Positions 1-64,000 of a DNA stretch of 64,000 nucleotides are shown here, in pieces. The position numbers and the translations under genes are program-made. Under the pieces are notes generated by a model. That model saw only the letters and a program-made list of their open reading frames with translations. It ran no database searches and was not told the origin of the DNA. Each line of letters begins with the position of its first letter. Within the stretch, counting starts at the first letter, position 1. The stretch comes from Takakia lepidozioides (taxonomy: Eukaryota > Plantae > Bryophyta). Location of the stretch: assembly GCA_030704615.1 (NCBI GenBank), contig CM060731.1, forward strand, positions 65,348,001 through 65,412,000, in the 5' to 3' direction.

Positions 1-200
1 ACTTGTTCCCTCGGTTTTAGGGTCCGCATCAGTAGTCTGCTCGCGCTTCGGGGAATCTACTCATGCATAAAGGAATCTGCTCACGCCTTTGCTGCCCTCT
101 CATGTGTGCAGTTACAGTTCAGCCAATTTGCATCTCACTGCAACCACATCAGACTGGTCAAGTTATAGAATCGCCTTAGACAATTGTACACCTTTGTATT

Positions 201-430
201 GAAGACTTAAGGGATCTATGTGAAGTATCCCATGCCTACTTTTCAAATATATCAATATAATTGAACACTGATGTTTGTACAAGGTCCACCCAAAAATTGA
301 GAAGGTGTACCACACCTGAAGACTTGAGGGATCTGGGTGGAGTCTCTCAGGTCTACTTTTCAAATATGTCATATAACTGAACACTGTGTGTACAAGGTCC
401 ACCCAAAAATAGGGAAGGTGTATCACACCA
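201..430. repeat. Two diverged tandem copies of a ~117-bp unit
   Basis: gaagactt..gggatct...ctacttttcaaatat...tgtacaaggtccacccaaaaat..gaaggtgta.cacacc occurs twice in tandem. Confidence 0.75.
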
Positions 431-2599
431 GAATCATATGATCTCTAGGGATTTTGTCATCTTTATCAAGTCAGAACGATGTATATAAAATGTGAATTAT
501 AATAGAGAAACCTCGTTAGATTATACCTTGTTAGATGAGAGGCTTGAATCTTTGCCGTATTCTTTTCACCGAGCAAAGATTGCTGTGGGTAGGAGATGGC
601 AGTTTGGGTCATTTTTAGGGGTTTGCGTGCAGTATGATACCTCCAAGTTTTCTCTCTGCGCCCAAGACTCCGTATAACGGTCATAGGGTGTTTTACCCTA
701 CCAAGACAATAACGATCTGCACAAAACAGGAAGAAGAGAAATTTGTGGTATTGAGGTGGAAAGATGAGCAAGATGAGCAAGTAAATGAGGACGATGCCTA
801 TAACCTCTTTGTCCTGCAACATGCTCAGGTCGCCATCGATTCATCCTAAGAAGGTAGGCCACACTGCAACTTGGACTGGGGGATGGTAGGTGTCCAAATC
901 CACAGTTTTCCCTTCAAAGGTTCCGTTGTTTCCGCACATCACAACATTGTCAAAATTATATGGATGTTCGTGTCCGTAAGCTGCCACAAAAAAAACACAA
1001 ACCATGGGACTAGTCTCAGTCAACATAAATCAGAGCGTGTGAATCAATTAGTGATGAGCCTCAATAGCAAACTAGTAATTTTATAAAAATAAACATAATA
1101 TTGTAATAATCAACAGAAAACAAAATTGGCTTTTAATTAGAAACGATCTTACCATCTTGTTCTGGACTTTTGAAAATGTCTCTACTAAACTAAATGGCTG
1201 AGCACTTTGTTAAAAATAAAAAATAAAAAATGTCGAAGTTGATGTTATAATAATGACCAAACTGAATTGTAATGCCTAGCAATCATTGACGCAAGTCTTT
1301 AATCATACTTTTCAATCCGCTGTTTGTGTGGGATCAAACATCCATACTAGTCTCTTGAAACATTGTCAGTGCCAAGGAAAAAAAAAAAAAAAAGCATTAT
1401 AAACAGTTGCGGCCTCACTAAAATGGAAAAAGATTTGACAACACAGATACGAAAAGTATGCTAGATGGGTTTGGGTGCTCAGGAACTTAGCCAATAATGA
1501 TCGTTTCAAAAAAGAACTTTTTGTTGAATTTTGGCAGTGTCCGAGGCAGGAGAGAGAGAGAGCCCGAGGGAGGGTAGGGTATTGGGAATTGCAAACCATT
1601 TCAACAAAGTATATTTCTGTAGAAAGGGTTGCATATGTAGCAGAGGTCTGAACGCTGCTAATTTCAGCCGGGTGTGGTATGTATATTTGTTCATAGGCAA
1701 CATGCTGGTGCCCCATTGAACTATCTGCAGGGGCTGTGGTTCTGGAAGGGAGAAAATGAAAGAGACTAGATTTTGTGTAATGAATATAGATAATTCCAAC
1801 CCTCTCCTTCTCCTCCTCCTCTGTTGTTTCTTTGGTGGAACGACGACCTATCATGGCTTTGATTGGTTTGACATCTTTTCTTTTGCGAACTTTACAGCAG
1901 GGGTTGCCTAAGACACAGCTACCTGCGATGCTATATGCTCTTCTTGCTCCAAATCATTGAGAGGAAGCTCGAGGGAGACCCCTTGAAAAATACACATATG
2001 TGGGACCGAAGGCGGCTATCTATCTAAATTTAACAAGGGTCCCAAATTTTGGTGGCAGTTATAAATCTGAAGGTCAAGAAAAGGGAGAGCAATGTAGCAG
2101 CCAATGAGGAGGGACGCCAGGGGTGTAGGAATGGCTGATATGTGAGGCCATGTGTAGAGGAGAGCAGAGAAGTAGGATATGTGAGGCGGTGGGGCAGTGG
2201 GGCCATCCTTCTAGAGCTTTCCAGAAAGAATTGCTACCGCCTGTGTACATATAGGAGGACCCCTCACAGTGTGGCTGGGCTCTGCCGAGAGCGGGGTATG
2301 AGCTAGAGGTTTGGTGGGCTTTGGCTATGTGCAGGCCCACTAGAAAACCCAAACACTAATCACTAATCACTTAGGAAACCAGGCCACTTCCCCCTCGCAC
2401 TGCACTAATAATTTGTCAATACTAGGATGTTGAAGCACCTTTGCACCACACTATTTCTTCTGAAGACACTAGGGCAAACCAGTACTACTGCAACCTAGTT
2501 ATTTACCTGTCATAGCCAGCAGGGTAGTACAATTAACTAATGCGAAAGTTTAGTAGTCAGAGCATAGCCTATACTGTGAAGAGCCTCATTACAAACTCA

Positions 2600-4080
2600 C
2601 TTCATGATTTGCAGCCTTCAATTTGGGCCGAATGCCGTCGAGCATCTCCAGCTTTCCGCGGAGGCGAACAACAAGGGGCAGATAATGAGTTGGCAACAAC
2701 ACTTTCAGTCTGCAACACACAACAGAAACCCTGAGGGACACACTACATGTACCCTCTGCCTCTCACTGCAATAACAAATTTGTAGCCAAAGATGGTGAAT
2801 GTCACCTCTTCTGAGTGAAGCTGGCTGAGATAAGGATGGTTACAGATGTTGCAAAGCTTCATCACAGTATTTTGAATCGATCATCCATACCATCACATTG
2901 GTTTGATAAGTCACCTGATATAACACTCATCTCAATGCCTTTGAGATCCAGCAGAAGATTTCTATGAACTCCAGGCACGAGTTTTCTCTTAAAAAGCAGC
3001 AAATGTCAACAAGTTTACCGTGTGCAACCACCTTTGGAAGGTATGATACCTTCGCATGTCCAGACATCCATCTTCACACGCTTCAAAGCAATTTTTGGCA
3101 AGCAGATGCATCGCACCTCACCAGTGTTTGAGCTCATTCTGGAAGCTCATTCTCAACCTTAACATGCCAATCCGAAAAAACTCCCTCAGCAAAGCAGTTA
3201 ACTATTTCCAGGCTCTAGCTCATTGCTAATTTGAAGCAAGCACCTCAATTACCCAACTTCTGCTTCTGCTACTGATTCTTACACCAAGTTTAGACATGCC
3301 ACATACGACGCAATAAGCTTCACATGCGCACCTCCTTATTTCACAGATCTGCTGTCTTCAAATGCAGACGTCTTACCTTATGCTTTAACCCCAAGCATGA
3401 ATGGGGGCAACACTTCATGGAGATGGTTGATAATAGGAGGTTCTCCTTTCTGTCTCGACAAAGCCTGTAGTGCACATCAACCAGAAACTTACTGACAGCA
3501 AAGATACAAGCCGTGCACTATTTCGGAGAGCCAAAATTAAGAGAGATCCTCACCTGGTCAGTAGCAGCGCCACATTCTCAAAAGGCTTGTTAAACCATTG
3601 AGCAAAGTCATCTGAAGAATTGAAGATGCTTGGCAGCAAGAAGTTCAGCAGCGCCCACAGCTCTTCCAGATTGTTCTGAAACACAGTCAACAACCAGTTG
3701 TGAGTTTGATACACATGCAATGCTTAACCAATTTGTAACCTGCAAACCCAGTTGGTACCTGGATGGGAGTTCTCGTGAGTAACAGTCCGTTGTTGCTCTG
3801 GTAATGTTTCATTTCAGCATTGAGCTTGCACGATCGCATTCTTTATGCCATGGCATTCGTCAATGATAATTTAGTGCCATGCTATCTTGCATACCTTTAG
3901 CCTATCATGCTTCTGCATCAGATATCAGTAATAAAGACGAGCGAATAACGATTTCATAACAGCTCTCACTGCAATTATATCACGGGTGCGTTCCTCCTAG
4001 CTTCCACGCCGCTCCTCTGAAGCACCAGAACTTTAAGGGTGTGTCGTCGTCCAAATTCCTAGCAATTGGTCGCACCTCAA
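2600..4080 (-). pseudogene. SNF2-family chromatin remodeler (SPLAYED/SYD-like) ATPase-domain pseudogene fragment with introns
   Basis: Minus-strand pieces read [111 protein letters not shown] and LPTHYLPLVVRLRGKLEMLDGIRPKLKAANH. These match plant SYD motifs but carry stops, frameshifts and a degenerate DEGH. Confidence 0.85.
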
Positions 4081-4179
4081 TCCTCAGAAAAGGCGATAGG
4101 AACATTAGAGTCGAGACTTGTCAGAGGAATTGCTAGCACGAGAATACACAATGGTGTGAATGTGTGTGTGTGAGAAGAG

Positions 4180-4330
4180 TGCCCATAAAGGAACCGAAAT
4201 CTGAAGCGGAAGCATTATAGCAACCTCAGCAAATAACGCAACGCCAGCTTCGCGAGAGGGTTCTTCACTGTCACAGAGCACACCATCCATATCCGGTAGC
4301 AGGCCCCGCACAGTAGACCGCTGCTTCTCA
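4180..4330 (-). pseudogene. HAD-hydrolase N-terminal fragment, SOQ1-like
   Basis: GLLPDMDGVLCDSEEPSREAGVALFAE (HAD motif I, DxDGV), then DFGSFMGT after a frameshift. Resembles the SOQ1 HAD domain; the rest of the gene is absent. Confidence 0.6.
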
Positions 4331-5427
4331 GCCTCTGAAACACTAACCTCCTGCGTACTGCTCGCATAATTCAGGGGACGCTCTCTATCCCCTCCAACTC
4401 TCTTGTGCACCGAGATTTCGCGCTTACCAAGATGTGGGCAGCTCATGGGCTTGCACCCAAAATGCAGGCTACACTTTGCTCATCTATAATCTCTGCAAGT
4501 ATGTGGAATAAGATATGGTGGGCACGGCCGCATCGGTCGAATGTAATGACAATGCGGACGAACAGGGACACAGAGCGCCATAGCTGCGAAGCTGCTCCCA
4601 GGCAAAGAGCTCAATATCACAGCTGGTGCTGTGGCATCTTGCGGAACAGAATATCCACTGTGGATAGAATATTCCTGTTATGGATCCATACAGGGTATTG
4701 ATTGACTGGGCTACAATAGCAGGCAGAGTCCAGCATTCTATGGATCGATCGCGGAAGTTGCAGGGCAGCTAGGGCATTGACGTGGTCACAGATCGCTTGT
4801 CTGACTCGTATGCATTCACGTCGATTGCTGCAGCATCGAGTCCTTGTTGTCGGACCGGTGTGGTGAGCATCACTGGTTTCCGTCATTGGACAGGACGATG
4901 TACCTGACTGCTCTGAGAGATGGACTGCCTCTTGTGTAATCTCACCGCACATAGGATTCCATCCATGTCCGCGGTGGACATGCTCGTTTTAGGGTAGAGG
5001 CTTGTTGTTGGGTCTGGATCCAGACTGGGGTGATCATCTTTGGTTGAATTTCCTCGTGTTTAGTTCGCATGTAGCCTTCTCAATATGAGTTGTCGAATGC
5101 CTCGATATCGCCCTCTTTGTGCTTTTTGGGTCATCTTTTGAAAAGGTTCGCGATTTTGTATGAAACTCCTTTGGCAGGACGGCCGAGATTCCGTGACTTC
5201 ACAATTCACACTCTCTCCATCACCCTGTGACGTTTCAGCTAGGTACTCTGTTTGGAAGTTTGCACTTTCGAACCCTGTTGGAGCCATCATGGTGAATAGA
5301 ACTGATTGTTGTCAGCTTCAAGAAGGCCCCGCGCGGAAATAAATGTAGTTTGTGCGATTGTGGTGGTATCTCTTTTAGTCGGATCGATTTGGTACTTAGG
5401 TCAGTGGACAGAGACAGAGACAGCGAG

Positions 5428-8400
5428 ATGGGGGGCGGATATGGGCCACTTGTTGCGTTGTATACAGCATTGAGCATAGGCGGAATCGCGTGGAGAATCA
5501 ACTCGGCATTGCAGAATGCTCTCCCAGAGGAAGTTGCGTCTGAGAAACGAGCTTGGGATCCCGTAGAGGCTGCTCGTGTACTACAATCACTCCTACAATC
5601 CTCGGTCACCGTCGGTCTCCTTGGCAATCTGATGGCGAACTTTTTCCTTCTCATCGCACTTTTGACGAAGGTGGGTTCTCTCTGGTGGTTCTCTGGAATC
5701 TTCTGATTCCTGTCATTTTCTGAAAATGAGATTCATAATCTTCAGCGTGTACCTCACAAAACTTATTTGAAAGAGAATCCCTGAAAGTGATGACTGATCC
5801 CGAATTTAGTGGTTGAAGTTGAATTCTAAGTTGGTTCTTGTATAGCGGGAGATAGAGAAGCCAACCAAGGGTGTGAGCACCAGCTCGACATGATAGGAGA
5901 TTTGAAGTCTAGACAGGTCATTGCTTTTGGAAATGGTTCAGGACTCCAAAAGTGTGAGGGAGCAGGAAGATATAAGACCGATTAATGAAGAGAATTGGCA
6001 TCTGGCTGAGATGGAACCTAGCACGGCAGAGCCCAGTTATGGCCTCAGGTGGAGATTCTACACATGAAGAGGGACACCTGGCATATCAATTTTTGGGATT
6101 GACAAAATTAAATGCAGCAGCCCCTATCAGGCCTTGAAGTCATCTTGCCTGACCCTGAAGCAGGAAACATTATATGATCCTGTGTTTCATAAACTTGTTG
6201 GAGGATGAGACTCCCACACCCTACCCTACCATCATTACTAAGGATTTGGAGATGGGAGAATTAGCTGTTTGTCACTGGAAAGGGGCACTTTGTAGCTTGT
6301 GGATATAGTGGTTGCTTGTGACTCTAGGGAACTGAAAGCACTAATGGGAAGACACATGTGCAGACCATTTTCTTTGGTCAGCTTTCTCTAATAGAGACAC
6401 AGAAGGTGGTGGAGCGTCTCATCAACTACATACTTTTCAAGGTGAATGTCAGACCTTCTGTTGTGTCTTACATCTAATATAACGTATTCTAAGACTAATC
6501 GACTAGGCTTTTCATGCCAGCTCAGCTTCTGGAACAACCAAAATCTACCCCCTCTCAATTTGCAGGTATTAAACACATTTCTCCTGAGCTGTTGAGATAG
6601 CTAGCCCAAAGATTGTGCGAACCTATAAACTGATAACTTATAAGTCCAGTCTACTGTGCTCTTGCGCAGTGCTGTAGTTAGGGCATCAAACTGCCAGTGA
6701 CCTGTAACTGGATTGTTATTGACTGTGCGGAAGCACTGTCACAGATTTTGGGCTGAGGTCCCACATGCCGGTGAGTAGAAGTCTCATAAAAGGCTTGATG
6801 TCCTGTGGCACAATATCCTCAAGGAGTACTTCTCTTCTGTTCTTTCAAAGTGGGGAGGTTACACTCCCAACGCCAGTCAATATGCCAACCTTCAGCTTTC
6901 TTCGATTCTTCTCTTGTGTTCTTTAAAGGGGGGAGGTTACAGTCCCGACGCCCGTCAACATTTCCAACATCCAGCTTTCTTTGATTCTGTCTTTGTGTAT
7001 ATGCATGAGAGAACTATTCTGCCATTCCCTCACCGTATGTCATGTTATAATGGCTTGAGAAGCCATTCTGATGGAACACTGGAATGAGTGCTTGAAGAGT
7101 GGTGTTTCGTGTACATGCAGGCATGCTCAACACTCTATATTGTATTTTGGGTGGGGATGATGGCAGGGTCTGTTTCTTACATGGGTGGTGCGGCCAGAGA
7201 TGCTGCAGATTGCAGTCTGGCTTGCTTGGTTTGCTGTCCTTGGCTTTCTCAAGGTGGGATGATCTGTGCTCCTCTTGTCCTTCAAAGCAGAGCTTGTGAG
7301 TGCACATGATAGGGGAATGCAGGGCATGGTTCTGAAGGGAGTGGGCAAGTGCATGCAGATGTTCCAAGGCCTGGCGAGGGACCGCTTGGAACGGTTAAAT
7401 TCATCCCCAACTGCAACTATGCTAGCTCACATGCGCGTATTTGCGGTTCTTTTACTAGTACTTCTAATCGACTTGTTTTGGTAACTCCCTGCTGTCTCTT
7501 CCTGTTCATGTCATTGTGAAGCTTAATGCAGTAGGTGAAGAGGTTTGTTCATGGTGGTACAGCATTGGGACCTAGTGCTGTGGAGATCTCCATTCTTCTA
7601 ATTTCAAACACAAAAGTACAGGGGAGGATTATAGATGTGAAGTTTTCTATGTCTGCAATCACCTCCCTTCAGTGGACTCTCTTTGATGTATTGCTCTTAT
7701 TCCAGAGGTAAAACAGTAGAAGTTGGGGATGCAAAGGCATCCCTCCAATTTTGTATGTGGTATTCATTCTCCCCACAACTTGTTCCAAAGGGATGTTTAC
7801 ATGCATGGTTGGACAATTGCATAAGCATGGAGGACTATCATGGATGATACAGGATGCAGCTGTGCATGATGGTCTTTAAGGACACTGGCACCAGCACGTT
7901 TTTGCTACTTCTATTTGAGCCTCTCAGCATTGCGATTGATACTTTGCAGGTGACTGTCACCATCCCCCTCCCCGCCCGCCCCCTCCTCTGCTCCATTATT
8001 TGTTTCCTTTTCTAGCTCTGGTGTTTCCTTTAGTTGACCTGTAAAGGGAAGCATTTATCCTGGCTCATGGAATCTTGTACAGGTTCTATGAAGGTGGGAT
8101 TGACAGTCGGAAAGGTTGGTTTGGCAGGCAGTCATAGTGCATGGCATGCAGCTGCTGGATACATGGCAACGGCACAGCTTGGATGTGTCATCACAAACCT
8201 CAGGGTTGCAGCCTTCTGAAAGGTCTGCTGCAGGTGTGTCCCGCGCTCACTTCCTAGAATTATGCCAGTGAAGAATATTGGCCAGCTGTGCAGGTGCCAT
8301 CACTGTCTAGTTTAAATGAGTGTGGTCCTGGTGAACATGTACGCCAAGATTTTATGACTGAAAAGTTATGTGTTGGCTATAGCTAAAGCCCTTACTGGCA

Positions 8401-11400
8401 TGGGCAGCATGGTGGTGCCACAGTTGTTTCTCTTGTGTATAAATTGTATTCTTTGTAGAATCTTTTGAAAATTACTCGTCATGAAGGTCAACAGTCTATG
8501 GCATCACTTCCAAGTAACCTGCATAACTTCAGATTTGGGAGGACTGTAATTTGAGCAGGTTGAAGTGTTGACACCAAGTTTTCTGCTAGTTGCCACTGTT
8601 TAGGATACTTGTGACCATGTTTCATTATGTGATACTGCCCTCCTGGGGTGGGAGGTGTAGAGTTCTGGCCCTTGGAAGAGAGTGAAGGTTGAAGAGGACT
8701 GGTGCAATGCAGGCGCAGCATGGGAATGGCGGGGAAGTGTGGTCCGGAACTGCAGCTTTATGATGGACATTGTCAGCTTGCTTCTTGCCCTAGGCCACTG
8801 TGTCCATATCTGGTGGCTCCGCGGTCTTGCATTTCAAGTGGTCGATGCTATTCTCTTCCTGAACTTGCGGGTGCGTGAGGGAGCCTTTTCCTTTCTGTTG
8901 GGTGGACGATTTATGAAAGGGATAGTTTGGGAGCTGAATGGTCAGCAGTGTTCATCATGCTGTATAGTTAAGGGTATGGAGCATAGATGCAGATTGGGCA
9001 ACCAAGGCAAATGGTCACCAACAAGTGGTGCTGCTGGCAGGCACTGTTAACTGCAATATCAAAAAGGATCAAGGGGTTCATGAAACTGCGGGCAGACATG
9101 ACTACTTTGCAAGGAGCCCTACCTGATGCTACGGCAAATGAGCTTCTCGCGTATGAAGATGATTGTGCCATCTGCAAGGTTTGTTGCACTTCTTTCTGGT
9201 GTCTTAGGCTCACAAAGCAGGTGTATCTGTCAGAATGTCTGAGCAGGGGTAGGTGTGGTTGACAGGAGCCAATGGCGAGGGCTAAAAGGCTACCATGTGC
9301 ACATCTCTTCCATCTGTCTTGCTTGCGATCTTGGTAAGCCTTAATCTGTAAATGCCTCTTCCAAGTTACAGAGCTAGCAAAGCACGCATGCTTACTTAAG
9401 ACATAAGGAAAGACTGGCTGAGCAACTATTTGTCCCAGTTTGTTGCAACAGTCTCTTGTAATCCCGAGATTTAGTTTTCTTTTGGGAATTCCTGTCAGTT
9501 CTGCATTCCGTGCTTGTTTGTAGAAACTGTGGCAGATGGAGGATGGCTGCAGGTTGGATCATGGGTTGGCAGAAACCAATCCCTTGTAATTCCGAGCATT
9601 TAGTTTTATTTTGGGAATTCATGTCCGTTCTGCATTCCGGGCACACTTGCTGGTAGAAACTGTGGCAGATGGAGGATGGCTGCAGGTTGGATCAAGGGCT
9701 GGCAGAAACCTATTCCTGCCCAACCTGCCGTAGGCCCCTATTTATGGGTGGCTCCAGGATGACGACACCAAGTCCTCGGTCCTTTGTGGACGTGCCTACT
9801 ACCCTCCCTGGCATCGGTGAGCGGCAGGCTCAGGAGCAACAGCAACTCACTAGTGTGCCTGTGCCCTCCCCGGTGCCTCTACCTTTGTCAAGCCCGCACT
9901 GGAATGCCCCAGTGACCAACTCTTGGAGGTAGGTTTTGCTGCTTCTTTGTCTTGGAGCAAGGAATATGGCTTGCTGAGTTCTAAGGTTTTTATCTACTGG
10001 CAGTCATAGATTTTCTCCAACCATGCAATTTCAACAGAGTATCTTTTGTATTCAGGCAAAGAGTCACTGAAGCCGTGATGCCAAACTGAGATAGGGAGTG
10101 GGGAGTCTGAGATGCTGCCAAGATACTAGAGCTACAGCGCTGGATCCTCATTGTAGTTGCTTTGCAGATTGTTGAGAGCGGGTGAAGAAGCACTCTGTAA
10201 AGGCTAGATCTATGTAACTGTATCCAGTGCTTGTGAGCTTATCCCTAAGACAAATGGATGCACGTGGTGCACAATAGGACACCTGCCTGTAGTTTTTGCA
10301 ACAATTACAAGTGTCTGTCCAGAACGTGGTGATACCCTTAAGCCAGCACATGCCAATCGGTGGATAAATCACAGTTCTGGGCTGATGTTCCACTTATTGA
10401 CAAAGTGTTCACTGAACTGCAGTGTTTAACACATTGCTGACTCTCCAAATTTTTGAGGCTGGCTCTGTCTTTATAACAGGAGATGGGACTGTCAACTGCC
10501 CCTGATAGGAAGGAGGGTGTTTGGTGCAGGGGCAATGGGGGGGAAGCAGCCTGGGCAGGAGTGGTAGGGGCAGCAACAGGGGAGGGTGATGGTGCCTCAG
10601 CAGAGGCAGCAGTAGCAGCAGGTGGCCTAGGACGCGTACATATGATGATGAGGCAGCTTTCAGGAACAGCAGGGCGTGGCCACGGACCTGTGGATGAGAC
10701 CTGGGGCTGGTGGCCTTTTGGCGAGAGCAGTGCACCGGCAGGCAGGCGCAGTAGAGGGGACACAGCTGCTACTCCACAACGACGTAGTAGTGCCACCAGT
10801 ACATCGGAGCTGGGCTCCCACATAGATGCGCGGATGACAGGGATGGTGAGCATGGTCCGTGAGGTGTTGCCTCACATTCCGGATGAGCTCATTACACAGG
10901 TTTGTGTTCCCCTCATCTCTGGGACGTTGTTCTCCATTGCAGTTAACCCTTAAATGCCTGAAGCAGTTTTCACCGTCTCCCGAAAAATCATGACCCTTTC
11001 TCAGTAAATGATATTTGTCTCCCTGAATTTCAGTCCCGTGGAAAACTGACTGTTTCAAATTCATCCCATCCACCCCACCTCCCACCACCAAAAACTGCAG
11101 TGCAATCCATCCACAAAACCACCAGAGCACAATGTCAGAACCTGGATCAAAAGTCGATTGACAGTACAAATAGAGACCCAAAAAAAGCAGTGTACCAGCT
11201 GTACATCCATGGGAATGGTTTTTTTTCTGTTTTTTGGAGAGTCACCAGAATTATGTGCCCGACTTCATATCTGACCTGCCTTGAAATTCCCAGATTTTTC
11301 TGACAACAGAGGGTCTTTTGTAGTGATAAATGTGGGGGTAAAAATGAACCCCTCTTTTTGGGCAGTGATGAAATCATACTAGAACAATTCAGATAAAAAC

Positions 11401-12009
11401 TGAGACCGTTAAAATCCTGATTCCTCCGGTCCAGCCTCTGTTTGCATTCATGTCACTCCCAGTCAAAACTTCCAACCAATGGGATAAATGCAGGGGTCTT
11501 TTTTAGACCCCTGCCTGCCTTTCAGGCCCTAAGTAGCGTGCCGGCCTACTACCTCCCTCATTGTTGGCCTGTTGTTTCCCGAGGTGGATCCACCCTGTGT
11601 CATCATGTCAGGCTACCCTCCCTGAAATCAAGGGTTTGTGGGCCCACTCCTTCCCTATCAGCACGGACCCAAAAGTGGCAGTGGTCGATAGTTGCCAGCC
11701 GTGCAATCTCACGCATGTGAGGAGGACCTCAACTAGCTCTCAGGCTGTAGCACCCTACAGCCAACAGAATTGCCTCTGGAAATTGTGCCACGGGGAAGAT
11801 GACTGGATTTCCAGTAGAACAAGTCCAACCTGGGTGAAATTGGACTTAACTACAGGTAGATCTGCGGTCCCCAGCTAACCTGACCGACCCGGGTCGCTTA
11901 GTCGTTTAGGGGTTAAATACTAGCATGTTTGGAATTGATCTTGCCCTTTTGGTTGCAGGACCTGCGGCGGACAAATTCTGTGACTGCCACTGTGAACAAT
12001 CTTCTGTAG
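5428..12009 (+). CDS. RIN2: RIN2/RIN3 (gp78/AMFR-like) multi-pass membrane RING E3 ubiquitin ligase with C-terminal CUE domain; multi-exon
   Basis: GT-AG exons: MGGGYGPL..LLTK (5428-5670); TIFFGQLSLIETQKVVERLINYILFK; GLFLTWVV..FLK; MFQGLARDRLERLNSSP; ..LLFEPLSIAIDTLQ; WEWRG..HIWWLRGLAFQVVDAILFLNLR; RING DDCAICK/EPMARAKRLPCAHLFHLSCLRSW/LDQG..YSCPTCR; CUE MVREVLPHIPDELITQ/DLRRTNSVTATVNNLL* (stop 12007-12009). Confidence 0.9.
10947..11912. mobile_element. Non-autonomous piggyBac-like element in the last RIN2 intron
   Basis: TTAA at 10943-10946 and 11913-11916. Ends are CCCTTAAATGCCTGAAGC and (reverse complement) CCCCTAAACGACTAAGC, imperfect TIRs starting CCC. Internal Cys/His remnant AHSFP..CQPC..LC. 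Confidence 0.5.
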
Positions 12010-15000
12010 GTTGGAAGTCAGTTGTTCACACATGGATGATGCTGCTAACCATGGAGAAAGCTTTCATGTGGGAGTTGCATCACTGTGCATTGGTTAATAG
12101 GACATGCAATTGGCAGCAGTGTTTGAGTGCATAGTCTGGAGATTAAAACCGTAACTACCTTCTGGCGCTCAAAAGGATAAGTTGGCTCTGGTTCCAAGCA
12201 AGTTATGACCAGCATGACTAGCTGGGAATGGCTGTTAAAGAGTATCCTTGTTGACAGTCTTTTCGAGGGTGCCTGTAAACACTGAACCAAGGTGAGCTAG
12301 AGGTAACTGCCACTGTTCTTGCCAGTAACACTTGCACATGCTTGTACACATAGATCTATCTACAGAGATGCCTTCGTAGTTTTCAGGCCAATATACCATT
12401 ACGCCAGAAAAGGAATTAAAACCTTGTTGTCAATCCTGGTATGAGGAGAAATATGGAGCTGTTCAGCCATGAATAGATTACTTGTCAGTTCAGATTGTAG
12501 TATTGGCAACCACTGGGGTAAGGTAGGTGTGTGGACCTCTAACAGCTCTAGTAATGGCTTCTATCTAGAGCTCACTTGGAGGACATGGCACAAGAGTGTT
12601 CGTGTCAATTTGGGACAGCCACCAGGTATTGTAGGATATGATGGAGAGACTGATTTCAAACCAGGTACCCAACAATGACACAGTAGCAAGTGGAGTGCAG
12701 GGCTTACGGATCTGCATGGGCCTCACAGTGGTAATGGTGGTAAGAGAGACATCAAGTTTAGTGAAGTATGATGTACCCTCACTCGGATGCCTTGTACATA
12801 ACTTGAGCAGCCCTGAATTGTCTGTTGATAAGAAAAAAATTGCAGTTGATCTTTGTGGTTGTCTTCGTCTGGATCATTGGGCATGCTTAAGTTGTTTGCA
12901 GAGGCCCATACAAACCTCAGGAAAGGAAGCGTTACTATTTGTTGGGGAAAATCAGGCTTCATACAGTGTCCAAAATAGAATGGTGCTGACAGGGATTTAA
13001 AAGGACCTCTTGTTTTGAGGCTCATCCTCCCAGATTCTTCATAGGTTGTTTGTAGATTGCAGATTGCATAGTTAAACATTAAATTCTTTCAAGTCTTGGA
13101 CTTGCAAAAGATCTACCCACCCTTTCTGGGGTGCCCAGCACCAAGTCCAAATGTGATTGACTTGGTGAATGACTCATACCAGTTTCAAAGACTGTTGGTA
13201 ATGAAGTGAACTCTATCCCTGTGAGTAATCTTCGAGGTCTGGCATGAACTACTGTGGGTTTACATTTCCAGGAAACACTCGAGTTTTATTTACATGTTCA
13301 GAGCTATAAGGCAAACCAGCTGAGCAATTTTGTACTACAGTGAAGACGTCAGGATGCAGTTTGAAATGATCCTAGAAGCATGCAGTTGCAGTTGGGACTT
13401 TCAGCCATGTCTCCAACGTAAGAATTGAAGACAAGCAGCCACCATCATGGTTCCATCACCTCGAATTTTGGAGATTGCTTCTGCAGAGAGAGATGGGTTA
13501 GCTAGCTGTGCAGGCTTTACTTGGAAAGCTTGGATCATCATGGTAAGAACGGTTGCAATAGTGCGGGTCGGATCTCGAACAATCTCGAAAGCTTCTGCTG
13601 GTACACAATCCAGTATTCGGAGAAGTGATCTACAAATGTGCGGAAGGTGAGGTTGGGAGATGCGGCCAGCACGGACAGTGCACATGAACGGCCGGTCCTT
13701 CTGCCATGAAAGCATCACGTGCCATCTCACAGCCTGCCTCTAACCGCCCCTCCCATGCTTCTTTACGAGTGGCCATCCCTCTGCCGCCACAGTGTCAGCA
13801 GGACTCACGGGGAGAGACTCACATGTTGACCATTTAAACACACCTGCCTGGGCTGCTGAGAGGACAGCGCCCATCTCCAATGAGAAGGCAATTGTCTCTC
13901 CCTGGTACGTACTCGCAACATTGAGGCGCAGATGAGTGTGGACGGCGGTGAGCAAGTGTGGCTACCACGCTTGGCGCGTTACTGCCAAGCATATCTTATC
14001 TGCGAAACATTTTGTGGCTTTGCAGATTCCCTGCCCCCTTCGTTTCCAGAATTGTTCCCTCTCCATAGCACGAGTGGGCTTTATGCTTGTACTGGGCCAG
14101 GGCGGCTCCTTTCGAGGACAAGGATTATCAAGGACACCAATCGTCCATATGGTCGGCGCATTGACCATCTAACATCCTTCCAGCACTTGCATATCACAAG
14201 ATAACCGACTTTTCCACCGACACGGGACATGAATCAGCGAGCAATCACGTAACTCAAGGAACTTGGACAGAAGTAAGTGTAGTGAAAGAGAGATGGTGCA
14301 GGGAGTTAGTTGGGGATTGCCCAGATGCAGGCCTTACTATCATCTTCCTCTTCCCATCAAGTTCCATCATTTTATGGAGCTGTGGATCCGCAGGTTTTAG
14401 TCCTGCTGTTCACACCTCAATTCCTCAACAGATTAACCACAAATCGGAGAGTACGAGGTCAAGGTAGTAGTCGTCACCCTTTTTCATATGACAAGCACAG
14501 ATACGTCCAATACTTTGACCTCGTTGGGACCATCGCAAATACAGCTAAACTGAAATCGTCATGCTCAATGTAAAGATAACTTTGAATGCTCCTCTCAGCA
14601 GTGACGAGGCTTGACGTTTGTGCGTCAGACATGTTGTCAATTGTCGGTGCTTTGGAAAATCTCCCATGGGGGGTTGGCCTGTCATTGATGTAGATGGTTA
14701 CGTCGTCACTAAATCTAGCACACGGGCGAACAATGTAGATGCTCATTGGTGAAATCAGCAGATACAGTTGTGCACATCAAATCGCAGCTTGTGGGTCAAA
14801 TACCTTGGCGGATTTGAGAATCCAGATTACAGTTATTAGTAGTATGTTATGTCAAGATTTCTGCCTTCTCGACCTCTCATTCCACAACCATGAATCCAAC
14901 GAACAACAGCATTCATAATCTTGACAACGTTGCATTTCATGATGCATACTACGCCTGGCCGTGTTCTCTCAATCCCGATGCACTCCCAACTTAAAAAAAC

Positions 15001-15655
15001 ACACGCACAAATCAATCTCAACTTCTTAAAGTCATTCTCAATGCCCAAGTCCAAAATCAAATTAGCCAACAAAAGTTGGAGCTTCAGATTAGATTAATGC
15101 AGGTTTACCGAGGTAGGTGCAGCCTCAAATCAAGTCAGGGGCCGATATCGCCCAGACACATCGATGACAAAGCCGTGTTTCTAACTGGAAAATTTCCCTA
15201 CTCAAATCTACTCTCTACTCAAAGTTTCCTGCCTCTAACGGCCGTGTTTTTAAGTGGAAAATTTCCGTGCCTCTGCTAGATGTATCAAACTAGTCTGGTC
15301 GGCATAGCCTACGAATGGCTGCAGACATTGGGCTAAACTGTTAACTGATGTGTCGTCTTTCTTTACGCCCGCCCTCCCGCAGCAAACTGAAGAGTACGAT
15401 CTGCCTCAACGGCAATCATGTGGAAAGGTTCAGGCGCAGGAGGTGCTGGCGATTCTATGCGTGGCTGCTATACATATTACAGCCCCCTCTTCCCCTCAAA
15501 AAACAACGGTTCGGCCCCTAATCCATAACCGAAAAGCATCCCGCGACCTTGGTCAAACGACACCCATCATCAAATGCTTACGCACTTCAGGCTCCATAAC
15601 AAATGATACCCATAGCGTTCCAGTCCATGAAGGTGAGGAGGAAAGGGGTGACCAA

Positions 15656-16054
15656 TTATAGCCAAAGAGCTCCGGCTTCCTTCAATTGGGGGACAAGGGC
15701 GCCACTAATGTGGGCTGCCATGACCCGATCGAGGCCCCCCAGCAGCTTCCCACCAACGAACACGGCTGGCACAGCCTGTGCCTCCCCAACCAAGCGCATC
15801 AGCGCCTTCTCCATGTCAGCACCATCGCTCTGCTCGTCTAACTCGTACACGGTAGGCCCAACACCCAGGCTGCAGAAAAGACGCTTCACGACATGACACA
15901 TGCAGCACCCACTCTGGCTAAATACCACCACAGCATTCTCGGTGGCCAACCTCTCCACCAACTCCATCGCCTCGGCCACCTCATCTTGCTGCATTCCCCC
16001 ATTACGACTCCCCATGTTGTTCATGTGTTGATACGAGTGCGTCTCGGTCTCCAT
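15656..16054 (-). CDS. CC-type glutaredoxin (ROXY-like), intronless
   Basis: Active site CCMC, VPAVFVGG..GG, and C-terminal LxxLK..ALWL motif. Likely start at METETHS (16054). Confidence 0.95.
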   Translation of the reverse strand: METETHSYQHMNNMGSRNGGMQQDEVAEAMELVERLATENAVVVFSQSGCCMCHVVKRLFCSLGVGPTVYELDEQSDGADMEKALMRLVGEAQAVPAVFVGGKLLGGLDRVMAAHISGALVPQLKEAGALWL

Positions 16055-17176
16055 GCTGCCCGCCGCCTCGACAAGACAACCTTCAAAAAGGCGAAGCAGA
16101 GGAGGACAAGAAAAAAAGGCAACTCCTTTAAGCTGGAGACGAAGAGAGAACACGAGTCTCAACAAATTGCTCGGCACCCAAAAGACAAGGCTTTGACACA
16201 CTGCAACAAAACACAAGGCTTTAACACTGAGAGATGAAAGTCGCCAAGACAATGCCCATGATCGTCACGGCTCCAAGAAAGTGCAAGGCGTTTCCAATTT
16301 GTGATCTGATGTGAGACTAGAAAAGCCTGTGAAGTGCTCGCTCAATAAGTAGACACCCCGCCGTTACAGCCTCCAATTGCTTTCCAGAGACGCGCTAGTG
16401 ACAAGCACTTCTTGCCATCGCCACATTCCCACTCGCTTTGGACTTGATTACTCGGCTGTACTGCTGCTTTCTCCTGTCCTCCTTTCCACTCAAGTACTTG
16501 ACGCTGTGTCAGACCCAGATCAGACAGTGGGTTATTTTTGTCGGAAAGCTCTCACGCCTGCCTCCCTACAGTACCCCCCCTGTAGATCCACCTCCCCCCT
16601 CAAAAGAATTCCCCAGGATGGATTACCGACCCACACATCCTTCCCTCTCTCTCTTTCTCTCTCTCTTTATCTCCCTTTATCCCTCTCTACACTCTGTCTC
16701 TCTCCCTAAAGATTGAAGAAACCATAGCTCTGAGGGAGTGATGAGGGAGTGGCAGATCTGGCACACGTGACAGCCACTCTCATACGCGAGCGCGGGGCGT
16801 GTGTCGGGCGCGTGCAGGCCATCCTTGGATCGCGCTACAACTCGTACACCGTCATCTCGCACCTCTCCATCACCGCTGCTCTGCTCATCATACTCCCCCC
16901 TCCCTCTTTGCTAATATTACTTACCTCTGCTCTCTTCGTACTCCGCTGCTCTTTTTATATCTTATTTGTTTCTTCCTGCCGCCAAAACTTGGATCCTTTC
17001 CATTCTCGGATCCCTCCTCCCTCGCCTTCTTCCTCTTATTATTATTACACCCACCCTTTCTTTGAGTCCTGTGGTGGGAAGCTTGTTTCTGGGTTCAAAT
17101 CTTGGTTGCATGCTTGCCTGGTGGTGGTGGAGTTGTAATTGTGATTAGCTGTTGATGAATGAAATGGGGTTTTCTT

Positions 17177-17365
17177 TTTTCTTTCCCTCGCACCAAATTA
17201 CTATGTATATATTTACATATGCCCATGTTGAGGATTTTCAGGGTCCGCGGTTTATTACTAGAGGGAAACCCATTTCTTTCCCTCGCACCAAATTACTAGC
17301 TATGCATATATTGACATATGCCCATGTTGAGGATTTTCAGCGCCCTGGGTAAATTACTAGAGGGT
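17177..17365. repeat. ~97-bp tandem duplication
   Basis: tttccctcgcaccaaattacta...catatgcccatgttgaggattttcag...attactagaggg occurs twice. Confidence 0.75.
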
Positions 17366-20300
17366 GAGTTGTTAGTTGCTACATCGCTATCTTTTTGCCT
17401 ATCTACATATATTTGTGTGTGTGTATGTGTGCGCCGGATATTAGATTGGGAGTGGGGAGGCTACTTGGGGAGTTGCTAACTGTTATGAATATATATATAC
17501 ACATTTTTCAGAGTCCGGAGGTTGGATGGGGGGTGTTGCTAGGGTGCGATCCTCCGTAAGGGGGGTCTACAAGTACAATTCCAGAGGTGAAGCTCCGGGC
17601 CTTACTACGACACTATGATTGGCAATCGGCCATTGGAGAAGCCTGCCTTGCGAGTAATTAACAACACTAAACTTGCATATGTAGTTTTTGACCATTAGGA
17701 TGATTGGGTTGGTGGGTTTCCGCGGAATTCATGGTGGTGATGCAATACCCCAATACCTCACTATCTGGGCAAGATAGTAATAGTGTGTCATGTATGGTGG
17801 TAATATATGGCTTCCAGACAATCAATTCTGTTATTGGGTTGTTTTACCCATGCTGTCACTAATGTTTCCCTCTTCGGGCCCAACCCCCATCACACAATCA
17901 ATTCTGTTATTTGGGGGTCACTAATTAGCCTTCTTAGTGCGGAACCCCAATCACACTAGTATCACCAACTAAGTTAAGCCTTGGACTTGGAGCATCTTCC
18001 ACAGCCCAACAAGGGGCTGCTACAATAACCCGCCTTCTCCCAATGGCTCTAGTAATTTGTAATTCCCCCCAGGATTCAAACTGGTGCTCTAAAAAAAGCC
18101 AAGGAGAAGTGTGGGCAGTTGATAAGAAAAGAATGCTGTGCATTGAAAACTATATTTTGAATGGTGGGCTATGAGGCGTAGAAGTAGTACAGTAAGTACT
18201 AAGTACCTTGGCTACAAGTAGAAGAAGACAAGACGAGAGAAGGGGAGAGAGAAAATGGTGGGCGAGTAATGAGAGGAGGAGCAGTGGAGCAGACTCGCAG
18301 AGGGAGAAAAGCGGCGATGGAATGAATGAGCAGCGAGGGATGCAATAACTGAGCGCGTCAGCGCGGCGTGGGCTATCGTCAGCGCCGCTGCGCAGTGATG
18401 GCATGTGTCGGAGCATAGCGGCGCCTTCCGTGACTCCAACAAGTCTGACATCTCTCTCTCCCCCTCCTTTCCGCCTCCTTCCTCGCATGCCCTTTCCCTC
18501 CACCATCAGCAGCAGCACAGCATGATGCCACACACACCCCCCACCCGCACCCCAACCTTTAAAGCGCCCACTTTCTTCCCTTGTCGGTGCAATTCGCCGG
18601 CCCTTGAAACCTGACGTTGAACGAGGACTGCCTTGGGGGGGGGCTCTGGGGATGTGAAAAAACCCAATATGCAACATCTTCTGTCTCTTCCCTGACTTTT
18701 ACAGAGGAACGCTGTGGGTGTCATCCTTTGACTTCAATGCGGGTCAGATACCTGGTAAGGCATGTTTTACTGGCAAAACCATGTCTGACCGAAACGGCTA
18801 CGCCAGGGAAGAACTCCCAATACTTGGGTCGCCTTGCCTAACTTGAAAAACAATAACAGAAGAAAGAGGGTTTCCGGGAGAAAGAGAGATAGAGAGCAAT
18901 TCCCAAAGTTGTAATTCTCTACCCGACTGAATCCAGGATTCGAGCTGCGCATGGAAGCACGCAATTCGACAAAAACTTTAGCAAGTCAGAGATGTGGGTA
19001 GGCCCCAGTAAAAACATCCAGGCATGTGACTTATAGTTCGTTGCAAAAGCTTTCAACCCTCTCTCTTGTCCCAAGAAACTTCTCCCGGTGTACGAGGGGA
19101 ACTAAAAGATCATGGGAATGTGATAAAAGTTGGAAGCATCTAAGCTTCTAGAATGCTAACCGACTTTCAAAATGTAAAGCGACCCACCACATATTTTTTC
19201 CTTTGTTCTTGTTGGTTTTGGGCAGGGGGGGGGGAAAGAAGAAAGGACTCACCCGGGACCTTTGAAAGCCAGATTAAAGAAGTAAGGAATAACCTCAAGG
19301 CACACAGGTTTAAGAACTGGAGTGATGCCATCAATGGCACGTCATGTTAGCCACCCAGGGTGGGAGTTCAGTTGGTGATAGTGCTTGGGTATTGATGGCT
19401 CGGCGGCTCGCCTAAGAGGAGGCTCCCACCATTGGATTTGTCTTCAATCCACTCTCATGGAGCTTGATGAAGTCTTCTTTGAAGTGGGTTCCAAGGCCCC
19501 ACACACATAAGCTGCCGAAATACATGCAGAATAGCTTTTTTAACCGTTGTCAACAAAGGAAAGGACGAAAGGACATGTGGGCTGACACTGGATGGCAATG
19601 TGGCATGAGTTTGACTAACATAAACTGTGGTGGAACAGTGTAAGAAATGCCAACAGCCTGTAGAGCCCATGAAGTTATGACATGAGCCTCCTTTGCCTCC
19701 TTTGCTTTATGACGAGGAGGTTCATGTTCAGCTGCTGTATGAGTTCAGATATTTTAGGGTCCGTTCAGGCGGTGAGGCTCATAATACCATTCATTCACTC
19801 ACACATCAATCTTTCCTGTTGTAGCCGTCGAAATGAGAAAACCAGCCCTAATGCCCACTATAGCAAGTAAATGCCCATGTTAGCCCTGACAAGCCACACT
19901 AACCTTCATAGTTCCACCATTGCTTCACCATTGCTTCATCAGTTCTGTGTTTTGCCACAAATTAAGATCCCACCCACCCTCATCATGATCATGCCAGTTA
20001 CTAATGTCCACTTAAAACCCACCCGGCAAGTGAAGAATGAGAGTACTTATGGCCCATTCTCTCACAGAGTGTTGAGATCTTGTTAGTGTTATCCGATGAT
20101 TTTGAGTTAACAAGTAGTTTAAGAAGTCAACTGTTAGTTTAGCATCTAATGCTTGGGAATCCTGAGAGTTAAGTTCACACATGGGGAGACGGTATCATGG
20201 GTCAACTAAACATTTGTCGTTTCTGTAAGTTAGAATTAGAACTCTGATTTCTTACTTTTTAGTAAAGGCTATCTCGTCTCATGATGATGTTTTGGCTCTA

Positions 20301-20784
20301 ATGCATCACTGCTGGTGGGGCATGCAGAGATTGTGCATCTTTACCAATCCACTGCTGCCCAGTAGGAGTTCCAGCCCTAACATTCTATTTCTTAGAGATG
20401 ATGTATCATTGCATCATAGTGACCCACTTTCATCCCCTGTGGTATCTGGTATCCCCTGTGGTGAGTGCTATATATCTATATGAGGAAGTGATGACGAAAT
20501 ACAAAAACAACACTTGGGTGCATGATACATCGCCAAGAAGACAAGCAGAGGAGAGAAGTCTGCTCTTGACAGGTGGTTAGAGCCATGAAATTTGTCAAAT
20601 GACTGGGGGTCCCATTTTGAACTAGTCGATGTAATTAAACACAGTGTGAACTTAAAATATATGAGTTAAAGGCAATAACATAAACCATGTCTGAAGTGTG
20701 AACCACCATGTTAAGGTAAAGTGATGTCACCTAGCTTAACTTGCCCTTAACTTTACCATGCACTAACACTGTGCCAATAGGGGG

Positions 20785-21225
20785 TCAGTTTTCCATTTTC
20801 TATTCAGTCCCTAGCAGGAACTTCCTCCCCAAAAATAGGAGGCTGTTCAAAAACACAAAGTGGTTCCCAGTTCTCCATTTTTTATGCAGTCCCTAGCAGG
20901 AGCTTCTTCCCCAAATAGGAGGCTTCCTGACTGGGTTCAAACTTCAGACGTTCCAGTTCTCCATTTTTTGCACAGTCCCTAGCAGGAACTTCCTCCCCAA
21001 AAATATGAGGCTTTTCAAAAACACAAAGTGGCTCCCAGTTCTCCATTTTCTATGCAGTCCCAGCAGGAGCTTCCTCCCCAAATAGGAGGCTTCCCGACTG
21101 GGTTCAAAACCACGCTCCCAGTCCTCCAATTTTTTATACAGAATCTACCAAGAGCTTCCTCCCCAAATAGGAGGTTTCATGACTCAGTTCAAAGACACAA
21201 AGTGGCGCTCCCAGTCCTCCACTTG
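20785..21225. repeat. Minisatellite of about 5-6 diverged ~80-bp units
   Basis: Recurring cagttctccatttt..cagtccctagcagga(a/g)cttcctccccaaa..taggagg. Confidence 0.8.
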
Positions 21226-21409
21226 GCAAATGTCAGAATCTTCATCATCATGTGTTAGTCCCCCTGCCCCAAATGATGGCTAGAGAGCCTCTAGGTCAAG
21301 ACCAAAGACCCCTTCAACGTGGACTTCAACATGGAATGGTGATAGTTATAATTTTTCTGATCCTATGATGTGAGTGAAAAGCAAGTGGTGGTTGATTGGA
21401 AGTGATGTA

Positions 21410-22137
21410 CCGTCCGTGGACAACCGTTTAGGCATTTTTGTGCCTAATAATTATTTCAATCAATCAGACTGCTGAGGCATTTCAAAATGAAAGTGCCCAA
21501 CCAATTCTGGGAATTTTTCAGATTTTGGCCTAATTGTTTGGAAACTATGGCCTAATGCCTAAAAATTCGAGCAAAAAACTTGCAAGCCTCTTCTCATGTT
21601 GTTTGTAATAAGATGAAAATTTCATTTGAACAAAAATCAATACAAATATATGCGTGCGGAGATAACTTCCTACAAATAGCAATCTATTTGCGAGAGCTCC
21701 ATGTAACTTCGAAAGGCCCCCGCATGGACTCGACAATGTCATCATATTCATCCTCCTCGCTAATCATCATGATCTCTCCACTACCTCGTCCACCACATTG
21801 AGATCAAGGATATCCTCATTTTCAATGTGCAGATTTGCAAGACATCTACACATAGTTTCCTCTACACTAAGGTCAAGGTAGAAATCATCATTCACTGCAA
21901 ACAAATTGGTTACAAAATTGGCTCGCATAGCTTCTCCCTGGAAAGTGTGCTCCGTAAAATCCCACATTGTTCCCACGTAAAACCCCACATTGTTCCCACC
22001 CAGAGACAATCATGTCCGTACAATAAATGTTTTCTCTTCTTATGTGCCTAATTCTAAAAACTTATAGCATGAAGGTGCCTAATGTGAGAAATGGTTTGAG
22101 AAAATTAATTATCGCCTAAATGGTTGTCCAGGGACGG
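21410..22137. mobile_element. Non-autonomous Tc1/mariner (pogo-like) DNA transposon
   Basis: TIRs CCGTCCGTGGACAACCGTTTAGGC and (reverse complement) CCGTCCCTGGACAACCATTTAGGC, flanked by TA on both sides (21408-9 and 22138-9). Confidence 0.75.
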
Positions 22138-23368
22138 TATACATATTTGTGTGCCTTGTCATGATATTATGTTTGTTGTGATTCCCTCACAATCCACTCA
22201 CATTGCCTCATCCATATACCCTTTGTCGTGGATGACTCTAGATATGTAGAAATAGACAAATACTGCAACAGTCCTATTCACACTGTTCAAGTGGTATTCT
22301 TCTTAAAGATTCAACCAAAAGTATAGGGATTCAATAGTTTAATCTCTAGCCATCCATAGTCATAAAAATGGGGCTCTTTCATGCCCAAACCAGCATGGGA
22401 TTCATGCAAAGCTCGATGTATTGATCAACCACAACTTTGCGTGGAGGCTTGCAAATAGTCATATCATATAGTGTGGTTGAAACAAGTTTGCAACCCAAGT
22501 ACACGCACTTCAATATGCAAAATTGACTGTGAACTTAGCAAGAGGATATTCCAGCTCCTGATGGTTTACCACACATAGACCAAGATTTCTATAAGAACCT
22601 CATCAAAGTGGGCATATTATGTAGGTAGAGCCATCCTCTATGGACAACTAGCCTAGTCCTCTCAGTAACTGTTGCTAGAGAATATACAAAAATCATGTCT
22701 ATTTCAACCCAGAGAAAAAGCCTGTTACATGTGTTGCTGTAAGGACCTTCACATGTACTGCACCTGGAGATGCAGCATCAATACTTGACTAAAATCTGCA
22801 TGTACAGAAAAGCCAACGTGACTACACCAAGTGCCCATATATACCTTTGACGAGATTTCCATACCAACAGGACAAAAATGTCAAATGAATGTATTGCATC
22901 TGAGGTGGTCCTATTTCCAAACCATTGATTGCCAGAACAAGCAGATGCACGACATAACCTTCCCAAAGGTCAATTTGCCAGCTAGCCACCACAATTTCAC
23001 AGCCCGACCATGCAAAGCTGCATTTTTTCCCAAGGTGTCAAAAGAGTCAACAAAGGTGACCTCGTACATGTGTGAGGATGCCCAATACCTGTCAAGGCAA
23101 TTGCCGGGCTTGCATGGCTGTCATGCACACCAAAAATCTTGCATGCAGATGGAAGTACTGGACAAATGAACAGGATCAAATTTGAGGGACAGCAAATTGA
23201 ACCCAAAGATTCCTGCCTGGAGCGCCTCATTTGGGCTCGTGTGTAAAGGGGGCAACTGACCTACCTCCACGATTGAATGGAGCTATCACATATCACCTGC
23301 TCCCTTTCAGTGGGGCTGATGAGAAAGGCATCTCAACCTAAAATGTGTGCAATAAATCATGGCCCAAA

Positions 23369-26170
23369 TTAGGCAAACGGCATGGCAAAATCAGGAGATG
23401 CTGCAGGCAGCACTGTTGATGACGAAGATGCACAGCCCAAATAGGCAATACATTGATCAAGTGCTCCCCGCATCCAATCATGGCGACACTGCTCGATGGC
23501 TTCTGCCACTGCAAACTGCAGCCCACCACTTGCCCCCACCCCAGGGGCCTTTATCAGCAAGATCCAAACACACCTAACTTCATGTGGCTAACTTTGTGTG
23601 GCTATTGACAATGTTTGTCATTGCAAAACCTAAACCCCACATGGTCCACATATGATTTACACAAACAATTGCACCCATCAACATCACTCATTATCTACAT
23701 CGGAATAAAATAGCGCCAGAGATACTCTACTGAGAAAAAGTTATCACCAACAAAAGTAACTGGGAGATTTATTTCTGCCTCAACAAACTTATGGAAGAGC
23801 ATATCCACTTGCACAAGGTGCCAAATCAAGGATGATTGGCTGCCCTATTGGGCCATCAAAATGGCACATAAGCTCAGTATCTTACTTGGCATCCACCTAG
23901 GAATAAAATAGTGCTGCAGATACTCCAATGAGAAAAACTTATCACCAACAAAAGCGACTTGGATCTTAATTTCTGCCTCAACAAACTTATGAAAGAGCAT
24001 ATCCACTTGCACGCAGTCCCAGATCAAGAGAATGATTGCCTGACCATTGTTACAGAATTGTTGGGCAATCAAATGGGAAAGTAAGCTCGGTATCCCCACT
24101 TTGCACATTCTAAGGTTTCTTGGTCTCATCCAAAACAGATTAAGAACACCTGAGTCCAGACACAGCTCCAGAAAACAATTCCAACAACGCAGCTGTAGGA
24201 TGCAGCCAAGAAAATATAGCCATCAAGCATTGTGATGAAAGTACTAAGAACTCACCCATTGTCGTTGGCGAACATGCTCTTCAGGCCAGGAATCGAGTTG
24301 CTCAGTGACAGCCATTGCAAACATGTGAGCACGACAGAGCCCCTCTGGACAAAAATCTCCTTGTTGGCGCTTGCTCTTGAAATCCCAGGACCCCAGCTTT
24401 CCCTGCACAGACTCATCTGTCTACATTCATCCACCCTGAAGCTAACTTGAAACTCACCTAATTATAAACAAATTACAAGTAGAATCCTCCTCGTGCATAC
24501 AACAAAGTTTCCACATATGGGGAGGCACAAAACACAGGATTTGACTCTACAGCTGGCCATCACTCTATGCCATCCCTCCTTCCCTCGGTGATGAAACCTT
24601 ATCATACAGAAAAGCACATATGTGTCTGATCATGTATGATGAACATATGGTTATCATCCGCCTTTTCTAAACAACGGCAGTGTTAGGAGGTTCTCGTACC
24701 TGGAGAAGGCCACGAACACCAGCCTCTTCAAGTGCTTCTCGGCAAGCTGCCTCTTCTACAGTCTCATCCGTCTCCCAACCACCCTGGAAATGGATAGCAA
24801 CAGAACAAAATGCAACAACACTCACACTCCAAATCATATCATTTGCAATAAACTGCAAATCAAGAGAACTTTGATACAACCACTAGCTAACATAAAAAGC
24901 CCAGAGAAACAAGTATCCAAACCAGTATTATTCTCTTTGCTGAAAATGTTGGTAGGGCTGGGACTTGCAGAATAAAGGAAAAAAAAACCAGGTAAACTGG
25001 GCAATCTGGTCACTACAAACTTGACTGTAGTGTACACCAGAATTCAGCTGACTGTAACAACACCATGCCTCTAACCAAAGGCTGTAAACAGCAAACGACA
25101 GAGTAGCCATGCATAGGCCAGGAAATACTCAGCCAGCCAATAGCAGTAGATGAGGTTTTCAAGTTGTACTCCACAAACAAGACATTTCAGTTTATGGATT
25201 TTTGGGGTTATGGACCTTGGGAAATAGAAGGCCTTCGCCTCTCTGTGATGTGATCATAAGAACTTCCACTATCTTGCCATCTCCGGCTGGGGTATACCTG
25301 TATGGTATGCACCTGCGCACCCTCCTCCCCAGGTCATCATTCATAATACCCGAACCAATGCTCTTTAGGCACCAGAGGCATAAATGCTCAATCTAAAGTA
25401 CAGTAATTAATCCTAAGAATGGGACCTCAAAATGATCATACAGGACCATGCAATGCTGTAAATCCAACCTAGGAAGACCATAACCACATTATACCAACAA
25501 CAACGCTGAGGAAACAAAGGGCAAGAACCAATCTTTCAGGACCAAACTCTGGCGTTTCATCACTTCTGCTACAAAATTAATAGTAAGACAACATGTCTGT
25601 CCCCCATGACCACAGAGCACCTGATCCCACCCACCTAGGGAGATAAAGAGAAGGTGGGGTCGAAAGTTGAAGCAAAAATCCAGGGGCAGGTTATTGAAAG
25701 ACAGTGACGAACTCTACCAATCAGGATGCAAAATTTGCTCTCAAAACTTTTTGCTGAAATTCAAGCCTTCGAAGATATTTGCTATTGGAAAGAGTCACAA
25801 TATGTATTTTTCCAAATTATTGGGGATAGAAAGCGGGAGTGATCTCAAGAAACTGCCCAGCCACTGTCAAAATGACAATAACCTTCCGTTCTTCTAATTC
25901 TTCAGGACGGATCACTACCCGTCCTGGCAGGTACATTGTTAGTACAATAAGAGCAATCACTACACCTCGAACCTGAACCCCTTGAGCGTCCTGGAACTAG
26001 TTAGTGTTGGGTCACGTACAAACCTAAAGTGGTCTCCAGCAAACATAAACATTGTCCATTCCCCATCACAAGTAAAGATCAAGAGCGTAGAGGGCGCACC
26101 CGGCAACAAGGCGATATCCAAGTTCGTAACGCTGTTGATGACGTCCTGTTCGCGCCACCAATGCTGTCAT
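23369..26170 (-). CDS. Nudix hydrolase, DIPP-like subfamily (NUDT12/13/16-like), 5 exons
   Basis: Exons MTALVARTGRHQQRYELGYRLVAG / CIPYRY..VLMITSQRGEGLLFPK / GGWETDETVEEAACREALEEAGVRG (Nudix box) / GKLGSWDFKSKR..WPEEHVRQRQW / FAVAEAIEQCRHDWMRGAL..*. Confidence 0.9.
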
Positions 26171-29100
26171 GCTGAAAACTCCAGAGAGGTCTCTTCCTCC
26201 AATCTATATCTATACTTTCAACAGAAAGGTCCTCCTTAAAATCGCAACATGACTCTTGAGGGTGTTACCTTCGACCCTTTTATCGAGTCGCCATCTCAAG
26301 GGACTCCATATATTTTTAACAAAAGGAAAAGGCAGTCATGCTAGTGAATCTACATACGCAGATGAGGACTCTTCCACAAATAGGAAACTTTATGCCACAG
26401 CGAAAAAGAACATTCCTTTTCTCAACTCCGTCTAATTCATTCCAGGTCCACCACTCAGCTCTAGCTGCACGAGATCATAGTACTCAAGGGACTCCCGTCT
26501 AATAGGGGATTCTGACGTGAAAAAAAATTCCTCTCAAACTTATTTCCTGGATCTTGGCATTCGGACCTCCGACGGTACATGCTTACGATGCTCCATGCAT
26601 GGCTGCAGCCCCGCTTGACGCTTACCACGTCCACTTCGCTCATCGATGTCACGGCTACCCCCTGCAAGAAAGAAACTGGAAGAGTGGCTCTCCTGAACCA
26701 TCGGAGGGCCAACCCTAACCCTATTCCGAATGAGAGCAGCGGCCAATCCTGTAGCTTAACGGTCGCCTTTGCCTCGTCCAATTGCATTCTATTGCATGCA
26801 TCTTCTTACGTGACCACTCTCTGTCACATGCAGACAGACCTTTTGTTGGAAATCCTCATCATCTAGTCAGCAGAAGCTGTGCGATGGGCATCAGACATGA
26901 ATGACGCGGTGCAACCATCCCTGGATCATGACTTGTGGGCGATCTTGCAGAGCTCACAATGTGATGAGATCAGTTGTGGGTTGTGCGTTTTGTTTACGCG
27001 GCCATACCAGATGCTGCAGAGCAAGGCTTTGGGGAAGAACGAGCAACTCCAGCGGTCTTACTTCCTGCTGCATAGGACGTGGATCGTCCCCCACTCTTCC
27101 CACCGCAATGCGACTTGTTGCCTCCTCCTCTTCCCCCGCTGTCCCGACAGAGGGCTGCCTTTGCGTGGATTTTACTTGATGTCGACTACATTCCAGGGAG
27201 GGAGATGAAGCCTGGCCGAGCTGCAATTGGAGGAGGCACAGTCAGCAGCAGGGTGGTATTGTTGGGTGTGAGCATGTCGGAGCTCTCCCATTTGCATCAG
27301 CTGCTGATTTGCTGTTTTTGGAGTTTTCTTTAGCTTCATGGTGAATGGCGTCTGCGAGGTAAGGAACACTTTTGACATAGTGACATGAATGAAACTGCAA
27401 TGCTCCTCTTAACTTGCCGAGCCTTAGGACATCTGAGACAGCGGAGGGAGATGATACCTATATGTAAGGATATTCTTTAACTATGTATGTTTGTGATTCT
27501 TGACTCTGGTAGATGCCCAAGTGTATATCCAATACAGTGAATGTCGATTGCTCACGTGTAACATCTGGATCGAAGTGCATTGTCGAATTTGTAAAGCCTG
27601 AGATTGCTCAATTTCCGCAGAATATCTTTTTAAGATTCTGAAGTTCTCTTTCTTAACTCATGTCAAGACTGTCCTCCTCTAGATGAGTTTCATTGAAGCT
27701 ACTTGAGGAGTTTAAGTTAGGATTTGTCTAGGTACTAGGAAGGACCCATAGGACAGCCTAAACTGCCAGTAAGGAAGTGAGAATGAGTGATTGCACACGA
27801 CTGGCATCTGACATGTACTTCTTTCGATGCAAAGCGTCCTGAATATGTATTTCGGAGACTGAACTTCAGATACCCAACTCTCCTTGTCTTTTAGTGCAGC
27901 CTTAAGCAGAAAGGTGGACTGGGTAAAGAAAGAGTTAGACGTAGGGTTATTCTTTGTTGGATTTGCGACTCTTATGTGGCATGAACGTGATTGAAGATCT
28001 GAAGGCCGCGTTCGATCCACCCTCACCGCACGCTTTACGGGTGATGGAATGTACAAAAGCGGTAGCGACGATCTTGCAGAAAAACTTTCTTGCAAGGTTT
28101 GTAGCTTCGAAGGGCAGTGTGGGTGAGGGAGTGATTCCAAGCTTCGCAAAGTAGAAAAATTCATAACACATTTTGGTGTTATAATCATTCAAAAGCGTTC
28201 TGTGCTGCGGTTGTTCTTCTGTTCACTGCAGTTTGCATCGTTGTCGTCTGAGTTTGAGCTCGGCCTTTGATTTCGCAGTCAGCTCCCGGGAAAGGAAACG
28301 AACATATAAATTTACGTCAGCATCTTGAAGTGCTCCTGCAATGGGAAAGGTCTCCCATGATCCCCCATCCACCAACGTACTCCTGCTGAAATCAATCTGG
28401 TTAATCAAGCATAGACAACTTAGAATGAAAGCGTGAGCTTCACCATCCCAAATTGACAATGGTAGGAAGCGTGCAGTGAGAGAAGAGGATGGGCAATTGC
28501 AATTTCGTGACCTGATCTTTTCAATGTTGAATGTGCGTTGTAGGATACATGTGGGTTCTCACAAAGACAACAGCATTGAAAGAATGCTTCAAGCGCATTG
28601 GGATTCGGTGCATGACGACATAGACTGTCTTTCAATAGAGGGTAAGGATGGACCAAGAGAAACTGTGACTTCAGACTGCAGAACAGGTTAGGCCATATAT
28701 CAAGATTACAGAACTCAGGGCACCGCTGGCAGGCGCTGAGACAGCTGCAATGTATTAGGAGAGTCGCTCCCTGAAGCTTTTGAACCAAAGAAAAAGTTAT
28801 AACAAAAGGCACAATTCCAGCACTTGTAAGCCACAAAGACTGCCTACTGTAAGACATTTGAGACTTCCTTGAAACGGCCCTAGTAGTGGAGGATGTTGTG
28901 GTTGTAAGGACCAGAAAGTTTCTATTGTTGGCCACTTGGAGAGGAGATGATGGCTAAAGATTTGTTGTTCTGCGGAGAATTCAAGCATAGTATTGTGCAC
29001 CAAACTGAATGCAATTTGGAGGCACTACTAGAAAGCTTAGATGATGGAGGACACCCATAGATTTGTGTACAGGCATGTCACGATTACTGAGATGTGTGTT

Positions 29101-30234
29101 TTCCACATGTAGGTAGCAAGAGTTTATACTTTGGCAGGGATGATATCTGAGTTGCTTTATGTTAAATCGTTATGCAATTATTTTCTCCGAGCATTTGGAT
29201 TGGGAGCCATAGCAACCAAGATCCACTCATGTTTGCAGCTTGGGTCATGTCTAGCACATAAAAAGACGGTATAGAACCAAACTAGTCAAAGCCATTTTCA
29301 ATTTCAGAGATCAAAGAGAGCAAGGACCAAGCCCATTGGTACCCGCTGATCTCAAATATGTAAATCAGACTACAATGTGGTGCTGGTGCTCCCAACACTC
29401 AAACAATAAGAAACTATCATGGGCAGTGGCCACTCACAATGGAAGTTGCTTGAAATCTTCTTCTGCTGACCCAAAATCGTGGTCAGTTTCAATGGCCTGT
29501 AACCAAGTATGTCCGAATCCCCTTTCCAACATTAGGTTGGCTAGTTGTAGAGTGCTCCATGAAGCACACCCATAGGGATGCTAATGTGTTGGGAGGATTC
29601 CAACCTGGACAATTAGCAATTTCAACTGCTGAAGAGACACCAACCAATAATCATCCCTTCATCAATTCCCCGGACTCTGCCAGCAACCGCATCAACTTGT
29701 CACCACTAAATCACTCTAATGTCAGACCTCGCATCCTCATCCCTTCCGAAGCGGCCAATGTTCGCAGGACATGTGGTACCCTTCGTAACAATGGATGCCT
29801 ACAATCACCATGCTGCTTTCATGGGGGCCAACCCACCGGACTCCAAAGTGATCGGGGGTAATATTCAAGACAGGTTTGTTGAGACTCCTGTGCAATCAGG
29901 AAGTTGGATGGTTCTCAGTCAGCTAGCGGCAACAGATCTCTTTGATAAATTGTAGTTGTCATGCACATCTGGTTGAACCCACTATAGTAAAGTGGGTGTC
30001 ACTCTTCAACTACCCAAAGTGTGGGTTGGCAGACAGTCACCCTTCATGTAAATAAATGTCAACAATAAATTTCCAATGACGGAGAACGCACCTTGACCTT
30101 CAGGACCTCTCTTTGGTCTGATAGGACCGTACGTCTGACTGTACAAATGGATGGTAGTACATAAACCAGCAAGATAATGGCCCGAACAACCATGATGCAG
30201 CCATGATGCAGAACACCTAAGCACGTTGCATGTG

Positions 30235-33200
30235 CTACAATAAGCTCCCATTTGTGGCTTTCCTGGGCTTGCCGGGAACATCCAGGTTGGAATTAAGCAA
30301 AGATTTCCCTTTGAGAAATTCAGTGTCTCTGGCCATTATATTGTCTTCAGTCCTAAGGTAGACACCAAGGTAGTTGAGATGATCCGAAATGCTGTTGCCT
30401 TTGACTGACCTGCACCGTTCCCATAGCCAACAGGCAACATAAATATCAGGATTCATAAGACTCGAAATGAATGTGAGAACCACAAATAAGCACACTATGC
30501 CTGCTCTTCTCCCCCTTAATTCCCTGCCGTCCACCCCTCGTCTGTTACTCTGCAGGTAGCCCTTGAGCTAGATAGTAGTCCGCAGAGTAACAAAATAGTA
30601 ATTTCATCTGGAAAACCCGCAATGGTCTGTACAGGCGTGCCCAAGCAACCTTCTCAGATGGAACACTCCAACCCCAGTAGAGGAATTAAATGGTCTTTTG
30701 AAGCTGTAGAAACAGACTGAAATCTTCCAAAAATCCATTGTTCACATAATGAATTCAATGTCAGTGATAGTGCTCCTGTTCTCTAAATGGAACATTGTTT
30801 GCATTCTTTCAGCAACCTTTCAGTAGAGGTACACCCCATGGTTTTTGACTGACTAGAAGGGAGTGTTGAGAGGGAAAGAGAAAGAGGAAGATAGAATGCC
30901 AAGTGGAAGAGATGAAAGAAAGCCGACCTGCTACAGGTAGGGTCCTCCCCAGAACTGTCACAAACCCGCTCAAACTCATACTGCAGACGACCCACAGCAA
31001 TCTTGAAGAGCCACACCTGCATCAACTTTGATGCATCAATCTCTATTCACGTATACTCTAATTCTCAACAGTCTAACCCAGATAATATTAAGCTGGATGT
31101 CAACCCTGTGCATCAAGCAAGCAAAATTTAGAATATGTCAGTCGAATACATGATACATGAAGCACACAAACTAGTGCAGTACATATATGTATGAATACAT
31201 AACTGTACTCATGCAAGGACAGACTGATTGCACTATTGACAAACAAAGCCCCTGAAGCAAAAACCAAACCAACCTACCAAGTGTGAACAAAGAACATCAG
31301 CAACAAAATTGCATATAGCCAGTAGCATCTCAATATATGACAAGATTGAGACTCTCCAACTGAATAGACACATTCATGTTCCTAGAAAAACATTCTTTAA
31401 AAAAGGTCCACACTTCTGCCAAATTTAGCATAAGCTCTGAACATACAGAAATGATTGACCGCCACACACACATACCTCAGTTGCAAAATGATGGTAGGAA
31501 CGTGGGCCTATCAGAGTGTAATAGGGAGGCAGATGTGGCACCAGATCGTTGGCATGTGTCATTCGAATAGTCCGAGGGACAAGCTCACTGTAATATACTG
31601 CAAACACAGAGTTCCCAATTCGTGGCTGCCCAAATGTGATAATCTCAGTGTCTTGAACACCATAGTTCGCCTGCAAGGAAGCACTATTGTTTAGGGAGTA
31701 GAAGATGACAGAGAGTATTGTCCCTTCCTTCGACCAGTATCACTACTGATACCAGTTATTTGGCTTAGACCAACAGGTTAGGACCCAGTCAAATCTCTAT
31801 GAGCCAGGACTTGCTTAAACCCTTTGTGCCTGCAAAAGTATTTTGTTGAGCAAAGGGACCTGCTTCTCATTTTGGAGCTAGTTCACAATTCAGCAAGCTT
31901 GACTGATTGTCTGATGACAAGAAAGTTTTGAGCCCTTGCAAGCCTGGGATGAGAGGGAGATGACCAAACGTACAGCGAGATCAAGTGCACAAAAGGAAGC
32001 CATAGCCCCTCCCATTGAGTGGCCTGTGACCAAGAAGTGGAGCCCATCCCTTTCCTGTTGTATAGCTTGAACAGCAGTGAGTATGCTGTCACGAACTGTG
32101 GTGTTGTGATATGCTGAATAGAACCCTTGATGTACCTGGCCACAACATAGATCACAAGTCAAGATCATGAATTGCAAGTCGTCATGGAAAACAAGACTGC
32201 GGTTGGGGCCACGCCGTACGTTTGCTAGCTCCATGCCACCCATATGCTCGGTGATTCCCGTTCATAGGGAGTACCTAAAGTCCAATCTGGCTGGGCAGAG
32301 ACAGGATTTCGGGTTTAGAGACTCAGTGTTTGGTGACTAATCAAAACCTTCAATCTGTACAGTCCTAGATGTCAAGTCATACACATTAAAAAGTAATCTG
32401 TAGTTTGGATATCATGCCTAAAAGCTTGTCTGGCATGCAGGAGAGAAGGTGAATAATGCCCTCCATAGCATCAGTGACACCCGGATAATTGAGATCAAGC
32501 TGTCTAAAGTACAAGTCCTCAGCCCAATTCTGCACACTACCAGATATCCCCACCAGTAATCTGCGCGTTAGCCAACTCTCTTCTAAGCATGCAGATCTTT
32601 CTGGATACCACTGGACAAGCATCTGTTTAACAACATCTCTTAACAATAAAATGTGAAAAAAATCATGATTCAGGAGGGGAAAGGGGAGGAAGGAGTAGGA
32701 GGGAAGGAACAGAACGAGTGCCATATATTTAGTTGTGAACACACACCTAACTGCCACACCTTGAAATCCTCCTCTACAACTATCAACCTGTGACAGAGGG
32801 AAGACAAAACTGATCATATCAACCACTAACAACAACTGAATGTAGTTTTGCAACTCTTTTGTTCCTAAATTCACCATCATCAAGGGAATACCTGCTTTCT
32901 TGGGTGCCACGAAATGCTATCACAATTGCATTCAAATTCTCCGCCACTCCAACAAAGGCCTGCATTTAACCAGTAATTATCTTTTGGTATTGACCGACCC
33001 CTGATCTAAATCACCAAGCTTCTGTCTGTCTTCCTTTCCCACCCATGCTCCGAAAGACACGTTGTCAATACTGCTTGCACTCCAGCTCCGTTATTCACAT
33101 TTATCTTGGTTGGAATATTTGAATTGCGATGCACATAGATGAAGTTCCAGCAAGCCTATGCATAAAAATTATAGTGCGTTACTTTCCTACCCGAAGAACA

Positions 33201-34691
33201 ATTCATGCGAAATTTCCCCTCCCAACGAGTTGATCTCTCCTCCATGAGCCAAAGGCAAAACTCGCTGCAAGAGAGGATTAGCAAAGAGTAGCAGTTCAAG
33301 CATGCTGTTGCACACCTGGAGGCAATGTTGAACATCCACAACAAGAGTATGAATCTTGAATCCCTGCCATAATGTATTAACACAGATCCAACTCCAGATT
33401 CATCAATGAACCCTCCGTGGAAAGTAAGTAGACCTCCTGATGCAAGTAGGCCCATCCATTTACAAGCTCTTAAACACAGTTCAATCAGCAGCGGAGTATG
33501 ACCATCATGATATCATGTCCATTGACAATCTGATTTTCCTTTTTGCAAATTGTAATTCATTCGTTTGGTCCAGTGAAGAAACAAATACACCCACAGTGTA
33601 CACAGAATCACAATACTCCCTTTCATAGTTTCCAACTTTCCCTCCTTCTCATAACTCATAAGCGAAGTTCACTGGACTGGGTAATAGCACAGCATCCCAA
33701 GATTTTCCGGTCCACGCCTTCTCACCCAGCCTTGCGAAGTTTGACAATAAATATGTTCAAACCACAAAATACCATGGCCACAAATGAACCACAAATTGCA
33801 CACGACAGGCCCACCTTGGTCAAATCTTCACATCGTGAGCAGCTCCAAGAGAGCAGTGCAAGCTCATCTTCTATGTAGACCTATCCAAAACATTTGCCAC
33901 TTTGTCAGGAGACACAAACCATATCAAAAGATTCCATAATTAGTCGAAAGGAACAATAGCACAAAAAACAGGAATGGGGCCCTTACCGCCGATGCATACT
34001 CCACAAGGATGAGAGCCATGGTTCTATTATACCGACAGCCATTTGACATCTTTGTGACCACTTCCACTTCTGCAGAGTCAAACCATTTCCTACTGGACAT
34101 TAGTGCTGGGCAAATGTGCATTGTATCACCTATGTGTGATAACTATGGGCTGCAGACAGTTTTCCTCCAAACCATACCACTGTCTAAATTGGACATGTAT
34201 TTCACTTTCTTGTTCCCCTACTACAGATCATGTTGGAAGCATAGCCGATCCCTGTGGAAGAACCAAGCCCTATGAGTGAAAGCATACTTAAGACATCTGT
34301 TTTCAGTGAAGGCAGCCTCTGATTGTTAGGTTTACTGCAAGGTCACCAGGCCCAAGTATGGAAATCTGCCTCCCTGGTTATTATGAAATGCTCCTAGCTG
34401 CCCAGCAGACACAACCTGTGCAACTAGGACCAAGGGGACAAGTTTTCATGGCCTAACTCCTCCATAAATTGGTGTATCTCTCTCCACACGTTGCAGAGTT
34501 TGGTTGTGATAATTTTTCAACTAAGGATATCATCATCCCCATCAGCTTTTGCAAGAGACAGGAATCCCAGAGAAGAGGAGTCATTAACCTGTCTCGGCAT
34601 CTGTGTTAGCAGCTGACGAGGCTGGAGCAAGGAGCAGAAGCAAGATTATTGCTGCCCCAACCATGACTACCCTCCTCACAGCCACCTCCAT
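30235..34691 (-). CDS. Class-3 triacylglycerol lipase (alpha/beta hydrolase) with signal peptide; multi-exon
   Basis: Hydrophobic N-terminus; YNRTMALILVEYASA; NWAEDLYFRQLDLNYPG; VHQGFYSAY; GHSMGG nucleophile elbow; TFGQPRIGN; RMTHANDLVPHLPP; GEDPTCSR; SISDHLNY. Confidence 0.9.
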
Positions 34692-35570
34692 TCTCCAATC
34701 TGTTCTCGCTCACGAATGAGAAGGCGACCAGGCACAAGAGAAATTATATGATGAGGCAAAGGATAACTGAGACCTGATCCCACAAGCTCTCCTTTTACAG
34801 TGGGGCCCAATCACTGATCCCAGAATTCGAATCCCGGATCAATCTCTCTCTCTCTCTCTCTCTCTCTCTGGTTCTGAAGCACTGGGGTAAACTGGACACA
34901 ACGAAGTCGTGCCAATCGGATGACCACTGTGCCACTTCAGATACGCAGACAGTACAAATCCTTCCTGACGATGTATCCAACTGGTGATCCCTACAACAAT
35001 TTTCTCTGTGCCCCAATTAAGGTGGAACTACTGAGCCCAAATAAACACGGAAACTCTTCAGCTCATGCTTCCTCTCCGTGCATAATTTCAACAACCTATA
35101 TACAGAAAAAGCACACACGCACATACACACTCACCCTTACCTCATATGCATGCCCAAGCTGAGCATATTCCAAAGAGACGGCGTCTCAAAAGCCACCCCG
35201 CCAATTCAGCACAGAAGCCCGCAAAACTTTGCAACCACGATGCTTCATGCTCTGCCAATTCTGAACTCACGCCTTCCTACAATCCATCCGCTCTCACATT
35301 GCCTACCCATCCCGCTTCCGTGTAGCAGATGCATAGCGTACGGGCCACAGCGAGTGAGAAGAAAGTAATTGTCGAGGAACGATGGTATCTCGCAGCAGCT
35401 GGGCTCTCGCAAATTCTCCACTGTTTCCTCGTCTTCATGTTCCTGTCGAGCCGACGGAAGCAAAGCTAATTCAGGGGGGGAAAGCGTCGATTCTCCATTA
35501 TGTTTTCCTGTCTATAGATTTAGCTGATAAAGTAAATATATAGAGAGCGGTTAGTATATAGGTCTATATA

Positions 35571-35643
35571 GCGGGGATAGCTCAGTTGGGAAAGCGTCAG
35601 ACTGAAGATCTGAAGATCGCGTGTTCGATCCACGCTCGCCGCA
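35571..35643 (+). tRNA. tRNA-Phe (GAA), nuclear plant type
   Basis: GCGGGGATAGCTCAGTTGGGAAAGCGTCAGACTGAAGATCTGAAGATCGCGTGTTCGATCCACGCTCGCCGCA, with A and B boxes, upstream TATA-like sequence and a downstream T-run. Confidence 0.9.
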
Positions 35644-36971
35644 CGGTATCTTAATACTTTTTTTTGATGTGAACATTCCAATATTCAATGAAGGGGTGTT
35701 GCCTGAGAGTCAACTAAGGTGTTCATTGAGTTCGTAGCAAAGTGCTAGTAGGCTTTCCTTTAAGGGGGGAGGCTGGTTTATTGAATTAGGAGGGTATTCC
35801 CCATGCAGAGTGCTGCTACCAGGCTTTTCTTTAAGGGGAGGGCTGTCTTAGAGTCAAGAAAATAGTGAATGAAATGGGTTGTTTATTGCGGTAGGAGGTT
35901 ATTGTGTGTGCTAGGTAGTAGTCATTTGTTAAAAAATGAGAGGTTGTAATCGTGAAGTACAATGCTAATCTTTCTTGCTTGGTCTCAGCAAGTGGTCACT
36001 CATACAATTTGCCACACTTCTTGATCTGGAATCTTCACGTCGGTAAATCGCAACAGTCAGAGACAAAGTCTACCTCTCCTCTCTCTCTCTCGTTAGAACT
36101 GCAGTTTTGCTGTAAGAGTTGGCGCTGTAAGAGTTGGCTGGTTTCCATGACTGCCTCACGTGAAGTTCCCTAAGTTCTCGTCTGATGTATCTATGGTGGT
36201 CCTGTAGAGCGGTTCGAATTTCAAGTGAGTTTGGACCTTTGACTCTTGATTCTTATGGCGTCGCCAGTTTATGTCCCGGATGGAATTTCCACTCCGTCCG
36301 TATTTTGTGGCAGTAGGGAAGCAACGAGACCTTTAGAAAGTGAATTCCACTGTGCTTTCCCACTGAGCGAGAGAGAGAGCGCCAACGCCGGTGAAGGCTG
36401 TCCTTTGGCTTTTCGGGTGTGCGATCGTATCTAGAGGGCGAGAGAGACAAAGAGAAGGAAGTGAAAAGTACGATGAGTGGCGTCGCCGCCAGACCTCGGC
36501 AAGGCCTGCAGCGCCACCAAGTTAGTGGAGGTGTTGGCAGTAGCGACAGCGGTAGCAGCGCTAAGCGAGCAAGCGGACGTTGTGCAACAGTGGGCCCCAC
36601 GCCGGTCAGGCGGCCTCGATCGGCTCGTCCCCCAGCTTGTTCAGCCCCGACGCCGTACAGGCAGCCAGCTCCAGCCCTCACCACAACCCTTTTACTGCCT
36701 GCTCCACCATCCCTGACAATTCGCTCCCCAGAGCAACGAAAGGTGTTGAACACAACCGCAAACTGCTCCTGCTAGAAGACCTGCTCCTCTTGGAAGACCC
36801 CAACGCCAACGTACCCCTACCCCTAGCTCACATGTTCCTGATGCGCACCAGAGTCCAAGCTCTAGACACCAAGTTCAAGAAGAGTCGTCCTCTTCACAAC
36901 GGTCTTCTCCACCGCTGATTCCAGGTTCTTCCATTGGCGCCCCACCGACCGAAGAACTCCCACAGTGTCTG

Positions 36972-37230
36972 TTGAGCCCTCCCCCACTGCGCCTCTCAGG
37001 TAGGGTTCGAGGTCCCACGCCAGTCACTTCTTCTCCAGTTGTGCAGCCTGCATTGCCGACCCCATCACTCTTACCCCGACAGCATGCGCCTCTCCCATCA
37101 GACCGTACCCCATGCCCAGCTTGCGGTCGTCTTTTTGCGCGCATCAAAGGGCTTGCGCGACACTAGCGCACGTGTGCGGCTCTTCATCAGTCCCACACAA
37201 ATGGTACTTCTCCATTTCAGCCCAGGGATG
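36972..37230 (+). pseudogene. Pro-rich segment with a zinc finger; possible non-LTR retrotransposon remnant
   Basis: CPACGRLFARIKGLARH*RTC (CCHC-like finger with an in-frame stop). No RT is visible. Confidence 0.3.
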
Positions 37231-37974
37231 CCTCGGCGTGAGCCTGGTCACGTGAGCGCAACTGCGCTCACGCCACGTCACCTTGCGCCAATGCCACGTC
37301 ACGGGGCTCACTCCACGTCATCACACGTGAAGACCGCGTCACCACGCGCCCAGAAAGAAGTGGAGTGTATTCCTGCGGATTGGCACCCTTTACCACGGAA
37401 ACAAGCTGGACGACATAATAAAAGTCATTGAATAAAGGATGGATGAATGTACAGTTGGATGATAAACAGATGGATGAGTGTGAAAAATGAATGTAGATGG
37501 ATGAATGAGGGATGGATAAGAGTAAAATGGATTAATGTATAATGGATGTCGAGCAATGACAAAAATTCATGACAGGAAGATGCATGACCAAAACTTTTGA
37601 CGAATGCACAACATATATGAAATGAGTGTGGAAGGTTTGTGGGGTGGATTAAAGAGTACAGAGGATGAATGTACAATGGATGTTGAACAAAGGAAAACAT
37701 TCATGAATGGAGCACGCATGAATACACTGTAGATGAATGCACAATGGATATGAGAAGAGTCAGGGAGGTTTGTGAGATGGATTCATACATATTGCAATTT
37801 AAATGAAAGTTGATTCTGTGATTATTATTTGTTCTAAAGGAACAACTACGGTGGAGGAAGGGGATTCAACGTTTTCCAGATAGTATGAAAATGAATATTA
37901 AAATAATATAGTTCAGTCTGACTCAGAGTCAGTACAATGTATCCCCGCTTCCTCTGCATCTAAGTCTAAGTATT

Positions 37975-40900
37975 TTAGAACACCGGATCCACGCTGGATA
38001 CACCTACGGCTGGGCAGTAAAAAGTCAGGGGATAGGGACTCGGCCGCGTCATTGCTTCGGCATAAACAGGAAGCAGAAAATTGGAAAGGGGGCTGTCGAA
38101 AACAGACTCGCCAGAAATGACTGTATCTCCTGAAGATCCACCGCTGCCTTTCTTGAAAGACAGCCTGAAAAAGTTATTACTGTAACTTTGATGTTATTGA
38201 GAAATTGAGTATGGCTCCCAAAGAGGGTTTAACACTTACTCACATGAAAAGTCGTTGTCGACCTGCTTATCTTCGGGATCGTCATCATTTCGAATTTGAA
38301 TCCGATCAGTCTGTGTGCCTGAAGTGGAGCCAGACAAAGGGGGAGGAGCACTGTGTTGTAGAGGTCAAAATCACCCTCCATGCCAAAAAGGCTTCTTCCG
38401 CCTGCCTTGCATGCATGGTAAGTTGCTCCTGCACCACACATGAGGACATGAACAGTTTGGTGGGGGGATTTAAGCAAATGAAACTGTTGAAAGAAAACCA
38501 ATTCGGAAGGGAAAGAACGAACCTGTGGACACAGAAAGATCGACCACCCGTGCAGAGTGGTGGCTGCATGACTCCAGCAGTATTTGCATGAACGCTGGGG
38601 ACTTTTCCTTTGCACCTCTCCAGGGAGTGCCATCTGGTCTCTTCAGAGTCTGACTGGATTGCATGAAGTTGTACAAAATGTCATCGACATGGGGCTCATA
38701 GGGGGGGACGAAACAACCCTGGTCAGAAATCTCAAAGCTGCGGATGGAGGATGGTGTCTTGGAGGTGCGAATCCTGCGCAGGCAGATCGCCTCGAACATC
38801 CTCGTCTGCCAAAGATAGCAGGTTAGTGTGGTAAACACAATCTATAGTGGAAGTGTGTACATCGGCTATTCAGAACTCAGACACAAAAAAATCATTTTTA
38901 TCACGAATCGGTGATGATCGGTGTCGATCATAACAGATTCTACTAGAGTGGAGCTGCAGAGAACATTGAAACTCATCATGAAAGCACAAGCAAAAGGGAG
39001 ACGACATACCAGCTGACCAGGGAAACCCCCTTTCACAAGGTAGAGGCTGTTCACACAATTCCATGTGCGCAAAACTTCAAACCCTGAAGACTTGAGGTAT
39101 GATGTCAATGCTCGACGACTATCATTGTTACATGACTGAAAAAACAGAAGTGTCCCTGCATCAGAGAGGAAGTTATTACAGAACCCGAACACCCAACTCC
39201 AGTAGTTGTCCTCGAATTTGTTCCAGCCTGGCGTCTTGCCCTTTGGAAGAACTTCTGGCACAGCCTGGCCATCTGGGATGTCGAGAATGACAATGTCGGC
39301 TGCTGGAAAGATGCCAATGAGGAGTTCGAGCTGGGCCTCATGATGGGAAAGAACACCCAGCAATTCTGCAACCACATGTCTGGGACGGCAACCACCGATT
39401 GCTGGCATGGATGGGATACATTCAGAAACACCATGCGAAAGACAAAGACAAGCATGTTGCTGTGGAGGCAATGGTTTTGGATCCTGGAAACGACATCGCT
39501 AGGCTTCTTACAGCTATGCACGACGTGAACAAGTAAGTCATCCAGGAGATTTCATTCCCTTTGTAGTGTCTTATTAATCCCCAAAAAACAGTGTTAAGGA
39601 ATGCAATGTTTCCAATGTTTTTGCAGATCGACAGAGAAATCGCATGTGACAACAAGCTTGGTCCACACACTATTCCGAATTCGGAGGATTGGTCTGATGA
39701 AGCTGGATGATTTTCGGACAGTACTCCCACCCAATATAATCAAGAAGTGCGAAACGGGAAGAGCTGCAGACACTTGGTATTCTTTGACACGAGAGGCGTT
39801 TCTGGAGTACATGTATGCGGTAAGCCCGAGTCTGTACTCAGTTTACTTTTCGAATACATGTTTGTAGTCCCTTCGGTGCTAATCACTACTTGAATCAATG
39901 CAGCAAGAACTGGCAGAGGCAGCTGAGAAGGGAAAAAAATCCGAATATTACCGCACTACACCAGAGGAACTAAGGACATCAAAGGGTGTGGAAGCTGCAA
40001 TAAAGAAGGAGTTTGAAATGCGAAGAACCAAATTGATGTCCGCCTTCGGAAAGCAGCTTACAATAGTAGATCCTGGACTTGGTTCTGAGTTCCTTCAGCA
40101 GATCAAAACACACTATGACAAGCATGTGCATCCGGAGATGCAGCAGGAGAAATTGCACCGGCTGGCCATATCGATGGTCGACCCACAAACAAAAATAAGG
40201 TGGCTGGAGATATGGAACTCAGATCAAACAGTAAAGGACTTGAATCGGTTCCCAAAGAGCACCATACAGCCTGGCACAAAGGTGGAAGGAATCAGTGATT
40301 TGGTGTTTGATAACTGGCTCCACAAGGCTACATTTTGGAGTCAGGTGTGTATTCAAATATGCTGTTTTCTTTTCTTCAAGTATGTGATGAGTATCTTATT
40401 TGCAATTCTGACAAATATACAATTTGCAGCTCGAAAAGCGCGCCGTCATTGTGCTGGATCAGACTTTGAAAGACCTGAACATTTCGATTGTTTCCCCTCC
40501 CCAAATGTCATTGGAGGCATACATAAGGAAGTGGAGAGGTCTCACCTGGAGATACTATTTTTTCCGGGAGTTCTCCAAAGATGGTAACATTTTACGGTCC
40601 AACGACTTTGACAGTCAGGTTGGAGGAGAGTGGGCCATGATGCGAGTTGTGTACAGTGTCATACTGGAAACTCTACTATTTTTTTTGGGACAAAATGTGG
40701 CTTCATAAGGATTGCAATCATAGATCCAGATTGAATGTCGTTGACGACATTCACTTCTTTGTCTGAGTCATTCTTAAGCGAGTATATGAATTCACCTGGT
40801 TAGGATCTAAGGGTGTAATTATAGTATCCTTGATTAGAATTGATAATGTCCTTGAATGGCGTTGACGACATTCACATCCGGAGTTGTTGAGAGGTCCTCA

Positions 40901-42800
40901 GAGTTATGTAAATTTTTGTAATGTCCATAGAGTTTACAGTGAGGGTTCCTCACTTCATTTTGTTGAATGTCAATGCAGACATTCAGTTGTTTTGCATTGT
41001 TTTTGCCTCTTACGAGGAATCTGGAGGCTTGATAAGCTGTGTTATGAGAAATCCAAAGTGAATGTCGTTGACGACATTCACTTCTGTGTCTGTATTATTC
41101 ACCAGCGACAATTTGAATTTACATGGATTGGGAGCTAAGTGATTGGTTCCTTGTTGGTATTTTTGTGAATGGCGTTGACGTCATTCACATACAGTGTTGT
41201 TCTTTGATTTTGCTTCATTTGAGGAATAATTAGGCTTGATTAAGAGTGTATTCACAAATCCAAAGTGAATGTCGTTGACGACATTCACTTCTATGTTTGT
41301 GTCATTCCAAAACGATAGTTTGCATTCACTTGGATTAGAGTGTATTTACAGTATCATTGAATGGAATGTTTTGAATGGCGTTGACGACATTCACATCCGG
41401 AGCAGTCGTGTGGTCCTGAAAGGTCCTTGGAGCAGTTCTCAGAGCCATTTCATTCTATGTTTTTTTTCATTCTGTTCTACTTGCATCTTACTCACTGAGC
41501 GCTTTGGTGGGTTGGGATTTATCTCCTATTTTTCAGGTACACGAAATATGTGCTTATGGAAGGAAATCACCTGAGCGGAATTCCAGACTATCTTGACATG
41601 TGGTCGGACCCTGCAAACGATCCAACCATGTATACTGCAGGGATATTGAAGGATTGGAGTCCTTCTCACTTCAGAGACTGTGGGTGGTACCTTGACTGCC
41701 CACCGGAGCACACGACTTTTCAAGAATAGCATATGAAATACTTGAACAATAACGCTGAGATGCTGGCGCCTTTGACTGACGAAGAGTACCAACGAAACAT
41801 AGCAACATTGGCTGCCAAGGAGCCCGATGCTCAGGGAACGCCGCAGAAGGGAAAGAAGGCGGGCCGTAAACCAAAAGACAAGGTTGTTGATGTCATAGCC
41901 ATCTCACCAGCAAAGCCAAAGGACAAAGGCAAGTCCAAAGAGAAGGAAAATGACAAGGGGAAGGAGAAAGAAAAGGAGATGGAGAGTGGGCATGACTTTA
42001 CTGCTGGAAGATATACCCGCACTGTTCAGTGCGTGTTCGATGCCAAGCCACACCCTTCCCGTTCTGATTCGGCATGAGAGATGAAAATTGTTAATGAGGG
42101 TTGGTTGTCGATGATGCAGAGTCGAAAGAGAGGATACACTGGGGTGCCTTCGCCTACCTGGGACAATATAATCTCATTCCTCAATCTGGTGAGAATTCCA
42201 GTTTCTTTCCTTTTTCTCTGAAAGTTTCGTTGGCAGTATTTCAGTCTCGTTCTTTGAAAACATTCTTGCCATCGTTCTTATAAAAAACATGTCTGTTGCA
42301 GGTGAGCACAGGTCCCACCTTCGCGGTGTGCAGAAAACATATGCGGCCTCATCCCAGTTATCACTGATCTCTGGAGACACTAATGTGCTTTTCCCATTTA
42401 TATCCGTCAGTGACACATAAAAAACTTGTGCACCAAGTCTATATCCATGCACAAAATCACTCTCCAATTTTGTTATGTCATGGGAAAGAGGTGGACGCAC
42501 AACAGGCATAGATATCATCCGGCACAGAGGGATGTCCAGACGCCCTCCAGATACGAGCATGTCCCTTATAACCTCTGAGAGTTTACCTTCTGGAATGACA
42601 TGAGTTCTTTCACCTTGTCAAGGTAGTGCACTTCAGATTCATCTGCTTCATCTGTATTCTCTGAGCTTTTTCCGGACTCGTCCCCATCTCCAGATCTTTT
42701 CCCCTCTGATCCTGTAGGCTTGGACCTCACAGTTTTCTGCACGATGCCATTCAATTCTGACTGAGTAATTTGCAAATAGTGAACGGCGGTAACGACCATC
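37975..42800 (-). pseudogene. Transposon accessory gene: ParB-like domain plus beta-class amino (N6-adenine/N4-cytosine) DNA methyltransferase; multi-exon; 39300-42347 inverted
   Basis: Minus strand: LDIPLCRMISMPVVRPP..GY..FYVS..NWDE. Plus strand (inverted part): CWKDANEEF..VWDGNHRLLAW..LLTAMHDVNK/STEKSHV. Minus strand again: ADIVILDIPDG..FLSDAGTLLFF..RGAKEKSPAFMQILLESCS..VVDLSVSTG/ATYHACKAGGRSLFGMEGD. Motif IV precedes motif I, as in beta-class enzymes. Gene ends are approximate. Confidence 0.7.
40731..41394. repeat. Array of seven 24-bp palindromes (GTGAATGTCGT-TG-ACGACATTCAC) at 95-121-bp spacing in an intron
   Basis: Copies start at 40731, 40852, 40963 (degenerate), 41058, 41165, 41265 and 41371. 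Confidence 0.9.
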
Positions 42801-42938
42801 ACTCTGTCTCCAAGAAACTCACTATGAATGGTGTGAAACAATTCAGCACTCATTCTTCAACTGTGTTCTGGAGACATCAGTAAACCAATTTACACTAGAT
42901 CTGCGATAGCAAGGTATAAACGTACGCGAGGAAGGAAG

Positions 42939-45376
42939 ATGGCTTCCTCTGAAGCGGAGTTCTTCTCTGACGACAAACCAGTGCCGTTCTCCCAGGAAGT
43001 CCTTGACAATGGATTTGCAATTGTTCTGGAACATGTCTTGGCTACCCGTTTTCAGCTGCAGAATGGCTCCATCTTTTTGGAGAAAGAGGTGTACGATCTT
43101 AAAGGGAAGTTGTTGAAATATTCTTTCCAAAACCGTGATGAGACGGCTCATATCAGCCAGTGGAGAGTGCGTCCTGGTCGATACAGAGTACTTGGAGAGC
43201 CTCGGCGAAAGTCCCTTGGGTCATATGTGACGCCCGGGACTGCTGCTTCGGTCGTTGAAGACAAGAGGGAGGTGGTGGTGAAAAAAGAACATACGTCCTC
43301 CACTCCAATCGTTGAGCTTTCAGATTCGTCCAATGATGACATAAGTGAAATTCCAAATCCAGTCCTTCCTACTGTGGTTGGAGAAGCTGATGAAGAAGAG
43401 ATTTGTAGTGTCATTCCAAAATTGCGGGCGATGGGAGGAATGGCTAGATTCAAAAGTGAGTTGCGGGGAATTGATTGGGAATCTTTGAAGCAGGTGCCTG
43501 TGAAGTTCTTGCTGGAGACTTTTGATGGCGATATCATATTCGAGCTGCCTCCTCCTCCGCGAGTTGGAGGTGTAACAATCATGATGCATGGAATGGACCA
43601 GAAACACGACGGGCACCCGTGGTGCAGAACAAAAACATCCAATATTCAGAATGATGACAAGCTTGTTTTCAGGAGGACAGTTTGCAATGGACACCTTAGG
43701 TGTGATAATTTGAATTGCAGACATTTTCTTCAGTCTGGGGTTCATAATCAAAGCGAATAGGAGGGTCTGGCGGAAAATCCATTTCAGCCTGGGACTGCCC
43801 CTCCACCGGCAAACACTTTTGTCTGCAAATTCTGCAAACTTGTGTCATCCTGCTTGGCGCTCTACGGAGCAAGAATGTACTATGTTGTCCACCGTTTGAA
43901 AACAATGACAAGAGCTTGTGTGCATTTCGGATTCCATAACCATCCTGTCTCGAAGGGGGATTACAGGGAGAGTGTTAAGACAGTATCGAGGTTGATTAAA
44001 CAGGAGTTCGGGAGAAACCCATCCGCAACAACATCTGCAATTGCTCTTGGCGCAAGCAAGTCCTTCTTGGAAAACCATATTTTGAGTGAAGGGGATTCTG
44101 TGGGGACTAAACTTGACGGTGCAGCATTGGACCTGGTCATGGATCATTTCTCCACTTTAAGTTCACCTAACATTCGGCATCAGATCAATGCATTGAGAAT
44201 GGGCTCTGGGATCAGAGGCTACATAGAGAACATTTTGGAATTGAAACGAGTGAGCAAGTACGATTACATCCAGGACAATGTATTCCCAGGTCAAGGTGCC
44301 ATCAAAGTTTTTCTTTTCAAAATGTCGACTGTTGGGGAGGGCAGTGGGGTTAGCCTCGTGAAGCGGATGCAGAAGACTGGGGACTTGCAGAACTGTTTTC
44401 TTATGTTTGATCATGTGAAACGAGTGAAGGATTGGACAACAATGGCTTGTCATGTCTACGATCCAGTGTACCAACGAGTTATGACAATTGCAGTTTGTGA
44501 CATGCAATCTGAGGATATGGAATCCCAGAAGCTCATGTGGAATTCCCTGATTTGTGTCATGGGCTGCCATCTCCAAATTTCGCAGGTTTCATGGCGGATA
44601 GTGCTCAAGCAAATTTCAATGCTGTTCGTATTGTCTTCGGATCGGGCGACCCAAAAGTGCCTATGCCAGGAAGAGAGCGTACATGTCTATTCCATTGGAC
44701 ACAATCTCTGGAAAAACATACAAAGTCGGACATCAAACCAGAGATGCAGACTCAGCATCGTAAATTTCTGCAAAGAGTACAAAGATGCTAGAACAATGAA
44801 GGAGGCGGACACTTTGTTCCAGACAATTCGTGCCTGGTGGTTCTCTTCTGGAGCTGCATCACTTGAGAGTATGAGAGCATTGGAAGATTGGCTGGCGTTT
44901 TGGCACTTCCGGTATAGACAGTGGGAAGCAACCATGCCATTGGTACGAGGCTTATATTTATTGCTTTATTCATACATTTGCTTTCCATTTTATTGTGTCC
45001 TCGCTTTCTTTATGTTGTTTTCTGTTCACTGTTTTGAAGTGTGGTTCTGCAGTTTGCAGAACATGTCCATTGAGGAAATGGCGGACATGCCATCTTGCAA
45101 TTTGGCAGAAACTGTGCACAACGCATGGTTGCAGCAGTCTGGGAAACGAGGTCGGGATTTGTATGTGGCAACAACAGACGATTTGATACGTGCCTTGCAA
45201 CAACAAACCCGATACCGTGATTTCTTACGAGGTGGGGTTGGTGGCAAGGGTCCGGACAAATGGGAGTTGATGTTGTGTGCTGCAAACAGATCTGGGGATC
45301 CAATCAAGATAGCACGGGCGGTGAGCATGTATGCCCAGGGAACGCCACTTGTTTCTAGAGTTCCACGTCTTGAAGG
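42939..45376 (+). pseudogene. MULE-type transposase, 5' part (GCM/WRKY-like Zn domain plus DDE core)
   Basis: DGHPW..CNGHLRC..C..CKFC..C..HFGFHNHP; FLMFDHVKR (D); FMADSAQANF (D); CLFHW (CxxH); CNLAETVHNAW (E). Contains a stop and frameshifts, and an intron at ~44943-45059. Confidence 0.8.
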
Positions 45377-45730
45377 TGTCAAGTTAAATAAGCACAGTGT
45401 GAAACTAACTAGAATAAAGCTAGTTATTTGTATTTAACACTTGGATTTAGGTCAAGTGTTAAATCAGGTGTCAAGTTTAGTTTGACACCTGAACCATCTT
45501 ATCTTCACGAGAGCATCAGTCGCGCAGCTCATCTCTCTCGAGTTGAGCCTGCGCGACCGAGCTCCTGCATTGTTGAGGACTGAGTGTGCTTATGATGGGA
45601 GTATAGGTTGTTGTGGGGTGGAGTCCCCATAGCTTGGGGTGCCCCTGGCTCGACTTCTATTTTAAAGAGTGATAGCGATGGATTTCATATTTCTTGTGTT
45701 GAGAGTGTGTGTCTTTTAGCTTGTTTATCA
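45377..45730 (+). repeat. Terminal repeat segment A1 (354 bp)
   Basis: Matches 57465-57818 with 5 substitutions. Confidence 0.95.
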
Positions 45731-45744
45731 CTCGAGAGAGATGA
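45731..45744 (+). promoter_or_regulatory. Self-priming primer-binding site
   Basis: CTCGAGAGAGATGA is the exact reverse complement of TCATCTCTCTCGAG at 45529-45542. No TGG tRNA-type PBS is present. Confidence 0.8.
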
Positions 45745-46825
45745 CTCTATCTAGTTTTCCAGTGCTAAGCTAGATATGATGTTTTTGTTTTTGTTAAGCA
45801 CTATTGTAATATAGCTTGGTCACAGGGATCAAAACAGGAGGCTTGAGATGTTGCTGCGATTTTTGTCAACCTGTGGTTATATCTAAGAGTGGGGTGTGTA
45901 GGCTGCGCTGCTGACTGCTTGGCTGGATGAGAGCCGTGCACCGCCATAGGCAGGGAAGGCGTCAGCTGATCTGAAGAATCGAGTTGATTCTGCTGCCCGC
46001 ACCAGCAAGAGGAATCTGGAGGATGGTACCGACCAGGCAGAGAATCTTGGCTCGACTATCCGACAGCAGGCTGAGAATCTGAAAGAAGCTGTCCTTGGCT
46101 CCACACCAAGGAGCGATGGCGAGGGAGCGAGGGAGCGATGGCGGTCTCGCTGCTGAGGCTGTGACGCTGCGCGCCCCCTCCCGACGCTGACAACGCCTAT
46201 GGTCCCTTCTTGCAGCCCGCGCTCTTCTCGATGAGTACTGACGCAGTCGGTGATCGAGCATTCCATCAGCTTGACCAGGGCGCATCTTATGGGGCTGTGT
46301 ATGCGGTCTCAGACACTATCAGAAGGGGAAGACAAAGAAGAGGACCTGGAATTGGAGCCAACAGAAGGTCAGCTTTCTTTCCTCCATTGAGAGAGCTACT
46401 CCGCTGGCCTCTTTGGGTGGGATTGACAATTAGTAGGGGTTATCAGACGATAGCCCACCGCCGCGAGCTTCTTTTGTGAACGTTCCGCACCTCCCAGAAG
46501 TGGTGGAAATTTGGCGGGACTTGATGAGCATAAGTCCTTCTCATCTTGCGCCAACTTGTTTGAAGTATGGGGAGTAGTTCGCACCAGACCCGATCTGAAT
46601 GAAGAAGCACTGTTCTGGTGTTAAGTTTAGGAACTATCCGTGGTAAATATGATGACATGGGAATGCAAGAGAACTGGAAGAAACGACGAAGGTGAGTAAG
46701 CTGGGTGCACGACTGAAAGTGGGAGTTACCTGCTGGAGATGAGAGAAGCTTAATCTGTTTTAGAAGTCCATGGACGCCAGCTTGAAGGTCTAACACTGGT
46801 ATTAAATACTGGTGTTGAACGGGCT

Positions 46826-47311
46826 GTGCAACTTGTGGCAGCCTCCTCTTTAGAAACACCAAAGCATACCAATATTTTGAAGCTTCTACTTGATGGAGCA
46901 GTGGCTGGAGCCACGGCAGGTGTAGTTGTGGAGACAGCCCTGTACCCGATTGACACCATAAAGACCCGCCTTCAGGCAGCGCGGTGTGGTGGGGGGATAG
47001 TGTTCAAGGGCCTATACTCAGGTCTTTCCGGCAATCTTGCTGGTGTTTTGCCGGCATCAGCTATATTTGTTGGAGTGTACGAACCCTTAAAGCGCAAGCT
47101 GCTGGAGATCTTCCGAGATCACCTCAGCTCTGTTGCACATCTGACAGCGGGAGCTGCAGGAGGTGCAGTAGCATCGCTGGTTCGGGTGCCCACTGAGGTA
47201 GTGAAGCAAAGGATGCAAACAGGGCAGTTTGCCTCAGCCTCTGGAGCAGTGCGAGGAATTGTGGCCAAGGAAGGTTTGCGGGGTCTCTACGCAGGATTTG
47301 GATCATTTCTG
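46826..47311 (+). pseudogene. SAMC: Captured intronless fragment of an S-adenosylmethionine carrier (mitochondrial carrier family, SAMC-like)
   Basis: AGATAGVVVETALYPIDTIKTRLQ..GLYSGLSGNLAGVLPASAIFVGVYEP..VRVPTEVVKQRMQTGQF..KEGLRGLYAGFGSFL closely matches plant SAMC1/2. Similarity ends before the third carrier repeat. Confidence 0.85.
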
Positions 47312-47548
47312 AATGGCAATCAGCTTGATGGAAGCAGATCTTGGATTGCCTTCTATCTCAACCGGGGTCTGCCCTGCTAGGTACTTACAACAGTCCCGGC
47401 GCACGTTCACCGTCAGATTACCGCAATGCAAGTCAATAGTCAATACGGATTAAGGAAATTCCATGTGGCCATGGAGGTCAAGACACATTGAGTTACTAGG
47501 TTGCAAGACACATTGCCGCCACATTGAAACCAGTGGGGCATTCTGCGG

Positions 47549-47977
47549 TCAGAGACTGCCGGTCGATTGGCGAAAGTGTAGGTGAACCCGTGTACCGTCT
47601 ACGGTGTCTTTTCTCTGTTGTCGCCACCTTGAAAAATCAGCGCGCTTGTTCCACAACACAGAGGGCATGTTACAATCAACAGCAAACGCAGGAACCTGTA
47701 GCTCATCGACATAGACAAACGCATCAGTGCCAAGGGCTTTCTCCCCCGTAACTAGAATGGGCCGGGGACCCGCAAGCTCCAGCACAAAGTCCAGTGCTTC
47801 CCGCTGGTAATCCTCCTCAGTGAGTTTATCGTTAGCCACCAAGGCCTCGAACAGACTGTGAGTGACCCCTCGCCTGTACATGGCGTCCGTAAACATGTCT
47901 TTCCTTCCCCTCTCTTGGTGCGCAAGCCTGCAAGCAATCACGGAATGTTGACACCACTCTCTCTCACAGCAAGACAC
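47549..47977 (-). CDS. Unknown 142-aa accessory ORF inside the retrotransposon
   Basis: ATG-initiated open frame with globular-looking composition; no recognised domain. Confidence 0.35.
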   Translation of the reverse strand: MSCCEREWCQHSVIACRLAHQERGRKDMFTDAMYRRGVTHSLFEALVANDKLTEEDYQREALDFVLELAGPRPILVTGEKALGTDAFVYVDELQVPAFAVDCNMPSVLWNKRADFSRWRQQRKDTVDGTRVHLHFRQSTGSL

Positions 47978-48504
47978 TATTGAGTGCCACAGTTCCCTCC
48001 CTCTCTCTCACTCACTCTCGGTATGCAGAAGACTGGAGCAAGGTGTGCTGTCACTAGAAAGTCACTGGTAACCAAGAGTTGTGGGGGGTGCATTTGTAAA
48101 CACAACTGAAATCCTAGGAATTATAGGGCATGTGGCCAGGTAACCTGGGAAACCATATAGAATGTAGGGAATCGGGAACCAGTTACCAGATAGTTTGGGT
48201 ATAACTTTAAATTTTTAAATTTGAAAACCTTAAAAAAAAAAAACAGGGCATTTTGATCTAATTTAAATGATTTAAAGCCAAATTGGTCATATCTTTGTCA
48301 AATGGACTCTGTTTGACCCAGTTTTTGGGGGGATAGCTGCAGAAAGGGGATATCTACCTATCTAGACCTGGTTTTTGTTTTTGGGACTCTGCTAGAAATC
48401 TATGGAATTTTTAGAGTGTGAGTGTGCCATGAAAGATCCACAATCCTGTTTCTAGAACCTGTTCTGGTCTACATGAGAGATAAATCTGGGGATGTACTCC
48501 TTGT

Positions 48505-49242
48505 ATGGCTGGGGGAAATGAGGACGTAATTGAAGGGCAGGTCTCATCTCTTAGCCTGTGCACACAAGGGGACAAGATTTATGTTTCCCAAGGAACTCAG
48601 ACTGATTTGAGTGGAGAACAGTTGGACGAGTTGATTGCATATTGGGAGTCAGGCATTAGCAGTAGACAACAAACTGCTGTAGTTGGCGTTGAGGGCCTCA
48701 ATATTGCCTTGGACAGTCAGAACTCTGTTGGAGCCAGCAGTTCTGCAGCTGTAGGTGACATACCAAAGTGGGTGAAAGCTAGGCTTGGAACACAGCCAAA
48801 GACAGCCCCGGGGACCAAGGTGTTCAGCCACAAGGCCGTGGTGTACTGGAGCAGAGGAGCAGGAGCTGCACAAGTTTGTGCAATCAGACATGGTTGCAGC
48901 CGGACACGCTCTGCACAAGGCAACCACGAGCGGGGGTTCATTAGCAATGACAAGTTTGTTTTGCTTGAAGGAGATGCAGTCATTCGCAATGAGGACACCC
49001 GCAACCGTCTCAAAGCTTTCGAGTTGAGAGACTATCAGACCCTACCTTTGTTTTCTTTAGCGTTCAGTGAGCGGGAGATAGCAGAGTATTGCTTTGTCTC
49101 TACCTGGCAGAAAGAGGAGGAGGGTTGGTTAGAGCGAGCTACTGTAGCTTGGGACAAGGTTAGTGGCAGATTTTTGGACATAGATATACCTCCTATATCT
49201 TACCATCATGTAGAGCGAGGTACTTTGAGAGAAGTCTGGTAG
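48505..49242 (+). CDS. Unknown 245-aa accessory ORF upstream of gag
   Basis: ATG-initiated uninterrupted ORF; no recognised domain. Confidence 0.45.
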   Translation: MAGGNEDVIEGQVSSLSLCTQGDKIYVSQGTQTDLSGEQLDELIAYWESGISSRQQTAVVGVEGLNIALDSQNSVGASSSAAVGDIPKWVKARLGTQPKTAPGTKVFSHKAVVYWSRGAGAAQVCAIRHGCSRTRSAQGNHERGFISNDKFVLLEGDAVIRNEDTRNRLKAFELRDYQTLPLFSLAFSEREIAEYCFVSTWQKEEEGWLERATVAWDKVSGRFLDIDIPPISYHHVERGTLREVW

Positions 49243-49773
49243 TTGATAGCATAGATCAGGATTAGATCTTGCTTGGTCGGCCTTCTATTCTTCCCCTCCA
49301 TCTCTGTACTATTTTCATTACCTTGTACTTGTAGTTGCCAAAGCCTCTCTTGGTGGAGGCCAGTCAGTCCGGGGTTTTGGGCTGGGCTATTCTGCAGGAT
49401 TAGCATTGCAGCTGGATTTTGGTGTGGGGGTGTTGATATTTGATTTCTTGTGTTTGGATCCCCCCCAACACCTGCATGCTTGACTGTGCGCCATGTTGGT
49501 TTTGTGTGGGCGCTTGCTTTCATAGGGATTAGGCCGGATTTGATCACCGGTCAATCCTAGAGTATGCTGTCGGTGGTGAGGCTGGAGTGATGACCAGCAA
49601 GACCACCAGTGTTTCTTCTATGGTGAGGCTGGGTTGATGACCAGCCAACCATAGGAGTTCTTGCGGTGGATGCAGGTGCAGGTGCCCTGAGCCATTGGGA
49701 TATGACCCTTAAACTGCAACATGTGCCCACCCGTGTCACTATTAGAATTAGTACTAGAGCCCTATAGTGTCAC

Positions 49774-52400
49774 GTGGGGGAGGTGCCCATTGTGAGTGTC
49801 ATCACGGAGTTACCCAAGGGTTTTGATGGGAGTACGGCTACAAGCAGTAGCAGTGAGAGTGGGTTCACTAGACGAGGTATTCGTTTCAGACCACCTTCAC
49901 CTCCACCCTCAACTAGTGCAGAGTCAGACACAGACTTGGAGGCTTCATCAACATGTGTGCAGTTTCATTCGCCATTGTTGTGGGACGACATGGAAGAGAT
50001 GTATGGAGCTACCAAGGGGCCTCGTAGGTACTCTGGAGCTGTGGGCACAATCGAGTTGGATGACTTTATCCAGGAGTTTGACAGCTGGTGTGATTTGCAG
50101 CAGATGCGCAATCCACAGCTCTTCACCCCATTCATGGCGTGGAAGGGACTGTTCCAGCATTTGGAAGGCCCGCCTATGGACGATTACCACGAGTTCAGGC
50201 GAGGACATGAAGCAGAGATTGAGGAGTGGAGGATGTATTGGTCACCTGACTACGTCTCCATTACTCGAGGCACGACGCGACCAGTAGCTGCATCAGTACC
50301 AATATCTCCCACTGCCAGCACTAGTAGTGGAACAAGTAGTGCCGGTACTTCTGCAGGTGGTACCAGTTCAAAAGGTGCTACTACTCCTCCTGCCACGACT
50401 ACAACACATGTGCCTAGATTCCACCCGGTGGTGGAGTTCTTCCAGGAGTTGCGGAGGAAGTACGGATAGAGAAGCTGCGAAGTTTGCAAGACTTCCAGCG
50501 CAAACCCAATGAGAGCCTGCGAGAGGCATACACTCGTATAAGGCGCTTGATAAGTGTGACCCAAGGGGTTACTGAAGCTCAGGCAATCCAGTTCTGGTAT
50601 GGCATTTTGGAGAAGGAGCTCAGGAGAAGGGTGCGGGATGCAACCCTGTTACAAGCAGCCCAACCCACATTAGCAGATGTGTTTCTGCTGGCTGAGCGGA
50701 TTGAGCTCAACATGGTGGAGGAACGAGTTGTTACCATTGGATTTGGCAAGGACATGCCTGCACGAGGTGCAGCTGCCAGCCCACAGGCACAAGGGACTGC
50801 CCAACAGCGTGGTCAGGGGGGCAAGGTTTAACCCAAGTTCCATGGAGCTTACATGGGACCTCAGATGTAGAGGCCCATGGCATCTTTTGCAGGCCAACAG
50901 CAACCAGGGGTGATATGACATGTGGAGGACCCCATGTCAAGTGAGATTGCCCAGAGAGTGGCAGAAGGCCGGCACAAGCACAGCCTGCACAGTTGCAGTG
51001 TGGGCATTGTGGCAAGTATGGGCATGGAGATGCCCAGTGTTATGACTTGCATCCTGAGTTGCGCCCAGGCCAGTTCCAAGAGAACAATGGTGGCCGGGGG
51101 CGAGGTGGACCAGCCCAGAGAGGACGAGGTGGTCGGGCACGAGGTGCAGGCCAAGGGCAAGCTCAACATGGCCAAGGACGCGGAGGTCAGGGTATTGACC
51201 AAGGCATGGCCAACCGGCTTCAGCAGCTAGAGCAGAGCCTCGCTGCCATGGCTACAGCTCAGGCGGTACCGGCTCCCAGGCGGGATGGTCCACCTCCTGC
51301 GCCTGAGGGAGGAGATATGGGAGGCATGGGATTCATGTGCGGAGCAGCACTACCACTAGTGCAGGTGGAGTCTGCTGCAGCCGTGACTCGAGGAGCAGCA
51401 CGAGTTCCTGAGCCACGAGGTGCAAAGGTGGAATTGGATCCACAGCGTGGGGAGGCAAGCCGTCAGGCGAGGCTTCCTCAGTCATTCACATTGGCGGAGA
51501 CTGTGTCGACGCCATCCATGGCACCTAGTTCTCGTCCGACTGTTACCGAGGCGGAGGTTACTATGCCATTGGGGAGAGCTACACGTGCAGCACTAACACC
51601 TGCTACCAAGGCTAGTGCAGCCGGTGTGTTATTGGGGGCAGCCACCTCTGTGTGTCAAGCCCCACTGTTTTCAGCAACCATGATTGCGACGCCGGGGGTA
51701 AGGCCAGCTGCAGTGTTCAGACTAGCAGCAACACTCTGTGAGAGTGGGGAGGTCACTTCATCTTCTGCGGAGTTACTGGAAGGTGTAGTGGCAGAGGGAT
51801 CCTCATATTTGAGGGTCAAGACTGCCACGGCTGCGCCATGGCAAGCTGCAGCTGCCAGGTTGACGGAGCTGCCAGCTAGGCCAGCCTTTGAGCGCGCCAT
51901 GGTGACACCTGGAGTTGTCTTGTTAGACAACCAGGATGGCATTTTCTCTTTGAGTGGACCGGCAGGCAAGAAGTACCGGCCACTGCGGGTCTTGTTGGAC
52001 TCGGGAGCTCAGCCACTGATGTTGGGCAGAGCTGCTATTGCAGGTTTGGGCCTCATGCAGGCGGATATGGAGTCTTGTCCTTTCCAGATACAGACATCTC
52101 TGGGAGGATCAGAGCAGGCTTGGGGCATGACACGGCGTGAGTTGGCCATTGGACTACAAGCAGATCATCTTGTAGATGGCTCAGTGATGCGAGCCAAGGC
52201 CATTGTAACAGACGCGGTCTCTTACGATGTCCTCGTTGGTGGGGTAGTGTTATATCCCATGGGCTTCACCCTGGACTTTTGGGATGAGTCAACATCCTAC
52301 AGGCCTGGATGGCAGTCAGGGGATGGTCGTCGTGCACAGCTCCCTATGACATTCATTGGGGGTATTGCGGCTGCCCAACGGGGCAAGATGCCAACACTAG
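49774..52400 (+). pseudogene. Gag (capsid, zinc knuckle) and aspartic protease
   Basis: LDDFIQEFDSWC..; QDFQRKPNESLREAYTRIRRL; CGHCGKYGHGDAQC (CX2CX4HX4C); VLLDSGA. Contains stops and frameshifts. Confidence 0.85.
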
Positions 52401-52708
52401 CCGCCTTTACAGCTGTAGTTAGTTGGCCTGGAGAGTTGCTGGAAGGCAATGCCCATGCAGAGGATGTGCCACCTCCAGCAGAGCAGGATGACATGCATGG
52501 TATGGCGGAGTTGCCTGCCATGGTTGCTCACACTCCATTGTGGGGTACGAGCAACGATTTGCAGCAGGTTGCTGATCGACGGGTGCAACAAGCCTGGGTA
52601 GAGGCTTTTGTACCGTCAGGAGAAGAGGAGAGTGCGGGTATTGCACCAGGACCACCTCAGTTGTCACCATTGGATACCACACCTATTGTGTGGCAGTATA
52701 TGGATGAA

Positions 52709-53660
52709 GGCATTTGCCTTCTGGACTTGTTTGGCGGGATCGGCACCGGATTGGCTGCTGTGCTACAGGCAGGTGTGCGGGTAAGGCGTTACCTGTATGT
52801 GGAGAGGGATGAGACTGCACGACGCGTCTCACTGCGCCATGTGGCTCAGTTGGTATAGCAGTACCCTGACTTGTTGCCTGTGTCTGCAGTTCGTGGATAC
52901 CAACAAGCCTTGCCAGCAGACATTTCCTTGTTGGGGGCGCAGGATTTGGAGCAGGTTGGCTCCATTGATGTGATAGTGGCAGGTTGGCCCTGCCAAGGGC
53001 ATTCATCAGCCAGGCATGGCAATGGATTGCGAGACTCGAGGACGGGTCTGTTTTGGGAGATGGTGCGGGTTTTGCGCCACTTGCAGCTTCATCAAGCTGT
53101 ATCTCCAGCATACACCTTGGAGAATGTGCCATTGATGGGTGATTCTCGGGCCATGGTGATGGCCAGTGTGCATCAAGTCCGGTCGTGGCTTGGGTCAGCA
53201 GTGTTGCTGGATGCAGCTGCAGTGGGGTCACGGGCTCATCGTCCACGGCTTTGGTGGACTAACTTGATGCCACCCGCACTGCTCAAGTGTGCATTTGATG
53301 GGGTGCAGCGGCCAGCACACCTCACCGTGGATGGCATTTTGGACACAGGGAGGCAGTCTCAACGTGTGAGACACGATGACCGTTTGCCTTTGGCAGTGGT
53401 CAACAAGGTGGGTCAACCACGAGCAACATTACCTACACTGCTCAGCTTCCCAGAATCCCATGCTTTTCGGGATGGTGGACCTGGCCTCTTGTGGGATAGC
53501 CAGTTGCAACAGTTAGTGGAGCCTAATGCCGACGAGCGAGAGCGGGCTATGGGATTTTCCACTGGGACCACGGCGGTGCCTTCTCTTTCTGAGGCATCAC
53601 GTCGTCAGGTGTTGGGGCAAGCAATGGATCTCAATTGCTTGACCTGGATTATCAGCTTGG
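52709..53660 (+). pseudogene. DNMT3-like C5 cytosine DNA methyltransferase domain within the polyprotein
   Basis: Motif I LLDLFGGIGTG; II YVERD; IV AGWPCQGHS; VI LENV; VIII AHRPRLWWTNL; IX ERERAMGF; X RRQVLGQA. Same frame as PR and RT, with one TAG at 52856-52858. Confidence 0.92.
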
Positions 53661-54009
53661 CTATGGCTGAGCAATGTAGAGTGCGGAGTGCACTTCCCTT
53701 GACGGTCTCTCTGCCTACCGAGACGGTACAGGCGGCAAGTGGGGGCGAGCCGGTGAGGACCACGGGGTGTAGACATCCATGGCACACGTGGGAGGTGCTC
53801 GAGGTTCAGAGGGAGTTGGCAGCCAAGGCAGCTGTGATGGATGAGGTTGGGGATTCTTCTCGGGATGAGGAGGTTCTCAATGATGAGATGATGGGGCAGG
53901 ATGAGGCCTTATCATTGACTGAGCAGGAAGGGAGTACTGCTCAAGAGGTTGCAGCATAGCAACCACGAGACGCGTCCTCTACCTCTAAGCCCACTGGACT
54001 TAAGGTTGC

Positions 54010-56940
54010 AGTTACGGAGGACAATTGGGAGCCTGACATTGGACCCATTGTCACCGGAGGAGAGAGACGACGTATACGGTGGTTCCTGAGGGCTTACAGG
54101 AATTGCTTTGCCTTCAGTTTGAAGGACTTGGGAGCACTGAAGGGTCAAGAGATCCGTATTGAGTTGGCCACTGACACGCCAATCTTTCGGAGACCCTATA
54201 GATACAGTGACATAGAGAGGTCTTTGATTCAGATGAGGACTCAAGATCTCTAGGAGGCAGGTTTGGTGGAGCTCTCTGGTGGAGAGTATGCTTCAGCCAC
54301 AGTGATGCCAGCCAAGAAGGATGTCTATGGCAATTGGACGGAGAGACGTATGTGCGGTGATTACCGGCCTGTAAATCGTCAGACCAAGTCCGATAGGTAT
54401 GCCATGCCGACACCAGAGGAGATCTTTGATGCCATTGGGCATTCCAAGGTTTTTAGCACGTTGGATTTACGATCCGGATATCACCAGTTGCCGATCAAGG
54501 AGGCGGATAAGCAAAAGACGGCATTCTGGGGGATCAATGAGCACGGGAAGGATTGCCTATACCAGTGGCGGTTCTTACCATTTGGGCTTAAAAACGCTCC
54601 TGCTGAGTCTCAAAGAGTCATGGACAGGATTCTAGCAGGGGTGGAGTTTGCTCGGTGCTACATAGATGACATCATCATCTTTAGTGCTACGGTGGAGGAG
54701 CATGAGAGACACCTTCAGGGGGTATTTGAGCGCTTGAGGGATAGTCCTAGCTCAAGGCCTTGTGGTCAGTTGAGGCAAGAAGTAGAGGAAGCGCTCCATG
54801 AAGTGGGAGACTAGCCAGATTGAGTATCTGGGTCACATGATATATCCTGGAGGATTGGGGGTACAGCAGACTAAGGTAGAGTCCATTGCACAGGTTCCAC
54901 GCCCCACGGATGTGAGCCGAGTTTGAGCTTTCATGGGGTTAGAAAACTATTACAGACGGTTTGTTAAGGGATTTAGTGCCATTGCAAAGGCTCTAACAAA
55001 GCTGACCAAGGTGGACCAGGAGTGGCAGTGGAAAGATGAGCAAGAACAAGCTTTTCAAGAGCTCAAGGTGAGGTTGACCTCGGTGCCCATCTTGAGACGA
55101 CCTATCAGGGGGCGTCCTTTCAGCTGCATACAGATTGGAGCATGCTGGGGTTTGGAGCGGTGCTCACACAGGTGGATGATGAGGGAAGAGAGTTCGTAGT
55201 GGCTTATGTTAGCCGCTCGAACAATGCTGCAGAGTCTGAGTATAGCTCATATGAGGGAGAATGCTTAGCTGCAGTGTGGGCCGTGGCACACTTCAGGTGC
55301 TATCTATACGGCAATCTCTTCACCCTTGTCACGGATCACCAACCACTCAAGTGGTTGATGGAGTCAGACAAGCTTACGGGGAAGCTTGCACGGTGGGCAC
55401 TCATCCTTCAAGAGTATGACTTTCAGGTGGTGCATCGACCGGGTTTGGTCAATCACAATGCAGATGGGTTGAGTCACAATCCATGCACGAGCCAACAGGA
55501 TGATACTGGAGCTCGGGGGCATGGTGAGACGGACGAGGAGATGGTGCCGGATGGCATGCATCTGCATTTCTGTGTATCTTGGCAGTGGAAGGCCAGGTTG
55601 GACCTGCAACAGGGATGACTATAGATCAAGTGTCTGAGGACCCTGAGGCCAGCAATGAGCAAGGTGGCGCCAAAGATATACATGAGGATTCAGTTGTGTT
55701 GGACTACCTCCGCACTGGAGACACTGCAGCCACTGTGACTACCAAGGAGAGGGATCGGATCCTACAACGAGCCAAGAGGTTCAAGTGGGAGGGGACACAC
55801 CTGCTCCGAGTGTGGGAGGATGGTCGAGTGAGGATTGTGCCTCACCCAACACAGCGGGCACGGTTAGTGCGGCATGCCCACGAGGAGTTGGGGCATTTTG
55901 GGGTGCGACGCACCCATAGCCTACTGCAGGGGCAGTATTGGTGGCGTGGTATGCACACAGTGGTGCAACAATTTGTGGCTAGGTGCATGGTGTGTGACAG
56001 GGTGCGTGCTTCATTCAATGCCCCTACTCCACAATTGCACCCTCTTCCGATCATGGGATTGGGCTACAGGTGGAGTCTTGACTTCGCAGGGCCGTTGCCA
56101 CTGACCATGCGTCACAACAAGTACGTGTTGGTGATGGTGGAGCACTTCTCCAAATGGATTGAGTTGGTTCCATTGCCTGATAAGGCTAGTGAGGGAGCTG
56201 CGTATGCATTCTTGGATTGTGTGCTTAGCCGATTCGGTGCTCCAGCTGAGGTACTCACGAACCAAGGGAGAGAGTTCTTGGGGGAGTTTCAGGCTTTGTG
56301 TGACAAGGCCTTGATAGACCACCGCACCACTTCTCGGGATCATCCTGAGGCCGATGGCTTGGCAGAGAGAGTTGTTCAGACAGTAAAGAGGGGTTTGCGC
56401 AAGTATGGCTTGCAGAAGGGACACCTAGGAGATTGGGACCTTCAGTTACCCTGGTTAGCCATGGGCTACAGGTTCAGCAAGCAAGCATCATTTGCCTCCT
56501 TCTCACCATACTTTCTTCTCTTTGGCCGAGAGCCGGATTTGCCTATATCCATTCGCAGAGAAGCTGCTACAGTTCTTAATCTTTACGATCCGGACGTGTG
56601 GGCACATGCATGTGAGCAGCGTGCAGAGTTGTTCAAGAAAGTCATGCCTATGGCTTTTGAGAACCTTGCCATTGCACAACACCGTGATACGTTGAGATAT
56701 GCTACCATACGTGGTGGGGGCTATCGTCCTAGGGTTCGGAGATTCAACCCTGGTGACTATGTCTATCTGCAGCAGACTGCTCCTATGACCTTGGATGTGA
56801 CTGCAGGACGTGTTATTTTGAGGGTTCGAGAGGTCTTGCCCTCAGGCGTCTTGGTCTTGGAGGGTCGGGATGGCATAACTTGGAAGGACCATGTGCGTAA
56901 TTGTGCGCTATGTCACCTTCCGAAGTCGATGCAGGGATGA
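54010..56940 (+). pseudogene. Reverse transcriptase, RNase H and DDE integrase
   Basis: RMCGDYRPVN, LDLRSGYHQ, PFGLKNAP, YIDD; YSSYEGECLAAVWAV..TDHQPL; HEELGH..CMVC (HHCC), SLDFAG, LTNQGREF (second catalytic D is N), GLAER. Confidence 0.92.
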
Positions 56941-56973
56941 CCCAAACCTGGCAGTGGTATCTGCAAGTTTGAG

Positions 56974-57115
56974 GTGCATGTTGTGTGGGTCTGCTAAAGG
57001 GGCAGCCACCATGCTGGTGTGTGATCGATGCTCTAGAGGTTGGCATATGGGATGCTTGACTCCACCTCTTGAGATGGTTACGGATGGGGATTGGTTATGT
57101 CCACAATGCATTGGA
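56974..57115 (+). other. PHD finger downstream of the integrase (frameshifted in this copy)
   Basis: CMLC..MLVCDRCSRGWHMGCLTPPL..GDWLCPQC (C4HC3). Confidence 0.9.
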
Positions 57116-57366
57116 TAGTGGGAGTGGATACAACCATGGAAGGCTAACAAGCAACGCAAGGCCCAGCTACAGGAGACCTTGAATACACGAGGTCCTAGCT
57201 CAAGTTCACAGATTGCAAGACGGTGACTAACGATGGGGCTACTCTTGTACCCGGCCTCTTGGTCAATAGAGTTTGAGTACAATAAGGATAGTGATAGAGG
57301 ACTTAGTACGGCTGTGGCTATTACATCTGGTAGCTATCTGGAGTTAGAATGACCTATCCACCAGCT

Positions 57367-57376
57367 AGGGGGCCGA
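57367..57376 (+). promoter_or_regulatory. Polypurine-tract-like plus-strand primer
   Basis: AGGGGGCCGA lies directly before repeat B1 (TTGTGGCAG). Confidence 0.55.
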
Positions 57377-57904
57377 TTGTGGCAGACTACTTTATTGTGC
57401 ATATATGTGTGGTGTGGTTTGGACAACGATGTAGTTGTGTAGCGATACATATGCGCACGACAGCTGTCAAGTTAAATAAGCACAATGTGAAACTAACTAG
57501 AATAAAGCTAGTTATTTGTATTTAACACTTGGATTTAGGTCAAGTGTTAAATCAGGTGTCAAGTTTAGTTTGACACCTGAACCGTCTTATCTTCACGAGA
57601 GCGTCAGTCGCGCAGCTCATCTCTCTCGAGTTGAGCCTGCGCGATCGAGCTCCTGCATCGTTGAGGACTGAGTGTGCTTATGATGGGAGTATAGGTTGTT
57701 GTGGGGTGGAGTCCCCATAGCTTGGGGTGCCCCTGGCTCGACTTCTATTTTAAAGAGTGATAGCGATGGATTTCATATTTCTTGTGTTGAGAGTGTGTGT
57801 CTTTTAGCTTGTTTATCATTGTGGCAGACTACTTTATTGTGCATATATGTGTGGTGTGGTTTGGACAGCGATGTAGTTGTGTAGCGATACGTATGCGCAC
57901 GACA
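57377..57904 (+). repeat. 3' repeat block: B1 (57377-57462), GC, A2 (57465-57818), B2 (57819-57904)
   Basis: B1 and B2 are 86 bp with 2 substitutions. The B1/A2 junction is the palindrome GACAGCTGTC. Confidence 0.95.
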
Positions 57905-57908
57905 AAGG

Positions 57909-58940
57909 GGAGGAGAGATTCGGCTCCTGTAAGAGGAAATTGAACACTCCACCTGGTTTGGATTCAGATTCCCACAGGGCAAACCGTGATAATTTATGGA
58001 AGCCTCGTGTTCCCCTGCATGACAGCTCCATGTCCGGAACCTCCATTGTGGAGGAACCTCCAACACGACGGCAAGCTCCAGCATCAAACAGTGCCACTGA
58101 AATGGTGCAAGAGAGAATTAACCCCCTTGATGTGCTTGAGTCCGCATGCCCCGACCACGTTTGGCACATAGAACGCACAAGTGTAGGGTCTCGTGTGAAA
58201 TGTACAGCGATCAGGGCAACTAATTTTGAGAAGTGCACTTCATCTATATCCAGAGGTGGTGCCCGAACTCTTGCTCCGACTTTCACGGGCTTGATGCGTC
58301 CATACGGTCAACCAGAAGCCAAGAACCACAAATTCTGGTTCTGCGCAGATGATTGTGCCAGATGTGTGCATGGAACTGTGCGTCCTTCCGTAGTGATGAA
58401 GCCATCTCCTCCAACCGTTTGGCCCGTGAAGGTGGGAACACATCTCAGCTTTCACGAGATTGAAATGCTGGAGGAGGTAGGTTTTTCCCTTGCGAGACAA
58501 CCCCAACTCCATGCATGTGCTACTACTTCTGCATCCTCCCGGGTCCCCCCGGAAAATCCTGACTTGTGGCCAACCAAACGAGATGGAAAGCTCGTTCGGC
58601 GTTTCCCTCCAACCGCTGAACACTTTGGCAAAGTGGAGTCCGCAAGAATGCTCCAAGCTCGTGTTGGAAGCACCACGGAAGTACCACATCCAGGATATGG
58701 TTGGGTATTCACAATCTTCACTTCCACATCTGCTGTTCATGACAGGACCTACGACATCACGGTTTCCAATTTCCCCAATTGCACATGTCCTGATTTTGTG
58801 AATATGCTATCAACCAGTTTGGGCAAGAGAGGTAAATTCATACCCTGCAAACATTTGTATTTCATATTTTTGAAGAGGATGGTTTGCGATCCCAAACGTG
58901 ACAACTTCATTCACCAGGCCACTATGAGTTTCAACGAGGT
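57909..58940 (+). pseudogene. MULE-type transposase, 3' part with SWIM zinc finger
   Basis: Removing 45377-57904 and one AAGG restores the frame (RLEG|EERFGSCKRK). SWIM: YDITVSNFPNCTCPDF..PCKHLYFIF. Confidence 0.8.
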
Positions 58941-58946
58941 CGATAC

Positions 58947-59142
58947 CAGTGTTGGGCGGTTACCCGCCTGGGCCCCGGGTAACCGCCGGTTCCGGTTCCG
59001 GTTATGTGGAACCGGACCCGCCTGTGCAGAACCGGAACCGGAACCGGAACCAGGTTCCAGCTATGACCACATGTGTGGGAACCGGGTTTGGGGTTTAGGG
59101 TTCCGGTTCCGGTTCCGGTTCCACCCGTGGGCTGTAGCCCTA
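58947..59142. mobile_element. hAT-like terminal remnant with GAACCG/CGGTTC subterminal repeats
   Basis: Starts CAGTGTTGGG and ends AGCCCTA (reverse complement TAGGGCT), with clusters of ccggtt/aaccgg. No TSD. Sits where the transposase and tauD are both cut. Confidence 0.5.
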
Positions 59143-61667
59143 AGTGTCTCTACGTGCGCGGTTCATGATGCGGCGATGCGGAAGGTAATCGGCCACGCCG
59201 TAGTGCTGCAATATGCGGTTGTCCCAGAAGGCCACATCATTGGCTTGCCATCTCCATCTCACTGTGAATTCGGGCTTTGTAGCATGCGCAAACAGAAATC
59301 CCAGCAATGCATCGCTCTCGTCCTTTTGCAGATCCACAATGCGGGTCAGGAATCCTTGGCTCAGGAAGAGAGCCTTGCGCCCACTGTCAGGATGAGTGCG
59401 GATGAGAGGGTGCACCACTGGCGGGTGCTCTTTCACAGCTTCCTCCCACAGCGCCTTGGGGTCCCCTCGACCTTCGTAGTGGTACCGGGGCTGCGAGAAT
59501 GACTTGACGAAGCTATGCTCTGCTTTTAGCCCAAGAAGAAATTGTTGCAATGGCTTTGAGAGCGCCTCGAAGGCTGCAATGCCGATTGCATCGCAGGCAG
59601 GTGATCTCTTGTTCTTCGTAGTGCTGCAACACTCTGTCAAGCACAGTTTTGTGGAAGTCCGTTGTCTTCTAATCTGTCTGCTTCTTTATGCCGTCTTCAT
59701 GGGCTCCCTTTGTGCCCTCTCCTTTACTGGTGCCTCTCGTTCTCTCTTTGTTTGTCTTCTTCTTTTACCTTTGCGCGGATCCGCTGGGGAACGAGCTGGG
59801 AACAGCTCGATGTATAACTCATTAGAGTTATGTTGTCAAACTCATGGCAACTGCCTTCTTGAATTGTGACGCTGATCGCGCGCCCTGAAGCCAAACATGA
59901 ACTACCAATGTGGCTCAGAGATAGCAATTTCCGCCTTTGCCCCTATGATTGTAATATCTTGGGTGAGACGAGTGCTTTGGAGTTTTAGAATGCCCTCTCC
60001 TTCCAGCTTATTTTGTTACTCAGTATAGTTATATGCAGAAGTGAAAGACATTGCAATTACATTTTTGAATTCCTACGTTGATCAAGCGCCCTGAAGCGCC
60101 CGCCCTGAAGTTCGATACAGCCAATTCCCCTCGTGTCCCTACGATTGTAGCATCTTCGGCGAGCTTTGTATTTCCAGGTAGTTCTGTAATATATTTGTAT
60201 GCAGCCAAGAAGTAATACACTTTGCAAATACCTTCTCAAATTTTTACCGTTTGATCAAGTGCCTGAAGCCAAACATGAACTGCACATAGTGGCTCAGATA
60301 TAGTGAAGTCTCCCTCTGTCCGATTGGAACAACTTGGGTGTGACAGGAAATGTGCCTCCTTGTTCCGAGCTCTGGATTTTCCTGTGCCCTCTCCTTTCTA
60401 GATATATGTTTTCTTCTCTTTCTCTTCTGTGATCTATTGTGTATTCCAAGATAGCCAATATTTCATAGAGGTCTTCCATTACAGGATCAGAAATGCTTGG
60501 CAGCATATCTACAAAAGTCCTTGACTCTTAGACAATCCCTTGATTATCAGTTGTTTTTCAGCTGCTTGTTGAGGGCCCCACTCCCTTTCTTGTTTCATTC
60601 TTCTCTAGTCCCTTCAGTTCTTTGGGATTTCAATAGAAAGTATCATTTCATTTCTCTTTCTTTCAAATATATCTCGCCTCAGGAAGCTTTTACATCTCTG
60701 TCAATCAGTCTTTCAGCAGCCTTGGCTTCTATTGGGGGGTTCTACAAGAAGCAGCTGGCATCTGTAAATCTTAAGTTGGCCTTCTTTGTCTATTGTATGA
60801 GCTCTTTACCTGCACATGATTGTGTATACGTGAGAGCTAGAAAGAAAATGAGCAGGTGAAAGGGGATGATGCATGCTCGTCCCCATCCTTATAACTGGTA
60901 GCGTTTAAGCTTGTAGTGATGTGTGGCAAGCATGTGTTGTTTCTTGCACAGAGAACCTGTCTTTCTCACCTCCTATGTAGTTTCCTGGATGGCCTAGACC
61001 ACAATGTCAACCTCTTAATTAGTGGAATTCTGGTGCTTATCAGGGCAAGAAATTCTCACATCAGTATGCTCAGATCTGAAACAGTTGCAAAGATGGTATG
61101 GCTGCTGCAGAGATCGGGGATAGGGTCGACAACAGCACCTAAGAGGAGGCTCTGTCTGCAAGTTTGAACAGAACCCAGGACTGGAGTTGAATGTGCAAAG
61201 TGTCACAGGTGAAATGGGAATTGCCGGGGATCACTGAAATTGCTCTTTAAGTTCATCCATCTGCACTTCAAGAACGAGGGAAACAGGGTATCACCACCCA
61301 CGGGAGGTATGAGCTTGCCCGCTCAGGATTGTGCCCAAGGGCGGTGTCTCAATGAAAGTGACGTCGGTGTGCCACTTATCATTGTCTGGGGGTGATCACC
61401 GTCAGAATCCAGTACCATGATTTCCTCTAACTCGGGGCCTAAGTTTGGGTAGATTGGATGTATGTGCAAATCACCGAAACGCTTGGCGAAGGCGTGCTGT
61501 TGGTGTGGAGTGATCGGCTGGTTGCGGAAGAAGAAGAGCACCTGATACTGAAGTAAGGCGTCGTTGATGGCTGCCTGCTCTGCATCCTGCAACGGTTCCG
61601 CCAGAGAAATGCCTTCGACCACGGCGCCGATGGCCCTCGTGAGTGGAGTGATTTGCAGAGTACTCAT
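59143..61667 (-). pseudogene. tauD: Bacterial-type alpha-ketoglutarate-dependent taurine/sulfonate dioxygenase, split by a ~1.7-kb insertion (~59590-61280)
   Basis: ITPLTRAIGA..QVLFF..RFGDLHIHPIYP..(frameshift)PDNDKWHTDVTFIETPP..GGDTL // [44 protein letters not shown]. HxD..H and Arg ligands are retained. Confidence 0.9.
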
Positions 61668-62544
61668 GGATCCAGTAAACTTGTTGTTACTGAAGCTCTG
61701 ACAGTAAGGTGTAAGCCTTCAAGGCTGTAGTGTCCAATTGCTCTTGGGCACCTGCATCATAACACGAAAGATCAATGCGCTTACCCATGTGCTGTTCAGA
61801 ACGAGGGCCCTAGGAGTAATTTGCTTATCTAGAGCGAGCAGCAAGACAAGTGTATTGACTCAGACAGCGCAAGTGCAGAATGGCCCACATCGAGTCACCT
61901 GGACAATATATTGGAGCAGCGAAGAAATAGACCAACAACTGCTGCTGCTCCCCGAAGATCAAATCGGTTGTACAGTGAGATAGATTCTGCAGGTTTGCAC
62001 CTCGCGCTGTAGTTGGTCAACAAATTTGCCACTTTGAAATTGTGGGGCTAAAATCTCTCCAAGGGAAGGTCAACGCGTACACCATACTTCTACCTCAATT
62101 GCAGCGCCATCATCAGCACTTTCCATAGCGGAAATCAAAACTTGCTCTCTTGGTACCACTCGAACATCATTCTCGTATAGCTGAATATCAAACATGCAAT
62201 TAGACCCTGGCAGTCCCACGACCATCGACTGAGACTATTTGCTTTGTGCTAGCTACATAATCTAGATGAATTCAGACCAACCGAGAAGAATTAACCCAGA
62301 AGAGGTCAGCTCTCTGCCCCTCTCTTGTACGGTGCTTAGTTGTACAATCTGGATGACAGCCAGGCTAGCTTTGGATGACCAATTTGTACTTTTGCAGCAC
62401 ATAATGGATAGCAAGTTGGTTGGGGCGTAATGACAGTAGGTTGCTTCCTTGCCTCAGTGTCTATTGCCATGATCAATGTTGTTCATCGTGCAACAGAGAT
62501 TTATACAGAACCTCGGCGCCTGACTGTTCCTGTATATGTGGCAG

Positions 62545-63376
62545 GTGCACACATACTTTCGGGAAATGTGTTTGAACCACGGGCACTCAGTGAGCTCCTT
62601 CCAGATTGGAAGGATCAAGGCGTATGTCCTCAGTCCATACTTATGAAAACTGGATGATGCAAGAGAGGTAGATGGCTTGGGAGTGACTGTCTTCCGTTCA
62701 TGATGTTATTCAGCTGGAAATGGAGTGATTGCTGATGAGTGCTAATCAATTGAGACACATCCGTTCATGATAATTTGATAATAGCAGATTATCGCTGATG
62801 AGGATTGGTTGAAGGATATCAATTGGATTTGACACAGGCTCCACTGCGTGTGCCAGTTGTGGAAGACAAGTTTTGGATGTTATTTGAGAAACGTGCACTG
62901 CCACTCCCATCTCCCTTCAACAACAATAGTAACTTTGTTATTAGGTCAGCTTCTACTCTCCTACTCCGGCTTGAGTGCAATATTTTTGTTTTCTCCACAT
63001 ATTCAACTTTGTGGAAATTATGCTGCTACTTTCCTATGTAGAACAGGTATTGAAGTGTACAGAGAGACGGGGAAGAGACAGTTGCATGCAGGAAACTAGC
63101 ATACTAAAGTCTTCCACCATGATTCAGTGGGCCACCAAATCCCAGGAAGCTTGGTAAATCCTAAACCCTCGATTGGAACAAACACTTGTGCTTAACCACA
63201 GAGACAAAGGCAAGGGGTATTATTCTATGTGAGAGCCAGCTATTTGGCAATGCTTGTTGAAGCCTTCCATAACCATGTGCTATGCTTTGAATAGCTTGAG
63301 TGAGCTGGTGCGGTGGCTAGGAGGGAAAGCAGAGAAACTTGGGGTTGAAATTTACCCAGGTTTTGCAGCGAGTGAG
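62545..63376 (+). pseudogene. ETFQO: Electron-transfer flavoprotein:ubiquinone oxidoreductase, three internal exons (partial gene)
   Basis: GAHILSGNVFEPRALSELLPDWK / APLRVPVVEDKFWML..LPSPFNN..FVIS / LSELVRWLGGKAEKLGVEIYPGFAASE with GT-AG introns. No FAD-binding first exon was seen, and the next exon diverges after VLY. Confidence 0.75.
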
Positions 63377-64000
63377 GTAACCCCCTTCTTTTGTTCACCA
63401 TTCTGTGGGTTATTGTATTGGCAGAATTGATTTGCACCAAATTAGAGGGGTCTCCGCACTGTTCATTTCCAAGAAGTTCTATTGTGGGATGGTAGGGATA
63501 GCTGCAGGTGGAGCTGAATAAGGTGCTTATGCAGGTTTTGTACAAGGGTGTTCCTCTTTTCGCTGTGTGTCAGGGAATCTTGAACAATGTTGACTGGCGA
63601 GAGGAGGTATGTGAGCAGCCATCCCCCCGTCTCTTCCATCCTCTCCTTCAGGGGCTCTCTCGTTCATAGTTTCTGGCTACTCCACGTGGCACTGCATTCT
63701 GGCTGTCTTCACTTGAAAGTCAACCTGGTCTTGGTTGTCAGTGATTTAGTCATCCAGTCGTCTCCAAGTGCTGTTCAGCTACTGAAGAGGGCTTTTCAAA
63801 AGAGAATGATCTAAGCAATCGAGTGGATATCAATGCTGTAGCAAGTAGAGTTAGTGACGTTGGTAAGCATCCACCACTTTTGGTTATTTTACTGTTTTTA
63901 GCTTTAGTTCACCATGAAGCTAATCAGCTTCCTCCTTTTCTGCTATGGCATGTGGTGCAAGAGGTAAGGAGGACGAGTAAGGAGGGCCCACCTGCAACCA

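Follow-up and report, generated by a model that had tools for sequence, protein, structure and literature searches.

A DNMT3-type methyltransferase domain upstream of a conserved stop codon in a gypsy-like, split-repeat retrotransposon of Takakia lepidozioides

Why transposons carry an enzyme that silences them has been a standing question since 2018, when KnitGypsy-Dnmt3 of Klebsormidium nitens was described by de Mendoza et al. 2018 (PMC5890265). According to the sections of that study devoted to these elements, the Klebsormidium domain, the sole Gypsy case before the present one, displayed no activity in yeast, a result which its authors call inconclusive, and de novo CG activity has been demonstrated only for SymbioDIRS-Dnmt3 of Symbiodinium. 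The same question is raised in a land plant by the 64,000-nucleotide stretch of Takakia lepidozioides DNA analysed here (hereafter the window, in which all coordinates are given), where a cytosine methyltransferase domain is located between the protease and the reverse transcriptase (RT) of a retrotransposon. What the domain is, to which kind of element it belongs and how it would be expressed are addressed below.

The domain contains motifs I, II, IV (PC), VI (ENV), VIII and X in non-rearranged order (Table 1), which confirms the full motif set, including catalytic PC and ENV, claimed in the preliminary description. Its classification as DNMT3-like was likewise upheld, since single-sequence, profile and fold comparisons all placed DNMT3A closest. 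Pfam assigned the domain to DNA_methylase (E 7e-12), the nearest solved structure by single sequence was DNMT3A (E 9e-10), and a 41-sequence profile compared with solved structures gave 1.5e-23 for DNMT3A, 2.8e-11 for the best DRM-type structure and 1.4e-7 for HaeIII, the best bacterial one. Foldseek with an AlphaFold model of the domain (pLDDT 93.6, pTM 0.92) returned DNMT3A as the closest fold (E 1e-19, TM 0.72/0.83), and the ESM Atlas yielded PF00145 and nothing more. Sequence and fold both place the domain nearer to DNMT3 than to enzymes of DRM, DNMT2 or bacterial type, and it is nearly certain that the element-borne methyltransferase represents a real DNMT3-type domain. A DRM identity was rejected, as the motif order is linear and DRM2 matches residues 3-128 only. 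The domain is also no host plant DNMT3 gene: it is intronless, sits inside an element and is devoid of a C-terminal DUF3444, which accompanies the methyltransferase in the DNMT3 of plant hosts (PMC6453930); neither PWWP, ADD nor DUF3444 was found beside it by Pfam. Fold and motif order are shared with animal DNMT3A/B and with the host DNMT3 of seed-free plants (PpDNMT3a/b, as presented in PMC6453930), whereas identity to DNMT3A is about 21% and the domain described here is intronless and element-borne. Among 195 aligned domains, conservation of the catalytic residues ranges from 184 to 194; the catalytic Cys is present in 190, the ENV Glu in 194, and the two Arg in 191 and 188, respectively. 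Judging by these conserved residues, the enzyme of the family is likely to be catalytically active.

The preliminary description had named absence of the domain from other copies and a dN/dS near 1 as the observations that would speak against its reading; on both points the outcome supported it. The domain was present in at least 80 related loci (the best 80 of 150 related metagenome stretches, kept for comparison) as well as in sets of 63 and 257 proteins. Homologues with 60-74% identity were found in Marchantia polymorpha, M. paleacea, Calypogeia fissa and Riccia sorocarpa, those of Sphagnum showed 48-68% identity, and relatives occur also in Closterium; the methyltransferase belongs to the element family and occurs in land plants, namely in liverworts and Sphagnum. 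No Klebsormidium-named protein was among the fetched homologues. At 50% identity, 250 clusters matched the DNMT clade with E below 1e-30, and a search of viral contigs gave one weak locus. In a tree of 195 domains, all of them element-borne and none from host DNMT3, DRM or Klebsormidium, the window domain groups with the liverwort homologues (support 1.0). Protease-bearing members of the enclosing clade (0.99) mostly end after the DNMT, and the sister group with Closterium (P0320) includes stop-less polyproteins. A large further group (77 of the 195 domains) carries the DNMT between RNase H and integrase, and its named members are chlorophyte (Scenedesmus P0316/P0446, Cymbomonas P0433); in streptophyte elements the DNMT precedes the RT. 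The same split of two DNMT positions was seen in an RT tree of 59 sequences, taken from DNMT-bearing elements only. As deep nodes are weak (0.31-0.86) and the trees are midpoint-rooted, no order is claimed for the two positions.

Comparison of the window with 39 loci gave pN 0.217 and pS 0.731 for the DNMT, and dN/dS between lineages, at saturated synonymous sites, had a median of 0.096 (range 0.07-0.23), far below 1. For the RT, pN/pS was 0.181/0.695 (29 loci) and dN/dS 0.105, and the corresponding pN/pS values were 0.301/0.745 for the protease (24 loci) and 0.122/0.722 for the integrase (19 loci). As judged from these substitution ratios, the DNMT domain is under purifying selection like the RT. 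Among the loci, dN/dS fell from 0.87 in the closest pairs to 0.26 in the most distant ones, as expected from decay after insertion laid over selection in the active line; 3 of 40 distinct DNMT segments of the loci set are free of stops. CpG depletion of the element (0.45-0.52) was no stronger than that of the rest of the window (0.48), and neither its CpG nor its CHG ratio hinted at special methylation.

Table 1. Coordinates of the element and its parts in the 64-kb window
Feature	Position	Strand	Remarks
Left 4-bp target-site duplication AAGG	45373-45376	+	Identical letters at 57905-57908
Repeat A1, 5' end of element	45377-45730	+	Starts TGTC; 354 nt
Low-copy captured insert, host-derived pieces	45743-48254	+	Not in other copies
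252-codon open frame, high-copy 5' region	48484-49242	+	No assigned family
gag: capsid region and zinc knuckles	49990-51230	+	About 55% identity to N-termini of Marchantia P0003/P0004
Aspartic protease	51911-52360	+	DSG at 51998; 56-59% identity to Marchantia homologues
DNMT3-type C5 methyltransferase domain	52700-53680	+	Motifs in linear order I-X, 52724-53629
Methyltransferase motifs			DLFGGIG 52724, YVERD 52796, GWPCQG 52982, ENV 53120, HRPRLWW 53237, GQAMD 53615
Conserved in-frame stop TAG CAA CCA, end of ORF1	53957-53965	+	Readthrough-type context
Predicted extended RNA stem 3' of stop	53970-54073	+	Arms near 53970-53985 and 54056-54073
Reverse transcriptase and RNase H	54023-55480	+	Pfam RVT_1 9.5e-23, RT_RNaseH 9e-36
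DDE integrase (H2C2, rve) and C-terminal PHD finger	55702-57118	+	PHD at 56975-57115; Pfam Integrase_H2C2 5e-16, rve 2.4e-12, PHD 8.5e-12
G-run stretch before B1, polypurine-tract-like	57350-57377	+	Conserved
3' end	57378-57904	+	B1 57378-57462, GC, A2 57465-57818, B2 57820-57904
Right target-site duplication AAGG	57905-57908	+	Pairs with 45373-45376

The element that houses the domain spans 45377-57904 between AAGG duplications, and the joint of the empty site (45372 to 57905, with 4 letters fitting both sides) was recovered in four of four runs. The domain order GAG-PR-RT-RH-INT with a DDE integrase, the TG...CA ends and the 4-bp duplication are those of Ty3/gypsy elements. Membership of the DIRS/PAT/Ngaro group was rejected, as the element frames scanned with Pfam contained an rve integrase and no tyrosine recombinase, the mark of that group. 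The protease match (Pfam gag-asp_proteas, E 0.0055) lies below the curated cut-off, and the 252-codon frame of the 5' region had no match in Pfam, the ESM Atlas, the 81-locus set (moss-type loci included) or the fetched proteins. Similarity to relatives reaches about 40 codons beyond the first gag Met in the 5' direction (49768-49990), and the true gag start may consequently be upstream or non-AUG.

The copy in the window is heavily damaged. Three-frame translation showed gag to be broken by a stop and frameshifts, RT-RNase H contains stops, a frameshift and a disrupted stretch near 54750-54815, and the integrase end is broken as well. One frame (50945-54814) connects a zinc knuckle (50999), the protease LLDSGAQ (51992), the methyltransferase motifs and the RT YIDD (54659), and is interrupted by stops at 52856, 53957, 54251 and 54812. 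The frame is thus not open, a copy-specific stop (52856-52858) lying inside the domain upstream of the catalytic Cys. In run X1, 45,636 of 48,072 of the summed contig depth (95%), a quantity that is not equal to copy number, reads another letter at this stop, and so does all contig depth of runs X5, X9 and X7. The window copy is a dead element, unable to make the enzyme. The suggested fusion of protease, DNMT and RT holds in so far as the three share one frame and the DNMT is joined to the protease; since a conserved stop at 53957 follows the DNMT and cuts off the RT, there is no continuous fusion of all three.

The element is gypsy-like by its enzymes but no canonical LTR element: only A stands at the 5' end and B-A-B or B alone at the 3' end, and a primer site is missing (no TGG primer-binding site in the 20 nt after A1). 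The ends are split repeats, A...B-A-B, and not ordinary LTRs. B2 ends in GACA, and the B1/A2 junction reads as the palindrome GACA-GC-TGTC. A1 and A2 differ at 5 of 354 nt and B1 and B2 at 2 of 85, which indicates a young insertion despite the many coding breaks; this young but broken copy was probably mobilised by other copies. The layout B-GC-A-B recurs in loci L001, L018, L057 and L059, and 4-bp target duplications (CATA, TCTC, TGTG, TGTT) flank four other insertions. In the moss-type family, the A and B sequences are unrelated to those of the window, while layout, junction and the G-run before B1 are alike; CCACCAGCTAGGGGG is common to the window and the moss-type loci though their A and B repeats do not align. 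Among 12 loci with B right after the G-run, in which two pairs probably represent one insertion each, 8 stop there and 4 continue into A. Two of the insertions (L041:3395-13281 and L071:2507-11240) are complete in the form A-coding-B, with 4-bp duplications and without terminal repeat. The internal GACA-GC-TGTC junction would template both ends and may double as integrase site; alternatively, the short A...B form could originate from recombination between B copies.

The stop between DNMT and RT deserves closer attention. Both the DNMT end and the RT start are held by 54 loci and the window, which gave 52 distinct junction segments, and in these the junction codon is TAG in 33, TAA in 16, TAT in 2 and GAG in 1. 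A stop is therefore found in 49 of the 52, with CAA as the next codon in 50. In a codon-column count (reference L001, 63 loci after duplicate removal, 659 columns), the junction column was a stop in 45 of 46 copies, the next-highest column in 13 of 45 (29%) and the mean column in 1.0%; in the least decayed copies, the linker holds this one stop only. Because the 80 loci belong mostly to one family, these figures represent about three lineages and not 52 events: the major moss-type family, whose locus L001 is, by eye, nearly identical to the Sphagnum fallax model P0044 over linker and RT start, a minor family with six aligned copies, and the window. The DNMT-RT linkers of the three lineages have 342, 279 and 306 nt, all frame-keeping.

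Protein homologues point to the same boundary. Protease and DNMT to its end are contained in 36 of 63 longer homologous proteins, 30 of which terminate 13-181 residues past the DNMT, including Marchantia P0003/P0004 and Calypogeia P0002; for Marchantia, this junction evidence consists of protein ends, not DNA. The remaining 6 run on past the junction, five of them being NCBI gene models, and each of the four such models inspected is without a different part of the linker. In the contigs, no difference at 53957-53959 was among the 40 best-supported ones listed, which suggests that the host's own copies have retained the stop. The sister clades represented by P0046, P0312 and P0477 have no stop and encode DNMT and RT in one continuous ORF; bulk expression is thus not needed for retention of the domain.

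The context of the stop resembles the plant-virus readthrough motif UAG-CAR-YYA (PMC3542737). The window (GCA-TAG-CAA-CCA) fits this motif, as do two minor-family copies (CAATTA, CAATCA); strict CARYYA occurs in only 3 of 52 junctions, and 42 of 52 read CAACCC (major family, CAA-CCC-ATG). Compared with type I and stem-assisted type II readthrough as outlined in PMC3542737, the window shares A-UAG-CAA-CCA, and a predicted stem begins about 10 nt 3' of the stop, like known stimulators. The major moss-type family, in contrast, departs from the type I (tobamovirus) context in reading CAA-CCC, and the site is placed here after protease and DNMT, not after gag.

In the window, the stem gave a z of -3.68 (0 of 200 shuffles), compared with -0.34, -0.53 and +0.86 for three control stretches, and a stretch mostly 5' of the stop folds comparably (z -3.38). 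Over 54 loci, the median z was -1.07 versus 0.04 in the control, with values below -2 in 11 of 54 versus 2 of 54. In the alignment, 85.5% of cells are paired (39-69% in slid versions), and two-sided changes were seen in 9 of 14 stem pairs, mostly between the major and the minor family. As the stem was drawn from the same sequences and RNAalifold recovers a 6-pair core only (-3.08 kcal/mol), it is to be regarded as a prediction.

On these grounds, we propose that ORF1, comprising Gag, protease and DNMT3, would end at the conserved stop and that readthrough at a low rate would yield RT-RNase H-integrase-PHD; among the ways past the stop, we infer that this one is somewhat favoured. Owing to its position upstream of the stop, the DNMT would be made together with Gag and in excess over RT under readthrough or reinitiation alike. 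The methyltransferase is predicted to be produced and packaged at capsid levels, the protease would presumably release the DNMT domain, and the enzyme would then methylate the element's own new DNA before integration. To the whole mechanism (leaky stop, DNMT3 packaged at capsid levels, methylation of the element's own cDNA) we assign a probability of roughly 0.55, and for cDNA as the DNMT substrate the odds seem about even. The idea of cDNA methylation was already offered by de Mendoza et al. 2018 (PMC5890265).

The first step of this proposal has two competitors. ORF1 might simply end at the stop, with pol translated on its own from an ATG just 3' of it, either through reinitiation or on a shorter RNA. 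An in-frame ATG three codons past the stop in 45 of 46 major-family copies, and five codons past it in the six aligned minor-family copies, would suit such a start; the window, however, has no ATG there, its next in-frame Met lying well within the N-terminal region of the RT, and the CAA that follows the stop is conserved across the three lineages. Separately made Pol would, in addition, need its own route into the particle. We consider reinitiation unlikely; if it were true, DNMT output would likewise match that of Gag. The stop could also reside in an intron spliced from some transcripts, as in Ogre, given that both the major family and the window show a pyrimidine run and a subsequent AG 20-30 nt past the stop and that NCBI gene models skip the stop. 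Those models, however, cut at differing places, the minor family has no pyrimidine run and yet keeps the pairing, and three lineages maintain one in-frame stop and frame-keeping linkers, neither of which an intron need keep. Moreover, in run X7, which is RNA only by guess, a contig of 2,173 nt crosses 53585-55783 without a joint at the stop. Splicing hence appears quite improbable.

Regarding the role of the enzyme, an active DNMT could act on the insertion site, on host chromatin or on element RNA, possibly as a self-limiting device. Substrates other than cDNA were raised in PMC5890265, and the PHD finger on the integrase points to contact with chromatin; against this, expression within Gag would put the domain where cDNA is made, and de novo CG methylation of DNA is known from the related SymbioDIRS-Dnmt3 domains (PMC5890265), which leaves the proposition doubtful next to methylation of the element's own cDNA. 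That the domain is a recently captured host DNMT3 passenger, a nested insertion or an assembly chimera might be thought from the captured host mRNA pieces of this very copy and from its broken DNMT domain. The domain is nevertheless found at the same position in liverworts, peat moss and Closterium, evolves under purifying selection like the RT as far as substitution ratios indicate, and is accompanied by no DUF3444 detectable with Pfam; DNMT and RT trees divide the elements alike, and contigs cross both domain and junction. An accidental origin of this sort is extremely improbable.

Among known systems, KnitGypsy-Dnmt3 is the closest by description. As characterized in the relevant sections of PMC5890265, it has DIRS-like repeats and a Ka/Ks below 0.2. 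In common with the window family, its DNMT3 is intronless and non-rearranged, forms part of a Gypsy-type polyprotein, retains the catalytic residues and is under purifying selection, and the DIRS-like repeat layout is found here too. KnitGypsy-Dnmt3 differs in that its DNMT lies within the Pol ORF, whereas here the DNMT ends a Gag-PR-DNMT frame at a stop; the land-plant host and the additional repeat-less A...B form are further differences, both made out by comparison of descriptions. SymbioDIRS-Dnmt3 is alike in being a retrotransposon DNMT3 with A-coding-B-A-B repeats and, as described in the same source, uses a tyrosine recombinase in contrast to the DDE integrase, TG...CA ends and 4-bp duplications observed here. 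Ogre (Tat lineage, PMC6317226) has a similar two-part organisation with a break after the protease, but according to that description the spacer is an intron with a mean of 274 bp, while here a single in-frame stop is found with the DNMT before it. Troyka (PMC12440569) has a Gypsy-like domain order and was rejected as a candidate, being described with CG...CG ends, 3-bp duplications and an occurrence in animals only, unlike the TG...CA ends and 4-bp duplication of the window. Gypsy-7a_cRei of Chlamydomonas encodes a PHD finger and has a left LTR that falls short by a few bases, and the passage describing it mentions no DNMT.

Retrotransposon DNMT3s of streptophytes are mentioned in PMC12344493 (citing de Mendoza et al. 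2018) and, under the name "streptophyte Gypsy-DNMT3", in bioRxiv 10.64898/2026.05.21.726589, and the trees of both may include bryophyte copies. Searches of open-access text turned up no paper dealing with copies in land plants, with the conserved stop or with the short A...B form. The family is a variant of the published Gypsy-DNMT3 kind, set apart by the stop after the methyltransferase.

The family brings the DNMT question into the genetic model Marchantia and into peat mosses, and as Marchantia holds stop-free Gag-PR-DNMT frames, the enzyme is testable there. The conserved stop predicts enzyme at Gag level, a measurable claim on its dose and place of action. In a wider and only tentative view, an old green-plant integrase lineage might have dropped the scheme of LTR and tRNA primer, with ends rebuilt from the internal B-GC-A junction and two integration forms, and in land plants a leaky stop might load DNMT3 at the capsid ratio, so that new copies would arrive methylated. 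As LTR-finding pipelines demand two like LTRs (PMC6317226), an abundant split-repeat class would be missed by them. Since the element proteins are annotated as host 'DNA methyltransferases', bryophyte DNMT counts can be inflated.

Several minor observations concern the captured insert and the surroundings of the element. Depth over the insert is lower by 2-3 orders of magnitude, and one contig connects 45742 with 48255. The insert carries a partial, intronless fragment of S-adenosylmethionine carrier 1 (SAMC1, about 46800-47311; best identity 83%, Marchantia paleacea), and since this fragment is partial and missing from other copies, the presence of a SAM carrier piece inside a SAM-using element is probably a coincidence. 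Together with the placement in the DNMT tree, the identity of the fragment points to a seed-free land-plant host, probably a bryophyte. One contig of DNA run X1 lacks 46364-46623, and the GT..AG ends of the skipped segment give the impression of an intron lost from a sister copy via an RNA stage. Pfam analysis of 57 other window frames returned only pieces of glutaredoxin, lipase 3 and TauD, in keeping with minus-strand host gene pieces at 15659-16264, 31428-32261 and 59143-61718 (glutaredoxin, class 3 lipase and TauD-type dioxygenase). The element interrupts a high-copy repeat (42837-45372 and 57909-59502) which contains a long frame as well as a weak match to the SWIM zinc finger (E 0.006) and is perhaps a Mutator-like DNA transposon. 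At 40661-41422, three or four copies of a repeat of about 206 nt are found, each with a palindromic core.
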